This document shows, piece by piece, positions 1 to 64,000 of a stretch of 64,000 nt of DNA. Every line of letters starts with the position of its first letter. Positions within the stretch are counted from its first letter, which is position 1. The DNA comes from Candidatus Omnitrophota bacterium (GTDB lineage Bacteria > Omnitrophota > Gorgyraeia > Duberdicusellales > 4484-171). Below the pieces are notes generated by a model. It searched no databases and was not told where the DNA came from. It was given only the letters and a program-made list of their open reading frames with translations. Where the stretch lies: NCBI GenBank assembly GCA_024231025.1, contig JAAEQW010000256.1, positions 2,954 to 66,953 on the forward strand, written 5' to 3'. Made by a program: the position numbers and the translations under genes.

Positions 1-825
1 TCGCGCTTTATTTATAAATTTCTTATTGATTTGGGGGTGGTTGAAACTAATTTTCCGGAGCCATTTAAAAGATTGTTTACTCAGGGGATGATTGTAAAAG
101 ACGGCGCAAAAATGTCAAAGTCAAAAGGCAATGTTGTTGCTCCGGATTATATACTTGAGAAATATGGGTGCGACACGATGCGCTTATATATTCTCTTTAT
201 GGGGCCACCCGAAAAAGATGCCGAATGGCAGGATGAGGGCTTGCAAGGGTGCCGGCGTTTTATCCAACGCGTTCTTCGTCTTGTAGATATTCTTTCTGAG
301 TATAAGGCCCCAGACGAAGGCGAGCTTAGAACCTGTGAAAAAGAATTGTTACGCAAGATTCATTCAACAATAAAATCAGTTACTGTCGACTTAGAAGGAA
401 GTTTTCAATTTAATACCGCGATAAGTAGGATTATGGAGCTTGTCAACCAAACGTATAAAAGTATTGGCGACGGCAAGTTGAGAAAAAATATTTTAAAGCA
501 GTCAGTCGAAACCATATCTTTATTGCTTGCGCCGTTTACTCCCCATGTTAGCGAAGAGATAAATGCCTCTTTCGGAAATAAATTTTCAATTTTTTCTAAA
601 ACTTGGCCAAAATTTGAGGAAAAATATTTATATCAAGAGGAAATTGAATTAGCTGTTTTATTAAATGGTAAAGTACGCGGGAAGCTAATGGTTAATGCCA
701 ATTCTAGCGAAGAAGAAATTCAGGCAAAGGCAATTAAGCTAGAAAAAGTTAAGACCATTCTTAATGGTCGGCCCGCCAAAAAAATAATTTATGTTCCCGG
801 TAAAATCGTTAACATAGTTGGTTAA
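1..825 (+). CDS. leuS: Leucyl-tRNA synthetase, C-terminal part; the reading frame is open from base 1, so the 5' end lies outside the window
   Basis: Class I aaRS KMSKS motif (KMSKSKGNVV) followed by an anticodon-binding/editing C-terminal region. Conserved leuS-lptE-holA gene order downstream. Confidence 0.85.
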   Translation, partial: SRFIYKFLIDLGVVETNFPEPFKRLFTQGMIVKDGAKMSKSKGNVVAPDYILEKYGCDTMRLYILFMGPPEKDAEWQDEGLQGCRRFIQRVLRLVDILSEYKAPDEGELRTCEKELLRKIHSTIKSVTVDLEGSFQFNTAISRIMELVNQTYKSIGDGKLRKNILKQSVETISLLLAPFTPHVSEEINASFGNKFSIFSKTWPKFEEKYLYQEEIELAVLLNGKVRGKLMVNANSSEEEIQAKAIKLEKVKTILNGRPAKKIIYVPGKIVNIVG

Positions 826-1146
826 ATGCTGCATCTTACTCTCAACGAACGTAAAGCTCTTTTATGCATTGGGCTTATTATTCTCGTTGGCGCTGGTTTA
901 AGGCAAATCAAAAAACATCCTCTTCCAGTACAATCCTCCCAAATGCAACAAGAGACAACGCTAAACATAAACAGCGCATCGCATCAACAATTGCAAAGCT
1001 TGCCCGGTGTTGGTCCGGCAATCGCCCTTGCTATAATTCAATACCGCAGTCAGAATGGGCCTTTTGCCGGATACCAAGATTTAAAAAATGTAAAAGGAAT
1101 CGGCGACAAAAAAATAGAATCAATTAAAGACTTGGTTGTTTTCTAA
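826..1146 (+). CDS. comEA: ComEA-like helix-hairpin-helix DNA-binding competence protein
   Basis: N-terminal hydrophobic anchor and C-terminal tandem HhH motif (LPGVGPAIALAIIQYR...LKNVKGIGDKKIESIKD). Start codon abuts the leuS stop. Confidence 0.75.
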   Translation: MLHLTLNERKALLCIGLIILVGAGLRQIKKHPLPVQSSQMQQETTLNINSASHQQLQSLPGVGPAIALAIIQYRSQNGPFAGYQDLKNVKGIGDKKIESIKDLVVF

Positions 1147-1205
1147 AATACGGCCAAAGGCATATCCACTTTAATATGACATTAAATATGGATAATTGCC
1201 ATATA

Positions 1206-1234
1206 TTGACATAATATTGTTTGTGATGTAAAAT
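1206..1234 (+). promoter_or_regulatory. Sigma70-type promoter TTGACA-17-TAAAAT ending 9 nt before the comEC ATG, implying a leaderless transcript
   Basis: ttgaca (1206-1211), 17-nt spacer, taaaat (1229-1234). No Shine-Dalgarno before the ATG at 1244. Confidence 0.5.
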
Positions 1235-1243
1235 GTCTGGCAA

Positions 1244-2668
1244 ATGGCCCCCCTTTTTTTTGTTAGCTTTGGCTTAGGTATTGTTTTAGGGTTTTATTTT
1301 TCTAATTTTTGGTTGTTTGTTGGTGTCGCGGTGATTTGTATGTTTTTTGTAGGGGCGAAAAATCTTTCGCCCCTACGTTCAGATATTTTTATTTTATTGT
1401 TATTTATTTGTCTTGGTGCGGTTTGGGCGATTCCGGTGATAAAACAAAGTCGTGTTATTGATGATCTTGTAGGGACGCGATTTATCGCGTCCTCAAATAT
1501 CTGCCCGATAGCCATTAAAATCATCACCATTCCGCAACAAAAATCTACCCGTAATACCTGTTATGCTATTATAAGAGCAATTCATGAATTGCCCCTACAA
1601 AAAAAGGTTAAGGTTTTTGATTATACCCGCCAATTAGAATATTTACGCACATATAGAGTAGGGGTCGATGGCGTCGGTCCTAAATATAAAATATCCTGCC
1701 GCAACTACCAGGGCCGTCCTTTTTATACTCTTTGGATTAAAAAAGATGCCGCCATTAAATCACTACCTTCATCATTTTGGAATAAGTGCGCTATAGCGGC
1801 TACAAATTATACGATGTCGGTTTTTAAAAACAATCTTAGTGACCAGGCTTATCGTTTTATGTCTTCAGTTTTTTTGGGCCGTAGAGAATTATTAGGTAAT
1901 GATAAAGAAGTGTTCATAAACGCAGGGGTTGCCCATCTTCTTGCGATAAGTGGTTTGCACATGGGGATTACGACGCTAGCAGTATTTTTTATTTTAGGGG
2001 TGTTGGGAATAAAATTTAGGAGCAAGCTGTTGATTTCGCTTGTCTTTCTTTGTTCGTATACGATCATTACTGGCGCAAGCGCAAGTTCGGTTAGGGCGGT
2101 AGCTATGTATGCTGTATTTGTTTTTGGATTTTTTTTACAAAGAAAAGTAAGTTCCTTTAATTCTTTAAGCTTGGCGGGGTTGATTTCGCTGGTGATTAAT
2201 CCGATGGTCTTATTCGAAGTGGGGTTTCAGCTTTCTTTTTTGGCCGTTTTTTCTTTGATTATCGGATATGAAATATTTCATCCGAAAACTATAAAGCCAG
2301 TAGTTGCAAATTACATACGACAAATCATTTTTTCTTCCACTTGCGTCGCACTATTTACGGCACCTCTAATAGCATACTATTTTGGCAGGGTTTATTTAAT
2401 GTCTATTTTGTACAATGTTGCGCTAATCCCTTATTTTGCAATGATTTTAACAATAAATTTTGTAATGATTGTTTTGTCTCCGATAACATTTTTTGCTCAA
2501 TCATTGGGGGTGGTTCTTTCTTGGTTGGTTTCAGGTTTTATTATGTTGACAGGTTTTCTTGGCGGTGGAAAATTTTCTTTTTTTCATTTTCGGGCCACAG
2601 TAGCTCAGCTGATTGCTTTTTATTTTTTGCTGATTTTGCTGATTTTTAAAAAAACACGAACGGTTTGA
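1244..2668 (+). CDS. comEC: ComEC/Rec2 family competence channel protein (competence domain only, 474 aa)
   Basis: Polytopic membrane protein with the ComEC signature HLLAISGLHMGI. Adjacent to comEA. Confidence 0.75.
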   Translation: MAPLFFVSFGLGIVLGFYFSNFWLFVGVAVICMFFVGAKNLSPLRSDIFILLLFICLGAVWAIPVIKQSRVIDDLVGTRFIASSNICPIAIKIITIPQQKSTRNTCYAIIRAIHELPLQKKVKVFDYTRQLEYLRTYRVGVDGVGPKYKISCRNYQGRPFYTLWIKKDAAIKSLPSSFWNKCAIAATNYTMSVFKNNLSDQAYRFMSSVFLGRRELLGNDKEVFINAGVAHLLAISGLHMGITTLAVFFILGVLGIKFRSKLLISLVFLCSYTIITGASASSVRAVAMYAVFVFGFFLQRKVSSFNSLSLAGLISLVINPMVLFEVGFQLSFLAVFSLIIGYEIFHPKTIKPVVANYIRQIIFSSTCVALFTAPLIAYYFGRVYLMSILYNVALIPYFAMILTINFVMIVLSPITFFAQSLGVVLSWLVSGFIMLTGFLGGGKFSFFHFRATVAQLIAFYFLLILLIFKKTRTV

Positions 2669-2693
2669 CAAAAACCCTTTATTTTGATATATT
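2665..2693 (+). promoter_or_regulatory. Sigma70-type promoter TTGACA-17-TATATT ending 7 nt before the ATG at 2701 (leaderless candidate)
   Basis: ttgaca 2665-2670, tatatt 2688-2693. The ORF-tracker start at 2665 is a TTG inside the -35 element. Confidence 0.5.
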
Positions 2694-2700
2694 TTCTCCT

Positions 2701-3642
2701 ATGAAAAGAATATGTTTTGCCCTAATTTTTTGCTTTTTTTCGATTAATAGCTACGCTTTTTGGATTTGGTCACCTAAAACAAATGAATGGAAAAATCCTG
2801 GCTATTCACCCGCTGCGACTCCGACCTTGCAGTATGAGGCGGCACTAAAGAAGTTTAAAGCTAATCAATACAAGAAGTCTTATGGAGAATTTCGCAAAAT
2901 TCTTGCGCATTATCCTGAAGCAAAAGAAGCTGCTGAGAGCCAGTATTATCTTGGCAGGTGCTTAGAAGAACTAAAAAAACCTTATGCCGCTTTTTCGCAG
3001 TATAAAAAGGTTATAGATAGCTACCCTAATAGCAAAAGAATAAATGAGATAGTCCAGCGCATAAATGATATCGGTGATTTTTACCTAAACCGCAAAAGAA
3101 AGAAAATGCTCGGAGTATCCGTTTATGATTTTGTTGAACATCCTGCAATTGAAATTTTTTCCTATCTTATTGATAAGATGCCTTATTCAGAGTATGCTCC
3201 AGACGCTCAGTATAGGTTGGGTATGCTTTTTTTTCAAATGAACCGTTACGATGAAGCGGGAGAAGCTTTTCAAAAGATTATCGATAATTATCCCAATAGC
3301 GAATGGTTTGCTCCTTCAAAATATCAACTTGCTCAGGCAACCGCGAAAGGTTCTTACGGAGAGGATTACGATTCGACTTCGATCAATGACGCTACCGCTC
3401 GCTTAGACGAGTTCATTAGCAGCCATCCCGATGCTCAAATTGCTCCTCAAGCGGCCGAACAGCTTAAGGAATTACGAAATCAGGAGGCCAAGAAAAATTT
3501 TGATGTCGGTCGTTTTTATGAGATTCAGAAAAAGTATGAAGCTGCCAAAATGTATTATGAAATTGTTGCAAACAGTTATTCCGATAGCGAATATGTTCAA
3601 AGAGCGCAAAAAGGGATAAAAAGGGTAAATGCACGACAATGA
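2701..3642 (+). CDS. TPR-repeat outer-membrane lipoprotein-like protein (BamD/YfiO-like)
   Basis: Signal peptide (MKRICFALIFCFFSINSYA) followed by tandem TPR-like repeats (YYLGRCL..., YRLGMLFFQMNRYDEAGEAFQKIIDNYPNS). Stop overlaps the next start (ATGA). Confidence 0.5.
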   Translation: MKRICFALIFCFFSINSYAFWIWSPKTNEWKNPGYSPAATPTLQYEAALKKFKANQYKKSYGEFRKILAHYPEAKEAAESQYYLGRCLEELKKPYAAFSQYKKVIDSYPNSKRINEIVQRINDIGDFYLNRKRKKMLGVSVYDFVEHPAIEIFSYLIDKMPYSEYAPDAQYRLGMLFFQMNRYDEAGEAFQKIIDNYPNSEWFAPSKYQLAQATAKGSYGEDYDSTSINDATARLDEFISSHPDAQIAPQAAEQLKELRNQEAKKNFDVGRFYEIQKKYEAAKMYYEIVANSYSDSEYVQRAQKGIKRVNARQ

Positions 3643-4163
3643 TTAAATTGTTTTTTTTGACCATACTAGTCTTAAATTTATATGGTTGTGGCTACTCTAC
3701 GATGGCGTCATCTTATAGTGAAAATAAAATCTTTATCGTTCCGGTAGAGAATAAAGTCAATATTACTTCTGAGGCGAGAAATTATTCCAACTACAATAGC
3801 TTTCCTCTTTTATTGGAGAAGAAGCTGACCAATTCATTAGTTAACCAATTCAACACTGATGGCCATTTTAAAGTTGTAAGCACCCAAGATGAGGCCCTGG
3901 TTCTTGAGTGTAAAGTTGATAATTATGAAAAAACTGCCCTTCGCTATACTGACAGCGACGATGTCAAGGAGCAGCGGTTAAGATTGCGTGTTACTGTTAA
4001 GCTTAGTGATTCTTCAGGCGCAATGCTTGATACTAAAAAAGTGGTTGGGCAAACTAGCTATTTTCTTTCAGGACCAAACAGAAAAAGCGAAGCAGCCGCT
4101 CAAGTTGAGTTGATCGAAGATACCGTAAGAAGAATATCTGAGGTAGTAGTAGAACGGTGGTAA
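3639..4163 (+). CDS. Lipoprotein, LptE-like (LPS assembly) candidate
   Basis: Lipobox-like LNLYGCGYS and a size of about 170 aa. Its position between leuS and a holA-like gene mirrors the conserved leuS-lptE-holA order of Proteobacteria. Confidence 0.4.
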   Translation: MIKLFFLTILVLNLYGCGYSTMASSYSENKIFIVPVENKVNITSEARNYSNYNSFPLLLEKKLTNSLVNQFNTDGHFKVVSTQDEALVLECKVDNYEKTALRYTDSDDVKEQRLRLRVTVKLSDSSGAMLDTKKVVGQTSYFLSGPNRKSEAAAQVELIEDTVRRISEVVVERW

Positions 4164-4245
4164 AAATTATTATACTCTGAATGCGGATTCATGCTGATAG
4201 TTTAATCTTTGCGTGTATCCGTTTTTTTTATACCCATTTATTATA

Positions 4246-4932
4246 ATGACTGTTAGAGAAAGACTTTTTTTAGTTGCAGGAACAAATTTTACACAGCGTA
4301 AACTTGCTATCGATAATATAAAGAAAAAAATACTTAAAGGCAAAGATGCTTCGTTTAATATTTTCACATTTTACGGTAAGGAAGTTAGCCTTAAATCTTT
4401 ACAGGAGAAGATTTTTACTTTTTCTTTTGATAAAGAAAGGGCAGTAGTTTTTAAAAACGCTGATTTATTGCCTAAGGAGATCAAGGGTTTTCTTTTTCAA
4501 GATATTAAAAGGGTGCTTTTAACAACGCATGTTATTTTGGAAATTGAAAAAGACTATAGTGCTTTTGCGAAAGAGAAGAAAACCACATCTAATGAATTTT
4601 TCAGCTTTGCTTTAAAGAACGCGTGTATTTTTAAAATTGGCTCAATGCGTGTTGCGGCGACGATTGATGATTTTAGAATGAGCTTGCGTAGGAATGATCT
4701 ACAATCAGCCTTATACAGTTTAGATGGCCTGTTTAATAATCGGAATCAAGGCAGAGATCTGGGCCCTTTGATCTTAGGAATTCTTGTTAGCAAGATATCA
4801 TATCTTTATGAATCAAAAAACAAAAATCGATATTTTAAATATCTCTGGCAAGCCGATAGGGCCATAAAAGAAAAGGGCATAGAAGCCCGGCTTGCTATTG
4901 AAGTGCTTTTGGTGAAATTGCTTAAGACTTAG
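4246..4932 (+). CDS. DNA polymerase III delta subunit-like protein (HolA-like), short form
   Basis: Assigned by synteny (after the lptE-like gene, before rpsT) plus weak N-terminal resemblance (RLFLVAGTNF...). The tracker start at 4213 is GTG; ATG at 4246 is preferred. Confidence 0.35.
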   Translation: MTVRERLFLVAGTNFTQRKLAIDNIKKKILKGKDASFNIFTFYGKEVSLKSLQEKIFTFSFDKERAVVFKNADLLPKEIKGFLFQDIKRVLLTTHVILEIEKDYSAFAKEKKTTSNEFFSFALKNACIFKIGSMRVAATIDDFRMSLRRNDLQSALYSLDGLFNNRNQGRDLGPLILGILVSKISYLYESKNKNRYFKYLWQADRAIKEKGIEARLAIEVLLVKLLKT

Positions 4933-5188
4933 TTTTTTTGAGTAGTGCGCTAAGGCGACTCTTTTTTCTTGCAGCTTTGTTAGGGTGGATCACCTTTTTA
5001 GATGCTGCCCTGTCTAGCATCTTGTAAACGTTCTTCAAGCTTTCCTGGCTGTCGTCGCTTTTTTTGCTTTCAACTACCTTTTTAAGGGTTTTGACAGCAG
5101 TTTTAATCTTTTTTTTCGTTACCAGGTTTCTTTGGCGTCTTTTTACTGTTTTTCTTAGTTCTTTTTTGGCTGTTCTTCTTTGTGGCAT
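4922..5188 (-). CDS. rpsT: 30S ribosomal protein S20
   Basis: 88-aa Lys/Arg-rich protein with the S20 N-terminus (MPQRRTAKKELRKTVKRRQRN). Divergent from murJ, as in E. coli. Confidence 0.85.
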   Translation of the reverse strand: MPQRRTAKKELRKTVKRRQRNLVTKKKIKTAVKTLKKVVESKKSDDSQESLKNVYKMLDRAASKKVIHPNKAARKKSRLSALLKKTKS

Positions 5189-5279
5189 AATTACTCCTTG
5201 TTTACCTCGTCAAAACCTAGTTTTTCACGTGGTTTATTTAAGGATTTTATAGGAATCGTAATGAAAAGTCAAGCGTTTT

Positions 5280-6833
5280 ATGTTTAAAAAAATTATTAAA
5301 AATACCTCCATTTTGAGTCTGGGAACACTTATTTCTCGGGTTTTGGGGCTGGTGCGTCTTGTTCTAATATCTAATTTCTTTGGTACAGGAGCAATTTTAG
5401 AAGCTTTTATAGTGGCTTTTCGCCTTCCGAATCTTTTTCGTAGTGTATTTGGAGAGGGTTTTGGTGATGCGGTAGCAGTTCCGGTTCTTTCTGAATATCA
5501 AGACGATAAAGAAGAATTGTTTAAGATTGGCAACCATTTGATCTCACTTTTTACTGTAGTTTTATTAATTACAAGTTTGCTTGGTATGATTTTCGGCAAG
5601 TATTTAGTATCATTGATCGCTCCAGGTTTTATCGCCGATGGTGAAAAGTTTGCTTTGGCGGTGTCTTTTACTAGGATAACTTTTTTTTATCTGTTTTTTA
5701 TTGGATTGGCAGTTAATTTTACTTCAATACTTTATTCGTTGAAGAAGTTTTTTATTCCGGCGATAAACCCAGTTTTTTTAAATATTTCATTTATTATTGG
5801 CATAATATTTTTTGCTGATTCGCTACGAAAATATATACTTGTTATTTGTGTTTTAGTTGGAGGAATATTGCAGATTGTTTTCCCTTTTGTGGCGCTTAGG
5901 AGATCGGGATTTATTTTTAAATTTAGAATCAAGGAATGCTTTAAAGATAAGGTTATTTTGCGGATGGTAAAATTATTTTTACCCCGAGTTTGGTCGAGCG
6001 TAATCTACCATTTAAGTGTGATTGTTGACACGGTGTTTTCTTCATTAAGTGTGATTGTTGGGGTTGGGGCATTGGCGGCAATTACTTATGCCAATGTTTT
6101 GATACAATTGCCACTTGCTCTAATTGTTTTGCCGCTTACGCGCGTTGCGATTGTTGATTTATCTCTATATCACAAGCAATCTAAGATGGATGATTTTAAA
6201 AAGCTTTTTGTTTTTTCTTTTCAAAATATTGTTTTTTTCGTTGTGCCGATTACATTTGTTTTTCTTTTTTTATCAGAAGGCATAATCGATGTTCTTTTTA
6301 AAAGAGGTGAATTCGACGCACATTCTTTGGCGATTACTTCTTCGGTGTTTTTTTTCTATTCCTTTGGTTTATTTTTCTTTTGCATGACAAAGCTTTTTGT
6401 TAGCGCCTTTTACGCGCTTAAGAATACCGCAATCCCCGCTAAATTGGCGGCGCTATCACTGGTTGTTAATGTGATTTTAAGCGCAGCGCTGATGTTTCAT
6501 TTACGAATTGGCGGTGTAGCCCTTGCTAGTAGTTTAGCTGCAGTGTTTAATTGCTTTCTATTGTATAAGTGTTTGCTAAAACAAATTGGAGCTATTGATT
6601 GGCAAAACACCCCAGCGCAATTTGTAAAAGTAGTCGTGATCAGTCTTATGATTGGTTTTTTTTCAAAGATGCTTTGGGGCATTTTGCCTTGGAATAAATA
6701 TATTAATATGAGTGCGATTTTTATTATTGATGTATGTTTATTTTTTAGTAGTGGAATGATTTTTGGTTTGGGGCAGGCCGATTACTTAAAGAAGTGGCTA
6801 TTGAGGGCATGTAATTGCGAAGCTAAAACATAA
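5280..6833 (+). CDS. murJ: Lipid II flippase MurJ (MviN)
   Basis: 14-TM MOP-superfamily protein with the typical MurJ N-terminus (SILSLGTLISRVLGLVRLVLISNFFG). Conserved rpsT-murJ adjacency. Confidence 0.85.
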   Translation: MFKKIIKNTSILSLGTLISRVLGLVRLVLISNFFGTGAILEAFIVAFRLPNLFRSVFGEGFGDAVAVPVLSEYQDDKEELFKIGNHLISLFTVVLLITSLLGMIFGKYLVSLIAPGFIADGEKFALAVSFTRITFFYLFFIGLAVNFTSILYSLKKFFIPAINPVFLNISFIIGIIFFADSLRKYILVICVLVGGILQIVFPFVALRRSGFIFKFRIKECFKDKVILRMVKLFLPRVWSSVIYHLSVIVDTVFSSLSVIVGVGALAAITYANVLIQLPLALIVLPLTRVAIVDLSLYHKQSKMDDFKKLFVFSFQNIVFFVVPITFVFLFLSEGIIDVLFKRGEFDAHSLAITSSVFFFYSFGLFFFCMTKLFVSAFYALKNTAIPAKLAALSLVVNVILSAALMFHLRIGGVALASSLAAVFNCFLLYKCLLKQIGAIDWQNTPAQFVKVVVISLMIGFFSKMLWGILPWNKYINMSAIFIIDVCLFFSSGMIFGLGQADYLKKWLLRACNCEAKT

Positions 6834-7017
6834 AAAATAGCGCAATAAATTTAAAGAAGAGAATTAAAGATATGATACAATTAAGGGTGGCCGAAATTAA
6901 AGGGCGATTGCAGTAATTAAGGTGGAGACATTTTTAATCATTGCGATTAGTATTAAATCTGTGTAACCAGGTATAATTTTAGCAAAGTTGTGCCTGAAGG
7001 TTATGCCAGGAGATGAG

Positions 7018-8088
7018 ATGAATATAAGTGATATTTTAGACAAGATGATTGATGTTAATGCGTCAGACATTTTTATACGAACGGGTAGTCCCCTAAGGGG
7101 CAGAATTAGTTCTTATGTAGAAACGCTTGGTGATGAAGTGTTTACTAAAGAGGAGATTGAGAAAGCGGTTAAAAATCTAACTGGCGAAAGAGAGAAGGAA
7201 AACCTAAAGAGAGACTTGAGCTGTGAGTTTGCTTTTTACCACAAAGAGCATTGGCGATTTCGTGTTGGCGTATTTTATCAGCGAGAAAGTCTTGCGATGG
7301 TTATTCGGAAAATTGACTTGCGTGTTCCCACGTTTGAAGACTTAGGTTTACCTGCCGGTGTGTTAGAAAGATTTTGTGTGGAAAGGCGAGGGTTTGTGCT
7401 TCTTACTGGCATAACTGGCAGCGGAAAGTCTACAACTATTGCTAGCATGATTGAGTACATGAACGAAAACTACAGTAAGCATATTTTGGCGATTGAAGAA
7501 CCGATTGAATTTACATTTGACGATAAAAAAGCTTTGATTAATCAGCGCGAGATCGGCACAGATGTTTTAAGCTATAACGATGCGCTTCGGCAATTTGCGT
7601 TGCATTCCCCAGACGTTATATACATAGGCAACATCCGCGATGCCGATACTTGCCATGCGGCTCTTACTGCGGCTGAAACGGGGGTATTGGTTCTTTCAAC
7701 TATTCACACAGTGAATGCTCCATCTACGGTTGAAAGGATAATAAATTTTTTTCCACCTCATCAGCATCACTTAGTTTTGAATCAGTTGTCATCTTTGCTT
7801 AAAGGTGTTATTTCTTTGCGATTGGTTCCTAAGGCTGATGGATCAGGCTTAGTTCCTGCTTATGAGGTGATGAGTTTAAGCCCATCAGTATCACGGCTCA
7901 TAAGGGAAAATAAAATTTGGGAAATATATAAATATATTGAAAAGGGTGATGTCTACGGTATGACTAGCTTTAAACAGTGCTTGCTGAAGCTTGTTGAAGA
8001 AGATGCAATTACTGCTGATGTTGCCTTGGAATATGCTGATAAAAGAGAAGAGCTTGAAATGGAGCTTCGTAATAAAGGATTTATGTAG
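7018..8088 (+). CDS. pilT: Type IV pilus retraction ATPase PilT/PilU family
   Basis: N-terminus ASDIFIRTGSP, Walker A GITGSGKSTT, and secretion-ATPase Asp/His boxes. AGGAG lies 5 nt before the ATG at 7018; the tracker start at 6988 is TTG. Confidence 0.8.
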   Translation: MNISDILDKMIDVNASDIFIRTGSPLRGRISSYVETLGDEVFTKEEIEKAVKNLTGEREKENLKRDLSCEFAFYHKEHWRFRVGVFYQRESLAMVIRKIDLRVPTFEDLGLPAGVLERFCVERRGFVLLTGITGSGKSTTIASMIEYMNENYSKHILAIEEPIEFTFDDKKALINQREIGTDVLSYNDALRQFALHSPDVIYIGNIRDADTCHAALTAAETGVLVLSTIHTVNAPSTVERIINFFPPHQHHLVLNQLSSLLKGVISLRLVPKADGSGLVPAYEVMSLSPSVSRLIRENKIWEIYKYIEKGDVYGMTSFKQCLLKLVEEDAITADVALEYADKREELEMELRNKGFM

Positions 8089-8093
8089 TTTTA

Positions 8094-9188
8094 GTGATGG
8101 AAGAAATTGAAAAAGAGATAAATAGGCTATCCCTTGAGGTAGAAAACATAAAACAGCTTCTTAAGATCGATCAAAAGCGCGCCCGCATTAAAGAGCTGCA
8201 ATTGAGGATGTCTGAAGCTAATTTTTGGCAGGATCAAAAGGAGTCTAGCTGTGTTGTGGAGCAGCTCAAAAGCCTCAAAAGCGATGTTGATGCTTGGGAT
8301 AATCTGAGCAATAGCTTAGAAGAGTCAACGGAACTGCTTTCGCTTTCCGATGCGTCTTTAGATGATGATCTTTCTAAGGAGGTCTGCTTTTTAAGTAGTG
8401 AAGTTGAGAAGTTAAAATTGCGGATTTTATTTTCCGGAAAGTTTGATCATAGTAATGTAATCATCGAAATAAATTCCGGGGCCGGTGGGACTGAGGCGTG
8501 TGATTGGGCAGGAATGCTTTTTCGCATGTATGCGCGTTGGGCCGAGGAAAAGAAATTTAAATTTAAGGTTTTAGATGAGGTAAGAGGCGAAGAGGCCGGT
8601 GTTAAAAGCATCGTTTTTCTTATTGAAGGTGATCGTGCTTATGGAATGCTTCGTTCAGAACGAGGAGTGCATCGACTTGTGAGGATTTCTCCGTTCGATG
8701 CCAATAAACGTAGACATACTTCGTTTGCATCAGTCGATGCTATTCCTGAAGTAAAAGAGAATATTGATATTGACATAAAAGCTGAAGATTTAAGAATCGA
8801 TACTTACCGTTCGTCAGGGGCAGGGGGTCAACATGTTAATGTTACGGATTCGGCAGTGCGGATTACTCATATTCCCAGCGGGATTGTTGCCGCTTGTCAG
8901 AATGAACGGTCTCAACATCAAAATAAACAAACCGCTTTTAAAGTGCTAAAAGCAAAATTGTATGAGCTAAAAGAAAAAGCGAATAAAAAAGAAATGGAGC
9001 AGATGAGTACAGGAAAACGAAAGATTGAATGGGGTTCACAAATTCGCTCTTACGTTTTGCACCCGTATCTGATGGTTAAAGACCACCGAACGAATGAGGA
9101 AGTATCTAATGCAAAAGCAGTTTTAGATGGTAAAATAGATGCTTTTATTTACGCGTACCTTAAAAACAATGCGAGTGAGGATAACTAA
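8094..9188 (+). CDS. prfB: Peptide chain release factor 2, uninterrupted (no programmed +1 frameshift)
   Basis: GGQ motif (SGAGGQHVN) and the RF2-specific SPF tripeptide (VRISPFD). Single continuous ORF. Confidence 0.85.
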   Translation: MMEEIEKEINRLSLEVENIKQLLKIDQKRARIKELQLRMSEANFWQDQKESSCVVEQLKSLKSDVDAWDNLSNSLEESTELLSLSDASLDDDLSKEVCFLSSEVEKLKLRILFSGKFDHSNVIIEINSGAGGTEACDWAGMLFRMYARWAEEKKFKFKVLDEVRGEEAGVKSIVFLIEGDRAYGMLRSERGVHRLVRISPFDANKRRHTSFASVDAIPEVKENIDIDIKAEDLRIDTYRSSGAGGQHVNVTDSAVRITHIPSGIVAACQNERSQHQNKQTAFKVLKAKLYELKEKANKKEMEQMSTGKRKIEWGSQIRSYVLHPYLMVKDHRTNEEVSNAKAVLDGKIDAFIYAYLKNNASEDN

Positions 9189-12050
9189 ATGATAAAAAAA
9201 ATAATTTTTAACAACTCTCAGAAAAAGATTAATTCTTTAAAGCCGGAAGTTAATATCGTGTTGAATAAAGAAATTCCTACACCATCTTTAAAGGAAATCA
9301 CTATTCTTTCGAAAATTGTTAGCAAAGTTAATTCATTTGAGGCGCAATTATTAGAAAAGCCCGATAGCTTTTTTAAAGAAAAAACCATCGAATACAAAAA
9401 AATTATCCAAGATAAAACATCAACTTTGTCTGATGAAGACTATAGGGCTGGCGTTGATAAAGTTCTCGATGAGATATTGCCATTTTACTTTGCGATGGTT
9501 CGCGAAGCTGGCCGGCGAACAATTAAAATGCGCCATTTTGATGTGCAAATTTTAGGTGGAATAGTACTGCATAAAAATAGAATTGCCGAAATGGTAACTG
9601 GCGAAGGTAAAACGCTGGTGGCTACACTTTCCGCATCGTTGAATGCTTTGACCGCAAAAGGAGTGCATGTAATAACTGTAAATGATTATTTGGCTGGTCG
9701 TGACCGAGACTGGATGTCTCCGATCTATGAATTTTTGGGATTGACTTGTGGAGTAATCAAACAGGACACCGATAAAGCCAATCGACGCGCAGCTTATCAT
9801 TGTGACATAACTTATGGAACTAATAATGAGTTTGGTTTTGACTATCTAAGAGACAACATGGTTAATCATCATCGTGAAATGGTACAGCGAAATTATTTTT
9901 ATGCTATTGTCGATGAAGTTGATTCAATTTTAGTTGATGAGGCAAGAACGCCGCTAATAATTTCTGGTCCTGCGGAAGTTTCGATCGACAAATATTACCA
10001 TGCTGATAAAGCTGTCAGGCAACTGAAAACAAAATTTGTTATACAGAGTTTTGATGGAAAAGATGGGATGGTTACAATTAAAAACAAAGATGGTAGCGAG
10101 GTGCGCTTGCAACCTGAAGAGCTAGAAGAAAATTATGATGCGATCGTCGAAGAAAAAACCCGTAACGCTTATCTCACTCCTCGTGGCGAACGTAAGTGCG
10201 AGAGCGCTCTTGGAATTAAGAGCATCGCCGAAGATACTCCGGATAAATTTTCCAATACCTGGATTCATTATGTAACTCAGGCTTTAAAAGCGCATAATTT
10301 TTTTAAGTGCGATTGTGAATATATTGCTAAAGACGGCCGAGTCGTAATAGTTGATGAGTTTACTGGGCGGCTTATGCCGGGCAGGCGGTGGTCTGATGGA
10401 CTTCATCAGGCGGTAGAGGCCAAGGAGGGGTTAAAGATACAGCAAGAAAGCCAAACACTTGCCACTGTTACCTTGCAAAATTATTTTAGAATGTATCAAA
10501 AGTTAGCGGGTATGACCGGAACAGCTTATACCGAGGCTAATGAATTTCGCCATATTTATAATTTAGACGTTTCAGTTACTCCTACCAATCGCCCTTTAGC
10601 AAGAGAAAATTTTGCCGACCGGATATATAAAACTAAACGGGGAAAATTTGATGCTGTGATTGCGGAGATAGAGCATTCATATGAGAAAAAACAACCGGTT
10701 TTGGTTGGTACTACGTCGATAGAAGATTCAGAAACTCTATCTTTTTTGCTTTCAAAAAAAGGAGTTCCGCACAGCGTGCTAAATGCAAAGCACCATCAGC
10801 GAGAAGCGCAGATCGTTGCTCAGGCTGGACGTCTGGGGCAAATTACGATTGCAACTAATATGGCAGGTCGTGGAACCGATATTGTCTTAGGCGGTAATGT
10901 TGAAGCGTTTGTTAAAGATCTTTTGGGAAAAGGTGATCTTTCTGAAGACGACCAGGATTACAAAGAAGAATACAGTAAACTTATCAAAGAATATGCGGAT
11001 AAGTTTTCTAAAGAGCAAAAGAAAGTTATTGAAGTCGGCGGGCTGCATGTTATTGGTACTCAGCGTCACGAAGCAAGACGTATCGATAATCAGCTAAGAG
11101 GGCGTTCGGGTCGTCAAGGTGATCCCGGATCGTCACGTTTTTATGTTTCGCTAGAAGACGATTTGATGCGTTTATTTGGATCAGATAGAATTTATATTTT
11201 GATGGATCGTTTTGGTTTTCCAGAAGACGAACCGATAGAGCACGCGTTGATAAATAAGTCACTTGAAATTGCTCAAAAAAGAGTTGAGCGGCATAATTTT
11301 GAAATTAGAAAGCATCTTCTTGAATATGATAATGTGATGAATAAACAACGAGAAGTTATTTACTATCAGCGTAAACAGGTTTTGAGCAAGGAAAATATAC
11401 GAGAAGAAATTTTAGATATGGTTGATGAGGTTATCGACAAAGATGTTCCAATATATTTCCAGGAAGAAAAAAATCTTCTTGGTCTTAAGAATTGGTTAAA
11501 ACAAAAGTTTGATGCCGATATCGCGACCAATGAATTTAATGATTCAGAAATCGAAGAGGTAGTATCTTCATTAAAGACGACGGTATCGCGTATTTTAGAA
11601 GATAGAAGCCGCGAGGCTGGCCAAGAAGAATTTTTCCATATGGAAAAAGCAGTTGCCCTTTGGACTATTGATTCTCGCTGGAAGGAGCATCTGTTGATCA
11701 TGGATTCTTTGAAAGAGGGAATTTATTTGCGCGGTTATGCTAATACCGAACCGTTAATCGAGTATCAGAAGGAGTCATACGGTGCCTTTGAGGAAATGAT
11801 AGATTCGATCAAAGAAGGCATAGTGGATATGGTTTTTAAGGCAAAGATTACCCGCAAGGAAACAAGTGTTTTTGATGAAGGTGCGAAAAACTTTGTTCAC
11901 TCGCAATATTCTCCGCTGAAGAAAAAAGGTGCTGTCGCGCAAGAGAACTCAAAAGAGATTTCAGCAAAAAAAGTTGAACAAAAAGTAGGTAGAAATGAAC
12001 CTTGCCCATGTGGCAGTGGAAAAAAATATAAAAAGTGCTGTGGAAAGTAA
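9189..12050 (+). CDS. secA: Preprotein translocase ATPase SecA
   Basis: DEAD-like motor motifs (MVTGEGKTLVATL, DEVDSILVDEARTPLIISG) and a C-terminal zinc-binding tail (CPCGSGKKYKKCCG). Confidence 0.9.
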   Translation: MIKKIIFNNSQKKINSLKPEVNIVLNKEIPTPSLKEITILSKIVSKVNSFEAQLLEKPDSFFKEKTIEYKKIIQDKTSTLSDEDYRAGVDKVLDEILPFYFAMVREAGRRTIKMRHFDVQILGGIVLHKNRIAEMVTGEGKTLVATLSASLNALTAKGVHVITVNDYLAGRDRDWMSPIYEFLGLTCGVIKQDTDKANRRAAYHCDITYGTNNEFGFDYLRDNMVNHHREMVQRNYFYAIVDEVDSILVDEARTPLIISGPAEVSIDKYYHADKAVRQLKTKFVIQSFDGKDGMVTIKNKDGSEVRLQPEELEENYDAIVEEKTRNAYLTPRGERKCESALGIKSIAEDTPDKFSNTWIHYVTQALKAHNFFKCDCEYIAKDGRVVIVDEFTGRLMPGRRWSDGLHQAVEAKEGLKIQQESQTLATVTLQNYFRMYQKLAGMTGTAYTEANEFRHIYNLDVSVTPTNRPLARENFADRIYKTKRGKFDAVIAEIEHSYEKKQPVLVGTTSIEDSETLSFLLSKKGVPHSVLNAKHHQREAQIVAQAGRLGQITIATNMAGRGTDIVLGGNVEAFVKDLLGKGDLSEDDQDYKEEYSKLIKEYADKFSKEQKKVIEVGGLHVIGTQRHEARRIDNQLRGRSGRQGDPGSSRFYVSLEDDLMRLFGSDRIYILMDRFGFPEDEPIEHALINKSLEIAQKRVERHNFEIRKHLLEYDNVMNKQREVIYYQRKQVLSKENIREEILDMVDEVIDKDVPIYFQEEKNLLGLKNWLKQKFDADIATNEFNDSEIEEVVSSLKTTVSRILEDRSREAGQEEFFHMEKAVALWTIDSRWKEHLLIMDSLKEGIYLRGYANTEPLIEYQKESYGAFEEMIDSIKEGIVDMVFKAKITRKETSVFDEGAKNFVHSQYSPLKKKGAVAQENSKEISAKKVEQKVGRNEPCPCGSGKKYKKCCGK

Positions 12051-13470
12051 AAGAGGCATCGCCCTTGTTAGTATTAGCGCTTTACTCACCGGATTAAGTT
12101 TTAACCATCCCCAATTATTTTTTCTTACTTGGTTTTCTTTGTGTCCTTTTCTGTATGTTTTAAGCAGATCCACAAAAAAAGCAAGCATTCTGAATGCGTT
12201 TATTTTTGGAGCCATTTATTATTTTACAATTATTTTTTGGGTGGCTAATGTTACTATTCTCGGTCTTATATTTTTGTTAGGTTATCTTTGCTTGTATCCG
12301 GTAATGTTTTCATTTCTAGCGAGATATTTTTTTAAAAAAAGATTCGCGATAGTGACAATTGCATCAGTTTGGGTGCTTTTAGAACTTTTAAAAGAGAACA
12401 TTTGGTGCGGATTTAGCTGGGGCAATATTGGTTATTCGCAATATCTTAATCGTTATATCATTCAAATTGCGGATATTTTTGGTGTAAAGTCTATATCATT
12501 TCTGGTAGTCATGGTGAATGTTTTGTTTTTCGAAATTATTTCAAAAAACAAAAATATTATTAAAAAGTTGTTTTTTGTTGCGAGCGTGCTATTTTTCTGT
12601 ACGGCTTATTCACACTATAAGTTAAATACCTTCATTACCTCAGGGGAAGTGACGTTGTCTTTAGTGCAGCCCAACGTTGGCGAAAGCGAAAAGTATAATT
12701 TATCTTCTGGGTCAAATATAGTAGCTAGGTTGAAAAAACTAAGCCGCCAAACCGAGGAGGGCTCGTTAGTTATATTTCCTGAGGCAGCTTGGCCGTTTGT
12801 AATTAAAGATGATGATCGTCAAATTTTACCAGAGTTTGTTGCTGAAATAAAGCGACGCTCCTTAATTGGACTTATCCAACATGATGGAAAATTTCATAAC
12901 CGAGCTTCGTTATTTAACAGTAGTGGAAAATTAGTTGCTTTTTATGATAAACTAAAATTAGTTCCTTTTGGTGAATATGTTCCGTTAAGGAAATATCTAT
13001 CCTTCATTCCGGTTATAAATTCTATAGGAGACATGCATCGCGGTAGGGAGATAGTAGTTTTTCCTTACGGTGATCAAAAATTTAGTGTTTTGATTTGCTT
13101 TGAAGATATTTTCTCTGACTTGGTTCGTGACTTTTCAAGTGAGAGTGACTTTCTTATAAATATTACTAATGATGCTTGGTTTATGGGGGAGCCTCAAGCG
13201 AGTCAACATTTGGCGATAATGGTTTTTAGAGCAATTGAAAATCGCATCTCCATTGCTCGATGTGCGAATACCGGCATTAGCGGATGGGTTTCTTTTAAAG
13301 GAGATATCAACAAGTTAAAAAAACAAAATAGCGAAGTTTTCTTTGAAGGTGTAATGAATTTTAAATTACCGTTGAATGATCAGCGCAGTTTTTTTAATGC
13401 TTACGGGGGAATGGTTTCATTTCTTTATGTATTTTTATTAGGATTGGGTTTCATTCATCATGAAGAATAA
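11995..13470 (+). CDS. lnt: Apolipoprotein N-acyltransferase
   Basis: N-terminal polytopic membrane region plus a C-terminal CN-hydrolase domain (VLICFEDIF...). The 5' end overlaps the secA tail; the true start may be the in-frame GTG at 12040. Confidence 0.75.
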   Translation: MNLAHVAVEKNIKSAVESKRGIALVSISALLTGLSFNHPQLFFLTWFSLCPFLYVLSRSTKKASILNAFIFGAIYYFTIIFWVANVTILGLIFLLGYLCLYPVMFSFLARYFFKKRFAIVTIASVWVLLELLKENIWCGFSWGNIGYSQYLNRYIIQIADIFGVKSISFLVVMVNVLFFEIISKNKNIIKKLFFVASVLFFCTAYSHYKLNTFITSGEVTLSLVQPNVGESEKYNLSSGSNIVARLKKLSRQTEEGSLVIFPEAAWPFVIKDDDRQILPEFVAEIKRRSLIGLIQHDGKFHNRASLFNSSGKLVAFYDKLKLVPFGEYVPLRKYLSFIPVINSIGDMHRGREIVVFPYGDQKFSVLICFEDIFSDLVRDFSSESDFLINITNDAWFMGEPQASQHLAIMVFRAIENRISIARCANTGISGWVSFKGDINKLKKQNSEVFFEGVMNFKLPLNDQRSFFNAYGGMVSFLYVFLLGLGFIHHEE

Positions 13471-14329
13471 ACGTTTTAGCGCGTTAAGAATTAGCTGGAT
13501 AAGTATTGCGATCAATTTGATTTTGGCTGTTGCTAAGATAACTGTAGGCGTACTCTCTAATAGCATTGCTATAATTAGCGACGCGATACATAGTTTAAGC
13601 GATTTAGCAACCACTGTTGTTGTAATTTTAAGTTTGCGTGTAAGCAAAAAACCTGCCGACAGAAAACATCCTTTCGGACATGGCCGCGCGCAAGATGTTG
13701 GGGGGTTAATACTTTCAATTGGTCTTGTTTTGGTTGGTGTCGGTTTTTTCAAAACAGCAGCATCGCGTTTAATATCTCCTGAGCCGGTTAACGTTAACTT
13801 TGTTTTTGTGGGAGTTATTTTGATATCGGCAGCGATTAAATTGATATTAGGTGCAATTACGCACCGAATATCTGTCTTAGAGCGTTCGGCGATTCTAAAA
13901 GCCGATGCGTATCATCACTATAGCGATTTTGTTACTAGCTTTGTGGTGGCAATTGGTTTTATTTTTGCCAGGACGAATGTTAATTTAGACTCTTGGTTAG
14001 GAATTTTTATTGCTTTGATAATTATTTTTTGGGCAATAAGATCAGGCAAAGAGTTCTCTGATAATCTTATTGGCAAAAGAGCCTCGCCGCAGGTTTATCA
14101 AAAGGTGAGGGCGATTGCGCATTCGTTTGAAACTGTTTTAGGTGTGCACGATATCCAAGCGCACAGCTACGGCCAACATAGAATAATTTCTCTTCATGTG
14201 GAAGTTGATCCCAATCTTTCTTTAGAAGAAGCGCATGGCGTTGCCGATAGTATCGAAAAAAAGATACGCTATCAACGTTTGGGCAAGTGCATTGTTCATG
14301 TGGATATAAAGCGCAGTATTCAGTCGTAA
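13460..14329 (+). CDS. Cation diffusion facilitator (CDF) family metal efflux transporter
   Basis: CDF signature HSLSDLATT, six TM helices, and a C-terminal cytoplasmic domain. Confidence 0.8.
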   Translation: MKNKRFSALRISWISIAINLILAVAKITVGVLSNSIAIISDAIHSLSDLATTVVVILSLRVSKKPADRKHPFGHGRAQDVGGLILSIGLVLVGVGFFKTAASRLISPEPVNVNFVFVGVILISAAIKLILGAITHRISVLERSAILKADAYHHYSDFVTSFVVAIGFIFARTNVNLDSWLGIFIALIIIFWAIRSGKEFSDNLIGKRASPQVYQKVRAIAHSFETVLGVHDIQAHSYGQHRIISLHVEVDPNLSLEEAHGVADSIEKKIRYQRLGKCIVHVDIKRSIQS

Positions 14330-14358
14330 GTTATAAGTTATAAGTTGTGGGAGGTGAA

Positions 14359-14850
14359 ATGATGAAAATTGATTTAGAAATTGTAAAGATAAAAAATCCG
14401 CAAGAATTAAATGTTATTATCGGGCAGTCTCATTTCATAAAAACAGCCGAAGATATTTATGAGGCATTAGTTACGGCTGTGCCTACGATCAAATTTGCGT
14501 TGGCTTTTTCTGAGGCATCAGGGAAATGTCTTTTGCGTCTTGAATCAAATGACGAAGATTTGCGTGTGCTTGCTTGCGAAAATGCCTTAAGTATTGGTTG
14601 TGGGCATAGTTTCATTATTTTTTTAAAGAATGCTTTTCCGATAAATGTTTTAAATCAAATTAAGAAAATTCCTGAGGTCTGCCATATATTTTGCGCAACA
14701 GCTAATCCTTTGGAAATTATCGTTGCTCAAACTGAACAGGGTAGGGGAATTTTAGGTGTGATCGATGGGTTGTCTCCCAAAGGAGTTGAAACTGAGCTCG
14801 ATGTAAAAAGCAGAAAAGAACTCCTAAGAAAATTCGGATACAAATTATAA
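14359..14850 (+). CDS. Conserved hypothetical protein, possibly of the adenosine-specific kinase-like (PF04008) family
   Basis: About 160 aa, soluble. GGGAGGTG Shine-Dalgarno before the ATG pair at 14359/14362. Family assignment is from memory only. Confidence 0.3.
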
Positions 14851-14851
14851 G

Positions 14852-14880
14852 TTGTGTTATAATTAATAATTATAGCACAA
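14852..14880. promoter_or_regulatory. Near-perfect 13-bp inverted repeat (TTGTGTTATAATT / AATTATAGCACAA) upstream of the acyltransferase gene; possible operator overlapping a -10-like TATAAT
   Basis: Read directly from the sequence. Confidence 0.35.
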
Positions 14881-14906
14881 TCAACCTCGAAAGATGTTTT
14901 GGCAAA

Positions 14907-15845
14907 GTGAGTAAAGAAAAGATAAAACACATCAGAAGAAGAGTCGCCTTTATTGTTTTAAAGGCGTTTACCGTTTTCCATGGAATTTTTCCTCCTGGAT
15001 GGAGCTATATTCTGGGTACTGTTTTGGGCAATCTCGTTAATCTTGTTTTAGTTCATCATCGTAAGGTTTCAATAGAAAGTTTATCAGTAGCTTTTCCGAA
15101 GATGGCGCTTAAAGAAAAAAGAAAAATTACGCGTGATTTTTTTGTTTTTATGGCTCAAGGCGGATTAGAGCTGTTGTATTTTTTAAAAAATCCACGACTT
15201 CTTAATAATGTGCGCATCGAAGGCAGAGAACATCTTCAAGCGGCGTTGAAGCAGCAGCGCGGAGTAATTTTTTTAACTGCACATTTAGGAAATTTTCCTT
15301 TAATGAGTTTGAAACTGGCTAAAGAAGGCTTTGCTGTGAATGTTGTTGCTCGTCCGATGCGCGATGAAAAAGCAGGAGATTATTTACATAATTTACGCAC
15401 CAACTCTGGGGTTAAAACGATTTTTTCTTATCCTCGTCGTGACTGTGTAAACGGAATAATAAAAGCCCTTCGGAACAATGAATGCGTATTAATACAAATG
15501 GATCAGAATTTTGGAACCGGCGGGGTTTGGGTGAAATTTTTTGATAAATTAGCGGCTACTCCAGTTGGGCCGATTATTTTTGCACTAAGAACCAAAGCGG
15601 TTATTTTGCCATCGTATATCTATCGTGAAGGAAAAGGAAAACATTGCATGAAAATATTTCCTGGCGAAACGCTTACCATTAAAGAAACGAAAGAAGAAAC
15701 TATTTTGGTTAACGCAATTAAGTTTACTAAAATAATTGAGCAGTGGGTTAGAAAGCATCCTTGGCAGTGGGGCTGGATACATCGTCGTTGGAAGTCGCGA
15801 CCGTCTGCTAAGGCCTTGAAGTCGGAATTCATGATTGAGAAATAA
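14907..15845 (+). CDS. Lipid A biosynthesis (Kdo)2-lipid IVA lauroyl/myristoyl acyltransferase family (LpxL/HtrB-like)
   Basis: PF03279-type pattern: N-terminal membrane segment, RIEGREHLQAALKQQRGVIFLTAHLGNF. GTG start. Confidence 0.7.
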   Translation: MSKEKIKHIRRRVAFIVLKAFTVFHGIFPPGWSYILGTVLGNLVNLVLVHHRKVSIESLSVAFPKMALKEKRKITRDFFVFMAQGGLELLYFLKNPRLLNNVRIEGREHLQAALKQQRGVIFLTAHLGNFPLMSLKLAKEGFAVNVVARPMRDEKAGDYLHNLRTNSGVKTIFSYPRRDCVNGIIKALRNNECVLIQMDQNFGTGGVWVKFFDKLAATPVGPIIFALRTKAVILPSYIYREGKGKHCMKIFPGETLTIKETKEETILVNAIKFTKIIEQWVRKHPWQWGWIHRRWKSRPSAKALKSEFMIEK

Positions 15846-15904
15846 TGGTTGTAAATGGTTTTGTAATTTGATAAAATCAATTTGGCAAAGGACTTACATT
15901 TGGC

Positions 15905-16858
15905 ATGAAACATAAATACTCTATAGGAATTGGTTTAAATCTTTTTGATGCTCGCGCGATCCTTTTACGAGAAGATGGTAAAATTATTGCCGAGATTGAA
16001 AAGAAAAGAGAAACGATTACCGCTAACGAAACCATTGAGGTTCTGCTTAGTTTGCTTGAGGAAATTGTTGATAAGTCCAGTAAGCATAAGGAAGAAATAA
16101 GTAAAATTGGTTTGGCTTTAGGTGGGATCGTTAACAAGAAAAAGGGCGTTGTGTATTGGCCCCAAACCCAAGCAACTTCTTATGCGCAAATAGCGCTGCC
16201 TTTAAAAGATCATTTAGAGAAAAAGTTTGGTTTTGGTGTTGTTATTGAAAATGATGCCAACGCTTGCGCTTGGGCAGAATATTGCCTGAGCTTTCCTAAG
16301 AATAAAAACCTAGTTTATATGTTTTCTGGCAGCGGATGCGGTATTGTTGTTGACGGCAAGCTTTATCGGGGCAAATATGGTGGAGCCGGTGAGCCATTTT
16401 TGGATCCTAAGGGAAAGCTAATGAGCTCTCGATTGGGAGAATTTTCTTTTCTTAGGCGCTGGCCGGCAGATTTAGAAATGGTAACTAGGGCAAAAGAGCT
16501 GATATCTTTAGGTAAAGAAAGTTCGCTGATAAAAAAAATAACGTCGACCGGAGGTTTGGACCTCAGAAGTATTTTTAAAGAATCCAAGAAAAAAGATAAG
16601 GTTTCGCGAGAAATATTAAGAGAAGGCGCTTTTGCTTTAGGGGTGAAAATAGCATTTTTAATAAATTTGCTAAATCCTGAAGTAGTGGTTGTCGGTGGAG
16701 GCTTAGAAGAAGCAGGCGATTTTTTTCTGGATGAATGCATTAGCGCGATAAAAAGTTTTTCTCTAAACGAAAGCAGGAAAGGTTGCAAAATAGTAGCTTC
16801 AGGGCTGAGCAAGAAAGCTACTTCCTTAGGCGCTGCTTTCATAGCTTTGCACCAATAA
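15905..16858 (+). CDS. ROK family sugar kinase/regulator-like protein
   Basis: ROK/ASKHA fold motifs (GIGLNLFDARAILLREDGKII; LGGIVNKKKG; ENDANACAWAE). Confidence 0.7.
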   Translation: MKHKYSIGIGLNLFDARAILLREDGKIIAEIEKKRETITANETIEVLLSLLEEIVDKSSKHKEEISKIGLALGGIVNKKKGVVYWPQTQATSYAQIALPLKDHLEKKFGFGVVIENDANACAWAEYCLSFPKNKNLVYMFSGSGCGIVVDGKLYRGKYGGAGEPFLDPKGKLMSSRLGEFSFLRRWPADLEMVTRAKELISLGKESSLIKKITSTGGLDLRSIFKESKKKDKVSREILREGAFALGVKIAFLINLLNPEVVVVGGGLEEAGDFFLDECISAIKSFSLNESRKGCKIVASGLSKKATSLGAAFIALHQ

Positions 16859-17001
16859 AAGAAAAGTGGTTAGTCGTATGCCGCTTTTAAAATGGATTGG
16901 TGAAGGCAGACAGTAATTATATTTCACAAGATGGCTTTACAGCCGTTTTTTATATGTTATAATTAGGTAAATCTATACATAAAGTGAAAAAGGAGGTTTT
17001 T

Positions 17002-18171
17002 ATGGGCAGAAAGATAATCATTGTTCTTTTATTATTAATAACGATTGGTGTGGGATATTTTGCGTACACCTTTTATACTCAAAAAGAAACGTTAACCCAG
17101 GATATTGCGGCACTTAAAAATGCACAAACAAAATTAAATCAAGAGAATAGCACCCTAAAAAATCAACTGAGCGCTTTGGAACGAGAAAAAAGAAGTTTGG
17201 AAGATCGGTGGGCAAAAGTGCAATCTAGGCTTGCTGAAATGGAAAAAGAAGGGGCTACGCTTAGACGCAAATACAAAGATGTTGTTAAAGACAAGGATGC
17301 TTTGGTTGAAAAGCTTAACGCAAAGCCTAAAGTGCAAGTTACAGAGAGAGTTGCGTCTGCATCATCACAATCACAGGCACCAGCTGGTTCCGATGACTAT
17401 TGGGCAGATTTTGTTAGGGCAAAGGCTGAATTGTCAATTAAGCTTGACGATATGAACAAGAAACTCACCACAGCAAAAATAACCTTGTCCGAAAGAGAAA
17501 AAAAGAACAAAGAATTAAGCCTTGAGATTGATGAGCTAGAAGCATTGAAGAAGCAGGTTGAGGATCAAGTGCAATTTAAAACAAGAGCCTTGGAAATTGT
17601 TAGCAAAGAGTTGGTCAACGAAAGAGAAGCTCGCAAGAATCTTACCGACGAAACGATGAAGATGCGAAAAAGTGGTGTAAAACTTAAGAGAGAATTGGTT
17701 CTTGCCAATAAAGAAAAAGTACAGCTTCAAAAAAGTGTTGAAGGTATGACTAGCGAGAAGGATAAATTAGAAAAGAGAATCTCTGAAATAGAGAGGATCC
17801 TCAAACAGAAAGCCTTAGCGCTACAGGATTTGCAGGATAATCTTTATCAGGCACTTAATCCAAATACTGTTATAAAGCAAGATTCCGCCTCTGTAGGGTT
17901 GCCACCGATTGTTGTTAAGCCCGATGTCGCTGGCGTGAAGGGGTTAAGGGGGGAAATCGTTGCCGTAAACCATGAAGAAAAATTTATTATCGTTGACATC
18001 GGTGAGACTAAGGGCATGAGGCCTGGTTTTCGCCTAAAGATTTTGCGCGGTGATAAGGAAATCGGTACAGCACAAGTTATTGAAACAAGAAGAGAGATTT
18101 CCGCCGCCGATATAAAGGAAGTAAGCGGTGGTTATACTATTCAAGAAGGCGATGCGATAATAAGTAAATAA
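17002..18171 (+). CDS. Membrane-anchored coiled-coil protein of unknown function
   Basis: N-terminal TM helix, roughly 270 aa of heptad-rich coiled coil, and a C-terminal beta-rich domain. AGGAGG 5 nt before the ATG. Confidence 0.4.
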   Translation: MGRKIIIVLLLLITIGVGYFAYTFYTQKETLTQDIAALKNAQTKLNQENSTLKNQLSALEREKRSLEDRWAKVQSRLAEMEKEGATLRRKYKDVVKDKDALVEKLNAKPKVQVTERVASASSQSQAPAGSDDYWADFVRAKAELSIKLDDMNKKLTTAKITLSEREKKNKELSLEIDELEALKKQVEDQVQFKTRALEIVSKELVNEREARKNLTDETMKMRKSGVKLKRELVLANKEKVQLQKSVEGMTSEKDKLEKRISEIERILKQKALALQDLQDNLYQALNPNTVIKQDSASVGLPPIVVKPDVAGVKGLRGEIVAVNHEEKFIIVDIGETKGMRPGFRLKILRGDKEIGTAQVIETRREISAADIKEVSGGYTIQEGDAIISK

Positions 18172-18177
18172 GACTTT

Positions 18178-19176
18178 ATGGTTCCTTTCGAAAAAATTAC
18201 GATAAAAGAAGTTGCTAAAAAAGCAAGGGTTTCTATTGCCACAGTTTCTCGATATCTCAACAACCCCTCTTCCTTAAAAGAAGCAAATAGAAAAAGAGTC
18301 GCAAAAGCAGTTAAGGAATTAAATTACCAACCTTTAATTTTTGCTCGTCGATTAGCCGGAGGAAAACTTAATACTTTTGGATTGATTATTCAGGGTTATG
18401 AAGGCATTTTTTATTCCTTCTATGCTCTTGAAATTATTCGTGAGGTTGGTTTCTCTTTGGATTCCAAGGGAATAGATATGCATCTGCATATTTTTTGGAA
18501 CAAAGACAACTTTAAAACTTCTTTAGTTGATGGTGTTATCTTTGCGGATGTTATTGGCAATGAGGAGCAATTAAAAAGATTGGTTGAGGCGAGAGTTCCG
18601 GTAGTAGTCATCAATAAAAGAGTTGAAACTCCGGATGTCAGTTATGTTGCGGTGGATAATTTTAAAGGAGCTTATGATGCTGCTGAATTTTTGATTCGTC
18701 ATAATCATAAAAAAATTGCCCATCTCATAGGAGATCTAAGCACTCAATGCGCGTGCCAACGCCTGGAAGGGTTTAAAAGTGCCTTAGAGAAGAACTCTAT
18801 TCCGTTACCCAAAGATTACCTTAAAAAAACAAATTTTTCTCGCAAAGAAGCGCGCAGCAAGCTTGAAGAATTATTTTCCCTAGACCAACCGCCAACAGCA
18901 ATTTTTTGTTGCAGTGATGAGGTTGCAAGCGAGGTGCTTGTTTTTGCTGAAGAAAAGAAAATAAAAGTTCCAAAGCAATTGAGTGTTATAGGATTTGATA
19001 ATAATCCGCATTGTCTTTATGGAGGAACAATGCTAACAACCGTAAAGCAACCGTTAAGGAAAATGGCGTCTTTGGGCGTTAGTATTTTAAAGGAAATTAT
19101 AGAGAAAAAAACTCCTCCAGAAAAAGTTATTTTAGAGCCAGAGTTAATCGTTCGCGATACAGTTGATTTTATCTAA
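18178..19176 (+). CDS. LacI family transcriptional regulator
   Basis: N-terminal HTH (IKEVAKKARVSIATVSRYLN) followed by a periplasmic-binding-protein-like sugar-binding core. Confidence 0.8.
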   Translation: MVPFEKITIKEVAKKARVSIATVSRYLNNPSSLKEANRKRVAKAVKELNYQPLIFARRLAGGKLNTFGLIIQGYEGIFYSFYALEIIREVGFSLDSKGIDMHLHIFWNKDNFKTSLVDGVIFADVIGNEEQLKRLVEARVPVVVINKRVETPDVSYVAVDNFKGAYDAAEFLIRHNHKKIAHLIGDLSTQCACQRLEGFKSALEKNSIPLPKDYLKKTNFSRKEARSKLEELFSLDQPPTAIFCCSDEVASEVLVFAEEKKIKVPKQLSVIGFDNNPHCLYGGTMLTTVKQPLRKMASLGVSILKEIIEKKTPPEKVILEPELIVRDTVDFI

Positions 19177-19268
19177 ATTAAATTGCCTTCATGTTCGTTT
19201 TTCGATAGAAAATTACTAAAATTGTTTCAGTTAATTGGAAATTACACAGGGAGATTTTTGATGTTCTA

Positions 19269-19315
19269 GAACAATATGTTGTAGTTGGCGGTGTTTGTCG
19301 CACAACATATTGTAT
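19269..19315. promoter_or_regulatory. Tandem NrdR boxes upstream of nrdJ
   Basis: Two palindromes, aACAATATGTTGTag (19269-19284) and gcACAACATATTGTat (19300-19315), centred 31 bp apart. They match the NrdR consensus acaCwAtATaTwGtgt and its typical three-turn spacing. The second box overlaps the -35. Confidence 0.6.
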
Positions 19316-19321
19316 TTTTTC

Positions 19322-19350
19322 TTGACATCAAGGTTATAACGTGATATAAA
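19322..19350 (+). promoter_or_regulatory. Sigma70 promoter TTGACA-17-TATAAA for nrdJ
   Basis: ttgaca 19322-19327, tataaa 19345-19350. Followed by a 50-nt leader with an AAAGGAG Shine-Dalgarno. Confidence 0.5.
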
Positions 19351-19400
19351 AAATTATCCCGCTAAATGTTTTTTAAACACTCGAATGAAAGGAGTAGCCC

Positions 19401-21683
19401 ATGGAAGACCACTTAGGTTTTTCCTCCAACGCTTTAATTGTTTTAAAAAAACGATACCTTAATAAGAACGAAAAGGGTGAAGTTATAGAAACACCTCAGG
19501 CGATGCTTTCTCGAGTTGCTAAAGCAATATCTTCTGTTGAAAGAAAATATGGAGCCGATAGAGAAGCGGTAAAAAAATTCGAAAAAGAGATTTTTGATGT
19601 AACCGCTAATTTGGAGTTTATGCCGAACTCCCCAACTCTTATGAACGCCGGAAAAAATTTAGGTCAGCTTTCCGCTTGCTTTGTTGTTCCGGTGGAAGAT
19701 TCAATGGAGTCAATTTTTGATGCGATTAAAGCAACTGCGCTTATTCATAAAACAGGCGGCGGTACCGGGTTTAATTTTTCTCGTCTTCGTCAATCAAAAA
19801 GCGTAGTTCGTTCAACTGGCGGTGTGGCAAGCGGGCCGATATCGTTCATGAAGGTGTTTGATGCCGCGACACAGGCGGTTAAGCAGGGTGGGACGCGCCG
19901 TGGTGCTAATATGGGCATCCTTAGAGTTGATCACCCCGATATTTTAGAATTCATAAAGTGCAAAGGAACAGAAGGTGAAATCTCTAATTTTAATATCTCT
20001 ATTGCGATAACCGATGCATTCATGGAGTCAGTTTTAAAAAGCGAAGACTACGACCTTATAGATCCTCACACAAAGCAATCAGTTGCTAAATTAAACGCGC
20101 GAACAGTTTCTGATTTGATCGCTGAATGCGCACACAAAAATGGTGAACCGGGAATTGTTTTTATTGATAAAATGAACGAAGATAATCCGACCGCTCATCT
20201 TGGTCAGATCGAAAGCACTAACCCTTGCGGCGAACAGCCACTTTTGCCTTTTGAGTCTTGTAATTTGGGTTCAGTCAATTTAGCAAAAATGTTAAAAAAA
20301 GTTGATGAATCTTTTCAGGTTGATTGGGAAAAGTTAGAGAAAACTACACATTTGGCGACAAGATTTCTAGACAACGTAATTGAAGCTAATAAATTTCCTC
20401 TACCGCAGATCAAAGAAAATACTTTTAAAACCAGAAAAGTTGGTTTAGGTGTTATGGGTTGGGCAACAATGCTTGGGTTTTTGGGTATTGCTTATGATAG
20501 CGATGAAGCAATAGGCTTGGCTAAGCAGGTTATGAAGTTTATTTATGGACACGCAAGAAAAGAGTCGGTTCAATTGGCTAAGGAACGGGGAGTATTTCCT
20601 GCTTGGAAAAAGAGTGTCTGGGATAAAAGAAATATTAAAATAAGAAATGCTACCCTTACGACTATCGCTCCAACCGGAACAATTAGCATTATTGCTGGTC
20701 CGACATCCTCGGGGATTGAGCCTAATTTCTCTTTGTGCTATTTTCGCAACGTTTTAGATGGCGAAAAGCTCCTGGAAGTTGACCCGGCTTTTGAACATGT
20801 TGCTAAGGGGGGCGGTTTTTATTCTCAAGAGTTAATGAAAAAAATAGCTTCCGGAGAGAGTATACAAAATATGGATGAAGTTCCAGATCAAATCAAAACG
20901 GTTTTTAAAACCGCAATGGAGATAACACCTTTCTGGCATATAAAAATGCAAAGTGCTTTTCAGGAGTTTACTGATAATGCAGTTTCAAAAACGATCAATT
21001 TGCCAAATTCGGCCTCTTTAGACGATGTAAAGGAGGCTTATACGCTTTCGCATAAATTAGGGTGTAAAGGAATTACTGTATATCGAGATGGATCAAGAAG
21101 CGTGCAAGTTTTAACTGTGGATAAGAAAACAGAGCCCGCGCCTTTGGCTGCGTCGGTTGATGATCTTGCTTTGTTTTGTCCAAAATCCAGACCGGAAGTT
21201 ATTTCCGGAACCACAAGCAAAGTAACCACAGGTTGCGGAAACCTTTATATTACCGTTAATCAGAATGAAGAGGGTCATCTTTTTGAAGTTTTTACTCAAA
21301 TGGGTAAAGCCGGAGGGTGCGCTGCTTCTCAACTTGAAGCAGTAGGAAGAATGGTTTCAGTGGCTCTTCGCGGAGGAATTGACATTAAAGCTGTTGTTGA
21401 ACAACTTAAAGGGATTCGTTGTCCGTCGCCGTCTTGGGCTAATGGAAAAAAGATTTTCTCTTGCGCCGATGCTATCGCGAGGGTCCTAGAGAAAAGAGCT
21501 AGCGAGAAAAAAACCCCTGTATCAAGAATTAAAGTTTTAAGCCATGTTAAAGGTGTTCCTTCTTTTGTTCAGGATGATACTAGCTTTGCTAATGTTGTTG
21601 GTGTTTGCGTTGATTGCGGTTTTGCGCTTCGCCATCAGGAAGGATGCCTCGTTTGCGATGCGTGTGGTTACTCTAAGTGCTAA
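19401..21683 (+). CDS. nrdJ: Class II (adenosylcobalamin-dependent) ribonucleoside-diphosphate/triphosphate reductase
   Basis: 760 aa with the RNR ten-stranded barrel active-site region (NPCGEQPL) and a C-terminal Cys-rich zinc ribbon (CVDCGF...CLVCDACGY). Confidence 0.85.
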   Translation: MEDHLGFSSNALIVLKKRYLNKNEKGEVIETPQAMLSRVAKAISSVERKYGADREAVKKFEKEIFDVTANLEFMPNSPTLMNAGKNLGQLSACFVVPVEDSMESIFDAIKATALIHKTGGGTGFNFSRLRQSKSVVRSTGGVASGPISFMKVFDAATQAVKQGGTRRGANMGILRVDHPDILEFIKCKGTEGEISNFNISIAITDAFMESVLKSEDYDLIDPHTKQSVAKLNARTVSDLIAECAHKNGEPGIVFIDKMNEDNPTAHLGQIESTNPCGEQPLLPFESCNLGSVNLAKMLKKVDESFQVDWEKLEKTTHLATRFLDNVIEANKFPLPQIKENTFKTRKVGLGVMGWATMLGFLGIAYDSDEAIGLAKQVMKFIYGHARKESVQLAKERGVFPAWKKSVWDKRNIKIRNATLTTIAPTGTISIIAGPTSSGIEPNFSLCYFRNVLDGEKLLEVDPAFEHVAKGGGFYSQELMKKIASGESIQNMDEVPDQIKTVFKTAMEITPFWHIKMQSAFQEFTDNAVSKTINLPNSASLDDVKEAYTLSHKLGCKGITVYRDGSRSVQVLTVDKKTEPAPLAASVDDLALFCPKSRPEVISGTTSKVTTGCGNLYITVNQNEEGHLFEVFTQMGKAGGCAASQLEAVGRMVSVALRGGIDIKAVVEQLKGIRCPSPSWANGKKIFSCADAIARVLEKRASEKKTPVSRIKVLSHVKGVPSFVQDDTSFANVVGVCVDCGFALRHQEGCLVCDACGYSKC

Positions 21684-21704
21684 CTGCGTTTGTAAACCTT
21701 TCTG

Positions 21705-21733
21705 TTGACATTCATTTCAGGATATAGTATTTT
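21705..21733 (+). promoter_or_regulatory. Candidate promoter TTGACA-17-TATTTT for etfBA
   Basis: ttgaca 21705-21710. An AAGG Shine-Dalgarno precedes the ATG at 21756. Confidence 0.35.
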
Positions 21734-21755
21734 GATATATCACAAAAGGTAAGTT

Positions 21756-22547
21756 ATGAATATAGTAGTCTGTATAAAACAAGTTCCTGACACAGTTGAT
21801 GTAAGAATCAACCCTGAAACAAATACGCTTATCCGAGAAGGGGTCGAGTCAATTATTAATCCTTTTGATATGTATGCGATTGAAGAAGGGGTGCGCCTGA
21901 AAGAGCGCTTCGGTGGAAAGGTTACAGCTGTTACTATGGGCCCTGCTCAGGCGCAAGATGCTTTACGTGAAGCGCTTTCAATGGGCGTTGATGAGGCAAT
22001 TCATCTTTCTGATCGTGCGTTTGCTGGAAGTGATACCTGGGCCACTAGTTTAATTTTGGCTAAAGCGATAGAAAAAATTGCTGATGTTGATTTGATCCTT
22101 TGTGGTAAGCAAGCTTCCGATGGCGATACGGCTCAGGTTGGGCCAGGGATTGCTTCGCATTTGAATTTCCCCCAAGCTACATATGTAAGGCGAATTGATA
22201 CCGTTCATCTTGATACATCACCTAAAATTATGATTGTTGAAAGATTGCTTGAGGAAGGTTATGAAATTTTAGAATTAAGCTTGCCGGCAATTGTGACCGT
22301 GGTTAAAGAAATAAATGAACCGAGAATGCCGTCATTAAAAGGTAAAATGAAAGCAAGAAAAGCCGAAATACCAACATGGGGAAACAAAGAATTAGAGATA
22401 GAAGCCGATCAGATTGGTCTTGATGGATCACCAACTCAAGTAGTGAAAATCTTTACTCCTTCTCAGAAAAAAAGTGGTAAGATTTTTGAGGGTGAACCAC
22501 AGGAAGTAGTAGAGAAATTGATCAACGAAATAAAGGATATTTTGTAA
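21756..22547 (+). CDS. etfB: Electron transfer flavoprotein beta subunit (EtfB/FixA)
   Basis: MNIVVCIKQVPD N-terminus and an AMP-binding fold. Confidence 0.85.
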   Translation: MNIVVCIKQVPDTVDVRINPETNTLIREGVESIINPFDMYAIEEGVRLKERFGGKVTAVTMGPAQAQDALREALSMGVDEAIHLSDRAFAGSDTWATSLILAKAIEKIADVDLILCGKQASDGDTAQVGPGIASHLNFPQATYVRRIDTVHLDTSPKIMIVERLLEEGYEILELSLPAIVTVVKEINEPRMPSLKGKMKARKAEIPTWGNKELEIEADQIGLDGSPTQVVKIFTPSQKKSGKIFEGEPQEVVEKLINEIKDIL

Positions 22548-22552
22548 TAATA

Positions 22553-22643
22553 ATATTACGTAGGGACAGGTTTTTAACCTGTCCTTTATAGAATTAAAAT
22601 ATTACGTAGGGACAGGTCGTGACCTGTCCGTTATAGAATTAAA
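22553..22643 (+). repeat. Two tandem copies of a roughly 46-bp unit, each carrying an 8-bp-stem hairpin (GGACAGGT...ACCTGTCC), in the etfB-etfA spacer
   Basis: Copy 1 is 22553-22598 and copy 2 is 22599-22643. The stems are identical and the loops differ (TTTTA vs CGTG). Confidence 0.7.
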
Positions 22644-22645
22644 AC

Positions 22646-23836
22646 ATGAGTGGAATAAAAGTAATAAATGAGAGTTGTGTTGGTTGCGGGGTATGCCTAA
22701 AGGCGTGTCCGGTTGATGCAATAAGTATGGTTGATAAAAAAGCGGTTATCGATTTGGATCGGTGCACTTTGTGTGGAGCCTGCGTTAGCAGCTGTAAATT
22801 TAACGCAATCCAAATCATACGTCAGGCGGTAGCTAAAGAGGATATATCAAATTATAAAGGTGTATGGGTATTTGCCGAGCAGCGTGACGGTGAGATTGCT
22901 TCTGTTGCTTTTGAACTTCTCAATAAAGCGGCTGTGTTAGCTGGTGACCTTGGCACTTATGTTGGTGCGGTGCTTCTTGGCTATGGAGTTGAAGAGAAAG
23001 CTCAAGAATTAATTCATCGCGGGGCCAATAAAGTGTTTGTTATGAATTCACAAGTCCTAAAGGAATATGTCGCGGAAAATTATTCTGCCGCTATTGTAAA
23101 TTTAGTTAAAAAACATAAACCAGAAATTATTTTAGCCGGTGCGACAACAACCGGCAGGAGCCTTGTTTCACGCATTGCGGTTAGCCTTTACACTGGTTTA
23201 ACTGCTGATTGCACCGCTCTTGACATTGATAAAGAAAAAAAGATCCTAATTCAGACCCGTCCTGCTTTTGGCGGCAATATTATGGCACAAATTATTTCGC
23301 CCGATTATCGCCCTCAGATGGCAACTGTTCGCCATAAGGTGATGCCCGAGAGCGCTAGCGATCCAACACGAACTGGTGAAGTAATCGAAGAAGTGTTTGA
23401 TTTAAATTGGCAAGACAAAAGGCTAAAATTTTTAGATTTTATAAAAGAAGCAGTTTCAACCGTTAATCTTGCCGAAGCGGATATTATTGTTTCCGGTGGT
23501 CGCGGCTTAGGCGATGGCGCAAATTTTAAGATAATTGAGGAGTTTGCTCAAAGCATTGGTGCTGCGGTTGGTTCTTCTCGCGCGGCGGTAGACAGTGGGT
23601 GGATCCCTTATTCGCATCAGGTAGGTCAAACCGGACGTACAGTTTGCCCGAAAATCTATATTGCTTGCGGAATATCCGGTCAAATCCAACACCTAGTTGG
23701 GATGCAGTCTTCAAAAACGATTATTGCGATCAACAAAGATCCTGATGCCCCAATTTTTAAGGTAGCCGATTATGGCATTGTTGGTGATTTATTCAAAATA
23801 CTCCCGCTTTTAACCAAGCACTTTAAGCAGGCGTAG
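22646..23836 (+). CDS. etfA: Electron transfer flavoprotein alpha subunit with an N-terminal 2x[4Fe-4S] ferredoxin domain (FixB/CarE-like)
   Basis: Two CxxCxxCxxxCP motifs (CVGCGVCLKACP; CTLCGACVSSC), then the EtfA FAD-binding domain. Confidence 0.85.
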   Translation: MSGIKVINESCVGCGVCLKACPVDAISMVDKKAVIDLDRCTLCGACVSSCKFNAIQIIRQAVAKEDISNYKGVWVFAEQRDGEIASVAFELLNKAAVLAGDLGTYVGAVLLGYGVEEKAQELIHRGANKVFVMNSQVLKEYVAENYSAAIVNLVKKHKPEIILAGATTTGRSLVSRIAVSLYTGLTADCTALDIDKEKKILIQTRPAFGGNIMAQIISPDYRPQMATVRHKVMPESASDPTRTGEVIEEVFDLNWQDKRLKFLDFIKEAVSTVNLAEADIIVSGGRGLGDGANFKIIEEFAQSIGAAVGSSRAAVDSGWIPYSHQVGQTGRTVCPKIYIACGISGQIQHLVGMQSSKTIIAINKDPDAPIFKVADYGIVGDLFKILPLLTKHFKQA

Positions 23837-24042
23837 GTTGTAACTTTCTGTTTTTCAAAGGGTTATGACTTTTTTTGCTTTTTTCTTGCATTCCGTGAAA
23901 GGATATGTTATAAATGAAGAACTGGATTTAGTAAGCGGTTTCACATTATTTGGAAAAATGAACTTATACTTATCAGGGGAGGGATCAGCTTATGTTGATT
24001 TGGTAAGGTCGTAAGTTCGCTTAACACAAATTGGAGCGAACA

Positions 24043-27000
24043 ATGATTTTACAATTACAAAGAAGACGGGCGTCGATTTCGTTTAGAGCAGTGGCAATAA
24101 TCGTTACCACTGTTTTTTTATTTTCTGTTTTTTCACTATACTTAAGCAAGTCACATCGGGTGTATGCATCAGCATTGCCTTATATGTCTGCACCGGCAAA
24201 GCTAGTTAGCACTAGTAGCACCTTTAACCCTCCTTTATTGCGTGGGATAAAACTTCATGCCGATAATCCATTTAAAATTGATTTTATAGTTGACCAGGGC
24301 GATTTTAGCCGGTCATCTAGTGAGTTAGAAGAAGAAACTAAGCGTTTAATTAAGTATTTTCTGGCTTCAATCACCATTCCGGAAGAGGATTTATGGGTTA
24401 ATCTTTCGCCTTATGAAAAAGATAGAATGGTTCCTAACGCCTTGGGTCTTACTGATATGGGCCGAGATCTTTTGGGGGAAGATTACGTTCTAAAACAATT
24501 AACCGCTTCCTTAACCTATCCGGATAGCCCTTTAGGGAAAAAGTTCTGGGATAAGGTTTATGAGCGCACCGAACAGCTCTATGGAACGACTAATATCCCT
24601 GCAAATACTTTCAGTAAAATTTGGATTATGCCGCAAAAGGCAGTGGTTTATGAAGACCGCAGTGGTGCCTTTGTTGCCGAGAGCCATTTGAAAGTTATGA
24701 TGGAGGCTGATTATTTTGCTGCGCAAAAGAATCAGCAGACCATAGACCATAGACTACAGACCACAGACCACAGACCAGAGACCAGAGGCCGTAAACCGGA
24801 CACCGTAACTGATGTTTCGGCTGCAATCATGAAAGATGTGATTTTGCCGGTAATCGAGGAAGAAATAAACACTGGTGCACAATTTGCTCACTTGCGTCAA
24901 ATTTATCACTCTTTAATTTTAGCGACATGGTTTAAAAAGAAATTAAAGCAGACCGCGCTTGAAAAAGCTTATATAGGTAAAAACAAGATAAAAGGCGCCG
25001 ACACCAGTGATCCGCAAATTAAAGAGAAAATTTACAACCAATACTTAGAAGCTTACACCAAAGGCGCATACAACTATATTCGCCGCGATCTCGACGTAAA
25101 AACAAATCGCCGTGTTAGTCGCCGCTACTACTCAGGCGGATTCACTACTGCCGGAGAAATGGATGAAGCATTTGATGCTAGGCCACTAGAGAGGCTTCCG
25201 GCCGGGCAAAGCCCGAGTGATTTTGATAACGGACCATCAACTCTTTTCCAGACTGATTTATCAGCTCTTTTAGGAGATGGTGAAGAAGTTAACATGAGTC
25301 GTCATTTTCGCACATCAGCACAAGCAGAAACAGTGACAACGGGGCTAATGAACGCATTAGAAAGCAAAGGAATAGTTTTTAGTCCAAAACAATGGCAGGG
25401 TTATGGTCATGCGGATGCATACACTCGTAATATGATAGGTAGAATTGTTACTGTAGTCGGGGAGGTAATAGATAATGATTCGTCAGATCCAATTAGTTTG
25501 TCTGCCCAAGACATGGCCTTTCAGCGCGAAAATGGAAGAGACCCGATTCAATTGCACTTGACGAAAGAAGATAAAGGTAATACGACTACGTTTTCAATTA
25601 CCTTTGTTAGTCAGAGTAACCAGGGTATTGTTGATATTGCGCTAGACAACGGTGGTCAAATTGTAGAAACTGATCATCGTCCAATTGCCTCTAATCGGAT
25701 GGCACGATTTAAAACCTGGGATCCAAAAGCTGCCCAAATGCTTGACTCGCTACAAAGATTAGAACCAACTGCCAATTTACTCGCGATAATTACCAATGGT
25801 CGACTTTTAGATTGGGTGCAGTTGCTTTGGAAGGGCGCGGTTCCGTCTTTAGATGAGCTAAAAAATTATACATTGGGTGATGTAGCTGATCATTTGAGTT
25901 GGCCAAGTTCGCTTACAGAAGGAATAGATGAGTTAATCAGCTCAATGAAAGCAGCGACTTTAATTGAATATGAGGAGATGGACGAAAATGGCGAAATGGT
26001 AAAAGTGACAAAAGAGTGGAGAGATCCCACAAATAGTTTAGCAAATAGGCTTAAAAAAGCGCAAAAGAGAAAAGATGCAATAGATAAAGAATTTGCTCCA
26101 GCGATAAAGCGGCTGGAAGCTCGCAGAAAGACAATAGCCGCGAGCGATGAAGGTGAAGAAGATAAAAAAAAGGCGATAGCCGAAGTGGATAAAGCGACTG
26201 CTATTGAAAAAAACAAGGCAGAAGCCCGAAAAAGGAGAATAGACATTAGCTTGGCTCGTGCAATCTCAAAGTATTCGGCGGCTCGGCTTTATCCGGGGCG
26301 CGAACCTCGCCTTTTCTTGCCAACACCAAAATACACTCTAGGCGAAATACAGGATTACCTGTCAGCTTTGTTAAATGAACCTGATGGAATTTCGACAAAA
26401 GTTGCGCAAGAAACAAGCGCAAGAGAAAAAAGGCTTGAGCTTTCAGGCAAAGCAGCTGAAATTTTGGTTAATGTATTGAGTAATGAGGGTGTAGAATTTC
26501 AACCAAAACGAGAATCCAGTGAACTTGCACCTACACCTCTTGAGCACGATGTTTACATCAAAGGCATAATTTCTCAAATTACTGCGATGCTTAATCGAGT
26601 AAAGGAAACAGACAGATTAACCCAAAGTGATTTACTCTACCAAGAAATTAATAGCAATAGTGTAATTAACCTAAACGTTGAAAGGGCGCCTAGCGAGCAA
26701 GGAACTGTATTGTCTGTTGCTTGGCATCGTACCAGTAGTAGCCCTGCCATTACGGATAACGCCCAGGGGGTAATTAATCTTACTATTTCAAATGAGGGCG
26801 AAATCACTACCTCTTTAGGGATTATTAAAAATGGTAAAGGGGGATTACCCGCAAGAACTTTTTCGCCAGAAAGCCCCAAAGGCCCAACCCCGGCAGATCG
26901 CCCATCATTACTGCCTGGTGGCTTCAACAGTCCCCCTGTGGTGGCCGGCAATAAGCCAAGCGATGATACTACAATAACAATTTCGCAAGATCCCCATGAA

Positions 27001-27747
27001 AAAAGTGGTGATTTAGCCGAAGTTTTAATTGACGCCTTAAAAAGCAAGGGAATAGCGTTTCAATTAAAAAGAGGTGCCAACGCAGTTAATAGTGGCGATT
27101 ATGCTGCTAAGATGAATAACGCTGTTAGCGAAATGTTTAGATGGGCAATAGCGACAGGATCTGGCGAATTATTTCCAGAAGATATGTTATTTCAAGGCAA
27201 TCATGGTGAAGATGTAATTAATTTAGCGGCTAACAGGAGTGTTAATCCTCAAGAGAAAATTACTGTTCGTTGGTATCGCAGGGGTGATCCTTCTGTGACT
27301 GATGATCAAGGGAGGGTTGATATTGTCATCTCAGAAGAGGGTCGAGTGAGTATTTTCCACCAGTTAATTAAGCCGCTTGACAGAAATGCCTTAGACGGTG
27401 CGCCTTTGGTTGGCGGTGGAGCAAGAACCTGGGGCGATGTTCTAGATTCTCCGGTATCAGAAGATAATGTGCCGTTTACCGAGCGTAACGGGGCGACAAT
27501 TCGGGTTAAGAAAAAGAAGTCACAAGTGGCTAAGAAGGAAATTAAAGGTAAAGGTAAGGGTAAGGACAGTTATGTTGGCGGTATCGATTTGGATACCGAT
27601 AATTGGGACGTTCAAGTTAAAGGTGGTGGAGCAGAGGTTTCCAGCTTTACGGATCTTCCTTTTGATGTTAAAAATTTGCGCGGGTTCACGCTTGAAATTT
27701 GTGATCGCAGCAGTGTTAACTCGGACGAATTGTTTGCCGTAAGATAG
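24043..27747 (+). CDS. Giant (about 1234 aa) signal-anchored protein of unknown function, paralog A. It has a conserved N-terminal domain shared with the 54668-58822 gene, internal repeat modules, and a Lys/Glu-rich coiled coil
   Basis: Long uninterrupted ORF with a GGAG Shine-Dalgarno 6 nt before the ATG at 24043 (the tracker start at 24031 is TTG). N-terminal TM helix. Residues ~45-375 align with the other giant ORF (ASALPYMSAP...WVNLSP.EKDR...GEDYVLKQLTASLTYP...RRYYSGG). Confidence 0.6.
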   Translation: MILQLQRRRASISFRAVAIIVTTVFLFSVFSLYLSKSHRVYASALPYMSAPAKLVSTSSTFNPPLLRGIKLHADNPFKIDFIVDQGDFSRSSSELEEETKRLIKYFLASITIPEEDLWVNLSPYEKDRMVPNALGLTDMGRDLLGEDYVLKQLTASLTYPDSPLGKKFWDKVYERTEQLYGTTNIPANTFSKIWIMPQKAVVYEDRSGAFVAESHLKVMMEADYFAAQKNQQTIDHRLQTTDHRPETRGRKPDTVTDVSAAIMKDVILPVIEEEINTGAQFAHLRQIYHSLILATWFKKKLKQTALEKAYIGKNKIKGADTSDPQIKEKIYNQYLEAYTKGAYNYIRRDLDVKTNRRVSRRYYSGGFTTAGEMDEAFDARPLERLPAGQSPSDFDNGPSTLFQTDLSALLGDGEEVNMSRHFRTSAQAETVTTGLMNALESKGIVFSPKQWQGYGHADAYTRNMIGRIVTVVGEVIDNDSSDPISLSAQDMAFQRENGRDPIQLHLTKEDKGNTTTFSITFVSQSNQGIVDIALDNGGQIVETDHRPIASNRMARFKTWDPKAAQMLDSLQRLEPTANLLAIITNGRLLDWVQLLWKGAVPSLDELKNYTLGDVADHLSWPSSLTEGIDELISSMKAATLIEYEEMDENGEMVKVTKEWRDPTNSLANRLKKAQKRKDAIDKEFAPAIKRLEARRKTIAASDEGEEDKKKAIAEVDKATAIEKNKAEARKRRIDISLARAISKYSAARLYPGREPRLFLPTPKYTLGEIQDYLSALLNEPDGISTKVAQETSAREKRLELSGKAAEILVNVLSNEGVEFQPKRESSELAPTPLEHDVYIKGIISQITAMLNRVKETDRLTQSDLLYQEINSNSVINLNVERAPSEQGTVLSVAWHRTSSSPAITDNAQGVINLTISNEGEITTSLGIIKNGKGGLPARTFSPESPKGPTPADRPSLLPGGFNSPPVVAGNKPSDDTTITISQDPHEKSGDLAEVLIDALKSKGIAFQLKRGANAVNSGDYAAKMNNAVSEMFRWAIATGSGELFPEDMLFQGNHGEDVINLAANRSVNPQEKITVRWYRRGDPSVTDDQGRVDIVISEEGRVSIFHQLIKPLDRNALDGAPLVGGGARTWGDVLDSPVSEDNVPFTERNGATIRVKKKKSQVAKKEIKGKGKGKDSYVGGIDLDTDNWDVQVKGGGAEVSSFTDLPFDVKNLRGFTLEICDRSSVNSDELFAVR
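24736..24784 (+). repeat. Heptanucleotide microsatellite [(C/T/G)AGAC(C/T)A]x7 inside the coding sequence of giant gene A
   Basis: Units cagacca, tagacca, tagacta, cagacca, cagacca, cagacca, gagacca. They encode TIDHRLQTTDHRPETR. Confidence 0.8.
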
Positions 27748-27770
27748 TTAATAAGAAATAAAGTAATCAA

Positions 27771-27806
27771 AAAAGGAACGGAGTAAATTCCGTTCCTTTT
27801 TTATTT
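27771..27806 (+). terminator. Rho-independent terminator after giant gene A
   Basis: AAAAAGGAACGG-agtaaatt-CCGTTCC followed by TTTTTTATTT. Confidence 0.8.
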
Positions 27807-27913
27807 GTGCATATATGGTAGATACTGTTTTTTTAACCACTAGATCTTGCGTATATTCTTTTATTATGGTAGTATAACTAAGAAAAGCTTTATTCTATTG
27901 AGGTTTTAGCACT

Positions 27914-30900
27914 ATGTATTTAAAAGAATTAGAAATTTTTGGGTTTAAATCGTTTCCGGAGAAAACAAAACTTTTGTTTGAACCGGGAACTACGGTTGTT
28001 GTTGGTCCAAATGGTTGTGGAAAATCAAATGTCTTTGACGCAATCAAGTGGTCGTTAGGAGAGCAGAGTCCGAAATCTTTGCGCGGGGCCAAAATGGAGG
28101 ACGTTATTTTTAACGGCACCGAACGTCACCCTGCCTTAAGCTATAGCGAAGTTACTTTAGTTTTTTCTAACGAGGACAATTATCTACCAATCGACTATAA
28201 AGAAGTAAGCGTCGCTCGGCGTCTTTATCGTTCCGGAGAAAGTCAATATTTTATAAATAAAAGTTTAGTTCGCCTTAAAGATGTTCAGCAATTATTTATG
28301 GGCACCGGGATTGGCGAGTCGACTTACTCTTTTGTTGAACAAGGTAAAATTGCAATATTCCTAAGTCATAAACCAGAAGAAAAACGTCTTATTTTTGATG
28401 AAGCAAGCGGAATCGTAAAGTATAAAGATCGCAAAAAAGAAACTTTAAAACGCCTTAAGGAGGCCGACGATAATTTGATTCGTCTGGAGGATATTCTCTC
28501 TGAGGTTGCTCGTCAAATCCGCTACCTCGAGCGTCAAGTTCAAAAAGCTAAGAAGTTTAAAGAAGTGCGCGAGCGTCTTATTGAGGTAGAGAAAAAAATA
28601 GCAACGATTGAACTCTCCAACTTAGATAAAAAAAGTGATGGCTTTGGTCAAGAGCTAGATGCGTTTGCGCAACAAGAAACAATTAAAACCCAAGAGCTGG
28701 AATCTCTTAATGCCGGTGCTAATTCCTTAGAAGAAGAATTAAATAGTTTAAGAATGAAATTAGAAGAAGCAAACGGAGTTGTCATATCAGTAAACGCACA
28801 AATTGAAAGTGCAACTAGTCATATTTCTGTTTATGTTCAGCAAATTGATGAATTGGGCCAGCGTAATCAAAATTTACACCACACCCAAGGTGGCTTGAAA
28901 GAAAGATTAAGCTTGCATGAACAAAGGGTGGTCGAAGAGCAAGCGCGGTGCTTAGCAATTGATGGTGAATCATCTTTGGCGGATAGTCAAATAGTTGCTC
29001 TAGGCGATGAAAGCGATGCCCTCAGTAAAGATATTGAGCAAGCGCGTCGTAATGCGCACAATGAAAAGAGTAAGATTTTTGAGTTCGAAAACGACAAAAC
29101 ACATGCCCACAATACCTTAATTGAAATTCAAGCTAATATAAGTTCATTCATTAAGCGCAAGCAACGGCTAACTCTGGATAAAACAAAAATAGAAGAGTTG
29201 GTTGATGAAAAAGAAGAGGCCTTCAAGCAGGCTTGCAGCGATCTTTCTAATTTAGAGGAGGAGCTTTCAATTTTGCGTGAGAAAAAAAACAATCTTTTGT
29301 TTAAAGAGAAAGAGCTTTCTTCTCGCAAAGAAGAGTTTAAAAATAAGCTGATCAACAAAGAAAAAGAAGAGGTAGAGCTGCAGTCATACTATGATTTCCT
29401 AAAAGATCTAAGTTCTAAATATGATATTTTTCCAGTTGATAAGAGGATTACTGTTATTTTTGATGAAGAGCCAAAAAATATTAATAAACTTGTTGCCTCC
29501 CTTAAAGGTGTAGATTTCTCTAATGAAGAAGGCATATACAAAGCCTCTGTGCAGGCAAAAGTAATATCTTTAGATGAAAGTCAATTAGAGCATAAAATCC
29601 AAAATGCTGCCAAGGAAATTGAGGATATTCGCATCAATTTGGAAACCATTGGTGTTGAGCTTAATAAGCTTAGGCAGGAATTAATTATCGAAACAAAACA
29701 ATTAGAAAATCAAGAACGCAAACTTTTTGAGAGCCAACAAGAGAAGGATAACCTTCAGAGAGATTGCCAGCGTTTTCGTGAAGAATTTGAATTAGTTGAT
29801 CAAGAACAACGCGCAACCCTTGAAAGCATAAGTGACTTAGAGGCACAGCAAAGCAAAAAAGAAGAAGAGCTCATGACTCACCAGCAGAATTTAGCGCTTA
29901 CTCAAGGCAGCCTTGATGCGGCTCAATCAACGATAGCGAAAAGCCTGGAGAGGATAAAAGAAATTGATATAGAGGTTGCTCGCAAAGAAGCGCACAAGCA
30001 GTCCTTGTTTAAAGAACGCGATTCGTTGCATTCAAAGGTGAGTTTATTTGAAGAGGAAAAACTTAATATTTTTAATAATTTGGCAAGCTTAGACAAAGAG
30101 CACCAAGATAATGTTTTGCGGTCGAATGATCTGCAAGCAGAGATAAACACTTTGCATGAAAAAATTGCAATCGATAAAGAGACAACTAAATCTGCAATCC
30201 AGGAAAAAGAATCTCTTGATACCCAAGAAAGAGAGCTATTGCAGAAAATATCTCAAAGTAGGGATTTCGCACGCAGCTTAGAGGAGCAGTGTCAGAAATT
30301 TCGTTCTTGTGTTTATAACAAAAAATTAGAGGCGCAAGGTCTGGATTACGAAAGAGAAAAGATTAAAGATTATCTTCTTCAGGTTTATGAAGAAAATCTC
30401 CAGCACTATCAATATCAAGATACTGGCGAATCTTTTGATGAATTGCTAGAGGAAAAAGACAAGTTGATAAAAAGAAAGCACTCACTTGGCGAAGTTAATT
30501 TAGTTGCGATTGAAGAGTTTGAAGAATTAAAAAATCGACAGGATTTTCTTACTCAACAAAGAGACGATTTAAATATTTCAAAAGATAATTTAAAGAAAGC
30601 GATTAGCAAAATTAATCGTACCTGCAAAGAGCTCTTTTTGGAAACTTTTTATAAAATTCAAGAAGAGTTTAAGAAAAACTTCCGTTTTCTTTTTAATGGC
30701 GGCCATGCCAGCCTCATGCTCATAGATAAGGATGACGTATTGGAGTCAGGAGTAGAAATTGAGGTTCAACCACCGGGTAAAAAATGTCAAAATGTTTCAC
30801 TTCTTTCCGGAGGAGAAAAAGCTTTAACTGCGATTGCGTTGATTTTTGCTATTTTTAGAGTGCGCCCATCTCCGCTTTGCGTGCTTGATGAAATTGATGC

Positions 30901-31096
30901 ACCGTTAGATGAAGCTAACGTTGATCGATTCAACCATCTTATAAAAGAGTTTTCATCGTTTTCTCAATTTATTATTATTACCCATAACAAAAAAACCATG
31001 AGCAATGCTGATGTTTTATATGGGGTTACGATGCAGGAGAAGGGGGTGTCAAAGCTCGTTTCAGTAAAACTCGCCGAACAAGAGGTTGCCGCTTAA
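27914..31096 (+). CDS. smc: Chromosome segregation protein SMC
   Basis: N-terminal Walker A (GPNGCGKSN), long coiled coils with a hinge, and a C-terminal ABC signature plus Walker B (LSGGEKALTAIALIFAI...VLDEIDAPLD). Confidence 0.85.
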   Translation: MYLKELEIFGFKSFPEKTKLLFEPGTTVVVGPNGCGKSNVFDAIKWSLGEQSPKSLRGAKMEDVIFNGTERHPALSYSEVTLVFSNEDNYLPIDYKEVSVARRLYRSGESQYFINKSLVRLKDVQQLFMGTGIGESTYSFVEQGKIAIFLSHKPEEKRLIFDEASGIVKYKDRKKETLKRLKEADDNLIRLEDILSEVARQIRYLERQVQKAKKFKEVRERLIEVEKKIATIELSNLDKKSDGFGQELDAFAQQETIKTQELESLNAGANSLEEELNSLRMKLEEANGVVISVNAQIESATSHISVYVQQIDELGQRNQNLHHTQGGLKERLSLHEQRVVEEQARCLAIDGESSLADSQIVALGDESDALSKDIEQARRNAHNEKSKIFEFENDKTHAHNTLIEIQANISSFIKRKQRLTLDKTKIEELVDEKEEAFKQACSDLSNLEEELSILREKKNNLLFKEKELSSRKEEFKNKLINKEKEEVELQSYYDFLKDLSSKYDIFPVDKRITVIFDEEPKNINKLVASLKGVDFSNEEGIYKASVQAKVISLDESQLEHKIQNAAKEIEDIRINLETIGVELNKLRQELIIETKQLENQERKLFESQQEKDNLQRDCQRFREEFELVDQEQRATLESISDLEAQQSKKEEELMTHQQNLALTQGSLDAAQSTIAKSLERIKEIDIEVARKEAHKQSLFKERDSLHSKVSLFEEEKLNIFNNLASLDKEHQDNVLRSNDLQAEINTLHEKIAIDKETTKSAIQEKESLDTQERELLQKISQSRDFARSLEEQCQKFRSCVYNKKLEAQGLDYEREKIKDYLLQVYEENLQHYQYQDTGESFDELLEEKDKLIKRKHSLGEVNLVAIEEFEELKNRQDFLTQQRDDLNISKDNLKKAISKINRTCKELFLETFYKIQEEFKKNFRFLFNGGHASLMLIDKDDVLESGVEIEVQPPGKKCQNVSLLSGGEKALTAIALIFAIFRVRPSPLCVLDEIDAPLDEANVDRFNHLIKEFSSFSQFIIITHNKKTMSNADVLYGVTMQEKGVSKLVSVKLAEQEVAA

Positions 31097-32256
31097 GCCA
31101 GAACGACTCTATTTTTCCCTTGATTTTTTGCTGCATATAAAGCTTTATCGGCTTTTTCGATCAGGGCTGCTTTGTTGTCGCCGTCTTTAGGGAAAGAAGC
31201 AATCCCTACGCTAATTGTGAATTTATGCTTTGAATTGTTTTGAGTTGATTCTCTTATGCGTTGGGCAAGATAGAAAGCTTCTTCCTTGCTTGCCGATGGA
31301 ATAATTAACGAAAACTCTTCTCCGCCATAGCGACAGATTATATCCACTTTGCGACAATTTTCTCTGAATATTTCAGCAATTTTTTTAAGTGCTTTGTCGC
31401 CTTCAATGTGGCCGAAAGTGTCGTTAAATTTTTTAAAGTCGTCTAAATCAACCATCATAATTGATAAGCTTTCGTTATTGGCCTTAGCTCTTTGCAGCTC
31501 CTCATCTAATTTATATTGGAAATATCCATGATTCCATAAAGAAGTTAAGGAGTCGGTGTGAGAGCGGGTTAATGTGTTTTCAAATATTTGAGAGTTTTCA
31601 ATGGCTCCACAAGCTTGCTCAACAAACATATTAAATATTTTTATATCCTCTTCGTTTATTGGCTTTTGAGTGATGGAGTTATCTACAATAATTAATCCGG
31701 CAGGTTTTTCTTTTATCCATAGTGATGCCGCCAGAAAATCTTTTAAGTGTAACTTAGATATTAATGGATCTTTCTGGCTATTTTCTATTTCTTCACTGGC
31801 GAAATAAATGGGCCCCTTTTCGCTAAGGATTTCAGAGAGAATTCCGTTCTCCTTTTCTGTGCTAAAAGACAAGGATCGCACCAGCTCCATAAATTTCGGA
31901 CGCACTTTGCCCTCTTTGATTGGGCGATAGCTTTCGATTAAATCATAAAGATCTTTTTTTTCGTCTTTGATGTTTTTCCATATCGTGTCGGCTTCTGCTC
32001 CGTCAACTGATCCAATTCCCATAAACCCGTTTATTTTTTTATTTCCACTAGCGGTTAAAAAAAGAACCGCGCGATTAAAACCGAGCCCCTGGTGAGCGGT
32101 TAATCCGGTTAAGATGATGTAGGCAATTTCGTCAAGATGCAGAGTTGTGCGCATTGCCTTGGTAAGCTCGTAGAAAATGTAAAGCTGGGAACGTATTTTT
32201 TCTACTTCTTTCTGTAGTTTTTTTATTTCGTCAATCATAGTGTATATTGATATCAT
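31093..32256 (-). CDS. GAF-domain diguanylate cyclase (GGDEF)
   Basis: C-terminal GGDEF domain with an intact RYGGEEF active site and an N-terminal GAF-like sensor. Convergent with smc, overlapping it by 4 bp. Confidence 0.8.
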   Translation of the reverse strand: MISIYTMIDEIKKLQKEVEKIRSQLYIFYELTKAMRTTLHLDEIAYIILTGLTAHQGLGFNRAVLFLTASGNKKINGFMGIGSVDGAEADTIWKNIKDEKKDLYDLIESYRPIKEGKVRPKFMELVRSLSFSTEKENGILSEILSEKGPIYFASEEIENSQKDPLISKLHLKDFLAASLWIKEKPAGLIIVDNSITQKPINEEDIKIFNMFVEQACGAIENSQIFENTLTRSHTDSLTSLWNHGYFQYKLDEELQRAKANNESLSIMMVDLDDFKKFNDTFGHIEGDKALKKIAEIFRENCRKVDIICRYGGEEFSLIIPSASKEEAFYLAQRIRESTQNNSKHKFTISVGIASFPKDGDNKAALIEKADKALYAAKNQGKNRVVLA

Positions 32257-32394
32257 ACTTTAGCTTAGTTTGCAACTTAATTTTTATCTGGTAAAATACA
32301 TTTTGATTCTTTCATGAGCCACTAAGTTCAATACCGTATTGAATCTAGTAGGGGTTTGAAATTTACGAAAGAGTGTGTATTTTTAGGAGATATT

Positions 32395-33426
32395 GTGAAA
32401 AAGAACCTTTTTAAACTTTCTGAATATGATTTCAATTTGCCCCATGAATTGATCGCACAAAGCCCCCTAACCCCGCGGGACAGTTCAAGATTGCTGGTGA
32501 TTAATCGAAAAAACAGCACGATCAATGAGCGCGTTTTTCGCGATATTGTAGATTATTTGGGCGCGGGAGATGCCCTTGTTTTAAATGATACCAAGGTGAT
32601 TAATGCTCGCTTGCTTGGCCAACGCAAAACCGGAGGAAAAATAGAAGCCCTTCTTTTGCGTCAAGAGCGCGCGGGTGTTTGGAGGGCCTTAGTTAATCCA
32701 GGAAAACGAGCAAAAACAGGTGAGGTAATTTTCTTTGAAGGCGGCCTAAGGGCCAAAATTTTGGGTGTAACTTCTGATGGTGGACGTATTTTAGAATTTT
32801 CATCAAAAAATATAAAAAAGTTATTGCCGTCCTTGGGTAAAGTTCCTCTGCCACCTTATATAAAGAAAGAGATTACAAGCCCAGAACAATATCAAACCAC
32901 TTATGCTAATTGTCAAGGAGCAATCGCCGCTCCAACGGCGGGGTTGCATTTTACCAAGGCTCTTTTAAAGAGAATTAAAAGTAAAGGCGTAAAAATAGTC
33001 TATATCACCTTGCATTGCGGTTTGTCTACTTTTCGTCCAGTAAAGACCGACGACATTCGTGATCATCCAATGAGTGAAGAGTGGATTGAAATATCAAAAA
33101 AGGCTTCAGAAGATATCAATGCGGCCAAGCGCATAGTCGCAGTAGGTACTACTGTTGTGCGTGCCCTAGAAAGCGCTGCATATCGGGATGATAGCAATGA
33201 GTGGAGGATGAAATCTTTTCTTGGCGATACTAAGCTATACATGACTTCGGATTACACCTTTAAGGTAGTCGATGCATTAATAACTAATTTTCATACTCCG
33301 CATTCCACTAATTTGATTCTTGTCTCTACTCTATGCGGACGAGAACTATTGAAGAGAAGTTATGAGTATGCGATCAAAGAGAAGTTTAGATTTTTTAGCT
33401 TTGGAGACGCTACTTTTATAGAATAG
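32395..33426 (+). CDS. queA: S-adenosylmethionine:tRNA ribosyltransferase-isomerase
   Basis: Characteristic N-terminus (LSEYDFNLPHELIAQSP). GTG start with an AGGAGA Shine-Dalgarno; the tracker start at 32356 is TTG. Confidence 0.85.
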   Translation: MKKNLFKLSEYDFNLPHELIAQSPLTPRDSSRLLVINRKNSTINERVFRDIVDYLGAGDALVLNDTKVINARLLGQRKTGGKIEALLLRQERAGVWRALVNPGKRAKTGEVIFFEGGLRAKILGVTSDGGRILEFSSKNIKKLLPSLGKVPLPPYIKKEITSPEQYQTTYANCQGAIAAPTAGLHFTKALLKRIKSKGVKIVYITLHCGLSTFRPVKTDDIRDHPMSEEWIEISKKASEDINAAKRIVAVGTTVVRALESAAYRDDSNEWRMKSFLGDTKLYMTSDYTFKVVDALITNFHTPHSTNLILVSTLCGRELLKRSYEYAIKEKFRFFSFGDATFIE

Positions 33427-33482
33427 CGTGCAATATATTGCGTATCAACAAGTTATGAGCGAGAATAAAAAATAGTTGTTTC

Positions 33483-33511
33483 GTTGACTAAGCCTAATAT
33501 TTCTAATATAA
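33483..33511 (+). promoter_or_regulatory. Consensus sigma70 promoter TTGACT-17-TATAAT, followed by a roughly 175-nt structured leader upstream of the EF-G paralog
   Basis: ttgact 33483-33488, tataat 33506-33511. The leader contains hairpin GGCTGTT-atgaaatgc-AACAGCC and a 6-codon uORF (MKCNSL). Confidence 0.55.
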
Positions 33512-33686
33512 TAACCCATTATAGGGCTGTTATGAAATGCAACAGCCTCTGATTACGGAGTTTGGGGAAAGGTTACAGCGGTTGGAAGCATTGAGTTTTT
33601 AATCTCTGTAATCTTGCTTTAATCGTTGTAATCAAGCATAACTTTATTAAAGCTATGTTTGAAGATTGTACCAGGAGGAAATTTAT

Positions 33687-35684
33687 ATGAGAGATGATTT
33701 AACAAAGAAAAAAGTTTTCATGTTGTGCGGTCATGCTCAAAGTGGCAAAACTTCTTTGGCCGAGGGGATTCTTTTTAAGAGTGGAGCGATCCCTCGCCTG
33801 GGACGAGTTGAAGAAGCAAATACGGTAAGCGATTATGAGGATGACGAAAAGAATAGAGCTAGTTCAATTAATCTTGCCGTTGTTAATGCGCAGTATAAAG
33901 AAAATTTTCTTCAAATTATCGATGCGCCTGGATATTTAGATTTCGTAGGTGAAACAATTTTGGCTAGTCGCGGTGCCGATTTTGCCGTTATGGTAGTTGA
34001 TGCAGCTGCCGGAGTAGAAGTTGGTACAGATAAAACTTGGGACATAATTCGTCAAGAAAATTTACCGTGTATGTTTTTTGTTAATAAACTTGATAAAGAA
34101 GATACAAATTTTCAAGGAGTTGTCGCTGATATACAGAAAAGTTTCAGTAAAAAAGCAATACCATTTTGTTCTTTTGAGGACGGAAAAATTATCAATAATT
34201 TAAAAGATAAAAGCAGTTCTTTCTACGGCCAAATCGTAGAGGCGGTTGCCGAAAGCGATGATGCTTTACTTGAGAAATATTTGGAAAGTGGTGCTATCGA
34301 TGATCAAGAATTTGAGCCGGCGTTAAAAAAAGCTATTGCTAACGGTAATTTGTTTCCGATAGTTTGCGGCTTTGTGACTTCTGATAGCGGGATAGATAGC
34401 TTTTTAGACATAATGATAAGCGCGATGCCTTCTGCGGCGGATGCTTTAGCTAGGAAAGTCAATAAGAAAGGCGAGGAGATAGAGATTGCCCCAAAAGTTG
34501 ATGGTCCACTGGTTGCTCAAGTTTTTAAAACAATAATTGATCCATTTGTTGGGCAACTTAGTATTTTTAGAGTGTTTTCGGGCAAAATTTCATCAAGTAG
34601 CGATATCTTTAATGGAACACAAGCCAGTAAAGAAAAACTAGGGCAAATTTTCTTACTTCAAGGCAAACAGCAGGTAACTACAGACGCAATTTGCGCCGGA
34701 GAAATCGGCGCAGTCGCGAAACTTAAAAATACTTCTACTATGGACGTTTTTTGTGATGCGTCCGGTGTTGTTGAATTCGCGAGTCTGAATTTTCCTTCAC
34801 CAGCTTATTCTGCCTCAGTTAAACCAAAAACGCGTAAAGATGAAGAAAAAATTTCAACTGCGCTTAGTCGTTTGACTAGCGAAGATTCAACGATTATGGT
34901 TTCTCGTGACAGCGGCGAACTGATAATTTCAGGAATGGGTGAACTTCATCTTAATGTAATTATTGAGCGGATGAAAAGAAAGTATGGAGCCGATGTTGAG
35001 CTGGGAACTCCAAAAGTTCCCTATAAAGAAACAATAACCAAATCGGTTAAGGTGCAAGGTAAGCACAAAAAACAGACTGGCGGTCATGGCCAATATGGAG
35101 ATTGCTCAATTGATGTTCAGCCTTTGGATCCGGAAAAAGATCTTGAGTTTGTTAACAGCATAGTTGGTGGAGCGATTCCTAAAAACTTTATACCTTCTGT
35201 TGAAAAAGGTGTTAGAAAAGCTATGAAACAGGGGATGCTTGCCGGTTGTCCTGTTTTTGGAGTGAAAGTTACCCTTTATGATGGCTCGTATCATCCGGTT
35301 GATTCATCGGACATGGCTTTTCAAATGGCAGGTTCATTGGCGATGAGAAAAGCCTTAGAGCAGGCAGGAAGTGTGTTGCTTGAGCCGATTATGGATGTGG
35401 AAATTGTTATTCCCGGAGAGTTGATGGGGCAAATTACCGGCGACATAAATGGGCGGCGTGGAAAAGTGATGGGAATGGAAGTTAAAGGAAAAAACGAGGC
35501 AGTAAAAGCACAAATCCCTTTAGCCGAAATGTTTAAGTATGCTTCTGATTTACGGTCAGTAACCGGAGGCAGGGGTAGTTATTCGATGAGTTTTTCTCAT
35601 TGCGCTCAAGTACCGGCGCGTATTGCTCAGGGTATAATTGATAAGGCTAAAAAAGAAAAAGAGGAAGAAGTGCACTCACATTAA
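33687..35684 (+). CDS. Elongation factor G-like translational GTPase (EF-G paralog)
   Basis: Five-domain EF-G architecture with a divergent G1 motif (GHAQSGKT instead of AHIDAGKT) and a DAPGYLDF G3 motif. AGGAGG 7 nt before the ATG. Confidence 0.75.
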   Translation: MRDDLTKKKVFMLCGHAQSGKTSLAEGILFKSGAIPRLGRVEEANTVSDYEDDEKNRASSINLAVVNAQYKENFLQIIDAPGYLDFVGETILASRGADFAVMVVDAAAGVEVGTDKTWDIIRQENLPCMFFVNKLDKEDTNFQGVVADIQKSFSKKAIPFCSFEDGKIINNLKDKSSSFYGQIVEAVAESDDALLEKYLESGAIDDQEFEPALKKAIANGNLFPIVCGFVTSDSGIDSFLDIMISAMPSAADALARKVNKKGEEIEIAPKVDGPLVAQVFKTIIDPFVGQLSIFRVFSGKISSSSDIFNGTQASKEKLGQIFLLQGKQQVTTDAICAGEIGAVAKLKNTSTMDVFCDASGVVEFASLNFPSPAYSASVKPKTRKDEEKISTALSRLTSEDSTIMVSRDSGELIISGMGELHLNVIIERMKRKYGADVELGTPKVPYKETITKSVKVQGKHKKQTGGHGQYGDCSIDVQPLDPEKDLEFVNSIVGGAIPKNFIPSVEKGVRKAMKQGMLAGCPVFGVKVTLYDGSYHPVDSSDMAFQMAGSLAMRKALEQAGSVLLEPIMDVEIVIPGELMGQITGDINGRRGKVMGMEVKGKNEAVKAQIPLAEMFKYASDLRSVTGGRGSYSMSFSHCAQVPARIAQGIIDKAKKEKEEEVHSH

Positions 35685-35692
35685 GGATAAAA

Positions 35693-37207
35693 ATGTTAAA
35701 AATAAGAAGAGTTTTGATCAGTGTTTGGGATAAAAAAGGTGTGGTAGATTTTGCTAAAAAACTATCTGAACATAATGTTGAGATAATTTCAACCGGCAAG
35801 ACAGCATCTCTTTTGCGTAAAAGTGGCGTTAACGCTCAGGACGTATCATCGCTGACCCTTTTTCCGGAGATACTTTCAGGAAGGGTGAAAACTCTTCATC
35901 CTAAAGTATTCGGAGGTATTTTAGCTAATAAAAAACATCCCCTACATATGGAGGAGATTAAGAATTTGAGTATTCAGCCTATTGATATGGTGATCGTTAA
36001 TCTTTATCCATTTGTTCAGAAAGTAAACGACAAGTTGATTTGGGATGAGATGGTTGAGTACATTGACATTGGCGGTCCGAGCATGTTACGGGCGGCGGCT
36101 AAGAATTTTAAAAATGTTGCCTGTGTAAGTGACTGCTCCCAATATAAGGCTATCGCTGATGAATTAAAAAAGAGTAAGGGGTTTTTGTCAGAAAATACAC
36201 TAAAGGCGCTTGCCCAACAAGTGTTTTACCTTACCAGAGAGTATGATAATTGTATTTATAATTACTTCAAGGGCCAAGAAATTTTGACTTGGAATTTGGA
36301 AAAATCTTCTTCTTTGCGTTATGGAGAAAATCCTCATCAGTCTGCCGGTCTTTATGATTTGGTTGACGGAAGCAGTTTAAAAGTTAATCAAATCCAGGGT
36401 AAAGAGTTGTCGTACAATAATTTTTTGGATCTCGATGCAGCATACACATGCATAAGAGAATTCGACGAGCCCGCAGCAACGATAGTTAAGCATGCGTCAA
36501 TTTGCGGAGTAGGGGTAGACAAAAAACTTGCCTCTGCCTATAAAAAAGCTTATCTAACGGATACTCTTTCCAGCTTTGGCGGTATTATTGCCCTAAACCG
36601 TAAGGTTGATAAGGAAACAGCCGATCAGATTATAAAGAGCGGATTTAAGGAGTGTGTCATTGCGCCGTCCTATTCTAAAGAGGCGCTTAAAATGTTTTCG
36701 ACAAAGAAGAATTTAAGAGTTTTGGAAACAAGCTTCAATCAGAAAATATCTTTACGCGACATCAGGGCGACTGCTTTTGGTCATTTAGTGCAGGAAAAGG
36801 ATGCCGTTTCTCTATCAAAAAATAATTTAAGAGTAGTTACTAAAAAGAAACCCTCACCGCATCAACTGAAGGATCTTGTTTTTGCCTGGAAGGTAGTTAA
36901 ATATGTTCGCTCTAACGCGATTGTGGTTGCTAAAAATCAAAGCGTTTTAGGCATTGGCGGAGGTCAGCCTTCTAGGGTGGGAGCCGCCAAAATTGCCCTG
37001 GCAAAGTTGGCTGGGTCTTGTAAAGGTGCCGTTTTGGCGAGTGATGGATTTTTTCCAAAAGAAGATTCGATTAAGCTTGTTCATAAAAAAGGTGTTAGGG
37101 CAATAATCCAGCCTGGTGGATCGATAAAAGACAATGACATTATCGATCTCTGCAATAAATTAGGCATTGTCATGATTTTTGTTGGCATGCGTCATTTTCG
37201 TCATTAA
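35693..37207 (+). CDS. purH: Bifunctional AICAR transformylase / IMP cyclohydrolase
   Basis: MGS-like N-terminal domain (VLISVWDKKGVVDFAKKL) and an AICARFT C-terminal domain. Confidence 0.9.
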   Translation: MLKIRRVLISVWDKKGVVDFAKKLSEHNVEIISTGKTASLLRKSGVNAQDVSSLTLFPEILSGRVKTLHPKVFGGILANKKHPLHMEEIKNLSIQPIDMVIVNLYPFVQKVNDKLIWDEMVEYIDIGGPSMLRAAAKNFKNVACVSDCSQYKAIADELKKSKGFLSENTLKALAQQVFYLTREYDNCIYNYFKGQEILTWNLEKSSSLRYGENPHQSAGLYDLVDGSSLKVNQIQGKELSYNNFLDLDAAYTCIREFDEPAATIVKHASICGVGVDKKLASAYKKAYLTDTLSSFGGIIALNRKVDKETADQIIKSGFKECVIAPSYSKEALKMFSTKKNLRVLETSFNQKISLRDIRATAFGHLVQEKDAVSLSKNNLRVVTKKKPSPHQLKDLVFAWKVVKYVRSNAIVVAKNQSVLGIGGGQPSRVGAAKIALAKLAGSCKGAVLASDGFFPKEDSIKLVHKKGVRAIIQPGGSIKDNDIIDLCNKLGIVMIFVGMRHFRH

Positions 37208-37216
37208 CCTTACGAT

Positions 37217-37540
37217 ATGGAAGTTGAATCTGCAAAACACTATTATGGTAAGGGGCATAACTGCGCTCAAGCAATTTTAAAAGCTTTTCAGAGTAAATTC
37301 AATATAAGTGATCGGCAAATTGAAGATGCCTCTACCCTTGGCAGAGGCAAGGCGAAGAATGGAGTGTGTGGAGCATTGTATGCTGCCGGATGGCTTTTAC
37401 CGAGGAATAAAAGTGAAATTCTTGATAAGAGTTTTCAATCTGTTGCAGGATCTATAAAATGCAAAGAAATCAGAAAGTTAAATAAGCTTTCTTGTGCAAA
37501 TTGTGTCGAGTTTTGTGCTCGATTCCTTAAAGAAGAATGA
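37217..37540 (+). CDS. C_GCAxxG_C_C family small putative redox protein
   Basis: HNCAQAILKAF ... GVCGALYAAG ... CKEIRK...CANCVEFC matches the PF09719 Cys pattern. Confidence 0.55.
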   Translation: MEVESAKHYYGKGHNCAQAILKAFQSKFNISDRQIEDASTLGRGKAKNGVCGALYAAGWLLPRNKSEILDKSFQSVAGSIKCKEIRKLNKLSCANCVEFCARFLKEE

Positions 37541-37582
37541 GATTTAAATAAAGATTACACAGCATAAGTGTATTTTTTTTAA

Positions 37583-37611
37583 TTGACAGAAAAAAATGCC
37601 AATGATACAAT
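37583..37611 (+). promoter_or_regulatory. Sigma70 promoter TTGACA-17-TACAAT for the glucan cluster
   Basis: ttgaca 37583-37588, tacaat 37606-37611. Then a roughly 65-nt leader with a TAAGGAGG Shine-Dalgarno. Confidence 0.5.
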
Positions 37612-37678
37612 TTTTTCACTCTATATATTAATAAAGAAGAGCAAAAATCAATAAAGATTGTTTTATAAGGAGGCAAAT

Positions 37679-38830
37679 ATGAGGAAAAAAACCTCTAGAT
37701 CCCCTAAAAAAACTAGGACAGTTAATAAGAAGGTTACAAAAAAAAGCACTATCGCCAAACCTGCTAAGAAGAAAATTGTCAAAAAAGTTGCTAAGAAAAA
37801 AGTCACCAAAAAGAAAACGGTAAAAAAGACCATTCAAAGAGTAGCAAAAAAAACAACTAAAAAACTCATTAAAAAGGTTACCGAGAGAACGGGGTTGCGT
37901 AATTCTTTTTCTTCTCGAACAGCTAAAGATGTAGCTGCAACCGTTGCTTCAATTGTTTCTATTCCAAAAAATAAGGAGTATTCTGAAGAAATGAAGTTTT
38001 CTCCTGAAGCTGCTGTTGCTGCTAGCGAAGTAGCTCCCCAAAAGATGCAGTACAACTTGCCTTTGAAGTATGCCGATGACCGCATAGTTTTGCTGGTTCG
38101 CGATCCGTGGTGGATGTTTACTTATTGGGATATTTCACCGAACAGAATCGATGGTGTATTAGCAACTATAGACAGTGATGAGCGTAACAATTTAAAATGG
38201 ATTGTGCGTGCGTATGAGCTAAGCGGTGTAAAAAAGTTTAATGGCCGCAATGCGAACCTTTCTTTTGATACGGAAATATACCTTGATGGGGGAAGTTGGT
38301 ATATCAATACTAATCAGCCCGGGGGTCTTTGGTGTATCGAGATAGGGTTGATTAGTGATTTAGGAAATTTCTATCCAGTCGCTCGCTCTAATATTGTTGG
38401 CAGTCCGCGTTTTGGTATTTCTTCTAATATTGATGAGCATTGGGCATCAGAAGACGATGATCACTTTAAAATACTAGGAATTTATGATTTAGGTAGAAGC
38501 TCAATGGAGCGTAAGCGTAAGTTTGAGGAAATTGTAAAAAAGACAGTTTCTTCTCCTCTTGCTTCATGGGGGATGAGCTCTCCCGGTGGAATAAAGAAGG
38601 AGGACAAGTTTTTTCTAGAAGTATGGACAGAAGTTATTTTGCATGGTCGTACTATGGCTGATGCTAAAGTTAACGTTGATGGAAAAGAAGTTACCTTAAG
38701 AGACGATGGAACATTCACTCAAAGATATGCATTGGTGGAGGGTGATTTTGAGTATAAAGTTGTTGGTGTTTCTAAAAATAAAAAGCACAAAATAAAAAAA
38801 ACCCCAGCGGTAAAGAGATATAACAAATAA
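37679..38830 (+). CDS. DUF4912-like protein with an N-terminal histone H1-like Lys/Ala-rich tail
   Basis: Roughly 70-residue KKxxKK low-complexity tail (KKTRTVNKKVTKKSTIAKPAKKKIVKKVAKKKVTKKKTVKK), then a globular domain of the kind commonly encoded next to GH57 genes. Confidence 0.5.
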   Translation: MRKKTSRSPKKTRTVNKKVTKKSTIAKPAKKKIVKKVAKKKVTKKKTVKKTIQRVAKKTTKKLIKKVTERTGLRNSFSSRTAKDVAATVASIVSIPKNKEYSEEMKFSPEAAVAASEVAPQKMQYNLPLKYADDRIVLLVRDPWWMFTYWDISPNRIDGVLATIDSDERNNLKWIVRAYELSGVKKFNGRNANLSFDTEIYLDGGSWYINTNQPGGLWCIEIGLISDLGNFYPVARSNIVGSPRFGISSNIDEHWASEDDDHFKILGIYDLGRSSMERKRKFEEIVKKTVSSPLASWGMSSPGGIKKEDKFFLEVWTEVILHGRTMADAKVNVDGKEVTLRDDGTFTQRYALVEGDFEYKVVGVSKNKKHKIKKTPAVKRYNK

Positions 38831-38831
38831 G

Positions 38832-40415
38832 ATGGAAAAAGGTTATCTTTCTTTAGTTCTGCATGCCCACCTTCCTTTTGTTCGTCATCCTGAATTTGAA
38901 GACTTCTTAGAAGAACGATGGCTTTTTGAAGCGCTCAGCGAAACTTATATGCCATTGCTTGAGATGCTTGAGGGCCTAACGGCTGATGGCGTTGATTTTT
39001 GTTTTACTTTAAACCTCTCGCCTTCTCTTTGTAGCATGCTTGATGACGGGCTCCTAAAAGATCGTTACCTGCGCCATCTAAATAATATGATTACTCTTTG
39101 CGAGGGAGAGATCGATCGACATCGCTTTGATCCAAGCTTTCATAGGGTAGCGCTTATGTATTACCATCGTTTTACTCGCACGAGAGATAAATTTGTAAAT
39201 AATTATGACCGTAATCTTATTGCGGAGTTTAAAAAATATCAAGATCGCGGTGTTTTAGAAATTATTACTTGTGGAGCAACGCATGGCTTTTTGCCGCTTT
39301 TACGAGTTAACAAAGAGGCCGCTAGAGCACAAATCAGAGTTGGTGCAAATTCCTATAGAAAGTTTTTTGGTACAAATCCAAAAGGAATTTGGCTTCCTGA
39401 GTGTGGATATTATGAGGGAGTTGATAAATTTTTAAAAGAGGAAGGCATAAAATATTTTTTAACCGAAACTCATGGGATAGTTTTTGCCGATCCTCGCCCC
39501 AAGTTTGGTGTTTATTCCGGGTACTACACTAAGAATAAAGTGGGCGTATTCGCCAGAGACAGCGAATCTTCTAAGAGTGTTTGGTCGGCAGAAGAGGGTT
39601 ATCCTGGTGATTACAATTATCGTGAATATTATCGTGATGTTGGGTTTGATGCCGACTATGATTATATAAAACCTTATATTTCTCCGTGTGGAACGCGAAT
39701 TTTTACCGGTATAAAGTATTATCGCATTACCGGCCCTACCTTAGAGAAACAGCCGTATAATCCTGAGATAGCAGCAAAAACTGCCGCAGATCATGCCGGC
39801 AATTTTATGTTTAATCGCCAAAAGCAGATCGAGCACTTAAGTCCTATGCTAGATAGAAAGCCGATTATTGTGTGCCCTTATGATGCGGAGTTGTATGGGC
39901 ATTGGTGGTTTGAGGGAGTGCAATGGCTAAATTTCTTAATTCGTAAAATATGTTATGACCAGAACACAATAAAACTTACTACTCCTTCAAGGTACTTACA
40001 GATTTATCCGAAAAATCAAGTAGTTACTCCAGCGGCGTCAAGCTGGGGGTATAAAGGTTATTACGAAGTGTGGCTCAATGGTTCTAATGATTGGATTTAC
40101 CCGCACCTGCATCGCGCGCAAGATATGATGGGTGAAGCGATTAAGGAGCATGGTTCGGGCGGCGATGTCAAAGACAGAGTCCTAAACCAGATGGTTAGAG
40201 AACTTCTCCTGGCGCAGTCTAGTGATTGGGCATTTATCATGAAGACCGGCACTTTTACTGAATATGCCAGCAAGCGCACAATTACCCATTTAGAACGATT
40301 TCATCTTTTAAAAAGTTATCTTGATAGAGGAAGCTATGATTTTGAGGTTATTGAGGATATTGAAGAAAAAGACAACCTTTTCCCCGAAATCACTTATTCT
40401 GTTTATTGCCCCTAA
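38832..40415 (+). CDS. Glycoside hydrolase family 57 enzyme, branching-enzyme type (1,4-alpha-glucan branching enzyme)
   Basis: N-terminus GYLSLVLHAHLPFVRHPE is typical of GH57 branching enzymes. Confidence 0.75.
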   Translation: MEKGYLSLVLHAHLPFVRHPEFEDFLEERWLFEALSETYMPLLEMLEGLTADGVDFCFTLNLSPSLCSMLDDGLLKDRYLRHLNNMITLCEGEIDRHRFDPSFHRVALMYYHRFTRTRDKFVNNYDRNLIAEFKKYQDRGVLEIITCGATHGFLPLLRVNKEAARAQIRVGANSYRKFFGTNPKGIWLPECGYYEGVDKFLKEEGIKYFLTETHGIVFADPRPKFGVYSGYYTKNKVGVFARDSESSKSVWSAEEGYPGDYNYREYYRDVGFDADYDYIKPYISPCGTRIFTGIKYYRITGPTLEKQPYNPEIAAKTAADHAGNFMFNRQKQIEHLSPMLDRKPIIVCPYDAELYGHWWFEGVQWLNFLIRKICYDQNTIKLTTPSRYLQIYPKNQVVTPAASSWGYKGYYEVWLNGSNDWIYPHLHRAQDMMGEAIKEHGSGGDVKDRVLNQMVRELLLAQSSDWAFIMKTGTFTEYASKRTITHLERFHLLKSYLDRGSYDFEVIEDIEEKDNLFPEITYSVYCP

Positions 40416-40416
40416 T

Positions 40417-41997
40417 ATGAGCAAATCACCTACAAAAATTATATTCATCTGGCATATGCATCAGCCTTGCTATCGCCATCCGAGTCGGAACTATTATATT
40501 TTGCCGTGGGTAAGACTTCATGGTGTAAAAGATTATTACGGAATGGCAAAGGTGGTGGAAAAATTTGAAGAAACAAGAGTTGTTTTTAACTACAGCGGCA
40601 TACTCCTAGAGCAGCTCACAGATTATGTAGAAAATCAAGCCCAGGATTATTATGGAATACTAAGCTTAAAGAATCCAGCAAAACTCACAAAAGAAGAAAA
40701 AAGTTTTATAATCGAAAGGTTTTTTTCGATAAATTTTGATCGGCACATAAAACCAAATCCTCGTTTTTTACAACTACATACTAAAAAGGCTTCGCATAAG
40801 CAAAATTTTACACTAAAAGATATCGGTGATTTACAGGCGATTTTCAATTTATGCTGGTTTCATCCTTATACAATAAAAAAAGATAAAAATTTAAAAGCAC
40901 TTATCAAGAAAGGTAAAGATTACACCCAGCAGGACCGACGTTATATTATTGATAAGCACTATCAAGTATTAAAGGAAATTTTTCCTTTATTGAAAAAACT
41001 AATAGCACGTAATCAAGTAGAACTAACAATTACGCCACATCACCATCCGATAATGCCGTTAATCTATGATACCGATGTTTTAAAGGAAATTCCTTATCTA
41101 AAACGTCCAGCATTGCGCTTCTATTCTCCGGATGATTGCCACTGGCACCTCAATCGCGCCAAAGAGGTTTTTCGACATATTTTTGCTGTTGATCCGAATG
41201 GGAGTTGGCCATCAGAAGGTAGCGTGTCGGAGAACGTATTGGATATATATGCTAAGGAAGGATTTAATTGGGTTGGTACTGATGAGGCGATCCTGTTTAA
41301 AAGTTTATCTAATGAATCCGTGCCGTATGACATGATCAAAAACCAGCGGCATATGATTTATTCACCATATAATTTTAGAGGAGTAAATATATTTTTTAGA
41401 GACAGAAACCTTTCTGATGCCATGGGTTTTACTTATTCCGGTTGGGATGATTCTGTTTTTGCTGCCAATGATTTATTGGAACATTTTAAAAGAACACACA
41501 ACCATATAAAAAATCTCTCACAACAGCGCGTGATAACGATAATTATGGATGGTGAAAACGCATGGGAGTACTATAATAATAGTGGAGTAGAATTTTTAGA
41601 AACACTTTATTCGTCATTAGAAAAAACTTCTATTCTTACAACTTCTACCCCCTCAAAATTTTTACAAAAAGGGTCCAGTAAGCATCTAGAGCGCTTATCG
41701 CCGGGGTCGTGGATTAATGGTGATTTTGGAGTATGGGTTGGCTCTAAGGAAAATAATCGCTATTGGGATATTTTGCGAAAAATAAAAGATACAATAGATC
41801 GTTCAAAAACCGATAAAGAAACTTTACAAAAAGTGAAAGATTACTTCCATCTTATTGAAGGCAGTGATTGGTATTGGTGGAACACATTTGAAGATTTTAG
41901 CGGAGAGTTTAAAAACATATTTTTTACATACGCTCAAGAGATATATGCTCTTTTGAACAAAAAAATACCACTTTATTTGACAGGAAGAAATGGGTAA
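40417..41997 (+). CDS. Glycoside hydrolase family 57 enzyme (second paralog)
   Basis: N-terminus IIFIWHMHQPCYRH. Start taken at the ATG at 40417, right after the previous stop; the tracker start at 40321 overlaps the upstream gene. Confidence 0.7.
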   Translation: MSKSPTKIIFIWHMHQPCYRHPSRNYYILPWVRLHGVKDYYGMAKVVEKFEETRVVFNYSGILLEQLTDYVENQAQDYYGILSLKNPAKLTKEEKSFIIERFFSINFDRHIKPNPRFLQLHTKKASHKQNFTLKDIGDLQAIFNLCWFHPYTIKKDKNLKALIKKGKDYTQQDRRYIIDKHYQVLKEIFPLLKKLIARNQVELTITPHHHPIMPLIYDTDVLKEIPYLKRPALRFYSPDDCHWHLNRAKEVFRHIFAVDPNGSWPSEGSVSENVLDIYAKEGFNWVGTDEAILFKSLSNESVPYDMIKNQRHMIYSPYNFRGVNIFFRDRNLSDAMGFTYSGWDDSVFAANDLLEHFKRTHNHIKNLSQQRVITIIMDGENAWEYYNNSGVEFLETLYSSLEKTSILTTSTPSKFLQKGSSKHLERLSPGSWINGDFGVWVGSKENNRYWDILRKIKDTIDRSKTDKETLQKVKDYFHLIEGSDWYWWNTFEDFSGEFKNIFFTYAQEIYALLNKKIPLYLTGRNG

Positions 41998-44071
41998 AGT
42001 TTATTTTTTATTCGGTATTCATAATCATCAACCAGTAGGTAATTTTGATCATGTTTTTGAATACGCCTATAAGCGTTGTTATTTTCCTCTTCTAGAGACT
42101 CTCGCCAATTTTCCTAAAATAAAATTTAGTGTACACATCAGCGGTCCCCTTTATGATTGGATCTTAAAAAATCGTAAAGAGTATGTAAGTCTTTTAAAGG
42201 AGATGGTTACTCGCGGCCAGGTTGAGATAATCAGCGGCGGATATTACGAACCGATTTTGCCTTTAATTTCCGATCGTGACAAAAAAGCTCAAATCCAAAA
42301 AATGAATGATTTCATTTCAAAAGAATTTAATTGCACCGCTAGTGGTCTTTGGCTTGCCGAGCGGGTTTGGGAGCCAAACTTACCAGCGATAATTAATCCT
42401 TGTGGATTAGATTATACTTTTTTAGATGATACTCATTTCCGTTTTGCCGGAATCAACAAGAATGAATTCACAGGTTATTATACAACTGAGGACCAGGCTT
42501 TTGGTTTGAAGATTTTTCCAATCAGCAAAGCGCTAAGATATAAAATACCTTTTTCAAGCGCGCAAGAGGGGATCGATTTGCTTAATTCGTTTGCTAGCGA
42601 AGAAGATGTGCTAGTTACATTTTTTGATGATGGAGAAAAATTTGGTCTTTGGCCGAATACTTATGATTGGGTGTATGAGAAGGGCTGGCTTAAAACATTT
42701 CTAACGTATCTTAGCGATTCATTAACTATTGAGACGATTAAGCCGAGTGAGGCAGCACTTAAATTTTCTTCCAGCGGAATAGTTTATTTGCCTACCGCCT
42801 CCTATGAGGAGATGGGGGAGTGGGTTTTATCTGCGGATAGTTTTAATACCTATGACAGATTGAATAACTTTTTAAAGAATCAAAATAAATTTGAAGAATT
42901 CAAAAATTTTGTGAGGGCAGGATTTTTTAGAAATTTTAATCGCAAATATCCGCGCCTTAATTACATGCACAAAAGAATGCTTTCGGTTAGCAAAAAGCTA
43001 CATGCGTATTTGAAAAATGGTGATAAGGCATTTACGAATTTATTTAAGGCCCAAACTAATTGCAGCTATTGGCACGGTGTTTTTGGGGGATTTTATTTGG
43101 GTCATATTCGCGGGGCAGTATATGAAAATCTTATTTGTGCCTTAAATCAACTGGATAAGAAAATTCAAAAGCACGATTTGGTAGTGGAGGAAGAAGATAT
43201 TGATTTAGATGGCGTAAAAGAAACAATTGTAAAAAATAAAAAAATGATCTGTTGTTTTTCACGTAAGGGTGGCACTCTTCTTGAATGTAGCCTGCGTAAT
43301 CCAGCAATCAATTTAACGAACACAATTACTCGTACGGTTGAATCCTATCATAAAAAAATTAAAGAAAATGTGAATGTTGATGCCTCTGTTGCTTCAATCC
43401 ATGATATAGTGGTTCAGAAAGACAAGGATTTAGATAAATTCCTGATTTACGATAATTATGAAAAAGTTAGCCTGATTGATCACCGCTTAGATAAAGATAT
43501 TACGATTGCCGATTTTAATACCGGAAATAAAATCACCACGTTTAGCGATAAAAATTATAACCTTTTAATAAAAAAAAGCACAAAGCAAGCTTCCCTAAAG
43601 TATAAATACGATTCGCAAACAATAAGTTTTACCAAAGAAGTAATCTTAAAAGGGGCATCTTCTTTCGCTGTTGAATATTCACTTAACAATTATTTAGAAA
43701 ATTGTGATTTTGGCGTTGAGTTTAATTTATTTTTACCTTCATTGAAAGATATTGTTGCTGTATCAGAAGGAAAATCTTCCAAAAGCGCTGGTCCTAAAGG
43801 CGTTACGATCAAAAAAGAAAATAAAAAAATATCTTTAAATGAGCCCAAAGTGTTTGATAGCTGTTGTTCGTTTGTTATAATAGGTAATCATAAAAGAATA
43901 AGTTTAGAGTTTGGTTGCGAAGACGCCTGTGTATTTACGATGCCGCTTTATTCGGTATCCTCATCTGAAGCGGGATTCGAAAAGGCGTATCAGCAATTGT
44001 CAGTTCTTTTTAAATTTTCAGGGGAGCGTAAAAAAATTCATTTTACCTTTAAGGTAAAAAAAGGGGAGTAA
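41990..44071 (+). CDS. Glycoside hydrolase family 57 enzyme (third paralog; alpha-amylase / 4-alpha-glucanotransferase-like)
   Basis: N-terminus VYFLFGIHNHQPVGNF. 693 aa with a C-terminal extension. Confidence 0.7.
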   Translation: MGKVYFLFGIHNHQPVGNFDHVFEYAYKRCYFPLLETLANFPKIKFSVHISGPLYDWILKNRKEYVSLLKEMVTRGQVEIISGGYYEPILPLISDRDKKAQIQKMNDFISKEFNCTASGLWLAERVWEPNLPAIINPCGLDYTFLDDTHFRFAGINKNEFTGYYTTEDQAFGLKIFPISKALRYKIPFSSAQEGIDLLNSFASEEDVLVTFFDDGEKFGLWPNTYDWVYEKGWLKTFLTYLSDSLTIETIKPSEAALKFSSSGIVYLPTASYEEMGEWVLSADSFNTYDRLNNFLKNQNKFEEFKNFVRAGFFRNFNRKYPRLNYMHKRMLSVSKKLHAYLKNGDKAFTNLFKAQTNCSYWHGVFGGFYLGHIRGAVYENLICALNQLDKKIQKHDLVVEEEDIDLDGVKETIVKNKKMICCFSRKGGTLLECSLRNPAINLTNTITRTVESYHKKIKENVNVDASVASIHDIVVQKDKDLDKFLIYDNYEKVSLIDHRLDKDITIADFNTGNKITTFSDKNYNLLIKKSTKQASLKYKYDSQTISFTKEVILKGASSFAVEYSLNNYLENCDFGVEFNLFLPSLKDIVAVSEGKSSKSAGPKGVTIKKENKKISLNEPKVFDSCCSFVIIGNHKRISLEFGCEDACVFTMPLYSVSSSEAGFEKAYQQLSVLFKFSGERKKIHFTFKVKKGE

Positions 44072-44077
44072 AATTCC

Positions 44078-44216
44078 AAATAACAAATCCCAAATCACAA
44101 ACAAACCACAATTCTAAATGTTCAAAATAACAAATAGAATCTATGATATTGTTTTGGATATTAAATTATTTGAATTTGGACATTGTTTGTAATTTGTTTT
44201 TTGTAACTTGTAATTT
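44078..44216. repeat. Palindromic AT-rich intergenic element, copy 1. Its CA-rich left arm and TG-rich right arm are inverted copies of the arms at 44505-44650, so the two copies bracket the DUF2934 gene
   Basis: Left arm CCAAATAACAAATCCCAAATCACAAACAAACCACAATTC. The right arm GAATTTGGACATTGTTTGTAATTTG is the reverse complement of 44525-44548. Confidence 0.7.
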
Positions 44217-44504
44217 TTGATAATACGAGGTAAAGAAAAAAAGGGGAGGTTTGAGATGCCGTTTCTAAAAAGGAAAAAAACAAAAGTGAAAGTATCCGCT
44301 AAAATCAAAGCGGCCGTGAAGAAAAGTGCAAAAATAGCTGCTAAAAAAACAATAGCTAAGAAGCCAAAGCTTGATGAAGCTCGTCTAAACCAAATGATTA
44401 AAGAAAGAGCTTATTATATTTGGGAAGAAAGGCAACGACCCAATGGGCAAGATTCTGATATCTGGGCGCAAGCTGAAAAAGATATGCATAAGAATATCAA
44501 ATAA
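44217..44504 (+). CDS. DUF2934-like small basic protein
   Basis: Lys/Ala-rich N-terminus and C-terminal motif RAYYIWEERQRPNGQDSDIWAQAE. Shine-Dalgarno AAGGGGAGGTTT. Confidence 0.5.
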   Translation: MIIRGKEKKGRFEMPFLKRKKTKVKVSAKIKAAVKKSAKIAAKKTIAKKPKLDEARLNQMIKERAYYIWEERQRPNGQDSDIWAQAEKDMHKNIK

Positions 44505-44650
44505 CAAATCACAAATTTCAAAATACAAACAATGTCCAATTGCCAAAAATCCAATGAACAAAAGGGTATTATTTTATTTTGTTTGATATTTTAGTTATTT
44601 GGAATTGTGGTTTGTTTGTGATTCGTGTATTGTGTATTGTAATTTTTTGA
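44505..44650. repeat. Palindromic AT-rich intergenic element, copy 2
   Basis: ATTTGGAATTGTGGTTTGTTTGTGATT (44600-44626) is the reverse complement of 44092-44118 with one mismatch. The same AAGGGGAGGTTT Shine-Dalgarno module follows. Confidence 0.7.
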
Positions 44651-44680
44651 CAGAGCGTACTTAAATAAGGGGAGGTTTAA

Positions 44681-45070
44681 ATGAACGCCAAAAAGAAAAA
44701 AGAGATCATTTTAACTACCGACAATAAAATTGGTAAATTGGAAGAGGTTAGCGCAGCGTTAAAGGCAGCCGACATCAATTTAACTAGCATTTGTGCTTAT
44801 TCTATGGAGGAGAAGGCAATTTTTTATATTACTGTGTGTGGTAGCGAAAAAGCCACGCAGGTTCTTTCAGGAATTGGCAGTGTTGAAACCAAAGAAGTTA
44901 TTGTCGTTGAAATGCCAAATGAAGTTGGTCAACTCCAAAGTTTAGCAGCTAAATTAAAAGATGCAAGCGTTGATCTTACTTATATTTATGGCACTACTTC
45001 AGGGGATGGGATAGCTCGGGTTGTACTTTCTTCCAGTGATAATGACAAGGCCCTAGAAGTTATTGCTTAA
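44681..45070 (+). CDS. Small tandem ACT-domain protein
   Basis: Two roughly 60-aa beta-alpha-beta-beta-alpha-beta-like halves (ILTTDNKIGKLEEVSAALKAADINL...; VVEMPNEVGQLQSLAAKLKDASVDL...). Confidence 0.45.
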   Translation: MNAKKKKEIILTTDNKIGKLEEVSAALKAADINLTSICAYSMEEKAIFYITVCGSEKATQVLSGIGSVETKEVIVVEMPNEVGQLQSLAAKLKDASVDLTYIYGTTSGDGIARVVLSSSDNDKALEVIA

Positions 45071-45078
45071 TTTTTACA

Positions 45079-46284
45079 ATGCAGATTGAGTTCCCTCATT
45101 ATTTTTTATGGGGTGCGGCCACATCCAGCTATCAGACTGAAGGGGGCAACTTAAATTCTGATTGGAGTGACTGGGAAAAAAGCAGAAAGCTCCAGCCAGC
45201 CGCTGACGCCTGCAAGCATTATCAACAGTTTCCGCAGGATTTTCAATTAGCATCCGACCTCGGTTTAAAGGCATTAAGATTTTCTATAGAGTGGTCGAGA
45301 ATTTGTCCGCGCCCAGGCGAGGTTTGCCAACGCGAATTAAGCCACTATAAAGCTGTAATCAAATCTTTAAAAGATAATGGATTGAAACCGTTTCTTACGT
45401 TGCATCACTTTACTAATCCGAGGTGGTTTGCCCATAGCGGCGGTTGGCTAAATTCCAAAAATATTGATTATTTTTTGCAATATCTTTCTGTAACTGCGCA
45501 GGCCTTAAAGGAAGATGTTGATTATTGGTTAATTTTTAATGAACCGCTAGTTTACTTATTTAATGGCTACATAAAGGGTATTTGGCCGCCTGGGAAAACT
45601 TCTTTGCCCATCGCTATAAGAGCGTTCAAAAACATTATATCTGCATACAAAACAGGTTATTGGGAAATAAAAAATATATGTAAGCATAATCCTTCTGTTG
45701 CGCAAGTGTCTTTGGCAAAACATATGATAGCCTTCTCACCTTGTCCAAATTCTAAATTGGGCGGATTATCGGCTGCACTTAGAGATAAGCTATTTAATAC
45801 ATCGCTTTGTGCCTATTTAAAGAAAAATAAATGCTTAGATTTTTTGGCGTTAAACTATTATTACAAAGAATATACCAAATTTAGCGGTCCATTAGGAGAA
45901 GAGTGCTCGCATAAGCACAAAGAGCGCAAAAATTATCTTGGTTGGAATATTTATCCGCAGGGACTTTACCAGATGCTTATAAGATCGAAGAAATTAAACC
46001 TACCGATAATGATTACCGAAAATGGCACCGCTGAGGAAAGCTCCGAAATGTATCAGGACTATATGGTAAAACACTTAAAGGCTATTGCAGATGCAATAGC
46101 TGATGGAGTAGATGTAAGAGGTTATTTTTGGTGGTCATTAATTGATAATTTTGAGTGGGATAAGGGTTTTGAGCCCCGGTTTGGTTTGGCGCATGTTGAC
46201 TATAGTACTTTTGCGAGAAAATTAAAGCCTTTTGCTTTTAGGTATGCTAAAATATGTAAAGAAAACATGATGACCTATGATTAA
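45079..46284 (+). CDS. Glycoside hydrolase family 1 beta-glucosidase
   Basis: N-terminal FLWGAATSSYQTEGG, acid/base motif LIFNEP, and nucleophile motif ITENG. Confidence 0.85.
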   Translation: MQIEFPHYFLWGAATSSYQTEGGNLNSDWSDWEKSRKLQPAADACKHYQQFPQDFQLASDLGLKALRFSIEWSRICPRPGEVCQRELSHYKAVIKSLKDNGLKPFLTLHHFTNPRWFAHSGGWLNSKNIDYFLQYLSVTAQALKEDVDYWLIFNEPLVYLFNGYIKGIWPPGKTSLPIAIRAFKNIISAYKTGYWEIKNICKHNPSVAQVSLAKHMIAFSPCPNSKLGGLSAALRDKLFNTSLCAYLKKNKCLDFLALNYYYKEYTKFSGPLGEECSHKHKERKNYLGWNIYPQGLYQMLIRSKKLNLPIMITENGTAEESSEMYQDYMVKHLKAIADAIADGVDVRGYFWWSLIDNFEWDKGFEPRFGLAHVDYSTFARKLKPFAFRYAKICKENMMTYD

Positions 46285-47050
46285 AGAAGAACTAGTAACT
46301 ATACTGGCGAATATTCCTCCATTTAATAAACTAAATCGCAAAGGTAATTTAGAATTTGCCCGCATTTGCGAAGTTAAGGAATATCAAAACGCGCAAACTA
46401 TCTACAGAGAAGGAGATGCACCAGGGTATTTTTATCTTCTTTTGCGAGGTAGAGTAGTTGCTCTTACCAGTGATAGCGGCATAGATTCCGAGATAGAGTT
46501 GTTAAAGCGTGGCACTTCTTTTGGGGTAATATCTCTTTTTACTGACGAGCCGCATTCAGTAACAACACAATCAATAGAAGATTCTATTATTATAAGAGTA
46601 GAAAGAAGCGCTTTTAAAGGCTTTTTAGAGAAATATCCGGTAATATCGTTAGATTTTTCTCGAATCCTTTCGTCAAGGGTAAAACGGCGTAAAAGTCCCA
46701 AAAAGATTTTTCAATGCAAAAGAATAGGTGTCATCGGATATCACGCATCAGGAAAAACAAACTATACTATTAATCTCAGTCGACAATTAAAAAAGCAAAC
46801 AAAAAAGAATGTTATTTGCGTAGAAATACGTGCAAAAGATGATTTTACTACACCGTCTTTAATTAATGCAGATTGTCGACCGCTAGTGTTGAAAAATTTC
46901 AATGAGGACCAACTCTGCGACTATATTGCGGTCGATGAAGTTGACCATCTGTTGGTGCAGGTTGATAGCGGAAGTCGTTTTTTGCGATTCTTAATCGTCT
47001 TTCTGAGAGTTATCATTTTGTTATATGTGAGTTATCGTGTAAATTACTGA
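46277..47050 (+). CDS. Cyclic nucleotide-binding domain protein; possibly the N-terminal module of a cNMP-regulated patatin phospholipase split from the next ORF by a frame change
   Basis: cNMP-binding beta-roll (YREGDAPGYFYLLLRGRVVA...FGVISLF). The downstream patatin ORF's frame is open back to 46969 and overlaps this ORF's tail by about 80 nt. Confidence 0.55.
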   Translation: MIKEELVTILANIPPFNKLNRKGNLEFARICEVKEYQNAQTIYREGDAPGYFYLLLRGRVVALTSDSGIDSEIELLKRGTSFGVISLFTDEPHSVTTQSIEDSIIIRVERSAFKGFLEKYPVISLDFSRILSSRVKRRKSPKKIFQCKRIGVIGYHASGKTNYTINLSRQLKKQTKKNVICVEIRAKDDFTTPSLINADCRPLVLKNFNEDQLCDYIAVDEVDHLLVQVDSGSRFLRFLIVFLRVIILLYVSYRVNY

Positions 47051-47088
47051 ACGATGCTTTTTCCGATTTCATTTACCGTGCTGACTCG

Positions 47089-48132
47089 TTGCACCTAATC
47101 TTTTTGCCAATTAAAGAAGATCTCGCAAAGGGGGGCAAATTTATAAGTGATTTAAGCGAAAGAGAACTTCTTACTAGGGAGAAAATAAGAGTAATTATCA
47201 ATGAGTTTAGCCAAGGACAAAAGCTAGATTGCGAAAAGACCAAAGCACTAAAGCATCCGGTATATGCAACAATACCTAAATCTGACTCACCGCACTACCA
47301 TAAAGTTTTTAAAAGAATTGCTCGCCAAATTGGAGAAGTAAGGCTAGGCGTTGCGTTAGGGAGTGGTGGTTCCTATGGTTTTGCCCATATTGGTGTGTTG
47401 GAAGTATTAGAAGAGAATAATATAGATATCGATATCATATGTGGCTCAAGCATGGGGTCGTTGGTTGCTGCGATGTGGGCGGCGGGATTTAGCGTCGATA
47501 AGATGAAGCAAGTTGCGGCTAATTTCGGAAAAAAATTAAACTTGTTTTCTTTTCCGGGGTTCTATTTTCCTTTTAAAGGAATTATTAAAGCTAAACGTTC
47601 GGAGAAAATTTATAAGGAAATTTTTGGTGGTCTAACATTTCATGATTTAAAACATGATCTGAAATTAGCTTCATTTGATTTTTATAAGAGAAAGGCAGCT
47701 GTTTTAGATGAGGGATTGCTTTATAAGGCAGTAGCTGCGAGTTGTGCTATTCCAGGTGTGTTTGAGCCGGTAAAAATGAAAAAAAACCTCATGCTGGATG
47801 GCGGAGTATTAAACCCTTTACCTAGTAAAATTCTTTTAAACTACGGTGTGAATAAAATAATTGCTATAAATGTAACCCCACCGTTGGAGAAAGTTGCTCT
47901 TCGTCAGAAAATCAAAGGTAAATGGCATATTTTTGATTTTATTTTTGGCACAATCGAGACTATGCAACGTGAATTTATTGATGCGGCACTAAAAGTGTCT
48001 GATGTTGTGATCCATCCTGTTTTTGAGGCGACCGATTGGGCCCATTTTGAAAATGTCGATGAATATATTGAAGCAGGAAGAAAAGCTGCCCTCGGAAAAC
48101 TCAATGACATAAAGGAGTTAAGTGAGCGATAA
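47089..48132 (+). CDS. Patatin-like phospholipase
   Basis: Oxyanion hole GSGGSYGFAHIG, serine lipase motif GSSMGS, and the catalytic Asp region (LMLDGGVLNPLP). The listed start is TTG. Confidence 0.75.
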   Translation: MHLIFLPIKEDLAKGGKFISDLSERELLTREKIRVIINEFSQGQKLDCEKTKALKHPVYATIPKSDSPHYHKVFKRIARQIGEVRLGVALGSGGSYGFAHIGVLEVLEENNIDIDIICGSSMGSLVAAMWAAGFSVDKMKQVAANFGKKLNLFSFPGFYFPFKGIIKAKRSEKIYKEIFGGLTFHDLKHDLKLASFDFYKRKAAVLDEGLLYKAVAASCAIPGVFEPVKMKKNLMLDGGVLNPLPSKILLNYGVNKIIAINVTPPLEKVALRQKIKGKWHIFDFIFGTIETMQREFIDAALKVSDVVIHPVFEATDWAHFENVDEYIEAGRKAALGKLNDIKELSER

Positions 48133-48852
48133 ATGAAAGCACTTATATCAACTTTACTAATTTTTTTTGCAGTTACTTTTAATTCCTTTTGTGCCCAAGA
48201 AGGCATCAAGGCGCGTTTTGAAGGGAAAGATACCTTAACTTATTCTGTTTATTTTAATGGATTTTTTTCTGGCAAAATTAAATGGGTTTATGTCGGCACC
48301 CAAAAAATTTCCGGTAAACAAGTTGATGTGCTGCATCTTGATTCCGACACTAAGATTTTTTCTTTTTTGGACATGACAAGCAAAGAGAAGATTTTCCTCG
48401 ATAGTCAAACTCACTTGCCGATCAAAGTCCAACGGGATATTGTGCTATTTGGCAAAGACGAAAAAATCGAGGAATTTTACAATCAAGATGAGGGCTTTGT
48501 AAGAATAACTCGCAGTACCGCGCAAGAAGTTCCACAGGAGATATTACGCCAAGACGCCCCAATTCATAATATTCTGGCACTGCTTTACTTTTTTCCTAGC
48601 GATGTTGATTTAGATAAAAAAAATAAAGCAGTTTACAATCTTCCTACACGTAAGGTGACAATTACAACTAGAGGCACGCGCAAGCTGCGCCTTGGCAAAG
48701 AAAAGGTAGAAGCTTATTTTCTTGTTGGTAAAGGGGCAAAGAGATTTAATCTTTGGCTGGATAAAAAACGCAAAACCCCTCTGCGTTTAGAGTTTTTATT
48801 TCCGGTTGGAAAAGTGACCATTGTTAAAGATTTACTCAATGAGCAAGAGTGA
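48133..48852 (+). CDS. Secreted hypothetical protein
   Basis: Signal peptide (MKALISTLLIFFAVTFNSFCAQEG) followed by a beta-rich domain. No confident family call. Confidence 0.4.
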   Translation: MKALISTLLIFFAVTFNSFCAQEGIKARFEGKDTLTYSVYFNGFFSGKIKWVYVGTQKISGKQVDVLHLDSDTKIFSFLDMTSKEKIFLDSQTHLPIKVQRDIVLFGKDEKIEEFYNQDEGFVRITRSTAQEVPQEILRQDAPIHNILALLYFFPSDVDLDKKNKAVYNLPTRKVTITTRGTRKLRLGKEKVEAYFLVGKGAKRFNLWLDKKRKTPLRLEFLFPVGKVTIVKDLLNEQE

Positions 48853-49854
48853 GTTTTTACCGCCAAAAGGGTCTTTTTCAGTTAATTTGTTATAAGGGTC
48901 AATTACCCATGAGTCACCGGCAACAAATTTGTAACGGTATTCACCTTTACTGAGAGGAAGATTTATACTCCAAATATCATTGCCAATCTTTTTTAACTTA
49001 TAGCTATTGTTCTTTTGCCATCCGTTAAAGTCACCCACAACATATACGTCAGACAAGTCTTTATCGCGATAAAATAGTGGAGCCCAGCTGGCTAAGCGGG
49101 TCATTGCCTCTATTTCATCGGTGAGGTTTTTGTAATCTTGCCCACCGCGAGAATCCGCTTTGTATTGGAAAATATCTTTTCCCGATGAAGCAGCTTCTCT
49201 TAAATGAACATTTGCCCTTATTGATGTTTTCAGTAAAAGATCGCCCAGATGTTTTTGCACTCGTTCCATAAATTCTTTAACAAAACGAGAACGCTTATCT
49301 ACCTGGGTAAATAAGTAAAAAGGTGCCGGAGCATGCCCTTGGAATTCTTTAAGCATAATTAATATGTTTTTAAGGATCTCTATCCCTCGTAAAGAAAAGT
49401 CACAGGTGCCGATCGGCACAAGAGAGTACTTACTCGCGGCCAGGGCGTTTAATGTGATCATTCCCAAATTAGGGGGACAATCTAATATGCAGTAGTCAAA
49501 ATCAGATGATATTTTTTTTAAAAGAGAAGAAAGTAGGGTAAATCGATCATCTCTTTTTAACAGCTCCTGTTCCATTGTTGCCAATCCAAGAGATGACGCG
49601 ATGAAGTAAAAGTTATCCGATACGGTGTCGTATAGCTTATCATCGGGATACAAATCGTCATGACAGAGTTTTACTAAGGCATCGGTTATTGTGTAGGTAT
49701 TATCTTTGTTAAGAGAGAAAGTGGCGTGTGCCTGTGGGTCAAGATCGATAAGCAATGTTTTGTGGCCCTTCTTGCTTAAGCCAGCGGCTAAATTTACAGC
49801 AGTGATAGTTTTGCCACAGCCACCTTTTTGGTTGATCACCGAAATTGTTTTCAT
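48832..49854 (-). CDS. ParA/MinD-type P-loop ATPase fused to a C-terminal CBM48 (AMPK-beta-type) glycogen-binding module
   Basis: Deviant Walker A (KGGCGKTITAVNLAAG) and ParA core (LLIDLDPQAHAT). The C-terminal ~85 aa are a classic CBM48/GBD (VYVVGDFNGWQKNNSYKLKK...W...LPLSKGEYRYKFVAGDSWVIDPYN). Confidence 0.8.
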   Translation of the reverse strand: MKTISVINQKGGCGKTITAVNLAAGLSKKGHKTLLIDLDPQAHATFSLNKDNTYTITDALVKLCHDDLYPDDKLYDTVSDNFYFIASSLGLATMEQELLKRDDRFTLLSSLLKKISSDFDYCILDCPPNLGMITLNALAASKYSLVPIGTCDFSLRGIEILKNILIMLKEFQGHAPAPFYLFTQVDKRSRFVKEFMERVQKHLGDLLLKTSIRANVHLREAASSGKDIFQYKADSRGGQDYKNLTDEIEAMTRLASWAPLFYRDKDLSDVYVVGDFNGWQKNNSYKLKKIGNDIWSINLPLSKGEYRYKFVAGDSWVIDPYNKLTEKDPFGGKNSLLLIE

Positions 49855-49866
49855 TTACTCCCCCTT

Positions 49867-50529
49867 TTAAGTAGGTAAATTTTCTTCTAAAAAAATATCT
49901 TTCATTAAAACCCAATTTTGGGTTTTGTTTTCAGGATAGAAATAAATAGTAACTTGATTTACCTTGTGTAAGTTTGTATTTTGTAAATCAACTTTTTTAA
50001 ACTCTATAGGAATTTTTGTAAAAGAACGAGTTTCTTTGGTGATAGTCATTTGCAGTGGATTCTTTGAGTTAGAGAAAAATCGATTATCTTTTGCTACAAC
50101 ATCTATTTTAAAGGGAAAATCACCTTTTTTCAAGCGGATAAAAAGTGATCTTTCTTTAAGGTTTACAGGTTTTTTAAACCTTATTTTTAGGCCTATTTTC
50201 TCATTGTTAGTGACGGCAAAGTAAATTGCCGATGATTTTTTCTCTACATTGCCGATGAATTCAATTTTGGCTAGTGCATGATTAACTAGAAGTGATGTTT
50301 TTGCTAGCTTAGTTAGGGGGGCTTTTCTATTTAAAACTATAAGTTCGTATTTTGAATGCAAAAAATATATACCGACGACTAAAGTGATCGTGCCCAAAAT
50401 GATAGCGGATATTAGAAGAATAGGTTTTTTGTGTTTCTTTTCTTCCTTAGGTGGGGTGAAAAAAGTTTTTTTTATTCTTTGTGAGTCCAAATAGCTATAG
50501 GCTACGGTTGCGCTGGTGCGTTTTTTCAT
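49867..50529 (-). CDS. Membrane-anchored hypothetical protein, co-transcribed upstream of the ParA-CBM48 gene (candidate partner/adaptor)
   Basis: Basic N-terminus, a single TM helix (ILLISAIILGTITLVVGIYFL), and a roughly 170-aa beta-rich domain. 12-bp gap to the next gene. Confidence 0.45.
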   Translation of the reverse strand: MKKRTSATVAYSYLDSQRIKKTFFTPPKEEKKHKKPILLISAIILGTITLVVGIYFLHSKYELIVLNRKAPLTKLAKTSLLVNHALAKIEFIGNVEKKSSAIYFAVTNNEKIGLKIRFKKPVNLKERSLFIRLKKGDFPFKIDVVAKDNRFFSNSKNPLQMTITKETRSFTKIPIEFKKVDLQNTNLHKVNQVTIYFYPENKTQNWVLMKDIFLEENLPT

Positions 50530-50620
50530 AGAGGTATATTAGCATTGAATTTTGCAGAAATCAACTATATAATTAGGCATATACGTGCGTTGCGTGTAAG
50601 GGGCAGATTGGATTTTTATC

Positions 50621-51625
50621 ATGAAACAGGCATTATTCTATAAAAAGAAAAACGATGACATTTTAGAGTGTTATTTGTGCGCTCACAACTGCTTGATTGC
50701 TGATTCGAAAACAGGGTTGTGCGGAGTCCGCAAAAACATTGAGGGAGTTCTGTATAGTTTAAATTACGCAAAGGTTGTTGCTGCTGCTATTGATCCTATT
50801 GAGAAGAAACCTCTTTTTCATTTTTTGCCAAAAAGCCTGGCCTATTCGATAGCTTGTGTTGGTTGTAATTTTCGGTGTGGGTTTTGTCAGAATTGGCAGA
50901 TTTCACAAACAAAAGAGATAAGAGGTAATTGTTACAATTTAACAGTGGAAAAAATAGTAAAGAATGCAGTAGACAATAAATGCTCTAGCATTGCTTACAC
51001 TTACACCGAACCTACCGTTTACTTTGAATTTGCTTATGATTGTTGCAAGCTTGCAAAAGAAAATAAGCTTTCTAACGTTTTTGTTACGAATGGTTATACT
51101 GGCAAAAGCGCAATAGAGAGGATTGCGCCTTTTCTTGATGCGGCTAATATTGATTTGAAATCATTTAGCAATGATTTTTATCAAAAAACATGCAAAGCGT
51201 CATTGGCCCCAGTGTTAGATACAATTACCCTTATGAAGCAGTTAGGCGTTTGGGTTGAGATAACAACCTTAATCGTTCCGGGCCTTAATGATAGTAGCGA
51301 AGAACTGTCTGATATTGCATCTTTTATTGCAAATTTAGATAAAAATATACCGTGGCATATTTCTCGTTTTCATCCGGATTATAAGTTTTCGCAATCGGAG
51401 GCGACCCCGTTAGCTACGCTAAATCGTGCCTTTGATATTGGCAAAAAGAAAGGGTTAAATTTTATTTATATCGGTAATATTATCGCTAGTAATAAGCAAA
51501 ATACTTATTGTTCGAATTGTCGTGAATCACTTATAGAGAGGGTTGGTTTTTCAGTTGTAGAAAACAATTTAGAGGGTGATAAGTGTAAATATTGCTCAAA
51601 TCTTGTTGCCGGAATTTGGGAATAG
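50621..51625 (+). CDS. AmmeMemoRadiSam system radical SAM enzyme
   Basis: Family-typical N-terminus (CYLCAHNCLIADSKTGLCGVRKN) preceding the CxxxCxxC radical SAM cluster (CVGCNFRCGFCQNW). Confidence 0.75.
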   Translation: MKQALFYKKKNDDILECYLCAHNCLIADSKTGLCGVRKNIEGVLYSLNYAKVVAAAIDPIEKKPLFHFLPKSLAYSIACVGCNFRCGFCQNWQISQTKEIRGNCYNLTVEKIVKNAVDNKCSSIAYTYTEPTVYFEFAYDCCKLAKENKLSNVFVTNGYTGKSAIERIAPFLDAANIDLKSFSNDFYQKTCKASLAPVLDTITLMKQLGVWVEITTLIVPGLNDSSEELSDIASFIANLDKNIPWHISRFHPDYKFSQSEATPLATLNRAFDIGKKKGLNFIYIGNIIASNKQNTYCSNCRESLIERVGFSVVENNLEGDKCKYCSNLVAGIWE

Positions 51626-51650
51626 ACAGGTTTAAGATATATGCTACAAT
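51623..51650 (+). promoter_or_regulatory. Promoter TAGACA-16-TACAAT ending 10 nt before the lpxA ATG (leaderless candidate)
   Basis: tagaca 51623-51628, tacaat 51645-51650. No Shine-Dalgarno before the ATG at 51661. Confidence 0.4.
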
Positions 51651-51660
51651 ATTTTTTGTT

Positions 51661-52551
51661 ATGGCAATAAATATTCATCCTAAAGCAGTTGTTAGCAAGG
51701 CCGCTATCTTAGAAGACGGGGTATCAGTGGGGCCTTACTCAGTAATTGATGATGGCGTAACCCTCGGTAAAAATGTTTGTGTTAATGCCCATGCTCATGT
51801 TAAGGGTAATACTTATATTGGAGAGGGCAGCTTTATCGGCAGTGGTGCGGTTTTAGGCGAGGCGCCTCAGTCAGTGGGGGCAACAGGGGGCGGTAAGTTG
51901 CGGATTGGTAAGAATAACATCATCAGAGAGTATGTTACGATACACAGCTCCCTTTCTAAGGATACATCTACTATTTTGGGTGATGATAATTTTTTGATGA
52001 TTTTCTCTCATATTGGTCATGATTGCAAAATCGCAAATAATGTTATAACTTGCCCGGGAGCGCTGGTTGGTGGACACGTTGAATTGAGCGATCGGGTGTT
52101 TATTTCCGGCGGAGTAGCAGTGCACCAATTTGCTAGAATAGGCAGAGGAGCGATGATTAGCGGGCTTGCACGGGTAAATCAGGATGTGCCTCCGTTTATG
52201 CTGGTTGTTGGTGACTCACGCGTTTGGGGCATTAATGTTCTTGGGGCGAAGAGGGCAAAACTTAACAGTAGCGATTTAAAAGAGTTAAAAAAAGCCTACA
52301 CTATAATTTATCGTAAAAAACTTTCAATTACCAACGCGTTAAAAGAACTTGAAAATTCAACATCAGAGGTTGTTAAAGAGATAATCATCTTTATTTTAGC
52401 TTCGAAAAGAGGGGTGTGCGGCCCAAAAAGAAATAGTTTTCTTGAAAGAATGTTTTTAGATTACCCGTATCTGCTTAGATCAAAACTTCCCGCATTTAAA
52501 GCTTTTGCCAAAGAAGAAAAACTACGTAAGCGTCTTAGTTGCAAGCGATAA
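51661..52551 (+). CDS. lpxA: Acyl-[ACP]--UDP-N-acetylglucosamine O-acyltransferase
   Basis: Left-handed beta-helix hexapeptide repeats and LpxA-specific motifs (MIFSHIGHDCKIANNVIT; GGHVELSDRVFISGGVAVHQFARIG; VNQDVPPF). Confidence 0.85.
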   Translation: MAINIHPKAVVSKAAILEDGVSVGPYSVIDDGVTLGKNVCVNAHAHVKGNTYIGEGSFIGSGAVLGEAPQSVGATGGGKLRIGKNNIIREYVTIHSSLSKDTSTILGDDNFLMIFSHIGHDCKIANNVITCPGALVGGHVELSDRVFISGGVAVHQFARIGRGAMISGLARVNQDVPPFMLVVGDSRVWGINVLGAKRAKLNSSDLKELKKAYTIIYRKKLSITNALKELENSTSEVVKEIIIFILASKRGVCGPKRNSFLERMFLDYPYLLRSKLPAFKAFAKEEKLRKRLSCKR

Positions 52552-52585
52552 TGGTTGAGTTTGTGCTATACCTAGAAATTGGCTA

Positions 52586-52610
52586 ATTATAAGGATTGCA
52601 ATTCCTTATA
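52586..52610. promoter_or_regulatory. Perfect 9-bp inverted repeat TTATAAGGA-N7-TCCTTATAA abutting the -35 of the downstream promoter (operator candidate)
   Basis: Read directly from the sequence. -35 ttgaca at 52612-52617, -10 tactat at 52635-52640, in-frame GTG at 52647. Confidence 0.4.
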
Positions 52611-53774
52611 ATTGACAAAATTCAAGGAATATGGTACTATAAAGGCGTGAATATACCAAGAATTTACGATGATTTAAATAAATACCTAAAGCCTAACAAG
52701 GCTTTAATCCTGTATGGATCTCGACAAGTTGGCAAGACCACTCTTTTAAATAAGTTTCTTTCGCAAACCTCATATAGATATAAACTAGATTCTGGTGATA
52801 ATATAAAGACACAAAATGTTTTAGGCTCAAGAGATTTTGCCTTAATTAAAGAGTATGCTCAAGGGTATGACTTGATTGCCGTTGATGAGGCTCAAAAAAT
52901 ACCTAGCGTAGGGACGGGGATTAAAATTATTGTTGACCAAATGCCGGGAGTAATGGTTATTGCTACCGGATCCTCTTCATTCGAGTTAGCTGGACAAATT
53001 GGTGAACCGCTTACCGGAAGGAAAAATACGTTAGCTTTGTATCCGATTTCTCAACTTGAGTTAATAAAGCTGCATAATCGATGTGAATTAAAAGACAGAC
53101 TCGAAGACTTTTTAGTTTTCGGTGCATATCCAGAGGTTGTAACTGCAGAAAGTAAAATCGATAAGATACGGATTATTGAAGAAATAAGCCAATCCTACCT
53201 ATTTAAAGATATCTTACAGTTAGACAAAATACGAAATTCGAAAATACTTTTAGACTTAGTTCGTTTGCTTGCTTTTCAAATTGGGAATGAAGTGTCTCTT
53301 AGCGAGATCGCTAAACAACTAGGAATCGATTATAAAACAGTTGGTCGCTATCTCGACTTACTTGAGAAATCGTTCATTATATATAATTTGCGTGGATTTA
53401 GTAGAAATCTTAGGAGTGAAATAATTAAAAAAAGTAAATATTATTTTATCGATAATGGTATACGGAATGCTATTATTTCTAATTTTAATAGCTTAGAGTT
53501 GCGTAATGATATAGGGGCGCTGTGGGAGAATTTTTTGTTTATCGAGAGATTAAAAAAGCGTACGTATAAGAATATATACGCAAATAATTATTTTTGGCGA
53601 ACATGGACACAAAAAGAAATAGACTTGGTTGAGGAACGAGACGGAAAATTATTTGCTTTCGAATTTAAATGGGGAAAAACTAGAGTAAAGCCACCTAAAG
53701 ATTGGGTTCAAGCTTATCCCGAATCAGAATTTATGGTTATTAATCAAGAAAACTACCTCGATTTTATAACCTAA
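52596..53774 (+). CDS. AAA-family ATPase with a DUF4143 C-terminal domain
   Basis: Walker A ILYGSRQVGKTTLL and Walker B LIAVDEAQ. The true start is probably the in-frame GTG at 52647 (leaderless); the listed start is a TTG inside the palindrome. Confidence 0.6.
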   Translation: MQFLIIDKIQGIWYYKGVNIPRIYDDLNKYLKPNKALILYGSRQVGKTTLLNKFLSQTSYRYKLDSGDNIKTQNVLGSRDFALIKEYAQGYDLIAVDEAQKIPSVGTGIKIIVDQMPGVMVIATGSSSFELAGQIGEPLTGRKNTLALYPISQLELIKLHNRCELKDRLEDFLVFGAYPEVVTAESKIDKIRIIEEISQSYLFKDILQLDKIRNSKILLDLVRLLAFQIGNEVSLSEIAKQLGIDYKTVGRYLDLLEKSFIIYNLRGFSRNLRSEIIKKSKYYFIDNGIRNAIISNFNSLELRNDIGALWENFLFIERLKKRTYKNIYANNYFWRTWTQKEIDLVEERDGKLFAFEFKWGKTRVKPPKDWVQAYPESEFMVINQENYLDFIT

Positions 53775-53797
53775 AACTACTAGTTGCTATGTGTTGA

Positions 53798-54562
53798 TTA
53801 TGTTGTTTTAGTTGCAAAAACTAACCATCCGGTGTGTGAAGGCATTGTTTGCTCGGGGCGAGTTTTACCGCGGCGAACAAGAATTCTGCGAACCAATACT
53901 TCAATTGTTTCGATATTAACAAAACCTTTATCTTCTAAGGCAAAAACAGTTTTGGTAAGCTGATCAAACGTTGGGCAAATTGTTGCAAGTTGACACCCTC
54001 CCTTTAAGGATTTATGCGCAGCATCAATTAGGGCCCACTGGCTTCCGATGTCAATCATTACAAAGTCTACTTCTTTTTGTGGATACTCATCAAATATTTC
54101 TTGATGGTTAAATTCAACCCATTCACTTAAACCGTTTTTTTCCAGGTTTTTTTTAGCATTCTGTAAAAACTCTTCGTTTCTTTCGTAGCTGTAAACTTTG
54201 CCGGTGGGTCTTACAAAATTAGCTAGTGCTGTGGTTAACGCGCCTGATCCAATACCGGATTCAATGACGTTTGCGCCGGGAAAAATCTGACCCCGAGTTA
54301 AAATTAAGCCAATATCTTTTGGATAAATAATTTGGGTTTGGCGTTTTACCTTCATTATTTTTTCGTGCAGAGTTGGCTTAAGCAGGTAGAAGTCATCACC
54401 CAAATTGGTGCTTACTTTTTCACCGAAATCCTTGCCAATAAAGGCGCTCATATCCAAAAATCCTTTATCAGTATGCAGACGTCCGCCCTGCACCTTTATC
54501 AGAAAGTTTCTGCGATGGTCGTGATACACCAAAACTAAATCACCCGCCTCAATCATGCTCAT
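53798..54562 (-). CDS. SAM-dependent methyltransferase of the tRNA (adenine-N1)-methyltransferase TrmI/Gcd14 family
   Basis: Rossmann SAM motif VIESGIGSGALTTALA with a GCD14-like N-terminal beta domain. Confidence 0.6.
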   Translation of the reverse strand: MSMIEAGDLVLVYHDHRRNFLIKVQGGRLHTDKGFLDMSAFIGKDFGEKVSTNLGDDFYLLKPTLHEKIMKVKRQTQIIYPKDIGLILTRGQIFPGANVIESGIGSGALTTALANFVRPTGKVYSYERNEEFLQNAKKNLEKNGLSEWVEFNHQEIFDEYPQKEVDFVMIDIGSQWALIDAAHKSLKGGCQLATICPTFDQLTKTVFALEDKGFVNIETIEVLVRRILVRRGKTRPEQTMPSHTGWLVFATKTT

Positions 54563-54574
54563 AATATACCAGTT

Positions 54575-54605
54575 TAAATAATTCTTGCAAGAAAATAAGG
54601 TTTGT
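54575..54605. repeat. 31-bp direct repeat copy 1 (TAAATAATTCTTGCAAGAAAATAAGGTTTGT), containing the perfect palindrome TTCTTGCAAGAA. Lies between the trmI-like start and the 3' end of giant gene B
   Basis: Identical to 58966-58996. Confidence 0.85.
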
Positions 54606-54667
54606 TATTAATACAAGGAATAAATTTTTGATGTAGCAGTGTAGTAGTGTAGTAATGTGGTGGTAAT

Positions 54668-57600
54668 TTACATCGATAACTTTTTAAATAGATCGGTGAT
54701 TTCCTTTGAACCAAGTATTTTGTAGCCGAATCCGGGAAAATCCTTAATTGTTTGTTCGGAGGCCTTGTAAGTATGGAAGACCTTTAAACCTTTGCCTTTT
54801 ACAGTTATATTGCCTCTATCTGTTAAGTCAACGCCTCCAAGGGTGTCGCGCTCACCTTGATAGTTACTGTCTTGCCCGTATTCCTGTTTGATCCCCTCTA
54901 ATGCATCAGAGGTTGTACTTATGACTTCAACATCAGCCATATTTAAAGTTTTCAACATTTCCTCCAATGTTTCAGAAGAGTTCTCAATGAGAAGAGCCAA
55001 AGCTATATTTGAAATGAGACCCAGATCCTCTAATTCATCTTTCAAATCCCAGGGTGCTTCAGCCGATCCTTGAGCAAGAGATTCACCAAATAAATCAGAT
55101 AAGCGCTCTTCTTCATCGTTATCAATTCCAGAAAGGTCATGACCTTCTTGGCGAAGGTGTCTTATAAAAGCGTGAAATGTTTCATGACCGTCACGAAATC
55201 TCTTAGCAAAGTTAAGATCGATTTCTTTAGGGTCTTTATTAAGGCGCTTGGCTAGTTCAGGTATTTGATCTTCTAATTCTTCGTCGGAGGTGTAAATAGT
55301 TTGTTTACCGGTTGCTAAATTTTCAACCATCCAGCCAAAAGATTTTCCACCAAGCATCAACGGTTTCGCAATAACTTGCATCTGGCGCAGAATTGTTTTA
55401 GCCAGCGCTTTGTTTCCATTGGGGTGACTTTTCATAATTCCTGCTGCTTGAGGGATTGATTCTAAATATTCATGAGAGTAAGCAAAGCGGTATCCTTGGG
55501 CTCTATGAGCATGAGTTGCACCATCTTTAAAGCGGGCGTCTGTGGCTTTTTCAAAAGCAGCATTTATCGGACTGTTATTATAGTTATCCGAGGCTAAAGC
55601 TATTGCGGTGAGTCCGTCAATTACTTCTTTTTGTGCTAGAAGATTATGTATATTTTGTGCGCTTAAAAGTGCACACAATGCCTCAATTACTTTGTCGGCA
55701 CCGTTGTTGTTGTCGATAACATATTGAATTGCCTGAGGTAAAACTTTTTTTGCTGAATCTAGAGTATCAGATCCACCGTGTTTGCCACGTAGAAGATGTG
55801 AAAGAGCAATAGCAATATCCTCACTACCCCCTCGGATAATTGAATATGCATCATCGCTGGCAAGAAGATATCTTACTTCTTCTTCGCGGGTTTCCGGTTG
55901 CCAGCCTATTGCTTTAAGGCCTTGGGCAGAATTGAGACCAAAATTTTTGCTCTGATTACCTAATCCATGGCTTAGGGTTGAGGTGACGACGGCTCCAACG
56001 TCGTTAGGAAGACTCTTTTTTTGTGTTTTAGCTAGGGCAGCGCTAATGTAAAGAATAGCGAATTCTCTTTTTCTATCGTCTTTTTCATAAATAGGACGTC
56101 TGTAAACGTCTTTTCCGGGACCAATAATTTGAGCCAACCCAACAGGATTATGTCTGAGATAATTTTCGTAATCTGTTTCTTCGCCTCGAACGATCTGATA
56201 TAGTAAATCTAATCCACCCGGTACATCATTAATTAACTCCATCAATTTGGCTTCAGTGCTTTCGTCATAAAATATGTACCTATTATCGATGCCGATAGAC
56301 CCTTTGAAAATTTCAATAATTGCTTTTTTAGGGTCGGAAGGTAGCGCTAATGATTCTTTTATTGTGTATCCGGCTAGGGCGAGAGTCGCGGTACCCGCAA
56401 TACCTCCTCCAAGTTTTTTAAGAAAGTCACGTCGCGGCATACTCATGGTGTATGCTTGTTGCCCGGCTGCTCGCAGGCGTTCTTTAGTTTCTGCCATTTC
56501 CGCAGGAGTGCTTGATTTAACGATTATATCAACACCGAATCGCTGCTTGATTATTTTATCCAATTCGTAGGGGTCCTTGTTGTCGCTCAGATTTTGGTTT
56601 TGCAAGTATTCCCAGAGGTCACTTATTAGCGAAAGTCCGTTTTGTGATAAGTGAATGTTAATTTGTGCCTCCAAAGCGCTTATTCTTTCTTCATGTTGGG
56701 GCGGAATCTTATTGCGCCCTAGGGCCCAAGAAATCGCAAAGATGTCGGCTAATTTTTCATTATGTTCAAATCCAATAAGTTCAAAAATGAGGTGAGCGGT
56801 TTCATGACCGTCAATAAAACGAATTGCCATTTCAGGGGTAACCGTTACATCAGTTATTCCCAAACCCTCAAGAAGTTCTTGGAAATCTTGAATATATTCC
56901 TCAATAGTTTTATCGTTATGATGAATTGTTATACTGCCGTCAGCGCCGGGTACAAATAATCCCTGTAGATTGTCATTTAGCATTTTTTCCATCGCCTTTG
57001 TGCCTTCTGATCCAGATGCACCATCATTCTCAACGGGTTCAATAGATATTGATTCATCTGATACCCCTTCGCTGTCTTGAGTCCAGGTAACCTTAACTTG
57101 GCGGCCGCGATACCATGCCAATTGACTTAAAATTCTTTTTTTCTGCTCATCGGAAAGTGCCTCATTCTTTTCAACAGTATCCATAAGTTCTTCAGCTGTA
57201 TCTCTAAAATCAGCGTTGATGGTTACCAATACAATGTGAAATAGAAAAAACCCTGGCTTTGATTCTTCTTCAATCGCTATCGATTCATCTAATACCCCTT
57301 CGCTGCCTTGAGTCCAGGTAATTTTAACTTCATTCTTGCCAAGCTTTTTCAGATTTTCTAATATTATCTCCTTTTGCTTATCAGAAAGTGCCTCATTCTT
57401 TTTGATATCTTCCATAAGTTCTTCAGCTGTGCCTTTAAGATTGGCTTTTATGATCATTATTGGAGAGGTAAATATAACAGCACCTCGCTGATTATTATCT
57501 TCATAGACTACCTCTTGCTCGATGTGTGTTTCTTCTGATAGAGGCAGTGGTTCAATTTTGGCCATGTTTTTTGGGGTTGAAGCACAGGCGATTTCCAGTC

Positions 57601-58822
57601 CACCTGCGACTAAAACAACTGCAAGGTTAGTTAAAGGGTTTTTTTTCAATTTCTCTGCAACTTTACCAGATTTTCCAGCTAATGGTTGTCGACCTTTTTT
57701 TACAACATTGCCGGTTTTTTTAGCAAATTTGACACCGCCAGAGTAATAGCGGCGATTGATGTGTTTTTTGGAGGATGGGTCAAAATCTTTTTTGATGTAA
57801 TCGTAGACACCTTTTTTGTATGCTTGAAGGTATTGATCGTAAATTTTATTTTTTAATTCAGGGTCATTATGTTTTATGCTGTCTATCTTTTTCTGATCAG
57901 CGGAAAGTTGAGTTACAATATGTTCTTTTAGCTTTTGCTTAAACCAGGTAGCTAAAAGTAATGAGTGGTAAACTTGGCGGAGATGTGAGAAATTCTTACC
58001 ATAATTTACATCACGTTCGATTTCGGGCAAAACCTCTTCCTTAAGTATTTCTGAGGTTATTTCGTGTATTTTTTCTTTTTGTCCGGCGCTTGCTTTAGGC
58101 GATTGGCGCAGATGACTTTGGTTTTCCATTGCGAGATAATCTTGTTCCGACATTACCTTAAGATAGCTCTCAGTTATAATTGCTTTGTCGTCATCTTCGT
58201 ATATTGTGGCACTTTGGGGAACAATCCAAACTTTATTGAAGGTGTCTATTGGAATTTTAATTGTACCGAAAAGCTCGCTGGCTTTAGCATAAATTTTTTG
58301 CCAGTATTGTTTGCCGATTTTATTTTCAGGATAAGTTAAAGAGGCTGTTAATTGTTTTAGGACATAATCTTCACCAAGCATATCCGCGCCCATATCGGTT
58401 TGGGCGAGTGTTTCAGGAATGACGCGATCTTTTTCGTGAGGAGAAAGATTAACCCAAAGGTCGTCTTCGGGCATAGTTAACGCGGCAAGAAAATAGCGGA
58501 TTAGTGTGTTGCTTTCTTCTTTTAATTTTTCTTTACCGAAATTGCTATTTCCCGCATCAACAATGAATTCAAATTTAAAAGGGTCATCGCCAAATACTTT
58601 AATTCCTCGCAGTATTGGTGCATCAAACGCAACGCTTGCATCAATTAGCTTGGTGGGGGCGGACATGTAGGGCAGGGCAGAGGCGTAGGCTGACGATGTT
58701 TGCAGGGCCGGTGTGCGCATAATCAATGTGCTAATTCCCGCAAGCAGCACCCCTGATGCGATAAAAACTGCTAAAATCTTAAAGGAAATCGACCCTTTTC
58801 TAAGTACTGATAGTTTATGCAT
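54668..58822 (-). CDS. Giant (1384 aa) signal-anchored protein of unknown function, paralog B. It has a conserved N-terminal domain shared with 24043-27747, a tandem ~75-aa repeat, two DGHETxH motifs, and an internal Tat-like motif
   Basis: Uninterrupted ORF with an N-terminal TM helix (ILAVFIASGVLLAGISTLIM). Residues ~45-365 align with giant A. Confidence 0.6.
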   Translation of the reverse strand: MHKLSVLRKGSISFKILAVFIASGVLLAGISTLIMRTPALQTSSAYASALPYMSAPTKLIDASVAFDAPILRGIKVFGDDPFKFEFIVDAGNSNFGKEKLKEESNTLIRYFLAALTMPEDDLWVNLSPHEKDRVIPETLAQTDMGADMLGEDYVLKQLTASLTYPENKIGKQYWQKIYAKASELFGTIKIPIDTFNKVWIVPQSATIYEDDDKAIITESYLKVMSEQDYLAMENQSHLRQSPKASAGQKEKIHEITSEILKEEVLPEIERDVNYGKNFSHLRQVYHSLLLATWFKQKLKEHIVTQLSADQKKIDSIKHNDPELKNKIYDQYLQAYKKGVYDYIKKDFDPSSKKHINRRYYSGGVKFAKKTGNVVKKGRQPLAGKSGKVAEKLKKNPLTNLAVVLVAGGLEIACASTPKNMAKIEPLPLSEETHIEQEVVYEDNNQRGAVIFTSPIMIIKANLKGTAEELMEDIKKNEALSDKQKEIILENLKKLGKNEVKITWTQGSEGVLDESIAIEEESKPGFFLFHIVLVTINADFRDTAEELMDTVEKNEALSDEQKKRILSQLAWYRGRQVKVTWTQDSEGVSDESISIEPVENDGASGSEGTKAMEKMLNDNLQGLFVPGADGSITIHHNDKTIEEYIQDFQELLEGLGITDVTVTPEMAIRFIDGHETAHLIFELIGFEHNEKLADIFAISWALGRNKIPPQHEERISALEAQINIHLSQNGLSLISDLWEYLQNQNLSDNKDPYELDKIIKQRFGVDIIVKSSTPAEMAETKERLRAAGQQAYTMSMPRRDFLKKLGGGIAGTATLALAGYTIKESLALPSDPKKAIIEIFKGSIGIDNRYIFYDESTEAKLMELINDVPGGLDLLYQIVRGEETDYENYLRHNPVGLAQIIGPGKDVYRRPIYEKDDRKREFAILYISAALAKTQKKSLPNDVGAVVTSTLSHGLGNQSKNFGLNSAQGLKAIGWQPETREEEVRYLLASDDAYSIIRGGSEDIAIALSHLLRGKHGGSDTLDSAKKVLPQAIQYVIDNNNGADKVIEALCALLSAQNIHNLLAQKEVIDGLTAIALASDNYNNSPINAAFEKATDARFKDGATHAHRAQGYRFAYSHEYLESIPQAAGIMKSHPNGNKALAKTILRQMQVIAKPLMLGGKSFGWMVENLATGKQTIYTSDEELEDQIPELAKRLNKDPKEIDLNFAKRFRDGHETFHAFIRHLRQEGHDLSGIDNDEEERLSDLFGESLAQGSAEAPWDLKDELEDLGLISNIALALLIENSSETLEEMLKTLNMADVEVISTTSDALEGIKQEYGQDSNYQGERDTLGGVDLTDRGNITVKGKGLKVFHTYKASEQTIKDFPGFGYKILGSKEITDLFKKLSM
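57050..57470 (-). repeat. Intragenic tandem duplication (about 230-bp unit x2, roughly 80% identical) in giant gene B, encoding two roughly 75-aa modules
   Basis: Protein repeats TAEELMEDIKKNEALSDKQKEIILENLKKLGKNEVKITWTQGSEGVLDESIAIE and TAEELMDTVEKNEALSDEQKKRILSQLAWYRGRQVKVTWTQDSEGVSDESISIE. Confidence 0.8.
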
Positions 58823-58965
58823 AATTGCTCCTTTTTTGAAATAATATCCTATTACTCCTAATGTATACCATATTATGCGTGAAAAAACAAAGGCTTAAGG
58901 GGTGTAAAAAGATAACGTTTTCATGTAATTCTTTTGTGTTGCGTATTATTTAAAATTGCCAAAAG

Positions 58966-58996
58966 TAAATAATTCTTGCAAGAAAATAAGGTTTGT
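58966..58996. repeat. 31-bp direct repeat copy 2 (identical to 54575-54605), in the divergent region between giant gene B and apgM. It embeds the apgM -35
   Basis: Exact 31/31 match. TTGCAA (58976-58981), 17-nt spacer, TAAACT (58999-59004), ATG at 59014 (leaderless candidate). Confidence 0.85.
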
Positions 58997-59013
58997 ATTA
59001 AACTTTCTTAGGT

Positions 59014-60204
59014 ATGAAGTATATAGTTATAGTTTTAGATGGAGCCAGCGATCATCCTTTGGAAGTTTTAGGCGAGAAGACTCCCCTAGAGGTTGCGGAT
59101 ACTCCGCATATGGATAGCTTAGCGCATAAGGGTATTCTTGGGCGCACCAAGAATGTTCCGCGTGGGTTTCCCGCTTCAAGTGATGTGGCGAACCTCTCTT
59201 TGCTTGGTTATGATCCGCAAGAATATTATTGCGGTAGAGGGCCCTTGGAGGCAGCGAATTTGGGAGTCAAACTTGGCAAGGACGACTTAGCCTTTAGATG
59301 CAATTTGATTACCGAGACTGAAAACAGAGTTGTTGATTATAGTGCCGGTCACATTCCCAATAAAGAATCTAAAATATTGATGAAATATGTCAATGAAAAG
59401 CTGGGAAGCAAAGATATCGAATTCTACTCCGGTACCAGCTATAGAAATTTAATGGTTTTTCGCGGAGGGAAAAAATATAATCTCCAGGAAAGTAAATATT
59501 TTGCTCCGCATGATATTATGGGTAAAAAAATAAAACGCCATCTTCCTCGCGGTAAAAATATTAATCTGGTATCTGACCTGATGAATAAATCGCGCGAGGT
59601 TCTAAGTGCTCATGCAATAAATAAGGTACGTATCGATTTAGGGGAAAATCCTGCTAATATGATTTGGCTTTGGGGTGTTGGTGCAAAACCGGCGATGCCT
59701 GCCTTTAAAGAGAAATTCGGCATTAACGGTGCGGTTATCTCAGCGGTGGATCTTATAAAGGGTATCGGTAGAATTGTTGAAATGGATGTTATCGAAGTGG
59801 AAGGCGCAACCGGTTATTATGATACAAATTATCGTGGCAAAGCCGCCGCGGCCCTTAAAGCTTTAGAGAGCGTTGACTTTGTTTTTATTCATATTGAAGC
59901 ACCCGATGAAGCGGGGCACAACGGTGATTTAAGAATGAAGATTTCATGCATCGAGCGAATTGATAAGTTTATAGTTGGTACAGTTCTAGAAGGCATGCGT
60001 GGCAAGGATTTCAGAATTTTAGTTACTCCTGATCATCCTACGCCGGTTGAAAAAAGAACGCACACCGATGAGCCAGTTCCGTTTGTGCTTTACGGTCGCG
60101 AAATAGAACCAGGTGGATTTTCTTCTTATTCAGAGCTAGAGGCACAAAATTCAAGCCTTTATTTCGATAACGGCGCCGCTCTTATAAGGCACTTAATAGG
60201 ATAG
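59014..60204 (+). CDS. apgM: 2,3-bisphosphoglycerate-independent phosphoglycerate mutase, archaeal type
   Basis: N-terminus MKYIVIVLDGASDHPLEVLGEKTPLEVADTPHMDSLA is diagnostic of the ApgM family. Confidence 0.85.
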   Translation: MKYIVIVLDGASDHPLEVLGEKTPLEVADTPHMDSLAHKGILGRTKNVPRGFPASSDVANLSLLGYDPQEYYCGRGPLEAANLGVKLGKDDLAFRCNLITETENRVVDYSAGHIPNKESKILMKYVNEKLGSKDIEFYSGTSYRNLMVFRGGKKYNLQESKYFAPHDIMGKKIKRHLPRGKNINLVSDLMNKSREVLSAHAINKVRIDLGENPANMIWLWGVGAKPAMPAFKEKFGINGAVISAVDLIKGIGRIVEMDVIEVEGATGYYDTNYRGKAAAALKALESVDFVFIHIEAPDEAGHNGDLRMKISCIERIDKFIVGTVLEGMRGKDFRILVTPDHPTPVEKRTHTDEPVPFVLYGREIEPGGFSSYSELEAQNSSLYFDNGAALIRHLIG

Positions 60205-60272
60205 TGAGTATTAAAATTGCACAAAACGAAGCAGGAAACATTTTGCATTGACATTTTAATTTAGGAGCAAAG

Positions 60273-61502
60273 ATGAGTGGTAAATTAATCGTTAAAAAAT
60301 TTGGTGGTAGTTCGGTTGCAAATGTTGAGCGCCTCAGGCGAGTTGCTTTAAGAATAGTTGAAACTGCCAAAGGAGGAAATCACGTTGTTGTTGTGGTTTC
60401 AGCCATGGGGGATACAACCGATGAGTTAATTGAACTTTCCAAGAAAATTACCAAGAATCCTCCTGAACGTGAAATGGACATGTTAATGTCTACCGGTGAG
60501 CAGATTTCGTCTTCTTTGCTTTCAATGACAATTAATGAAATGGGCACCCGTGCCATTTCTTTTACCGGTTCTCAGGTTGGCATTATGACTGACGGTTTTC
60601 ATACTAGGGCGAAGGTTTTAAAGATAGAAACAAAAAGAATCAAAAAAGAAATAGCCGGTGGAAAAATAGTAATTATCGCTGGTTTCCAAGGTATGAATAA
60701 AGCCCGAGAGATTACAACTCTTGGTCGAGGCGGCTCAGATTTAAGCGCGGTGGCTTTAGCAGTTGCCTTAGGCGCTGATGTTTGTGAAATATATACCGAC
60801 GTTGAAGGGATTTATACCGCTGATCCCAGAGTAGTTAATAATGCGAAAAAGCTTAAATACATTACTTTTGATGAAATGCTTGAGCTAGCCGCCAGAGGTG
60901 CTCAAGTTATGCAGACAAGAGCGGTCGAGGTAGCAAAAAAGTTTAATTTGCCGTTGCACGTAAGAAGCAGTTTTTCCAAAAAGGAGGGAACAATAATTAT
61001 GAAAAAAACACCATACATAGAGGAACCAGTTGTAAGAGGAGTAACATTAACTGAGAGCGAGGCCAAAGTTACTATTGGGTCAGTTCCTGATAAGCCGGGC
61101 ATCGCGGCAAAGATTTTTACCGAGCTTGCCAAGAAAAATATAAATGTAGATATGATTGTTCAAAACGTCAGCCACAAAAAAACAACCGACATATCTTTCA
61201 CTACATTAAAAAGCACGCTTCCTAAGGCAATTAAAACAGCCAAAGAGATTGCTAAAAAAATAAAGGCCGGAATAATTAGCTTTGACAATGATATTGCGAA
61301 AGTGTCAGTTGTTGGTGTCGGGATGAAATCGCATTCCGGTGTTGCGGCAAAATGTTTTTCAATTCTAGCTAAAGGAAAAATTAATATTGATATGATTTCA
61401 ACGTCGGAGATCAGCATTTCCTGCACTGTTAAGAAAGAGGCGGGTAAAAAGGCGTTAAAGATTTTGCATAAGGAACTTAAGTTAAATAAGGTTAAGTCAT
61501 AA
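60273..61502 (+). CDS. lysC: Aspartate kinase
   Basis: LIVKKFGGSSVANVERLRRVA amino-acid kinase N-terminus and two C-terminal ACT domains. Confidence 0.9.
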   Translation: MSGKLIVKKFGGSSVANVERLRRVALRIVETAKGGNHVVVVVSAMGDTTDELIELSKKITKNPPEREMDMLMSTGEQISSSLLSMTINEMGTRAISFTGSQVGIMTDGFHTRAKVLKIETKRIKKEIAGGKIVIIAGFQGMNKAREITTLGRGGSDLSAVALAVALGADVCEIYTDVEGIYTADPRVVNNAKKLKYITFDEMLELAARGAQVMQTRAVEVAKKFNLPLHVRSSFSKKEGTIIMKKTPYIEEPVVRGVTLTESEAKVTIGSVPDKPGIAAKIFTELAKKNINVDMIVQNVSHKKTTDISFTTLKSTLPKAIKTAKEIAKKIKAGIISFDNDIAKVSVVGVGMKSHSGVAAKCFSILAKGKINIDMISTSEISISCTVKKEAGKKALKILHKELKLNKVKS

Positions 61503-61599
61503 ATAAAACGAAAAACTTAGAACGAAAAACTAAAAATCATAGCGTAAAATTTAAAACCATATAAGAATTAAGATGTAAAAAATGATTGCATGAATAACC

Positions 61600-61775
61600 A
61601 AGATACAAGATGCAATGACCCCGCCTGCCGGCGGGCAGGCAAACAATAACCAATAATCAATTTTTAATAACCAAACGGTTTGATAATTGAGTATTGAAAT
61701 TTGTTTGTAGCTTGTAACTTGCCTGCCCGCCGTATTGGCAGGCGGGTATCTTGTTTCTTGTATTGAAAATAACCA
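61600..61775. repeat. Palindromic AT-rich intergenic element, copy 3, with two embedded GC-rich hairpins that share identical stem halves
   Basis: Left arm CCAAGATACAAGAT; the right arm ATCTTGTTTCTTGT is its inverted copy. Hairpin 1 is GCCTGCC-ggcg-GGCAGGC (61633-61650). Hairpin 2 is GCCTGCC-cgccgtatt-GGCAGGC (61730-61752). Confidence 0.65.
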
Positions 61776-61832
61776 ACTTACGACTAAATATGGCTTTACG
61801 TTTTTAATTGTGTAAGTTTACCAGGAGCAATT

Positions 61833-63404
61833 ATGAAAATGGTATCCATTTACGATACAACTTTAAGGGATGGTTCACAAACCGAGGGGATATCTTACTC
61901 TTTGCAGGATAAGATTAACATAGTAAAGCGTTTAGATAGCATCGGCATTGATTTTATCGAAGGGGGTTGGCCATTTTCAAATCCTAAAGATACCCAGCTT
62001 TTTGCGCATTTTAAAAAAAAGAAACTCAAAAAATCAAAGCTGGTTCCTTTTGGTTCTACCGCGCGTTGGGGCAAAGCGGCGTCGATGGACAAAAACTTAT
62101 TGGCCCTAATTAAAACCGGAACCGAATATGTAACTATTTTTGGCAAGAGCTGGGACCTGCACGTTAAAACTGTTTTAAAGATAAGTTTAGATGATAACGT
62201 AAAATTAATTTCTGATAGCGTAAAATTTTTAAAGAAAAAAGGGAAAAAAGTGTTTTACGATGCCGAGCACTTTTTTGACGGATATAAGGCAAACCCCAAA
62301 TACGCCTTAAAGACTGTTCTTGCTGCCCAAGAGGCGGGCGCAGAATTAATTGTTTTTTGTGACACCAATGGTGGAATACTTTCCTGGGAGATTGAGCAAA
62401 TAATAAAGGAAGCCCAAGCCGCCGGCGTGAAGGGTTTTGGCATTCATTGTCATAACGATCTTGGCTTTGCTTTGGCTAATTCATTGGTTGCAGTTAATTT
62501 AGGAGCTTCGCAAGTGCAAGGAACCATAAACGGCTATGGCGAACGCTGCGGCAATGCCGATCTTATTGCGGCAATGGGAATACTAAAATTTAAGATGAAT
62601 CGAGGCCTAGCGGCAAGTAAAAAAATATCAGATTTAACTGAACTTTCACATTTTGTAAGTGAAGTTAGCAATATGGCTCACCGGGATAGTTATCCACTGG
62701 TAGGCAGAAGTGCTTTTGCGCATAAGGGAGGAGTGCATATTGATGCAATGATTAAGAATCCTCTTGCTTATGAGCACATGAACCCATCTTTGGTGGGTAA
62801 TCACCGAAGATTTCTAGTTTCAGAATTAGCAGGAAAAGCCTCGTTAGTTGCTAAAGCAAAAGAGCTCGAATATGATTTAGATAAGAAATCACCAAAAGCA
62901 AAAAGACTGCACAAACGCATTCAGGAATTAGAAAAACAAGGTTATCACTTTGAAGCAGCCGAAGGATCTTTTAAGTTACTACTTAAAAAAGAGTTTAAGG
63001 AATACCGAAAGTTTTTTGATCTTTTGGGATTTAAGGTTTCTGTAGAGAAGCGTGAAGATAACAGTCTTATTTCTGAAGCCGCAATCAAACTAAAAGTAAA
63101 AGGAAAGCTTCAGCATACCGCTGCCGAAGGTGATGGTCCGGTTAATGCGCTTGATAATGCTCTTCGTAAAGCTTTGCTTGGAGTGTACCCGTCACTTTCT
63201 AAAATGCATTTAGCCGATTTTAAAGTTCGGGTGCTCGACGATAAAACCGGTACTGCGGCCAAAGTGCGTGTTTTAATCGAATCACAAGACACAAAAGAAA
63301 GCTGGGCAACAGTTGGTGTTTCAGAAAATATCATTGAAGCGTCTTGGCAGGCTTTAGTTGATTCGGTAGAATACAAGCTTCTAAAAGACTCCAAAAATAA
63401 TTAA
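61833..63404 (+). CDS. 2-isopropylmalate synthase / (R)-citramalate synthase family enzyme
   Basis: HMGL-like TIM barrel (VSIYDTTLRDGSQTEG...; HCHNDLGFALANSL) plus the LeuA-type C-terminal regulatory domain. AGGAG Shine-Dalgarno. Confidence 0.8.
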   Translation: MKMVSIYDTTLRDGSQTEGISYSLQDKINIVKRLDSIGIDFIEGGWPFSNPKDTQLFAHFKKKKLKKSKLVPFGSTARWGKAASMDKNLLALIKTGTEYVTIFGKSWDLHVKTVLKISLDDNVKLISDSVKFLKKKGKKVFYDAEHFFDGYKANPKYALKTVLAAQEAGAELIVFCDTNGGILSWEIEQIIKEAQAAGVKGFGIHCHNDLGFALANSLVAVNLGASQVQGTINGYGERCGNADLIAAMGILKFKMNRGLAASKKISDLTELSHFVSEVSNMAHRDSYPLVGRSAFAHKGGVHIDAMIKNPLAYEHMNPSLVGNHRRFLVSELAGKASLVAKAKELEYDLDKKSPKAKRLHKRIQELEKQGYHFEAAEGSFKLLLKKEFKEYRKFFDLLGFKVSVEKREDNSLISEAAIKLKVKGKLQHTAAEGDGPVNALDNALRKALLGVYPSLSKMHLADFKVRVLDDKTGTAAKVRVLIESQDTKESWATVGVSENIIEASWQALVDSVEYKLLKDSKNN

Positions 63405-64000
63405 TGGCTAAACACAAAACCTATTTCAAGGTTTACAATAATCTTCTTTTCTATTCTCCAGATCCTGGTTTTGCTCACAAAACAAAAGTTTCGGGTGTTT
63501 GGTCTTTAGACAAAAAACACAATTTAATTTTTATTGTCGATGAATCACAAAATAGTGTTTTTGGTAAAACGATATCTTTTTCTACTCGAATTGAAAAGGC
63601 TTCTAAAGGAAAAATAGAATTCTCTATTTTGCATCGCTTAACCCCAACTTTAAAAAATGTTAAACGCATAAGTTTTAAGGGTAATTGGAAAACCACACCA
63701 AAAAATAAGCTAGCTTTTTCCGTTAGAGGCAATCGCGCCAAGGGGGAGTTTTTATTTAGCAACAATTATAAATTTAACAAGAACAACCAAATTACCTACA
63801 GCTATCGGCGAACACTAAGTAGAAAAAGTACAATAGATTCATTTATTCTAAGGGGCAAATGCAAGTTTTTGGGAAATGTTTTTAAATACAAATTAGAAAA
63901 TTCCACTAAACCATTGTTTAGCCGGTATCTGTCAATCGAGCGCAAAGTAATTAACCCCAAAGGAGGCAAGATTGATTTTACTCTTGGTCTTAGCGCAAAG
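63405..64000 (+). CDS. Hypothetical protein, 5' portion; the ORF runs off the window end
   Basis: Open frame from the ATG at 63405 to base 64000 with no stop. A beta-rich basic protein. Preferred over the antisense 96-aa ORF at 63475-63765. Confidence 0.35.

Follow-up and report, generated by a model that had tools for sequence, protein, structure and literature searches.

Two long open reading frames lie on opposite strands of the window, the whole stretch of 64,000 nucleotides of a Candidatus Omnitrophota bacterium that was analysed. A preliminary description took them to encode giant, signal-anchored paralogs with a common N-terminal domain of no recognizable family and completely different, fast-changing tails. 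This raises the question of what the common domain is, and what kind of protein joins a constant head to such different tails.

Paralogs A and B

We observed that both reading frames were as described, and all the motifs quoted for them were found in the sequences. Their features are listed below; residue numbers of paralog A run from a TTG at 24031 and not from the ATG at 24043.

24043-27747, plus strand: paralog A, whole gene, 1,234 aa counted from the ATG
24043-24168, plus strand: leader of A, from hydropathy, with an RRR n-region, a hydrophobic core and a putative signal-peptidase site between VYA and SA
24169-25140, plus strand: head of A, residues 47-370, SALPYMSAP to RRYYSGG
25141-27576, plus strand: variable middle ("cargo") of A, with three related modules and a K/E-rich helical stretch
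25192-25662, 26284-26805 and 26998-27372, plus strand: the three modules of A, residues about 388-544, 752-925 and 990-1114, from self-comparison
25978-26280, plus strand: K/E-rich helical stretch within the variable middle of A
27577-27744, plus strand: degenerate C-terminal family module of A, GGIDLDTDNWDVQVKGGG...VKNLRGFTLEI..., HMM E 1e-6
54668-58822, minus strand: paralog B, whole gene, 1,384 aa
58682-58822, minus strand: leader of B, residues 1-47, putative cleavage site between AYA and SA
57734-58681, minus strand: head of B, residues 48-363
57569-57670, minus strand: second signal-peptide-like segment of B, residues 385-418, 22-55 residues past the head, with a K-rich flank, LAVVLVAGGLEIAC, lipobox-like
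57038-57523, minus strand: tandem repeat of B with a 77-aa period, residues 434-595, from self-comparison
56582-56944, minus strand: first HExxH module of B, residues 627-747, DGHETAH (HETAH at 673)
56345-56443, minus strand: internal twin-arginine-like signal of B, SMPRRDFLKKLGGGIAGTATLALAG, residues 794-826
54932-55315, minus strand: second HExxH module of B, residues 1170-1297, DGHETFH (HETFH at 1213)
54671-54838, minus strand: degenerate C-terminal family module of B, GGVDLTDRGNITVKGKG...IKDFPGFGYKI..., HMM E 1.6e-4

The ATG at 24043 is preferred as the start of A since a GGAG sits 7 nt upstream of it. The TTG at 24031 was the start picked by the ORF-listing program, while the preliminary description used the ATG. 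In BLASTP, A12-374 and B8-367 matched with 177 identities over 368 positions (48%, E 5e-117), which bears out the proposed paralogy through a common N-terminal domain of ~320 aa. The two paralogs are old. The sequence of B is the same as that of GY858_05880, deposited for a Candidatus Omnitrophica MAG, and a third paralog, GY858_06675, is encoded elsewhere in that MAG. The word giant was too strong for proteins of 1,234 and 1,384 aa, as relatives reach 4,969 aa.

The head is ~320 aa long and ends in (R/K)(K/R)Y(F/Y)SGG across the family. Any two distant members are about 50% identical in the head alignment, which has 44 invariant columns, and the head is evidently strongly constrained by purifying selection. 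The preliminary description could not place it in a family, and this held in every sequence library searched: Pfam, NCBIfam, PADLOC, PHROGs and PDB sequences contained nothing that matched the head, scans of A and B against the same libraries returned only sub-threshold noise (MCM_WH, CagS, eS25), and the head profile gave 0 matches to PDB sequences at E<=10. Its AlphaFold model (pLDDT 76) mixes helices and hairpins; Foldseek found no fold match for it in the PDB (best E 0.27) and no viral one in BFVD (best E 0.18). The head looks like a new fold. The ClyA-type toxins NheA and MakE came up in the PDB search, but at meaningless TM scores of about 0.14.

The internal repeats reported for both tails were confirmed by self-comparison. 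The three modules of A are ~115-170 aa each. In B, the tandem copies at residues 434-518 and 511-595 are 46-50% identical (E 1e-21), and the two HExxH modules are paralogous to each other. The motif is one expected of zincin-type metallopeptidases, and the modules possibly bind zinc; they had no match in Pfam, NCBIfam or the PDB. In about 290 proteins of the family and in 79 loci, neither tail had a homolog. A search of 5.8 billion proteins with the tail of B returned only the database entry of B itself, JGI metagenome contigs held no homolog of the tail of A, and Pfam found no known toxin domain in A or B. Both tails are, by these searches, orphans, and the cargo of A and B appears lineage-specific.

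The tail of B also contains two segments resembling export signals. The first is the lipobox-like segment close behind the head. The second, SMPRRDFLKKLGGGIAGTATLALAG, fits S/T-R-R-x-F-L-K plus a hydrophobic stretch by eye, although it stands at residue 797 and not at the N-terminus; TIGR01409 scored it at 11.1 bits (E 0.4), under the cut-off of 16.7. The pattern RR.FLK was absent from the tails of other family members (145,000 residues). That B carries remnants of lipoprotein-like and Tat-like signal peptides suggests that its cargo was built from captured precursor genes.

Family layout and exchange of the middle

We further searched with a profile of the head and obtained 8,404 clusters at 50% identity (6,838 at E<=1e-30), nearly all from Omnitrophota MAGs. 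Whether the head recurs in other open reading frames had been left as a check, and it does so both in the same MAG (GY858_06675) and throughout the phylum. The head occurs once per protein, from residues ~2-50 to ~380, in proteins of 438-4,969 aa. At least 588 genomic loci were found, of which 79 were kept; each of these is labelled as Omnitrophota or is a mislabelled relative. Genomes carry several copies, with up to 4-5 per MAG among the top 80 and some in tandem, and 3 of 2.9 million viral contigs had the head. No description of the family was found in the Omnitrophota literature searched or in the Lipocone preprint, which is no proof of novelty. Judged from these searches, A and B belong to a very large Omnitrophota family that neither Pfam, NCBIfam nor the literature searched contains.

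The layout of the family is fixed: a Sec-type signal peptide, the ~320-aa head, a variable middle that ranges from 0 to about 4,500 aa, and a C-terminal module. This module, of ~60 aa, opens with GGIDL; the extension behind it varies, is often acidic and measures 0-66 aa. Exactly one copy was present in 110 of 144 representatives, no more than 66 aa from the C-terminus. An HMM of 39 modules from the family matched A1180-1223 and B1325-1382, each at the extreme C-terminus, where the module is degenerate (~55 aa). Both proteins lack the DxAM junction motif of the family. The direct match between the two C-termini is weak (BLASTP E 0.028). The tails of A and B had been thought to diverge completely; their middles are indeed unrelated, but both proteins end in this degenerate module. 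A fossil ribosome-binding site and start codon was tried as an explanation of DxAM and rejected, since its synonymous codons vary like the background and no purine-rich pattern lies upstream.

Head and C-terminal module were coupled near-exclusively. A reverse search from the module found the head at the start of all 41 unambiguous complete ORFs, and head identity correlated with module identity (Spearman 0.76). The minimal member, P0006, consists of the head, 15 residues and the module; its model (pLDDT 61 overall, <50 for the module) was too poor to judge whether the module docks on the head.

Between these two ends the middle is exchanged. In 657 pairs the heads were 80% or more identical, and any homology of the middles was seen in 8 of these. 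Similarity breaks exactly after YFSGG and returns before GGIDL, so the cargo is swapped as cassettes. The sequence comparisons showed this exchange to take place between two fixed Gly-Gly junctions. The suggestion of a conserved head on a fast-diversifying tail went less far than the data, which show wholesale replacement of the middle between near-identical ends.

The recognised cargo includes Fic, MafB19-like/cytidine deaminase, NUDIX, DnaJ and FHA domains, SAM methyltransferases, GHKL ATPases, and HEAT and pentapeptide repeats, along with HATPase_c, receiver, CheR-like methyltransferase and HTH domains. Fic and MafB19-like/cytidine deaminase were each seen in 1 of 32; the majority of payloads either have no annotation or are enzymes other than toxins. 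The label of intracellular-acting covers a minority of the cargo, because most of it has no recognisable domain.

Export and the role of the constant frame

Hydropathy indicated one N-terminal hydrophobic segment per protein, with a second in B at residues 395-418. In A, RRR is followed by a core of 19 or more hydrophobic residues. By a simple AxA heuristic, which is not a trained predictor, both leaders have the positive n-region, hydrophobic core and small residues at -3/-1 of a Sec signal peptide of the SPase I type, and of 136 members whose N-termini are intact, 132 show an AxA-type site 2-9 aa ahead of a conserved LPxPG. With the sites in A and B as well, the earlier view of the proteins as signal-anchored is probably wrong. 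SecA, Lnt and LpxA are encoded within the window.

We propose that these are phylum-specific, Sec-exported polymorphic effectors or surface proteins. The precursor would cross the inner membrane via Sec, where the leader would be lost; head and C-terminal module would jointly form a constant trafficking or anchoring frame, and this frame would bring interchangeable cargo to the cell surface, or onward into a host or prey cell. We infer this function, and give the proposal about an even chance of being right. Delivered effectors are favoured over simple adhesins because the identifiable cargo domains act on intracellular substrates. Against the proposal stand the weak C-terminal modules of A and B, the lack of DxAM in both, and the search of the loci in which no partner gene for secretion or the outer membrane proved to be conserved beside the family. 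In a bolder form of the proposal, the head and module would be the bipartite address of a hitherto undescribed, Omnitrophota-specific export or delivery route that takes hundreds of interchangeable effector cassettes into or onto hosts or prey, and the Gly-Gly junctions with the enriched DxAM would be processing sites releasing the cargo; we hold this form tentatively and consider it somewhat unlikely.

The head may instead be an envelope enzyme or a ligand-binding domain, for example for lipid, glycan or peptidoglycan in the periplasm, so that the family would be multidomain envelope proteins with no trafficking frame. We judge this clearly unlikely.

It is quite improbable, in our estimate, that the family sits in the inner membrane, with the head as a sensor in the periplasm and a cytoplasmic output, comparable to histidine kinases and chemoreceptor-associated proteins, and with cargo working in the cytoplasm of the producer. 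The HATPase_c, receiver, CheR-like methyltransferase, HTH, DnaJ and NUDIX cargo is normally cytoplasmic, and another hydrophobic segment comes soon after the head in B and in about a dozen of the family members examined (10-80 aa past it in the latter). In a 2026 Omnitrophota preprint (10.64898/2026.06.07.730766), long proteins bearing comparable sets of domains are interpreted as membrane-anchored regulatory architectures. However, hydrophobic segments beyond the leader were absent from 90 of 144 representatives (1.6 hydropathy threshold), which puts head and cargo on the same side in these, and the leader cleavage sites are canonical by the heuristic. The positive charge of the post-head segments lies in their N-terminal flank, i.e. 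in signal-peptide orientation; a second helix running out-to-in would need the opposite. Sensors, moreover, do not typically carry Fic, deaminase or pentapeptide cargo or swap whole cassettes. About a third of the members have further hydrophobic segments, part of which are the C-terminal module's own hydrophobic stretch; the remaining ones could place cargo in the producer's own cytoplasm.

Neisseria MafB and CdiA, in the Zhang/Aravind framework, are examples of polymorphic toxins and effectors that combine a Sec leader with a conserved N-terminal trafficking domain. The family resembles them in its Sec-type leader, the conserved N-terminal domain behind it, the exchange of payload at sharp recombination breakpoints, and the MafB19-like deaminase and Fic payloads of some members. 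A classical system of this kind, directed against competing bacteria and with cognate immunity proteins, is nevertheless very improbable here. The variable part is internal and not C-terminal, since the conserved module comes after it in A, in B and in 110 of 144 representatives; known toxins are a minority of the cargo; and the head is outside the known trafficking domains of Pfam and NCBIfam. No linked partner transporter or immunity gene was seen: no conserved neighbour gene was found in the 79 loci, where the only large cluster consisted of antisense ORFs of the head itself, and no secretion or outer-membrane partner is conserved beside family genes or present beside A or B. The genes flanking A and B encode EtfA, SMC, TrmI and ApgM, and it is the housekeeping genes SMC and TrmI that follow A and B, respectively. 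No small downstream gene recurs in the 79 loci, a test that payload-specific immunity genes would escape.

The chance that assembly chimeras, collapsed repeats or decaying pseudogenes lie behind the finding is practically negligible: a few related loci are interrupted (an in-frame TAA in L102, TGA..TAA in L078, frameshift-like splits), but A and B are intact ORFs whose head-coding DNA has diverged (68-77% identity, in patches, longest common exact word 14 nt), the layout is identical across hundreds of independent assemblies, and purifying selection on the head is strong.

Known secreted proteins and significance

TpsA exoproteins are likewise large-to-giant exported proteins whose sole conserved part is a domain of ~250-300 aa directly after the signal peptide. 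Their TPS domain is, however, a beta-helix (PF05860) that requires an adjacent TpsB, whereas the head is modelled as helices and hairpins. Pfam gave no match to PF05860 in A, B or 72 relatives, and no TpsB (Omp85/POTRA) gene lies beside A or B or recurs in the 79 loci. Type IX secretion is a Bacteroidota system; its cargo proteins, unrelated in other respects, also share a Sec leader and a short conserved module at the C-terminus, but have no common N-terminal domain such as the Omnitrophota family has, and the T9SS sorting-domain models of Pfam and NCBIfam did not match the C-termini of A, B or relatives. LapA-type RTX adhesins share the two conserved ends and the long, variable, repetitive middle; they differ in having no Sec leader. 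Their adhesin repeats, RTX repeats and C-terminal T1SS signal were not seen in the family, and HemolysinCabind had no match in A, B or the relatives searched. A C-terminal beta-barrel of type Va/Vc autotransporters or a YadA-type anchor with a terminal aromatic residue was not found, and neither had a Pfam match.

The giant Omnitrophota proteins (Archaeovorins, dockerin-type) come from the same phylum, overlap in methyltransferase, GNAT and GHKL ATPase cargo, and have a proposed role in predation or host interaction. They exceed 10,000 to 100,000 aa, with many TM helices, SecA-like domains and N-termini reportedly without identifiable domains, and the frame of head and C-terminal module is described neither in the West-Roberts et al. 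2023 preprint nor in 10.64898/2026.06.07.730766. A and B, in contrast, are ~1,300 aa long and have one leader, with one extra segment in B; Pfam found no SecA_DEAD or dockerin domain in either.

Omnitrophota are uncultured, ultra-small bacteria thought to be predators or parasites, and attention has so far been on their rare giant genes. The present family is far more numerous: it runs to thousands of clusters, a genome carries several copies, and its payload repertoire is one of enzymes that work intracellularly. If the frame is indeed a trafficking address, the head together with the GGIDL tail would be a sequence rule for listing the effector repertoire of any Omnitrophota genome, and the conserved head would be a handle for finding the machinery that recognises it.

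The two ORFs and their shared head

We examined two large ORFs, A and B, which the preliminary description had taken for paralogs sharing an N-terminal domain (here the head, about 320 aa behind the leader and ending in ...Y(F/Y)SGG).

24031-27747, + strand: A, frame of the ORF lister, 1,238 aa
54668-58822, - strand: B, frame of the ORF lister, 1,384 aa

Since a GGAG lies 7 nt upstream of the ATG at 24043, this codon, chosen in that description, is more likely to be the true start of A than the frame start at 24031. The claimed homology was borne out by BLASTP, where 177 of 368 aligned positions (48%, E 5e-117) were identical between A12-374 and B8-367. No third copy of the head was found within the window by tblastn. 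The head-coding DNA of A and B was 68-77% identical in patches only, with a longest common word of 14 nt, which argues that A and B are old paralogs and not an assembly duplication. With the heads so diverged and B identical to a deposited protein (GenBank GY858_05880, from a Candidatus Omnitrophica MAG), an artefact such as an assembly chimera or a collapsed repeat is excluded for practical purposes. The best match to A's head (58%) was P0001 (GY858_06675), whose locus-tag prefix is that of B's entry; at least three copies are therefore present in this genome. This protein of 485 aa, encoded on another contig (102,827 bp) of the same MAG, has no recognisable C-terminal module (see below); it may have been truncated or be in decay.

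The internal repeats reported for both tails were also seen on self-comparison: three related modules and a K/E-rich stretch in A, and in B a tandem repeat whose period is 77 aa as well as a pair of paralogous modules that both contain an HExxH (HETAH 673, HETFH 1213) as in zinc metallopeptidases.

54932-55315, - strand: B, HExxH module with DGHETxH
56582-56944, - strand: B, HExxH module with DGHETxH

These modules matched no peptidase family and no solved structure. Neither tail had relatives among about 290 family proteins and 79 loci, nor did B's tail, beyond B's own entry, among 5.8 billion proteins or A's among JGI metagenome contigs. As to the head, A and B gave nothing above noise in Pfam, NCBIfam, PADLOC, PHROGs and PDB sequences, in agreement with its placement in no known family, and Pfam scans of 72 relatives, taken singly, matched neither their heads nor their C-terminal modules. 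A profile of 44 heads found zero matches among PDB sequences even at E 10. The AlphaFold2 model of A's head was of usable quality (pLDDT 75.6, pTM 0.69, 132 residues >90) and has long helices mixed with three beta-hairpins.

The neighbours of both A (EtfBA, class II ribonucleotide reductase, SMC) and B (LpxA, an AAA protein, TrmI, ApgM) are housekeeping genes, with no family gene beside either; SecA, Lnt and MurJ genes lie elsewhere in the window. The G+C content is 38%. Over the whole 64 kb (positions 1-64000) we observed no tRNA genes, and no Rfam family exceeded its gathering score. Separately, a ParA/MinD-type ATPase fused to an AMPK1_CBM glycogen-binding module (48832-49854, - strand) lies a few kb from a three-GH57 cluster (38832-44071) and a DUF4912 gene; the fusion might act as an ATPase that positions glycogen granules. 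The three GH57 ORFs are consecutive, and two of them, on the + strand (38832-40415 and 40321-41997), overlap by about 95 nt, which may reflect a mis-called start.

A phylum-wide family with a fixed frame and exchanged middles

The head defines a phylum-wide, multi-copy family in which a fixed frame (signal peptide, head and C-terminal module) surrounds cassettes that are exchanged at a pair of Gly-Gly junctions. Searched with a head profile, 1.84 billion cluster representatives yielded 8,404 family proteins, 6,838 of them at E<=1e-30; the head was single-copy and always N-terminal, and protein length ranged from 420 to 4,969 aa among the matches listed. We further scanned one genome per species and found at least 588 loci. 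The 79 that were kept were taken as Omnitrophota MAGs, although some bear the label 'uncultured Planctomycetales' and one that of Candidatus Elulimicrobium. Single MAGs contributed as many as four or five copies to the best 80 of the at least 588 loci, while viruses had essentially none (3 of 2.9 million viral contigs), and no neighbouring gene recurred across the 79 loci. The locus with the Elulimicrobium label (L036, DYOU01000064.1; a Patescibacteria group in NCBI) carries a full family member, and one related protein, P0089, is labelled Pacearchaeota; these labels may reflect mislabelling, mis-binning or real spread beyond Omnitrophota.

The two proteins had been described as diverging completely after the head, but a module at their ends had been overlooked. 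The weak C-terminal BLASTP match between A and B (GGIDL/GGVDL...VKG.G...) is a degenerate form of a near-universal family end module of about 60 aa, starting GGIDL. An HMM built from 39 modules of related loci placed it at the extreme end of each protein, at A1180-1223 (E 1e-6) and at B1325-1382 (E 1.6e-4). A and B belong to a divergent subclade, marked by this weak module and by the motifs ASALPYMSAP... and RRYYSGG.

Exactly one module was present in 110 of the 144 listed representatives, 0-66 residues from the stop. Among the head-selected loci, nearly all head-only ORFs were cut by the locus end, and 8 of 12 module-only ORFs by the locus start. When the module alignment was searched against metagenome contigs, 85 ORFs were recovered: 41 were complete with the head at the start, 32 were cut at the 5' end, and the remaining 12, without a head, were all ambiguous, being preceded by a contig edge, a truncated upstream ORF or a single in-frame stop. 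The identities of head and module were correlated (Spearman 0.76, 5,799 pairs), and the minimal member, P0006 (438 aa), consists of the head, 15 residues and the module. Head-to-tail tandem pairs were seen at eight loci (L003, L015, L017, L022, L055, L058, L061 and L066), where the module closes the upstream gene and the next head follows directly. Some family genes were interrupted between head and module, by an in-frame TAA (L102, 4823-10222), by TGA..TAA and then ATG (L078, 2074-5649) or by frameshift-like overlaps (L060, L071); these may be decaying genes, sequencing errors or naturally split versions.

For 112 full-length members, the middles were similar (E<=1e-5) in 8 of the 657 pairs whose heads were at least 80% identical. 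The relatives P0124 and P0141, for example, have heads 89% and modules 84% identical around unrelated middles of 724 and 1,479 aa. On side-by-side inspection the breakpoints were exact: similarity stopped after ...YFSGG and restarted at GGIDL.... Since gradual divergence could not give such breakpoints, the middles must have been replaced. We also observed D-x-A-M 261 times in the middles, where shuffles gave 14 +/- 3.7, a 19-fold enrichment (proteins P0121-P0264, loci L001-L079); it lies typically 1-36 residues past the head and 5-29 ahead of GGIDL, and also between internal modules. Its codons vary synonymously, which points to selection at the protein and not the DNA level; the motif, absent from A and B, might mark a site of processing or form a hinge.

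Leader, cargo and predicted topology

A and B each have one N-terminal hydrophobic segment, as described earlier, although not, it seems, as the anchor then proposed. An AxA-type site lies 2-9 residues ahead of the conserved mature N-terminus (...AQA↓QDFxLPAPGVMV...) in 132 of the 136 representatives with intact N-termini, with putative counterparts in A (VYA↓SA) and B (AYA↓SA). On this heuristic ground we take the leader for a Sec signal peptide that is cleaved off.

The cargo was mostly without annotation in the Pfam scans of 72 relatives. The recognised domains were SAM methyltransferases, GHKL ATPases, NUDIX, DnaJ, HTH, FHA, Fic/DOC, cytidine/MafB19-like deaminase, receiver domain, HEAT and pentapeptide repeats, calcineurin-like phosphoesterase, HAD, phosphoribosyltransferase, M23 and M48 peptidases and GT1; domains of these kinds act on intracellular substrates. 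No classical adhesin domain was found in this set. We give an even chance to the reading that the family proteins are exported through Sec and that the frame would be a constant trafficking or anchoring device, with the cargo as interchangeable effectors.

Of the two main rival readings, that the head itself is an enzyme or a ligand-binding domain seems unlikely. Sensor-like membrane proteins with cytoplasmic cargo are rather improbable. In 90 of the 144 representatives there was no hydrophobic segment beyond the leader at the threshold used, which would place head and cargo on the same side of the membrane.

B carries two further signal-like segments.

57569-57670, - strand: B, second signal-peptide- or lipoprotein-like segment with K-rich flank, residues 385-418 (hydrophobic part 395-418), LAVVLVAGGLEIAC
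56345-56443, - strand: B, internal near-consensus twin-arginine signal, residues 794-826 (SMPRRDFLKK, residue 797, plus hydrophobic stretch), SMPRRDFLKKLGGGIAGTATLALAG

A second segment soon after the head, positively charged on its N-terminal flank, was seen in B and in about a dozen of the family proteins examined; in the other members it lies 10-80 residues past the head and has AxA or lipobox-like ends. In one relative, P0198, the post-head segment is Tat-like (SRRRFLGML). B's Tat-like motif scored under the cut-off of TIGR01409, and RR.FLK had 0 occurrences in the tails of other members, 145,000 residues in all. We read both segments of B as probable leftovers of captured precursor genes; the Tat-like signal may be the relic of a Tat-exported precursor, or an internal start.

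Relation to known secretion systems

In its logic the family comes nearest to polymorphic toxins and effectors, in which Sec leaders are joined to conserved N-terminal trafficking domains (MafB, CdiA/TpsA); T9SS cargo is nearest for the C-terminal end, and LapA-type adhesins for the bookend layout. The family has neither a TPS domain nor a TpsB neighbour (two-partner secretion), does not match the T9SS C-terminal-domain model, and lacks RTX repeats and an autotransporter barrel. A classical toxin/immunity system is quite improbable, since the payload is not C-terminal and no linked immunity gene was found at the 79 loci or beside A and B. With every tested family-defining feature of the known systems absent, the family appears to behave like polymorphic effectors yet to be a member of no described effector family. 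The frame is not mentioned in the papers on Omnitrophota giant proteins (10.1101/2023.11.21.568195, 10.64898/2026.06.07.730766); according to one of them, N-terminal regions 'generally lack identifiable domains'.

A predatory or parasitic lifestyle has been proposed for Omnitrophota (PMC10066038; 10.1101/2023.11.21.568195), and a trafficking frame carrying effector cargo would be in keeping with it. Only if an undescribed secretion route is addressed by the frame would the family be new in kind.

Follow-up and report, generated by a model that had tools for sequence, protein, structure and literature searches.

Is a heptanucleotide array inside a large gene of an uncultured Omnitrophota bacterium a genetic switch, or is it a microsatellite that has been tolerated in a permissive part of a protein? 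The question was raised by a stretch of 64,000 nucleotides (in the following termed the window), in which a 7-bp unit is repeated seven times within a gene called here gene A. The original prediction had regarded this repeat as a candidate for ON/OFF phase variation of a surface protein by slipped-strand mispairing.

The array and the protein that carries it

Gene A codes for a protein of 1234 amino acids (aa), which is large but not "giant", as it had been called. A hydrophobic anchor at its N-terminus is followed by a conserved N-domain of about 330 aa; a unique middle part and a GGIDL module at the C-terminus complete the protein, which is recognised neither by Pfam nor by NCBIfam. Its predicted N-terminal helix is read as a membrane anchor or signal anchor, and the protein is plausibly extracytoplasmic and non-essential. 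The features of gene A and of its paralog B in the window are as follows.

24043-27747, plus strand: gene A, start codon ATG at 24043, 1234 aa (P0001; MCP4652873.1; GY858_05765; Candidatus Omnitrophica MAG)
24076-24153 (approximate), plus strand: predicted N-terminal hydrophobic helix, about residues 12-37 (13-38 in the numbering of the structure model)
24706-24831, plus strand: variable N-domain linker of gene A, 42 aa, between the motifs 'LKVMxExDY' and 'LPxIExExNxGxxFxxLRQ' (coordinates converted from protein numbering)
24736-24784, plus strand: heptanucleotide array of 7 units, consensus CAGACCA with four variant positions, gene A codons 232-248, peptide QTIDHRLQTTDHRPETR
24756-24777, plus strand: longest uninterrupted period-7 tract, ACAGACCACAGACCACAGACCA, 22 nt, 3.1 units
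24785-24805, plus strand: three decayed units, GAGGCCG, TAAACCG and GACACCG, with 4/7 matches each
54668-58822, minus strand: paralog B, 1384 aa (GY858_05880; P0040), with an N-domain as in gene A
58034-58135, minus strand: homologous linker of paralog B, aa 230-263, LAMENQSHLRQSPKASAGQKEKIHEITSEILKEE, without heptamer repeat (coordinates converted from protein numbering)

Read head-to-tail, the units at 24736-24784 are CAGACCA, TAGACCA, TAGACTA, CAGACCA, CAGACCA, CAGACCA and GAGACCA, letter for letter as first listed. Tandem Repeats Finder (TRF) reports a period of 7, 7.0 copies, 88% matches and a score of 70, which makes the array the top-scoring short-period array of the window. Since none of 200 first-order shuffles of the window reached this score (maximum 50), the array is beyond chance, and its copies lie above what composition alone produces, as in long simple sequence repeats (SSRs). 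The two-unit pattern AGACCANAGACCA, with at most one mismatch allowed, matches six times in the window (0.13 expected), each time at the array itself; a second CAGACCA-type array is therefore absent from the 64 kb.

The array had been described as perfect and as the only one of its kind in the window. The first description fails at the 22-nt run that is its longest uninterrupted part. With regard to the second, no other short-period array of the window scores higher, and smaller period-7 arrays are enriched elsewhere. It is a mosaic of variant and decayed units, and the three units directly downstream look like older copies. Only the tract at 24756-24777 is expected to have an appreciable slippage rate. 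An inverted partner of the array is absent, the predicted mRNA fold leaves the array unpaired, and no Rfam family matched anywhere in the window. An assembly artefact was rejected on the grounds that 49 nt are shorter than a read and that homology continues in one frame on both sides.

Counted from the ATG at 24043, codon 232 is the first of the array, which is in phase 0. According to computation, a gain or loss of one or two units leads to a product of 245-259 aa, whereas a change of three units keeps the frame, so that the frameshift originally claimed is borne out. Since the unit is not a multiple of three, the array is in frame and early stops follow slips of one or two units, such a slip would inactivate gene A. 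The unit CAGACCA is stop-free in all six frames, and its sense reading is a hydrophilic cyclic heptapeptide, QTTDHRP.

Gene A and paralog B share 48% identity over aa 9-371, a region spanning both sides of the array, and in addition a weak C-terminal GG[IV]DL module. DNA and protein alignments agree that the linker is about 24 nt (8 aa) longer in gene A and that it is repeat-free in paralog B, as had been stated. Apart from the words "perfect" and "giant", all other factual claims of the original prediction hold as well. More than 3,700 database proteins share the N-terminal ~370 aa, nearly all of them from Omnitrophota where a source is named, and at least ten members exist in the source MAG, with GY858_06870, GY858_05045 and GY858_09410 among these paralogs. 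The N-region is fused to diverse C-terminal parts (radical SAM, HATPase, methyltransferase, kinase, HEAT, PPDK_N, NUDIX, PGK and PGI).

Among 97 homologs the linker between both motifs ranges from 30 to 68 aa with a mode of 36, compared to 42 aa in gene A; about 70% of the family members keep 36 aa with a recognisable consensus. An AlphaFold model of gene A residues 1-379, calculated with a 28-sequence alignment of trimmed proteins (mean pLDDT 72.5, pTM 0.62), shows the hydrophobic helix at the N-terminus and, after it, a domain of mixed alpha/beta type. Its internal segment of lowest confidence, residues 240-254 with pLDDT below 50, overlaps the peptide encoded by the array and forms a coil joining the helices 222-238 and 255-278 (block means of pLDDT 51, 39 and 54 across residues 231-260). 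The array-encoded peptide is hydrophilic and predicted to be disordered.

Heptanucleotide repeats in the window, in other genomes and in related proteins

In the account of Mrazek (2007) given in PMC4692102 and PMC4679880, heptanucleotides outnumber every other class of long SSRs in the majority of bacterial genomes, and slippage of the polymerase has been put forward as their cause. Tandem heptamers have been described from cyanobacteria such as Calothrix PCC7601, from Xanthomonas and Nostoc with GGGAATC repeats (PMC4692102) and from Beggiatoaceae with TAACTGA repeats (PMC4679880). The window itself yields eight period-7 TRF rows, whereas 100 shuffles averaged 2.19 and never exceeded 5. Heptamer arrays with a perfect length similar to that of the gene A array are found, for instance, at 44077-44101 and 61505-61536. 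Two of its intergenic regions carry a (CAAATNA)n array together with an inverted array, just past stop codons.

An exact scan for three CAGACCA units gave at least 120 matches in genome contigs and at least 120 in metagenome contigs. The matches listed include Acidobacteriota, Planctomycetota, Chloroflexota, Bacteroidota, Verrucomicrobiota, Actinomycetota, Cyanobacteria and Omnitrophota. By lag-7 self-similarity, the array footprints among them extend over 21-204 nt, corresponding to 3 to about 29 units; related heptamers are mixed within the arrays, and an inverted partner array is often found nearby. Of the 197 arrays that, among the matches listed, are flanked by more than 300 nt on both sides, 41 lie within an open frame extending at least 300 nt in both directions. 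A protein search with (QTTDHRP)x6 recovered only ORFs of 34-73 aa, which are probably spurious calls over long intergenic arrays.

In 1.55 Mb of such CAGACCA-match loci from many phyla, 500 period-7 TRF rows were counted, whereas no period outside the multiples of 7 accounts for more than 84. The period-7 rows comprise 172 distinct canonical heptamer units. The phenomenon is therefore specific to the period of 7 and not to one sequence, and a sequence-specific mobile CAGACCA element was rejected because of these 172 different units. The general period-7 excess typical of long SSRs is thus present in the window, as judged by the shuffles, and also in other genomes, where period 7 dominates the 1.55 Mb. 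In one pair of orthologous CAGACCA-array loci of another lineage, with flanks 96-98% identical, the difference is exactly two units, which indicates that arrays of such size change on evolutionary time scales.

Among the 120 genome matches listed, eight loci belong to Omnitrophota MAGs and contain nine arrays. Six of these nine, read in sense (QTTDHRP), lie in frame within genes of housekeeping enzymes, which were verified with Pfam and belong to genomes other than the one studied here.

MiaB-type methylthiotransferase, sense: array between the UPF0004 and Radical_SAM domains
PurS-PurL fusion, sense: array at the domain junction
ALAD/HemB, sense: array followed by an inverted partner, which is also translated
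EPSP synthase (AroA), sense: in-frame array
DAP epimerase (DapF), sense: in-frame array
Quinolinate phosphoribosyltransferase (QRPTase, NadC), sense: in-frame array

Stochastic ON/OFF switching of such housekeeping enzymes is implausible, and for this reason an Omnitrophota gene cannot be taken for a contingency gene just because it contains a heptamer array capable of shifting the frame. The repeat type of a contingency system would mark non-essential surface or interaction genes; in the relatives' genomes, six of the nine arrays are in housekeeping genes instead.

Two further Omnitrophota arrays are translated in antisense (LWSVVCG) and supply the hydrophobic portion of N-terminal segments resembling signal peptides.

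Heptamer arrays also occur elsewhere in the family of gene A. One relative (L241, P0119) carries (AGTCATC)x4.3 and (CTGACGA)x4.3 in the loop equivalent to that of gene A, and another (L245, P0009) carries (AGTCCGA)x4.6 in a second loop. Peptides with a lag-7 periodicity were found in 4 of 217 family linkers and in none of the 217 corresponding upstream domains. The linker peptides QTRDHRPETKD of P0006, from the source MAG, and QQTRDQRP of P0005, from another bin of the same study, are compatible with a degenerate NNAGACC array, and weaker heptamer-like peptides are present at the linker of P0024 and P0004, both from the source MAG. This pattern fits repeated birth of arrays and their retention where extra hydrophilic residues are tolerated. 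Since an array is still recognisable in gene A at only about 55% identity of the flanking domain, continuing turnover or slippage is hinted at, and not pure decay. An SSR site that is conserved across paralogs is also a trait of contingency families such as opa.

Switch, spacer or binding site

Well-known SSR contingency loci are the opa genes of Neisseria with their CTCTT tracts. In Haemophilus influenzae, (AATTTTG)14 is located inside hmw1a, and heptanucleotide tracts of 13-38 units lie upstream of hmw1a and hmw2a (PMC2651432). Like these, gene A is large, has many paralogs and probably codes for a surface protein; its 5' part contains a repeat whose unit is not a multiple of three, and a slip of one unit is computed to shift the frame and truncate the product. 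Unlike these, its tract is interrupted, has 3.1 perfect units and is known from one sequence, its repeat type is also present in housekeeping genes and intergenic DNA, and its organism is an uncultured environmental bacterium and not a host-adapted pathogen. The traits which define a contingency locus are polymorphism of the tract and a high rate of reversible switching that is measurable without selection (review: PMC11868660).

A length polymorphism was sought in sequence collections. Gene A forms a singleton cluster from one contig in a collection of 15 billion proteins; the next-best match has 55% identity in the N-domain only, and no ortholog was found in the collections searched. The flanks of the gene A array, with 5-9 units allowed between them, had no match in genome contigs or metagenome contigs. 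A search with gene A residues 1-231 returned many short ORFs of the family, and three cases on long contigs were inspected. In one case (L249), on a contig whose name suggests a long-read assembly, a T-run altered by a single base interrupts the gene; a second (L250) is a split family gene on a nanopore contig. In the third (L246-248, P0187) the split is at a G8 tract sited at the linker, where a 68-aa GGVDF module would be continuous with the N-domain if the tract were G7 or G10. This tract was found solely as G8, in at least 13 contigs, and the predicted in-frame products of G7 and G10 as well as those of G6 and G9 are absent from the protein collection in an exact-sequence look-up, which is biased against variants. 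In none of the inspected splits was a heptamer array the cause, a weak negative with respect to OFF alleles.

A true contingency locus would change by slipped-strand mispairing, at a selected elevated rate, between a full-length gene A (7, 4 or 10 units) and truncated forms of 245-259 aa, and this switching would make the surface repertoire of a family with many paralogs more diverse. The unit, the frame and the early stops of the original switch reading are correct, and they are joined by the N-terminal anchoring of the protein, the large paralogous family with at least ten members in the MAG, the heptamer-like peptides at the equivalent linker of related paralogs, the two-unit difference between near-identical loci with a CAGACCA-type array and the precedent of an intragenic (AATTTTG)14 with frameshift in the large adhesin gene hmw1a (PMC2651432). 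What lacks comparative support is the step from these properties to a switch. With its mosaic of decaying units, the interrupted tract retains 3.1 uninterrupted units, which just reach the most permissive threshold for SSR listing in H. influenzae (at least 3 units), whereas the heptanucleotide tracts documented there as phase-variable have 13-38 units, with 14 in one case located in an ORF (PMC2651432). Arrays of this kind are in frame in housekeeping enzymes of Omnitrophota and belong to a general period-7 background, so that their presence does not mark contingency genes. No OFF allele or allele of alternative length is on record, for which the sampling is uninformative (singleton gene, exact look-up), and the genes split at the family linker are owed to a T-run indel, a nanopore contig and a fixed G8 and not to heptamers. 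Nothing was found in the gene A array that would be the mark of an evolved contingency switch, and a true contingency locus appears unlikely.

The array might also be kept because it lies in a functional flexible linker that joins two N-domain helices and whose length is adjusted by in-frame steps of three units (7 aa). The range of 30-68 aa in the family, the preservation of the frame by three-unit changes and the hydrophilic, predicted disordered peptide are in agreement with such tuning, but the ~70% of members at 36 aa with a consensus imply a constraint on length in most of the family. The repeat peptide showed no sign of selection, and the QTTDHRP-type peptide is also present in unrelated enzymes, which speaks for tolerance rather than function; tuning of a spacer is thus an improbable reason for the array. 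Direct heptamer repeats have furthermore been proposed as sites of regulators that act after transcription, and a single heptamer is bound by each CspB protein (PMC4679880). The gene A array could accordingly be bound as DNA or mRNA, for example by an OB-fold or cold-shock-type protein, or could act as a pausing or structural signal, and the intergenic heptamers of the window are indeed paired inverted arrays just past stop codons. However, the gene A array lacks such a partner, is the only one of CAGACCA type within 64 kb and remains single-stranded in the predicted mRNA fold; the 172 canonical units across loci argue against a sequence-specific reader, and the window is without Rfam match. 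A nucleic-acid element is for these reasons very improbable.

A probably tolerated microsatellite and its meaning

The gene A array is a prokaryotic heptanucleotide SSR which is unusual only in being intragenic. Most probably it was born by slippage, filtered by the reading frame and tolerated as a disordered hydrophilic spacer. Replication slippage in a disordered, length-tolerant loop of the N-domain would have created and remodelled the array, and survival would have been limited to net lengths that preserve the frame of gene A. Being stop-free in six frames and hydrophilic in sense, CAGACCA can be accommodated as a neutral spacer by a surface loop. Slips in the 22-nt perfect core may still happen now and then; because this core is short, they would occasionally yield ordinary null alleles. 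Such out-of-frame alleles would be plain null mutations that are purged or drift in the presence of many paralogs, and no selected reversible switch would be involved. Slippage as the origin, near-neutrality and a low present-day slippage rate are what we infer; the array, its frame and its position in a loop, the general period-7 excess and the in-frame arrays of housekeeping genes and of relatives' loops have been shown.

For cyanobacterial tandem heptanucleotides the name 'STRR' is in use. Another group of repeats found in frame in protein-coding genes are the Rickettsia palindromic elements (RPEs), which are selfish, about 100-150 bp long and present in many near-identical copies. The CAGACCA arrays of other Omnitrophota resemble RPEs in being tolerated in frame in protein loops, including those of essential enzymes, whereas in gene A the repeat is a simple tandem, not palindromic and single-copy in the 64-kb window, without the many near-identical copies of an RPE. 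With the heptamers of Calothrix, Xanthomonas, Nostoc and Beggiatoaceae, CAGACCA-type repeats have in common that they occupy many loci in phyla far apart from each other and that inverted pairs with the potential for stem-loops are sometimes found. The former lie overwhelmingly between genes; the gene A array, in contrast, has a different unit, no inverted partner and no possibility to form a G-quadruplex. The array corresponds to the long SSRs of free-living bacteria with units of 5-11 nt, as far as they are described in the account of Mrazek (2007) in PMC4692102 and PMC4679880: a period of 7, modest copy numbers, mixed units, a genome-wide period-7 excess, a proposed origin by slippage and no need for a specific physiological role. 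According to the same account these SSRs are mostly intergenic, whereas the gene A array is coding and in frame.

A more far-reaching proposal would be that period-7 microsatellites are an active, phylum-wide source of variation in loops and signal peptides of Omnitrophota and that the arrays conserved at one loop of the large membrane-anchored N-domain family, that of gene A included, might be stochastic ON/OFF switches. We consider this unlikely. If true, these would be the first contingency loci described in an uncultivated, ultra-small and possibly predatory bacterium, phase variation would reach free-living or epibiotic candidate phyla, and the unannotated family of gene A would be marked as a variable surface repertoire. 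If, as we favour, the array is a tolerated microsatellite, gene A is a cautionary case: a frameshift-capable intragenic repeat is no evidence for a contingency locus where heptanucleotide arrays abound in the genome and in those of its relatives. Of modest use for annotation and repeat biology are the additional observations on heptamers: in frame in essential enzymes, in antisense as hydrophobic N-terminal segments resembling signal peptides, and as inverted arrays just past stop codons.

Heptamer arrays and a 45-nt duplication in the window

Period-7 tandem arrays are enriched all over the window: Tandem Repeats Finder (TRF) reports eight rows, whereas 100 shuffles gave 2.19 on average and never more than 5. 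The rows start at 14327, 15111, 24736, 30358, 44077, 44493, 44616 and 61505. Apart from the row at 24736, which lies in gene A, they consist of A/T-rich units in 2–4.6 copies and are mostly located between genes.

Intergenic regions with a heptamer array and an inverted array, and the strongest tandem duplication:
window 44071–44230, heptamer array plus inverted array
window 44493–44650, heptamer array plus inverted array
window 22552–22644, tandemly duplicated 45-nt unit (TRF score 151)

Both regions of the first type, which are separated by a small lysine-rich ORF, begin directly 3′ of a stop codon with a (CAAATNA)n array, followed 60–90 nt further on by an inverted (TTGTNNA)n array. Long imperfect hairpins can be formed from these pairs. 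The RNA fold z-score is −3.3 for 44071–44230, where none of 200 shuffles was as stable, and −1.5 for 44493–44650. Both may be terminator-like elements made of heptamer arrays. The 45-nt duplication has the highest TRF score of the window and is placed between two ORFs, just upstream of the one at 22646. Each copy contains the hairpin GGGACAGGT...ACCTGTCC, and the duplication may represent a duplicated terminator or regulatory hairpin.

CAGACCA arrays in other genomes

Three perfect units of CAGACCA, the heptamer type of the gene A array, are present at at least 120 loci in the genome contigs and at least 120 in the metagenome contigs (L001–L240). Among the matches listed, the loci belong to many phyla, some metagenome-assembled genomes (MAGs) hold several array copies, and the arrays are often found at contig ends or together with an inverted partner array. 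In other Omnitrophota MAGs, in-frame (CAGACCA)n arrays of about 4.5–6.5 units exist in sense orientation within six enzyme genes, where they are read as the cyclic peptide QTTDHRP. In the case of HemB both the array and its inverted partner are translated, which adds about 27 aa.

Enzyme genes with a sense array, and arrays read antisense:
L038:4907–6091 (−), MiaB-type
L062:3913–6903 (+), PurS-PurL
L081:7049–7999 (+), HemB
L090:1596–2891 (−), AroA
L091:508–1359 (−), DapF
L113:543–1436 (+), NadC
L038 4805–4839, opposite strand, antisense
L106 1356–1396 (coordinates of the reverse-complemented locus), antisense

The antisense heptamer gives LWSVVCG, which makes up the hydrophobic core of N-terminal segments in L038 and L106 that, judged from the sequence, resemble signal peptides. 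The whole segment of L038 seems to be encoded by an inverted array pair, because the charged stretch MIDRRPQTVDRRPK ahead of the LWSVVCG part derives from a sense-type array.

Arrays, splits and partners in the N-domain family

Loops of the N-domain carry heptamer arrays in some relatives of gene A as well.

Features of the family:
window 24043–25150, N-domain of gene A
window 57700–58822, N-domain of its paralog gene B
L241–L244, positions 1–361, gene of the relative P0119
L245 1398–1429, second-loop array, (AGTCCGA)x4.6
L246–L248, about 3670–3700, G8 tract splitting P0187, a minimal family member

The linker of P0119 contains two different heptamer arrays, and its gene is the immediate downstream neighbour of a giant gene, whose predicted product ranges from 9,234 to 35,120 aa among four assemblies. 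A second N-domain loop, after the motif LILATWFKKKLK, also has arrays in some relatives (P0005, P0009), with peptides such as QTIDNRPKTIDRSP and SVDNSPKSEVLSPKSGVDNRQ, whereas gene A lacks an insertion at this position. The G8 tract of P0187 coincides exactly with the linker; with G7 or G10, the N-domain (231 aa) would be continuous with a C-terminal GGVDF module of 68 aa. The tract was found in at least 13 contigs, always as G8. Possible explanations of the split are a pseudogene that has become fixed, a switch based on the homopolymer, or programmed frameshifting.

The N-terminal module of genes A and B comprises about 370 aa, with a hydrophobic anchor and an alpha/beta domain, and has no Pfam model, NCBIfam model or PDB fold match. 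The family defined by this module has more than 3,700 members, nearly all from Omnitrophota, and these often terminate in a GG[IV]D[LF] module. The C-terminal domains fused to the N-terminal module are highly diverse (radical SAM, HATPase, kinases, methyltransferases, HEAT, PPDK_N, NUDIX, PGK, PGI and others), a domain repertoire similar to that published for the giant 'Archaeovorin' proteins (bioRxiv 10.1101/2023.11.21.568195).

Follow-up and report, generated by a model that had tools for sequence, protein, structure and literature searches.

Within the 64,000-nucleotide stretch of Candidatus Omnitrophota DNA analyzed here (the window), a short gene with a DUF2934 domain is enclosed by two palindromic elements, A and B, that read as inverted copies of one another. 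Such an arrangement raises the question of whether the bracket is a device built around the gene or an incidental product of two repeats lying close together. The original prediction favored a device, either an invertible or cruciform-forming cassette or, alternatively, a set of reiterated operator arrays for a single DNA-binding protein.

The window genes near the DUF2934 gene are all on the plus strand. Upstream lie three GH57 glycogen-type genes, the last of which ends at 44071, and downstream follow, in order, an ACT-domain gene (44681..45070, plus strand), a GH1 glycosidase gene, a cNMP-binding gene and a patatin gene. The ACT gene opens a cluster (ACT-GH1-cNMP/patatin-DUF3108-LpxA) whose conservation extends to other Omnitrophota; there it occurs without the DUF2934 gene and without an element of this type upstream; no element like A or B was found upstream of the ACT operon in relatives L001-L007. 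The spacers on either side of the DUF2934 gene measure 184 and 176 nt and are among the longer ones in a compact window. The ORFs scanned with Pfam (n = 45) are mostly housekeeping, with 4 giving no Pfam match.

The DUF2934 gene had been described as a 288-bp gene at 44217-44504. An ORF with these limits is indeed present, opening with a TTG at 44217, but the likely start is the ATG at 44256, which lies just 3′ of the Shine-Dalgarno sequence GGGGAGG (44243-44249). The gene so defined (44256..44504, plus strand) encodes 82 amino acids, is identical in the public annotation and matches Pfam PF11154 with E = 8.9e-13; the deposited protein (P0024), also of 82 amino acids, aligns with 100% identity and coverage. 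The N-terminal half of the protein is rich in Lys and Ala, and the DUF2934 domain lies at the C-terminal end. A search for homologues among 5.8 billion proteins returned the protein itself as the sole match, and no relevant literature on DUF2934 was found.

Element A (44072..44217, minus strand) begins 1 nt past the GH57 stop codon. Considered as an inverted repeat (I3), it spans 44070-44217, with 50-nt arms that are 72% complementary and a spacer of 48 nt. Element B (44497..44648, plus strand) spans 44493-44647 as an inverted repeat, and its left arm reaches back into the DUF2934 gene to cover the final two codons and the stop. In both elements a CA-rich stretch (5′ arm) is followed by a TG-rich stretch (3′ arm), as originally noted, and we refer to them as CA/TG elements. 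Both terminate in T5/T6 runs, and the longest ORF inside either is 58 amino acids, on the minus strand and without a family match.

The description of A and B as inverted copies of each other also held, and near-identical boxes are shared by the two in inverted orientation. Box 1 lies in A at 44093..44119 (plus strand) in its CA-rich form (AATCACAAACAAACCACAATTC...) and agrees at 26 of 27 positions with the reverse complement of its counterpart in B (44597..44623, minus strand), which reads GGAATTGTGGTTTGTTTGTGATT on the plus strand. Box 2, a variant arm whose pairing with box 1 is imperfect, lies in A at 44176..44191 (TTGGACATTGTTTGTA, plus strand) and is the exact reverse complement of 44524..44539 in B (minus strand; 16/16, or 21/24 when extended). 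The inverted blocks are ~480 bp apart. The repeat coordinates first reported were off by 1-6 nt and, taken literally, give 17/27 and 18/24 mismatches. Longer inverted matches between A and B extend over 71 nt at 77% identity (I1) and 74 nt at 73% (I2), with a spacing of ~435 nt for the pair. Global alignment of the two elements scored 131 in inverted and 105 in direct orientation in one run, and 136 and 122 in another; A and B are nearly as alike in direct as in inverted orientation, as is expected of two palindromic elements. A mosaic was also apparent between them, the inner boxes being inverted and the outer ends direct.

Each element had further been said to end in the same leader/Shine-Dalgarno module, feeding the DUF2934 gene and the ACT gene, respectively. 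This was confirmed. The ends of A and B have in common a leader that can be written GTAATTTTT(T)GA (GTAATTTTTGA at 44210-44220 and GTAATTTTTTGA at 44639-44650), and an identical Shine-Dalgarno module, AAGGGGAGGTTT, precedes the DUF2934 gene at 44241..44252 and the ACT gene at 44667..44678, both on the plus strand. These are the only two places in the window where GGGGAGGTTT occurs. The sharing of AAGGGGAGGTTT in direct orientation is not accounted for by the CA/TG element, and this 12-nt module alone appears to be locally shared.

For detection of further copies, an 18-mer from box 1 was scanned against 185,579 species genomes, a set from which the source genome is absent. The 18 matches obtained are about the number expected by chance; 17 were chance-like single matches in unrelated phyla, and only that in L011, another Omnitrophota metagenome-assembled genome, was real. 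The L011 match sits in a long CA/TG palindrome, and a second copy was found 737 nt away, with a shared 143-nt core that is 97% identical without gaps and in direct orientation. The two copies lie on both sides of a gene for a 152-amino acid protein (orf152). Scanning of metagenomes with a 20-mer gave 3 matches, 2 of them by chance, and added contig L027. No match to the family was found in viral contigs by scanning or in a plasmid collection by blastn. Conservation across the family is highest in box 1; a 22-mer within it is identical in L011 and L027 and occurs twice in the window, at the two box-1 sites, against 0 occurrences expected from 100 shuffles.

A family profile was built from four elements only, none of them from the window. 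It recovered both window elements on both strands, with E values of 1e-13 (B, plus), 4.1e-12 (B, minus), 4.4e-12 (A, minus) and 2.6e-9 (A, plus), and scores of 32-47 bits against a best of 11 bits in 20 shuffled windows. The matches extend over 44072-44211 in A and 44498-44648 in B, cover profile positions 30-172 only, and leave nothing else in the window strongly matched. Element B has the usual orientation of the family with respect to transcription, and A is reversed relative to the family consensus. The right arm of B is 89% identical to the first L011 copy over 47 nt. All arms in A, B, L011 and L027 fit one architecture of ~55 nt, which from center to outside reads TTGTAATTTTGGAATTG(TGG)TTTGTTTGTGATTTGTTATTTGTATATTGTAATTT, and are built from degenerate 7-nt units with a terminal TTG (autocorrelation z = 11.8 at lag 7 and z = 5.6 at lag 14).

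Elsewhere in Omnitrophota contigs, two copies were found in L011, two in L031, and one each in L030, L027 and L032. These occupy unrelated intergenic junctions (leuA|orf152, orf152|aroE and ilvB|ilvN); a fifth copy lies inside another palindrome at the ilvB|ilvN junction of L031. Every copy for which genes could be seen on both sides lies between co-directional genes, and the full-length copies at three independent sites have one orientation with respect to transcription. The elements are non-coding and 146-200 nt long overall, the full-length copies being ~200 nt with discrete ends and terminal inverted repeats, GAAATAACCAAG...CTTGGTTATTTC. The family is thus present in several copies at unrelated junctions in other Omnitrophota contigs, the MITE-like distribution that had been proposed as a check. 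A and B are diverged, short members of this dispersed family, placed in opposite orientations.

Besides A and B, the 64-kb window holds one distant relative from the same superfamily, element C (61592..61765, plus strand), between the aspartate kinase (AK) and LeuA-like genes. It forms a strong 170-nt hairpin (fold z = -7.75) with a GC-rich clamp in both arms, gives weak profile matches (E = 6e-4) and has a similar left terminus (GAATAACCAAGATACAAG). The AK|LeuA-like junction measures 330 nt in the window versus 13 nt in L031, 57 nt in L033 and 107 nt in L034. The PGM-AK-LeuA-like gene order is shared with L031, whose housekeeping proteins are 67-72% identical to those of the window.

The turnover of the family was followed in close relatives of L011, which were fetched by way of the leuA gene beside its copies and whose LeuA proteins are 94% (L029), 93% (L030), 89% (L031) and 79% (L033 and L034) identical. 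The gene order leuA-orf152-aroE is common to L011 and all of these relatives. At the leuA|orf152 junction, L011 and L031 carry a copy, whereas L029 and L033 have an unrelated hairpin, L030 an unrelated 64-nt spacer and L034 only 14 nt. The orf152|aroE junction is filled in L011 and L030, is occupied by an unrelated hairpin in L029, and is reduced to 9, 28 and 29 nt in L031, L033 and L034, respectively. Small two-hairpin modules are nested within two of the copies, the second one of L011 and that of L030, and a module resembling these is found at the loop position of L027. Full-length comparison gave 91% identity for the pair of copies in L011, versus 86% between L011 and L030 at a site that both have filled. 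Turnover by insertion is therefore indicated by presence and absence at the same junctions, by the nested insertions and by the higher similarity within a genome. Divergence between filled and empty sites is too great for them to be compared base by base, and no consistent flanking direct repeat that might represent a target-site duplication was found at L011c1, L030s2, L031s1 or L031n. No transposase was seen in the window or the fetched loci, and likewise no autonomous partner.

A simple duplication of a local promoter was considered as an origin of the pair and rejected. A and B are 71-72% identical to each other, and 64-73% identical to the copies in other genomes; because they are no closer to each other than to these foreign copies, they do not represent a recent local duplication.

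Folding of A and B gave only weak hairpins. With RNA parameters, the z values were -3.8/-3.9 for A and -1.2/-3.2 for B, and with DNA parameters -0.8/-2.6 and -1.2/-1.6, respectively; when flanks were included, the regions of A and B gave -1.5 and +0.3. Full-length relatives, by comparison, form strong hairpins (z from -6 to -9, and from -7 to -9 with DNA parameters). In 5 of 8 copies, RNA of the coding strand had no stability advantage over its complement, and only 2 compensatory pairs were found among four sequences, which vary too little for covariation support. There was therefore no sign of selection at the RNA level. A terminator scan of 43800-44900 returned 0 terminator-like sites, and the stems, AT-rich and 35-75 nt long, do not have the short GC-rich stem and U tract of intrinsic terminators, so that membership of that class was rejected. 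No Rfam family reached its gathering threshold, the snoRNA and plant miRNA-precursor matches lying far below it at chance level.

The TG arm was also considered as a promoter. A promoter-like TTGTGA-N18-TAATTT lies ~30 nt upstream of the Shine-Dalgarno sequence in A, B and L011. It is poor compared with the canonical TTGACA-17-TATAAT of the genome and was missed by the promoter scan, and this candidate was set aside. The same applies to L027 as an instance of a solo TG-arm promoter: the loop of this copy holds a two-hairpin module, and its contig ends 100 nt upstream, so that the other arm may be missing.

Taken as a whole, these observations show a CA/TG family that is dispersed among intergenic spacers within a single sub-clade of Candidatus Omnitrophota. 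A and B are probably two old, diverged copies of this MITE/ERIC-like family of intergenic palindromic repeats, with the inverted bracket being incidental. Copies would be gained in, or lost from, short spacers between co-directional genes. Where a gene is short, two such spacers lie close by, and two copies, here in opposite orientations, may end up around it, as around the DUF2934 gene; the inverted bracket would then be a by-product and not a device. On this reading the DUF2934 gene does not sit in a purpose-built pair of repeats. L011 offers a direct parallel, in which orf152 is bracketed by directly oriented copies and holds the same place in relatives that lack them. As to effects on expression, both elements are probably co-transcribed with their neighbors, and their RNA would fold into long, imperfect hairpins in which the 3′ arm is U-rich. 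Inter-cistronic punctuation, by partial termination and/or processing by a double-strand-specific RNase, would be the likeliest consequence.

A first alternative is that the elements are not mobile repeats and instead are resident punctuation, that is, bidirectional terminator or processing sites and promoters that evolved or were kept junction by junction. The confinement of all copies with both neighbors visible to spacers between co-directional genes is in keeping with this, as are the single orientation of full-length copies at three independent sites and the T5/T6 runs at the ends of A and B. An A-rich 5′ arm with a T-rich 3′ arm is the polarity of bidirectional terminators, and it was seen in 20 of the 25 long inverted repeats in these Omnitrophota loci; these repeats belong to several unrelated sequence families, and all strong skews run from A-rich 5′ to T-rich 3′, although these families are few and not independent. 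Against this stand the signs of turnover by insertion described above (presence and absence at orthologous junctions, nested copies and within-genome similarity), the empty terminator scan, the lack of strand asymmetry in RNA stability and the poor fit of TTGTGA-N18-TAATTT to canonical promoters. This explanation fares best among the alternatives and is nevertheless improbable.

The suggestion that the elements are arrays of operators through which a single DNA-binding protein, conceivably the basic product of the DUF2934 gene, would regulate the flanking genes must be considered less probable again. The 7-nt periodicity of the arms, the conservation of box 1 and the Lys/Ala-rich half of the DUF2934 protein would all suit such a role. 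Among close relatives, however, the same operon junctions either carry the element or lack it, so that regulation of those genes does not depend on it, and the genes flanking the copies (glycogen, branched-chain and aromatic amino acid genes) are functionally unrelated. In related contigs, moreover, the elements adjoin other genes with no DUF2934 gene beside them, and the protein has no close homologue in the database.

Inversion of the segment is more improbable still. Recombination between the inverted boxes would flip the DUF2934 gene or toggle read-through into the ACT operon; the inverted near-identical blocks (26/27 and 16/16) ~480 bp apart speak for this, and inverted inner parts with direct outer ends are the expected trace of a past crossover inside the elements. 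Yet the identical blocks are short, with an overall arm identity of 73-77%, and no recombinase, invertase, integrase or transposase domain was detected by Pfam among the 45 window ORFs, 4 of which had no match. The gene would also flip together with its own Shine-Dalgarno sequence and upstream arm, which leaves no ON/OFF logic. Family copies bracket a different gene, orf152, in direct orientation in L011, and occur singly at other junctions. The invertible cassette is therefore left unsupported.

Least probable of all is cruciform-forming DNA with a role in replication or transcription, since extrusion requires near-perfect arms and a short spacer, and here, although each element is an inverted repeat and full-length relatives fold strongly with DNA parameters (z -7 to -9), the arms are 72-77% complementary, the spacers measure 48 nt within an element and ~435 nt between A and B, and the DNA-parameter z values of A and B (-0.8 to -2.6) are barely beyond shuffles.

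Small palindromic intergenic repeats are well known from cultured bacteria, and the CA/TG family is a new family of this well-known kind of element; no published description of such repeats (palindromic, MITE) in Omnitrophota was found. As in MITEs, the elements are short and non-coding, with multiple dispersed copies at unrelated loci and both filled and empty orthologous sites. Terminal repeats are present in the full-length relatives and absent from A and B, which match the interior of the profile only, and a target-site duplication was not found.

ERIC/IRU elements, Correia elements and REPINs are the closest analogues. The ERIC/IRU elements of Enterobacteria and Yersinia are 127-bp imperfect palindromes. 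In common with them, the CA/TG elements are imperfect palindromes (125-200 bp), lie in probably transcribed intergenic spacers inside operons in either orientation, include variants with internal insertions, and are non-coding and without a clear target-site duplication. They differ in showing no sequence similarity, in having AT-rich arms of 7-nt tandem units, in the terminal repeat of their own (GAAATAACCAAG) carried by full-length copies, and in their host, an uncultured PVC-group phylum. The Correia elements of Neisseria (CREE/NEMIS) are likewise small, palindromic, MITE-like intergenic repeats with filled and empty sites and long and short subtypes, for which outward promoter-like hexamers and double-stranded RNA hairpins have been proposed. 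The terminal repeats of Correia elements are 26 bp long and are accompanied by a TA target-site duplication and an IHF site, whereas in the CA/TG family neither a duplication nor an IHF consensus was detected and promoter matches are weak.

REPINs, the RAYT-mobilized doublets of REP sequences, resemble the CA/TG elements in having two inverted arms that pair across a short spacer into a hairpin of ~100 nt, in extragenic dispersal and in the homogenization of copies within one genome. A REP arm forms a short GC-rich palindrome on its own; CA/TG arms, in contrast, consist only of T/G (or C/A), which precludes self-pairing. None of the fetched DNA showed a RAYT or IS200-type gene, and the Y1-transposase domain is absent from the window ORFs. 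Membership of the REP/RAYT class was rejected on the composition of the arms and the absence of this domain from the window. Invertons such as fimS, hin and the Bacteroides promoter switches share with this locus inverted repeats around a few hundred bp. They differ in that A and B belong to a dispersed family and are not a dedicated pair, that the bracket is not conserved and that the window holds no recombinase (Pfam, 45 ORFs), and the class was likewise rejected. An integron attC site or gene cassette was also considered. The element ends, AAATAAC/GTTATTT, disagree with the cores RYYYAAC...GTTRRRY, no integrase was found, and the elements lie inside conserved biosynthetic operons, which led us to discard this assignment.

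Recognition of the family prevents such loci from being misread as switches or regulatory arrays. Its copies provide a marker of strain-level structural variation in these metagenome-assembled genomes and flag spots where assemblies may break or collapse. The only possible leads to something new are the heptad-built arms, the A-rich/T-rich polarity and the highly conserved 22-nt box.

A broader reading of the CA/TG elements is that they are one family within a clade-wide system of mobile operon punctuation. Such a system would consist of heptad hairpins with A-rich 5′ and T-rich 3′ arms that insert right after stop codons, act as attenuators or processing sites in either direction, present the box 1 arm outward to the next gene, and have asymmetric cores that perhaps flip. 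We consider this unlikely, if somewhat less so than the alternatives above. Flipping of the core within an element would explain both the mosaic relationship of A and B and a bulge that changes sides in L031.

Two minor observations concern the arms themselves. A bulge formed by an extra heptad lies on different sides in L031 and L011; this switch, or the mosaic of A and B, could reflect exchange between the arms of the palindrome. The 22 nt of box 1 are unchanged between genomes whose proteins are only ~72% identical, which hints at a sequence-specific constraint beyond selfish spread.

A third palindromic element, termed element C, was located in the window at 61592–61765, between the aspartate kinase gene and a LeuA-like gene. 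This element gives a strong hairpin (fold score relative to shuffled sequence, z = −7.75), both arms of which carry a mirrored GC-rich clamp, and its left terminus is similar to that of the CA/TG family of dispersed intergenic palindromic repeats. At the site of element C, the junction between the same two genes in L031, a related Omnitrophota contig, is 13 nt. Elements were seen to start at, or a few bases from, the stop codon of the upstream gene (window 44069–44072 and 44497–44504; L031 11435–11440); at the second of these sites the final two codons of the DUF2934 gene, together with its stop codon, come from element B, one of the two diverged repeats bracketing that gene.

In three of the contigs fetched for comparison, CA/TG elements carry small two-hairpin modules of ~60–100 nt, inserted either within the element or at its loop (L011 2760–2843 and ~2532–2590; L030 2337–2435; L027 30–100), and these modules appear to be a separate family targeting CA/TG elements. 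A tandem pair of ~47-nt units between the two ETF genes (window 22548–22645), each unit containing the hairpin GGGACAGGT....ACCTGTCC, is similar to these nested modules.

Other palindromic repeats were also present in the clade. A second, GC-richer family is represented in L011 by two copies (36–132 and 5500–5596) that are 94% identical over 97 nt, each copy being internally palindromic. Of 25 long inverted repeats in the Omnitrophota loci compared, 20 combine an A-rich 5′ arm with a T-rich 3′ arm. Long hairpins built from tandemly repeated short sequences, among them CAGAAGA and CACAGAT, are common in intra-operon spacers of L029, L030, L031, L033, and L034 (e.g. L031 8809–8904; L029 8802–8910 and 7605–7808; L034 7900–8112), some of them sitting one within another.

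An identical 30-mer, AAATAATTCTTGCAAGAAAATAAGGTTTGT, which contains the −35-like hexamer TTGCAA, occurs twice in the window (54576–54605 and 58967–58996), against a chance expectation of 0 occurrences. Both copies are on the plus strand, one in each of the spacers around a minus-strand gene of 1384 amino acids (54668–58822). No Pfam match was obtained for this ORF at E ≤ 1e-3, nor for an ORF of 1238 amino acids (window 24031–27747) at E ≤ 1e-5; both ORFs are very large.

Finally, cNMP-binding and patatin domains are encoded in the window by two separate ORFs (46277–47050, 257 amino acids, and 47089–48132, 347 amino acids, respectively), whereas in five other Omnitrophota contigs both domains lie in a single protein of 623–629 amino acids. 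A split gene or a frameshift could account for the separate ORFs, as could an error in the assembly.

What the first reader, a model, noticed from the sequence alone, without database searches (positions are those of the whole stretch)
48832..50529. ParA/MinD-type ATPase fused to a CBM48 glycogen-binding module, with a membrane partner, beside the GH57 glucan cluster
The 340-aa protein on the minus strand combines a complete ParA/Soj-like deviant Walker A ATPase with an unmistakable C-terminal CBM48 / AMPK-beta glycogen-binding domain. It is co-oriented with, and 12 bp downstream of, a single-TM hypothetical protein (49867-50529). That pairing resembles ATPase/adaptor pairs that position cargo, such as McdA/McdB for carboxysomes and ParA-like systems for chemoreceptor arrays or PHB granules. 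The pair sits next to three GH57 alpha-glucan enzymes, a GH1 glucosidase and a DUF4912 protein. A ParA-family ATPase that binds alpha-glucan directly would be an obvious way to tether, space or segregate glycogen-like granules along the nucleoid or membrane. I am not aware that such a system has been described.
Basis: partly seen in the sequence, partly recalled or inferred. Interest (0 to 1): 0.85.

Follow-up and report, generated by a model that had tools for sequence, protein, structure and literature searches.

The report
Glycogen-binding ParA ATPase with membrane partner
A ParA-type positioning ATPase fused to a glycogen-binding module, paired with its own membrane-anchored partner, defines an undescribed multi-phylum subfamily that most likely organises glycogen inside the cell.

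Summary
Window 48832-49854(-) encodes a 340-aa Soj/ParA-type ATPase with intact catalytic motifs. It is fused to a CBM48 (AMPK-beta-type) glycogen-binding module whose sugar-contact residues are conserved. It lies 12 bp downstream of a co-oriented single-TM protein (49867-50529).

The fusion is not an artefact. More than 120 homologs at 45-65% identity exist, and 43 independent genomic loci carry it (Omnitrophota, Planctomycetota, Myxococcota, Nitrospirota and others). These form one ParA clade (92% bootstrap).

No fusion locus has a ParB (0/43, against 17/41 plain ParA loci). None of 72,556 plasmids carries the fusion. Alpha-glucan genes are enriched nearby (13/43 vs 0/41).

The membrane partner occupies the -1 position in 19/19 loci of the two clades nearest the window. 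It has a conserved cytosolic N-terminal helix, one TM helix and a CBM-like jelly-roll domain. In more distant clades the partner is cytosolic and carries a ParB-type "LGRGL" ParA-binding peptide.

Best reading: a ParA system whose ATPase grips glycogen directly. Granule positioning itself remains inference. Searches of the held paper library and two ParA/MinD reviews found no prior description. Verdict: a new variant of a known kind, of high interest.

The parts
48832..49854 (-). ParA-CBM48 fusion gene (340 aa plus stop)
   Evidence: ORF. Pfam AAA_31/CbiA plus AMPK1_CBM/CBM_48, all above gathering cutoffs. AlphaFold model with pLDDT 88.9 and pTM 0.89. The identical protein is in NCBI as 'AAA family ATPase [Candidatus Omnitrophica bacterium]'.
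49096..49854 (-). Soj/ParA-type ATPase domain (aa 1-253), including the deviant Walker A NQKGGCGKT (aa 8-16, nt 49807-49833)
   Evidence: Foldseek best hits are Soj/ParA: TM-score 0.89-0.92 on the target, 30-35% identity. phmmer to PDB ParA/Soj gives E = 2.5e-35 to 4e-24. K10, K15, T16, D37, D39 and D125 are each 43/43 conserved, and R188 is 42/43.
48835..49089 (-). CBM48 / AMPK-beta-type glycogen-binding module (aa 256-340)
   Evidence: PF16561 40.1 bits, PF02922 26.1 bits. It aligns to AMPK beta CBM structures. W279, W316, Y308 and D319 are each 43/43; K/R309 is 39/43; N/D334 is 41/43. On plasmids this region hits only GlgB and an alpha-amylase.
49855..49866 (-). 12-bp intergenic spacer with Shine-Dalgarno AAGGGGGAG; the two genes form one operon
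   Evidence: Sequence read directly. In homologous loci the gap is -4 to +66 bp.
49867..50529 (-). Partner gene: a 220-aa bitopic membrane protein
   Evidence: No Pfam or NCBIfam hit. The family has 99 representatives at 50% identity. It is always at -1, co-oriented. Model pLDDT 88.1.
50455..50499 (-). Partner N-terminal cytosolic motif (aa 11-25, Y-x-Y-L-D-S-Q-R-L-K-K-T-F-F-S); candidate ParA-docking peptide
   Evidence: D15, R18, F23 and F24 are invariant in 38/38 sequences and form the most conserved block of the protein. It is predicted helical, aa 7-24. The role is inferred by analogy to the N-terminal peptides of ParB and other partner proteins.
50350..50427 (-). Partner transmembrane helix (aa 35-60)
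   Evidence: Mean Kyte-Doolittle hydropathy 2.72 over 19 aa. Flanking charge is +4.2 on the N side and +1.2 on the C side, and the N side is more positive in 31/38 sequences, which favours N-in/C-out. Helix 35-60 in the model.
49882..50271 (-). Partner C-terminal beta-jelly-roll domain (aa 87-216) with a CBM-like fold; probably periplasmic
37658..46284 (+). Associated alpha-glucan gene cluster (context only, not the same operon): DUF4912, GH57 branching-enzyme type, GH57, GH57 4-alpha-glucanotransferase type, DUF2934, ACT, GH1
   Evidence: Pfam. The same cluster lies near the pair in L001 and L004, and a different glucan cluster flanks it on both sides in L002.

Best explanation
The pair is a two-gene ParA-type spatial-organisation module whose ATPase binds alpha-glucan (glycogen) directly.

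Shown:
- The 340-aa protein belongs to a distinct, single-origin, multi-phylum clade of Soj/ParA ATPases.
- The catalytic residues are fully conserved.
- Each member carries a C-terminal CBM48 with conserved sugar-contact residues.
- The clade is never paired with ParB.
- Alpha-glucan genes are enriched nearby.
- Each subclade has its own adjacent partner gene.

Inferred mechanism:
1. ATP drives formation of a sandwich dimer. The dimer sits on nucleoid DNA through the conserved Soj-type basic patch. It presents two CBM48 modules, which gives avid binding to glycogen particles and so tethers them.
2. The partner's conserved N-terminal cytosolic peptide docks at the dimer interface, as the N-terminal peptides of ParB, McdB and MinE do. 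It triggers ATP hydrolysis, so the ATPase monomerises and lets go.
3. In the window's clade the partner is anchored in the inner membrane, with a CBM-like domain probably in the periplasm. Release or recruitment would then happen at the membrane.
4. In Planctomycetota and other phyla the partner is cytosolic.

Net effect: ATP-controlled placement, spacing or inheritance of glycogen relative to the nucleoid and the membrane.
For: Architecture.

Conservation over 43 loci: Walker A/A'/B residues 43/43; CBM48 W279, W316, Y308, D319 each 43/43; K/R309 39/43; N/D334 41/43.

DNA-contact positions: R188 is 42/43. It aligns to the conserved Soj/ParA 'D-x-R' arginine, taken as the equivalent of CcParA R195. 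Position 217, taken as the CcParA R224 equivalent, is K/R in 36/43.

Single clade: 46/84 sampled ParAs, 92% NJ bootstrap.

Not a DNA-partition system: ParB at 0/43 fusion loci vs 17/41 controls, p = 6e-7. The fusion is absent from 72,556 plasmids.

Alpha-glucan link: GH57, DUF4912, GH77 or a GT5-like gene within 10 kb at 13/43 vs 0/41 loci, p = 9e-5. The arrangements are independent: glucan genes flank the pair on both sides in L002, and GH57 is in the same operon in group B.

Partner: -1, same strand, in 19/19 group A and B loci, with gaps from -80 to +66 bp. Groups A and B are related by profile-profile comparison (94.8% probability, E = 5e-8). The N-terminal peptide is the most conserved block.

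Group C +1 partners carry the ParB-type box LGRGL-x-D-[FV]-S-H-[LV]-F-L-S. 14/17 genuine ParBs have this box, and among non-ParB ORFs it occurs in only 6/1682, three of which are these partners.

Literature: N-terminal charged peptides are the general way partners dock on and stimulate A/D ATPases (PMC10241942, PMC12462528).
Against: No experiment or complex model links the partner peptide to the ATPase.

In canonical systems the activator sits on the cargo. Here the cargo-binding module is on the ATPase, and the partner is in the membrane with its large domain probably outside the cytoplasm. A classical cargo-chases-gradient ratchet therefore does not follow directly.

The window's own protein has His at position 217, where most of the family has K/R. 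A single Arg-to-Glu change in M. xanthus ParA (R238E) abolishes nonspecific DNA binding, although I did not map which residue R238 corresponds to. Nucleoid binding is thus least certain for this very protein.

The alpha-glucan neighbourhood is present at only about 30% of loci. Within closely related Omnitrophota it is partly shared synteny rather than independent evidence.

Many Omnitrophota are thought to be very small cells (my own knowledge, not tested here), where active granule positioning seems less necessary.
Confidence: 0.5

Rival explanations
1. Glycogen-sensing regulator. The CBM48 acts as in the AMPK beta subunit, as a sensor of glycogen status rather than a cargo handle. Glycogen binding would tune ParA dimerisation or ATPase activity. 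The real cargo would be the membrane partner (and whatever envelope complex it belongs to), or another target.
For: The closest solved relatives of the module are AMPK beta CBMs. Their regulatory role is established knowledge on my part, not tested here. The partner, not glycogen, occupies the conserved 'partner' gene position. In the window's subclade the CBM follows the ATPase after only about 4 residues and is modelled as one rigid body (pTM 0.89), which would suit allosteric coupling.
Against: Across the clade the linker ranges from 4 to 252 residues. That argues for a flexible tether rather than a fixed allosteric contact. No second cargo is identifiable.
Confidence: 0.18
2. Organiser of a trans-envelope alpha-glucan or maltodextrin uptake or export machine, analogous to BcsQ in cellulose secretion or to the membrane-adaptor/P-loop pairs of polysaccharide export. 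The membrane partner's periplasmic CBM-like domain and an outer-membrane barrel would handle the glycan outside the cytoplasm. ParA-CBM48 would couple the machine to cytoplasmic glucan.
For: The partner is a bitopic membrane protein with a CBM-type jelly-roll that is probably periplasmic. In group B the operon is AlgE-like outer-membrane barrel (8/11 loci), GH57, partner, fusion, small 3-TM protein. BcsQ is a ParA/MinD ATPase, and TIGR03371 gives a sub-threshold hit (70 bits).
Against: No membrane glycosyltransferase, synthase or ABC/Wzx-type exporter is conserved with the pair. The AlgE-like barrel is absent from group A (0/8) and group C (0/24). The group C partners are cytosolic. BcsQ is the most distant of the structural matches, at 15% identity.
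Confidence: 0.15
3. An ordinary chromosome- or plasmid-partition ParA that happens to carry an accessory domain. This is what the public annotation implies ('chromosome partitioning protein').
For: The ATPase is most similar to chromosomal Soj/ParA. R188 is conserved. Databases label it 'chromosome partitioning protein'.
Against: ParB is present at 0/43 fusion loci but at 17/41 plain ParA loci from the same scan. No ParB is found anywhere in the 64-kb window. The fusion is absent from plasmids. The adjacent conserved genes are non-ParB partners.
Confidence: 0.05
4. The C-terminal beta-sandwich is a CBM48-like fold reused for protein-protein contacts and does not bind carbohydrate.
For: Ig-like beta-sandwiches are often reused in this way. 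The Pfam scores are modest (40 and 26 bits).
Against: The sugar-platform residues W279 and W316 are conserved in 43/43 fusions, K/R309 in 39/43 and N/D334 in 41/43, across several phyla at 29-65% overall identity. Alpha-glucan genes are enriched nearby. Standalone CBM48 genes sit next to glycogen-synthase-type genes in related loci.
Confidence: 0.06

Closest known systems
Chromosomal Soj/ParA (type Ib ParA; e.g. B. subtilis and T. thermophilus Soj, M. xanthus ParA)
   Same: Same fold and closest sequence (30-35% identity, TM-score about 0.9). It shares the deviant Walker A with the signature lysine, the Walker A' and B aspartates, and the Soj 'D-x-R' DNA-contact arginine. Some clade members have partners with a ParB-type LGRGL N-terminal peptide.
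   Different: It carries an extra C-terminal CBM48. It has no ParB at any of 43 loci. It forms its own clade. Its partner is a membrane protein or a degenerate ParA-like protein rather than a CTPase clamp on parS.
McdA/McdB carboxysome positioning system
   Same: A ParA-type ATPase dedicated to a non-DNA, metabolic cargo, encoded next to a fast-evolving, family-specific partner that has no Pfam family.
   Different: McdA is only about 22% identical. In McdAB the partner binds the cargo, whereas here the ATPase itself carries the cargo-binding module. The partner here is membrane-anchored. The cargo would be a polysaccharide rather than a protein shell.
CBM48 modules of the AMPK beta subunit, of GlgB/isoamylase, and of plant PTST starch-targeting proteins
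   Same: It passes the same Pfam families (PF16561, PF02922) above their cutoffs, and the same W/K/W/N sugar-contact residues align. As with PTST proteins (my own knowledge), a non-catalytic CBM48 is joined to a scaffolding or organising protein.
   Different: It is fused to a P-loop positioning ATPase. I found this architecture described in none of the papers searched.
BcsQ (with BcsR and BcsE) of bacterial cellulose secretion
   Same: A ParA/MinD-family ATPase tied to polysaccharide biology and to a membrane complex, with a small dedicated partner.
   Different: Only 15% identity. TIGR03371 scores 70 bits against a cutoff of 157.85. No synthase genes are adjacent. BcsQ has no CBM.
PhaM-type tethering of PHB storage granules to the nucleoid (my own knowledge, not tested here)
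   Same: The same proposed logic: a protein bridges a carbon-storage granule and nucleoid DNA so that granules are distributed to daughter cells.
   Different: PhaM is not an ATPase and is unrelated in sequence. The polymer and its binding module are different.

Membership tests
ParA/MinD (A/D) P-loop ATPase family | Deviant Walker A KGGxGK[ST] with the signature N-terminal lysine | tested here: met
   NQKGGCGKT at aa 8-16. K10, G11, G12, K15 and T16 are each 43/43 conserved. AAA_31 scores 153.5 bits and CbiA 72.3 bits.
ParA/MinD (A/D) P-loop ATPase family | Walker A' and Walker B aspartates, and the Soj/MinD fold | tested here: met
   D37, D39 and D125 are each 43/43. Foldseek TM-score 0.89-0.92 to Soj/ParA.
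ParA/MinD (A/D) P-loop ATPase family | ATP-dependent sandwich dimerisation and partner-stimulated ATP hydrolysis | not testable with these tools
   This needs biochemistry or a multimer prediction. Only monomer models could be made.
ParABS chromosome/plasmid partition system | An adjacent ParB (CTPase/HTH protein with the GERRxRA box) acting as partner | tested here: not met
   A ParB HMM and box search found 0/43 at fusion loci and 17/41 at control loci. There is none in the 64-kb window. The fusion is absent from plasmids.
ParA (nucleoid-binding branch) | Conserved basic residues for nonspecific DNA binding (CcParA R195 and R224, PMC7229837) | tested here: inconclusive
   The first position (R188) is 42/43 conserved. 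The second (position 217) is K/R in 36/43 but His in the window's protein, with R213 and R219 adjacent.
MinD | A C-terminal amphipathic membrane-targeting helix, with MinC/MinE partners | tested here: not met
   The C-terminus is the CBM48 beta-sandwich. TIGR01968 scores 40.7 bits against a cutoff of 212.9. MinD structures are only about 20% identical.
CBM48 / AMPK-beta glycogen-binding domain | The profile match is above the curated threshold | tested here: met
   PF16561 scores 40.1 bits against 26.8. PF02922 scores 26.1 bits against 22.4. AMPK beta CBM structures match at E = 9e-6.
CBM48 / AMPK-beta glycogen-binding domain | Sugar-contact residues (AMPK beta1 W100, K126, W133, N150; residue numbering from my own knowledge) | tested here: met
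   These align to W279, K309, W316 and N334. Conservation is 43/43, 39/43 (K/R), 43/43 and 41/43 (N/D).
CBM48 / AMPK-beta glycogen-binding domain | Actual binding of glycogen, amylopectin or cyclodextrin | not testable with these tools
   This requires a pull-down or ITC experiment.
McdAB | A McdB-type partner and a carboxysome (BMC) gene context | tested here: not met
   No BMC or carboxysome genes appear in any locus. McdA is 21-23% identical.
BcsQ (cellulose biosynthesis) | An equivalog-level match and a bcs operon context | tested here: not met
   TIGR03371 scores 70.3 bits against a cutoff of 157.85. No bcs genes are nearby.
BY-kinase (Wzc/CapB-type tyrosine autokinase) | A match to the eps_fam model | tested here: not met
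   TIGR01007 scores 42.1 bits against a cutoff of 108.05. The C-terminus is a CBM48 rather than the C-terminal tyrosine cluster that, from my own knowledge, marks these kinases.

The most novel reading that the evidence does not exclude
This would be the first dedicated, ATP-driven system for organising a polysaccharide storage granule in prokaryotes. A phylum-spanning ParA subfamily would hold glycogen directly through its own CBM48 and be switched by lineage-specific partners: membrane-anchored in Omnitrophota, cytosolic with ParB-like peptides in Planctomycetota and others. Glycogen placement and inheritance would then be actively controlled rather than left to nucleoid exclusion.
Probability: 0.4. 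Interest if true: 0.85.

Novelty: new variant of a known kind. Interest (0 to 1): 0.72.

Why it matters
ParA/MinD ATPases are the general positioning machines of prokaryotic cells. The cargos listed in the papers read here are DNA, protein organelles and membrane complexes. A polysaccharide cargo is not among them: the two reviews checked never use the words glycogen, carbohydrate or granule.

If this family organises glycogen, it would add a new cargo class. It would also add a new design in which the cargo-binding module sits on the ATPase itself. That would make the spatial control of carbon storage directly testable.

The family also corrects a widespread annotation: 'chromosome partitioning protein' is applied to proteins that never sit with a ParB. 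In addition, it shows ParB-type ParA-binding peptides being used by non-ParB partners. That is useful for finding the partners of 'orphan' ParAs.

Tried and rejected
1. The word-indexed homolog search found only 2 hits for the partner. The exhaustive HMMER search was needed.
2. An iterated partner HMM did not reach the group B upstream proteins at E < 1e-4. Only the profile-profile comparison linked them.
3. I suspected that the ~286-330-aa downstream genes in group C were ParB. Pfam rejected this: they have no ParB domain, and two are degenerate ParA/MinD-like proteins.
4. The CBM-only homolog search was unproductive, returning 2 fragments.
5. The afdb50 fold library was unavailable, so no cultured-organism or UniProt members could be identified. 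Cluster look-ups returned only MAG or metagenome proteins, with generic names.
6. My eye-read promoter upstream of the partner (TTGATT-17 nt-TAATAT) fell below the scanner's threshold and is not claimed.
8. A plasmid or phage origin was considered. No fusion occurs on plasmids. Phage records were not searched.
9. Assembly artefact: rejected.
10. A mirror-tree co-evolution test of partner against ATPase was considered but not run, because shared phylogeny alone would produce a correlation.
Full report
OBSERVATION. They are separated by 12 bp containing a strong Shine-Dalgarno sequence, AAGGGGGAG. Pfam places AAA_31 (153.5 bits) and CbiA on residues 1-227. It places AMPK1_CBM (40.1 bits against a cutoff of 26.8) and CBM_48 (26.1 against 22.4) on residues 268-338. 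NCBIfam gives only sub-threshold ParA, RepA, BcsQ and MinD hits, plus weak GlgB hits on the C-terminus. The C-terminal 88 residues align to solved AMPK beta1/beta2 carbohydrate-binding modules at E = 9e-6. They lie on the other strand, 2.5-11 kb away.

NOT AN ARTEFACT; A CONSERVED FAMILY. The identical protein is in NCBI from a Candidatus Omnitrophica MAG, on a 142,758-bp contig. More than 120 clusters of full-length ~340-aa homologs (45-65% identity) nearly all carry PF16561. A scan of GTDB species genomes returned 80 loci. Local analysis of these loci, the four loci fetched earlier and the window itself showed both domains in one ORF at 44 loci, 43 of them non-redundant. These are not only Omnitrophota. 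By record title they also include Planctomycetota (Planctomycetia, Pirellulales, Phycisphaerae, Sedimentisphaerales, Tepidisphaerales), Myxococcota, Thermodesulfobacteriota/Deltaproteobacteria and Rokubacteriota; a Nitrospirota locus (L028) falls in the same clade, but its CBM region lies outside the ORF. The ATPase-CBM linker ranges from 4 residues (the window's subclade) to 252 residues.

In a neighbour-joining tree of ATPase domains, all fusions fall in a single clade. The tree compared 43 fusions with 41 plain ParAs from the same scan. Three sequences first counted as controls sit in this clade: L022 is a fusion cut by a contig end, L028 appears frameshifted, and L036 lacks the module. Bootstrap support is 92%. 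The control set came from the same pattern scan and is not a complete sample of ParA diversity.

RESIDUE-LEVEL CONSERVATION. Across the 43 fusions, the deviant Walker A residues (K10, G11, G12, K15, T16), Walker A' (D37, D39) and Walker B (D125) are each 43/43 conserved. These are therefore active-type ATPases. In the CBM48, W279, W316, Y308 and D319 are 43/43, K/R309 is 39/43 and N/D334 is 41/43. In the alignments these match the AMPK beta sugar-contact residues. The residue numbering W100, K126, W133 and N150 is from my own knowledge.

TYPE OF ATPase. The AlphaFold model is confident (pLDDT 88.9, pTM 0.89). Its best PDB matches are chromosomal Soj/ParA proteins at 30-35% identity with target TM-scores of 0.89-0.92. 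These rank ahead of McdA (about 22%), MinD (about 20%) and BcsQ (15%). The protein is therefore ParA/Soj-like rather than MinD-like, and it has no C-terminal membrane-targeting helix.

Two arginines are the conserved DNA contacts of ParA, CcParA R195 and R224 (PMC7229837). The first corresponds to R188 (42/43). The second corresponds to position 217, which is K/R in 36/43 but His in the window's own protein, where R213 and R219 flank it. A single Arg-to-Glu change in M. xanthus ParA abolishes DNA binding. Nucleoid binding is therefore plausible for the family but uncertain for this protein.

NOT A DNA-PARTITION SYSTEM. A ParB HMM built from the control loci finds ParB at 17/41 plain-ParA loci and at 0/43 fusion loci (p = 6e-7). 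No ParB is found anywhere in the 64-kb window. None of 72,556 plasmids carries the fusion. On plasmids the CBM region alone hits only GlgB and an alpha-amylase. Public names for the family are just 'AAA family ATPase' or 'chromosome partitioning protein'.

THE PARTNER. The upstream protein has no Pfam or NCBIfam family. It does belong to a real family of about 99 representatives at 50% identity, mostly 215-240 aa. In every locus of the window's group (group A, 8/8) it sits at -1 on the same strand, with gaps of -4 to +66 bp. In a second group (group B, 11/11 loci, fusion 33-40% identical to the window's), a 186-199-aa single-TM protein occupies the same position. Profile-profile comparison relates the two over the C-terminal domain (94.8% probability, E = 5e-8).

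PARTNERS IN THE DISTANT CLADES GIVE THE MECHANISTIC CLUE. Group C (24 loci, mostly Planctomycetota, Myxococcota and others) lacks the TM protein. At least nine of these loci have a conserved co-oriented +1 gene. Pfam finds no ParB domain in the +1 genes scanned. L019 and L030 hit ParA/MinD-type models, and the L040/L042/L069 proteins have no Pfam hit. Their N-termini read KKLGRGLEDFSHLFLS (L019), KRLGRGLADVSHVFLS (L030), KPLGRGLEDVSHLFLS (L027), R(D/N)LSEISHLFLS (L040, L042, L069) and MPRDLSEVLHYFMP (L023). LG(R/K)GL-x-AL is the N-terminal box of 14/17 genuine ParBs in my control loci. Among 1,682 other ORFs it occurs only 6 times, and three of those are these +1 proteins.

[quoted passage not shown] N-terminal charged peptides are the general docking device of A/D-ATPase partners (PMC10241942). 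The group B TM partners begin M(T/N)RDEIYEHLAKVYL, which shares the E-x-[YF]-x-H-L core with LGRGLEDFSHL. I therefore infer, but have not shown, that the conserved cytosolic N-terminal helix of the window's partner is its ParA-docking and ParA-stimulating element.

LINK TO ALPHA-GLUCAN METABOLISM. GH57, DUF4912, GH77 or GT5-like genes lie within 10 kb of 13/43 fusion loci and 0/41 control loci (p = 9e-5; group A 4/8, B 5/11, C 4/24). The arrangements are independent:
- The window, L001 and L004 share one syntenic cluster.
- In L002, at 45% identity, the pair is flanked on both sides by glucan genes: GH57/DUF3536, GH77, a standalone CBM48, a GT5-like synthase, DUF4912 and GH57 upstream, and a TreT-like GT downstream.
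- In group B a GH57 gene sits in the same operon.

The link is not obligatory. In L008, L012 and L021 the pair sits next to UvrD, RmuC or STAS-PilZ genes. The conserved unit is therefore the two-gene module. Group B operons also contain an AlgE-like outer-membrane barrel (8/11), a small 3-TM protein (7/11) and a ~140-aa protein (8/11).

HOW IT MOST LIKELY WORKS. Shown: this is a ParA-clade ATPase with an intact catalytic site and an intact glycogen-binding platform. It has a dedicated adjacent partner, no ParB, and enrichment of alpha-glucan genes nearby. Inferred:
1. The ATP-bound sandwich dimer binds nucleoid DNA and displays two CBM48s. Dimerisation thereby converts weak monovalent binding into avid binding of glycogen particles.
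2. The partner's N-terminal peptide docks at the dimer interface and triggers ATP hydrolysis, releasing the ATPase from DNA and lowering its grip on glycogen.
3. In the window's clade this release or recruitment happens at the inner membrane.

I give this glycogen-organisation reading a confidence of 0.5. The weakest points are as follows. The cargo-binding module is on the ATPase rather than on the partner. The partner's large domain probably faces the periplasm. The window's protein has His at one DNA-contact position.

The rivals are a glycogen-sensing regulator (0.18), an organiser of a trans-envelope glucan uptake or export machine, prompted by the AlgE-like barrels of group B (0.15), an ordinary partition ParA (0.05), and a non-carbohydrate role for the CBM-like domain (0.06).

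COMPARISON WITH WHAT IS KNOWN, AND NOVELTY. [quoted passage not shown] It is not a member of ParABS, MinD, McdAB, BcsQ or BY-kinase systems, because a defining feature of each was tested and not met. Its C-terminal domain is a CBM48 by profile and by contact residues. It works most like McdAB or PpfA-type non-DNA cargo systems. Conceptually it resembles nucleoid tethering of PHB granules by PhaM and CBM48-based targeting of plant PTST proteins to starch; both comparisons rest on my own knowledge.

The paper searches found no description of a ParA-CBM48 protein or of a ParA-type system for glycogen. Two recent ParA/MinD reviews never use the words glycogen, carbohydrate or granule. The library lacks most subscription-journal papers, so absence is not proof. 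I rate this a new variant of a known kind, with interest 0.72.

Noticed in passing
window 46277-48132 (+), frameshift near 46972-46993: The cNMP-binding ORF (46277-47050) and the patatin ORF (47089-48132) are one 619-638-aa gene in L004 and L005. In the window the reading frame shifts within the overlap of the two tblastn segments, which contains a T6 run (about 46978-46983). This is either a pseudogene or an assembly indel.
   Followed up: yes
L019:4476-5462, L027:11088-11789, L030:11089-11949, L023:11094-11987, L026:11100-11960; L040:11479-13086, L042:3338-5338, L069:8810-10420, L071:11417-13411: The genes immediately downstream of the group C fusions encode non-ParB proteins. L019 and L030 hit ParA/MinD-type Pfam models; the Planctomycetota ones have no Pfam hit and a P/A-rich linker. 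Their N-termini carry a ParB-type ParA-binding box (LGRGL-x-D-[FV]-S-H-[LV]-F-L-S) or its second half (LSEISHLFLS). This looks like an undescribed class of ParA partners.
   Followed up: partly
L014:6268-11856 (likewise L010, L015, L016, L020, L032): Group B operon: AlgE-like outer-membrane barrel (PF13372), GH57, TM partner, ParA-CBM48, a ~108-aa 3-TM protein, and a ~132-151-aa protein with a weak EF-Tu domain-2 hit. The role of an outer-membrane barrel in this operon is unexplained.
   Followed up: partly
L002:4176-4493 (-), L019:6337-6642 (-): Standalone ~100-aa CBM48-only proteins are encoded near the fusion. In L002 the gene sits next to a GT5-like glycogen-synthase-type gene.
   Followed up: no
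window 44217-44504 (+); also L001 and L004: A small, very basic DUF2934 protein sits between the GH57 cluster and the ACT/GH1 genes. It is conserved in three group A loci. Its function is unknown.
   Followed up: no
window 50621-51625 (+) and 52596-53774 (+): Compared with the synteny GCD14, LpxA-like, partner, fusion seen in L001 and L004, the window has two extra genes: a radical-SAM gene directly divergent from the partner, and an AAA_14/DUF4143 ATPase.
   Followed up: no
window 54668-58822 (-): This 1384-aa ORF has internal duplications. A ~60-aa segment ending '...EALSD(K/E)QK...VK(I/V)TWTQ(G/D)SEGV(L/S)DESI' occurs twice, and a 'F(I/R)DGHET(A/F)H' motif occurs twice. No annotation was attempted.
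   Followed up: no
window 40321-41997 (+): The listed TTG start of the second GH57 ORF overlaps the upstream GH57 gene by 95 nt. The Pfam match begins at residue 41, so the true start is probably the internal ATG (MSKSPTK..., about 40420).
   Followed up: no
window 48133-48852 (+): This DUF3108 protein has an N-terminal hydrophobic segment. It converges on the fusion gene, and the 3' ends overlap by 21 nt. It is conserved at this position in L001 and L004.
   Followed up: no
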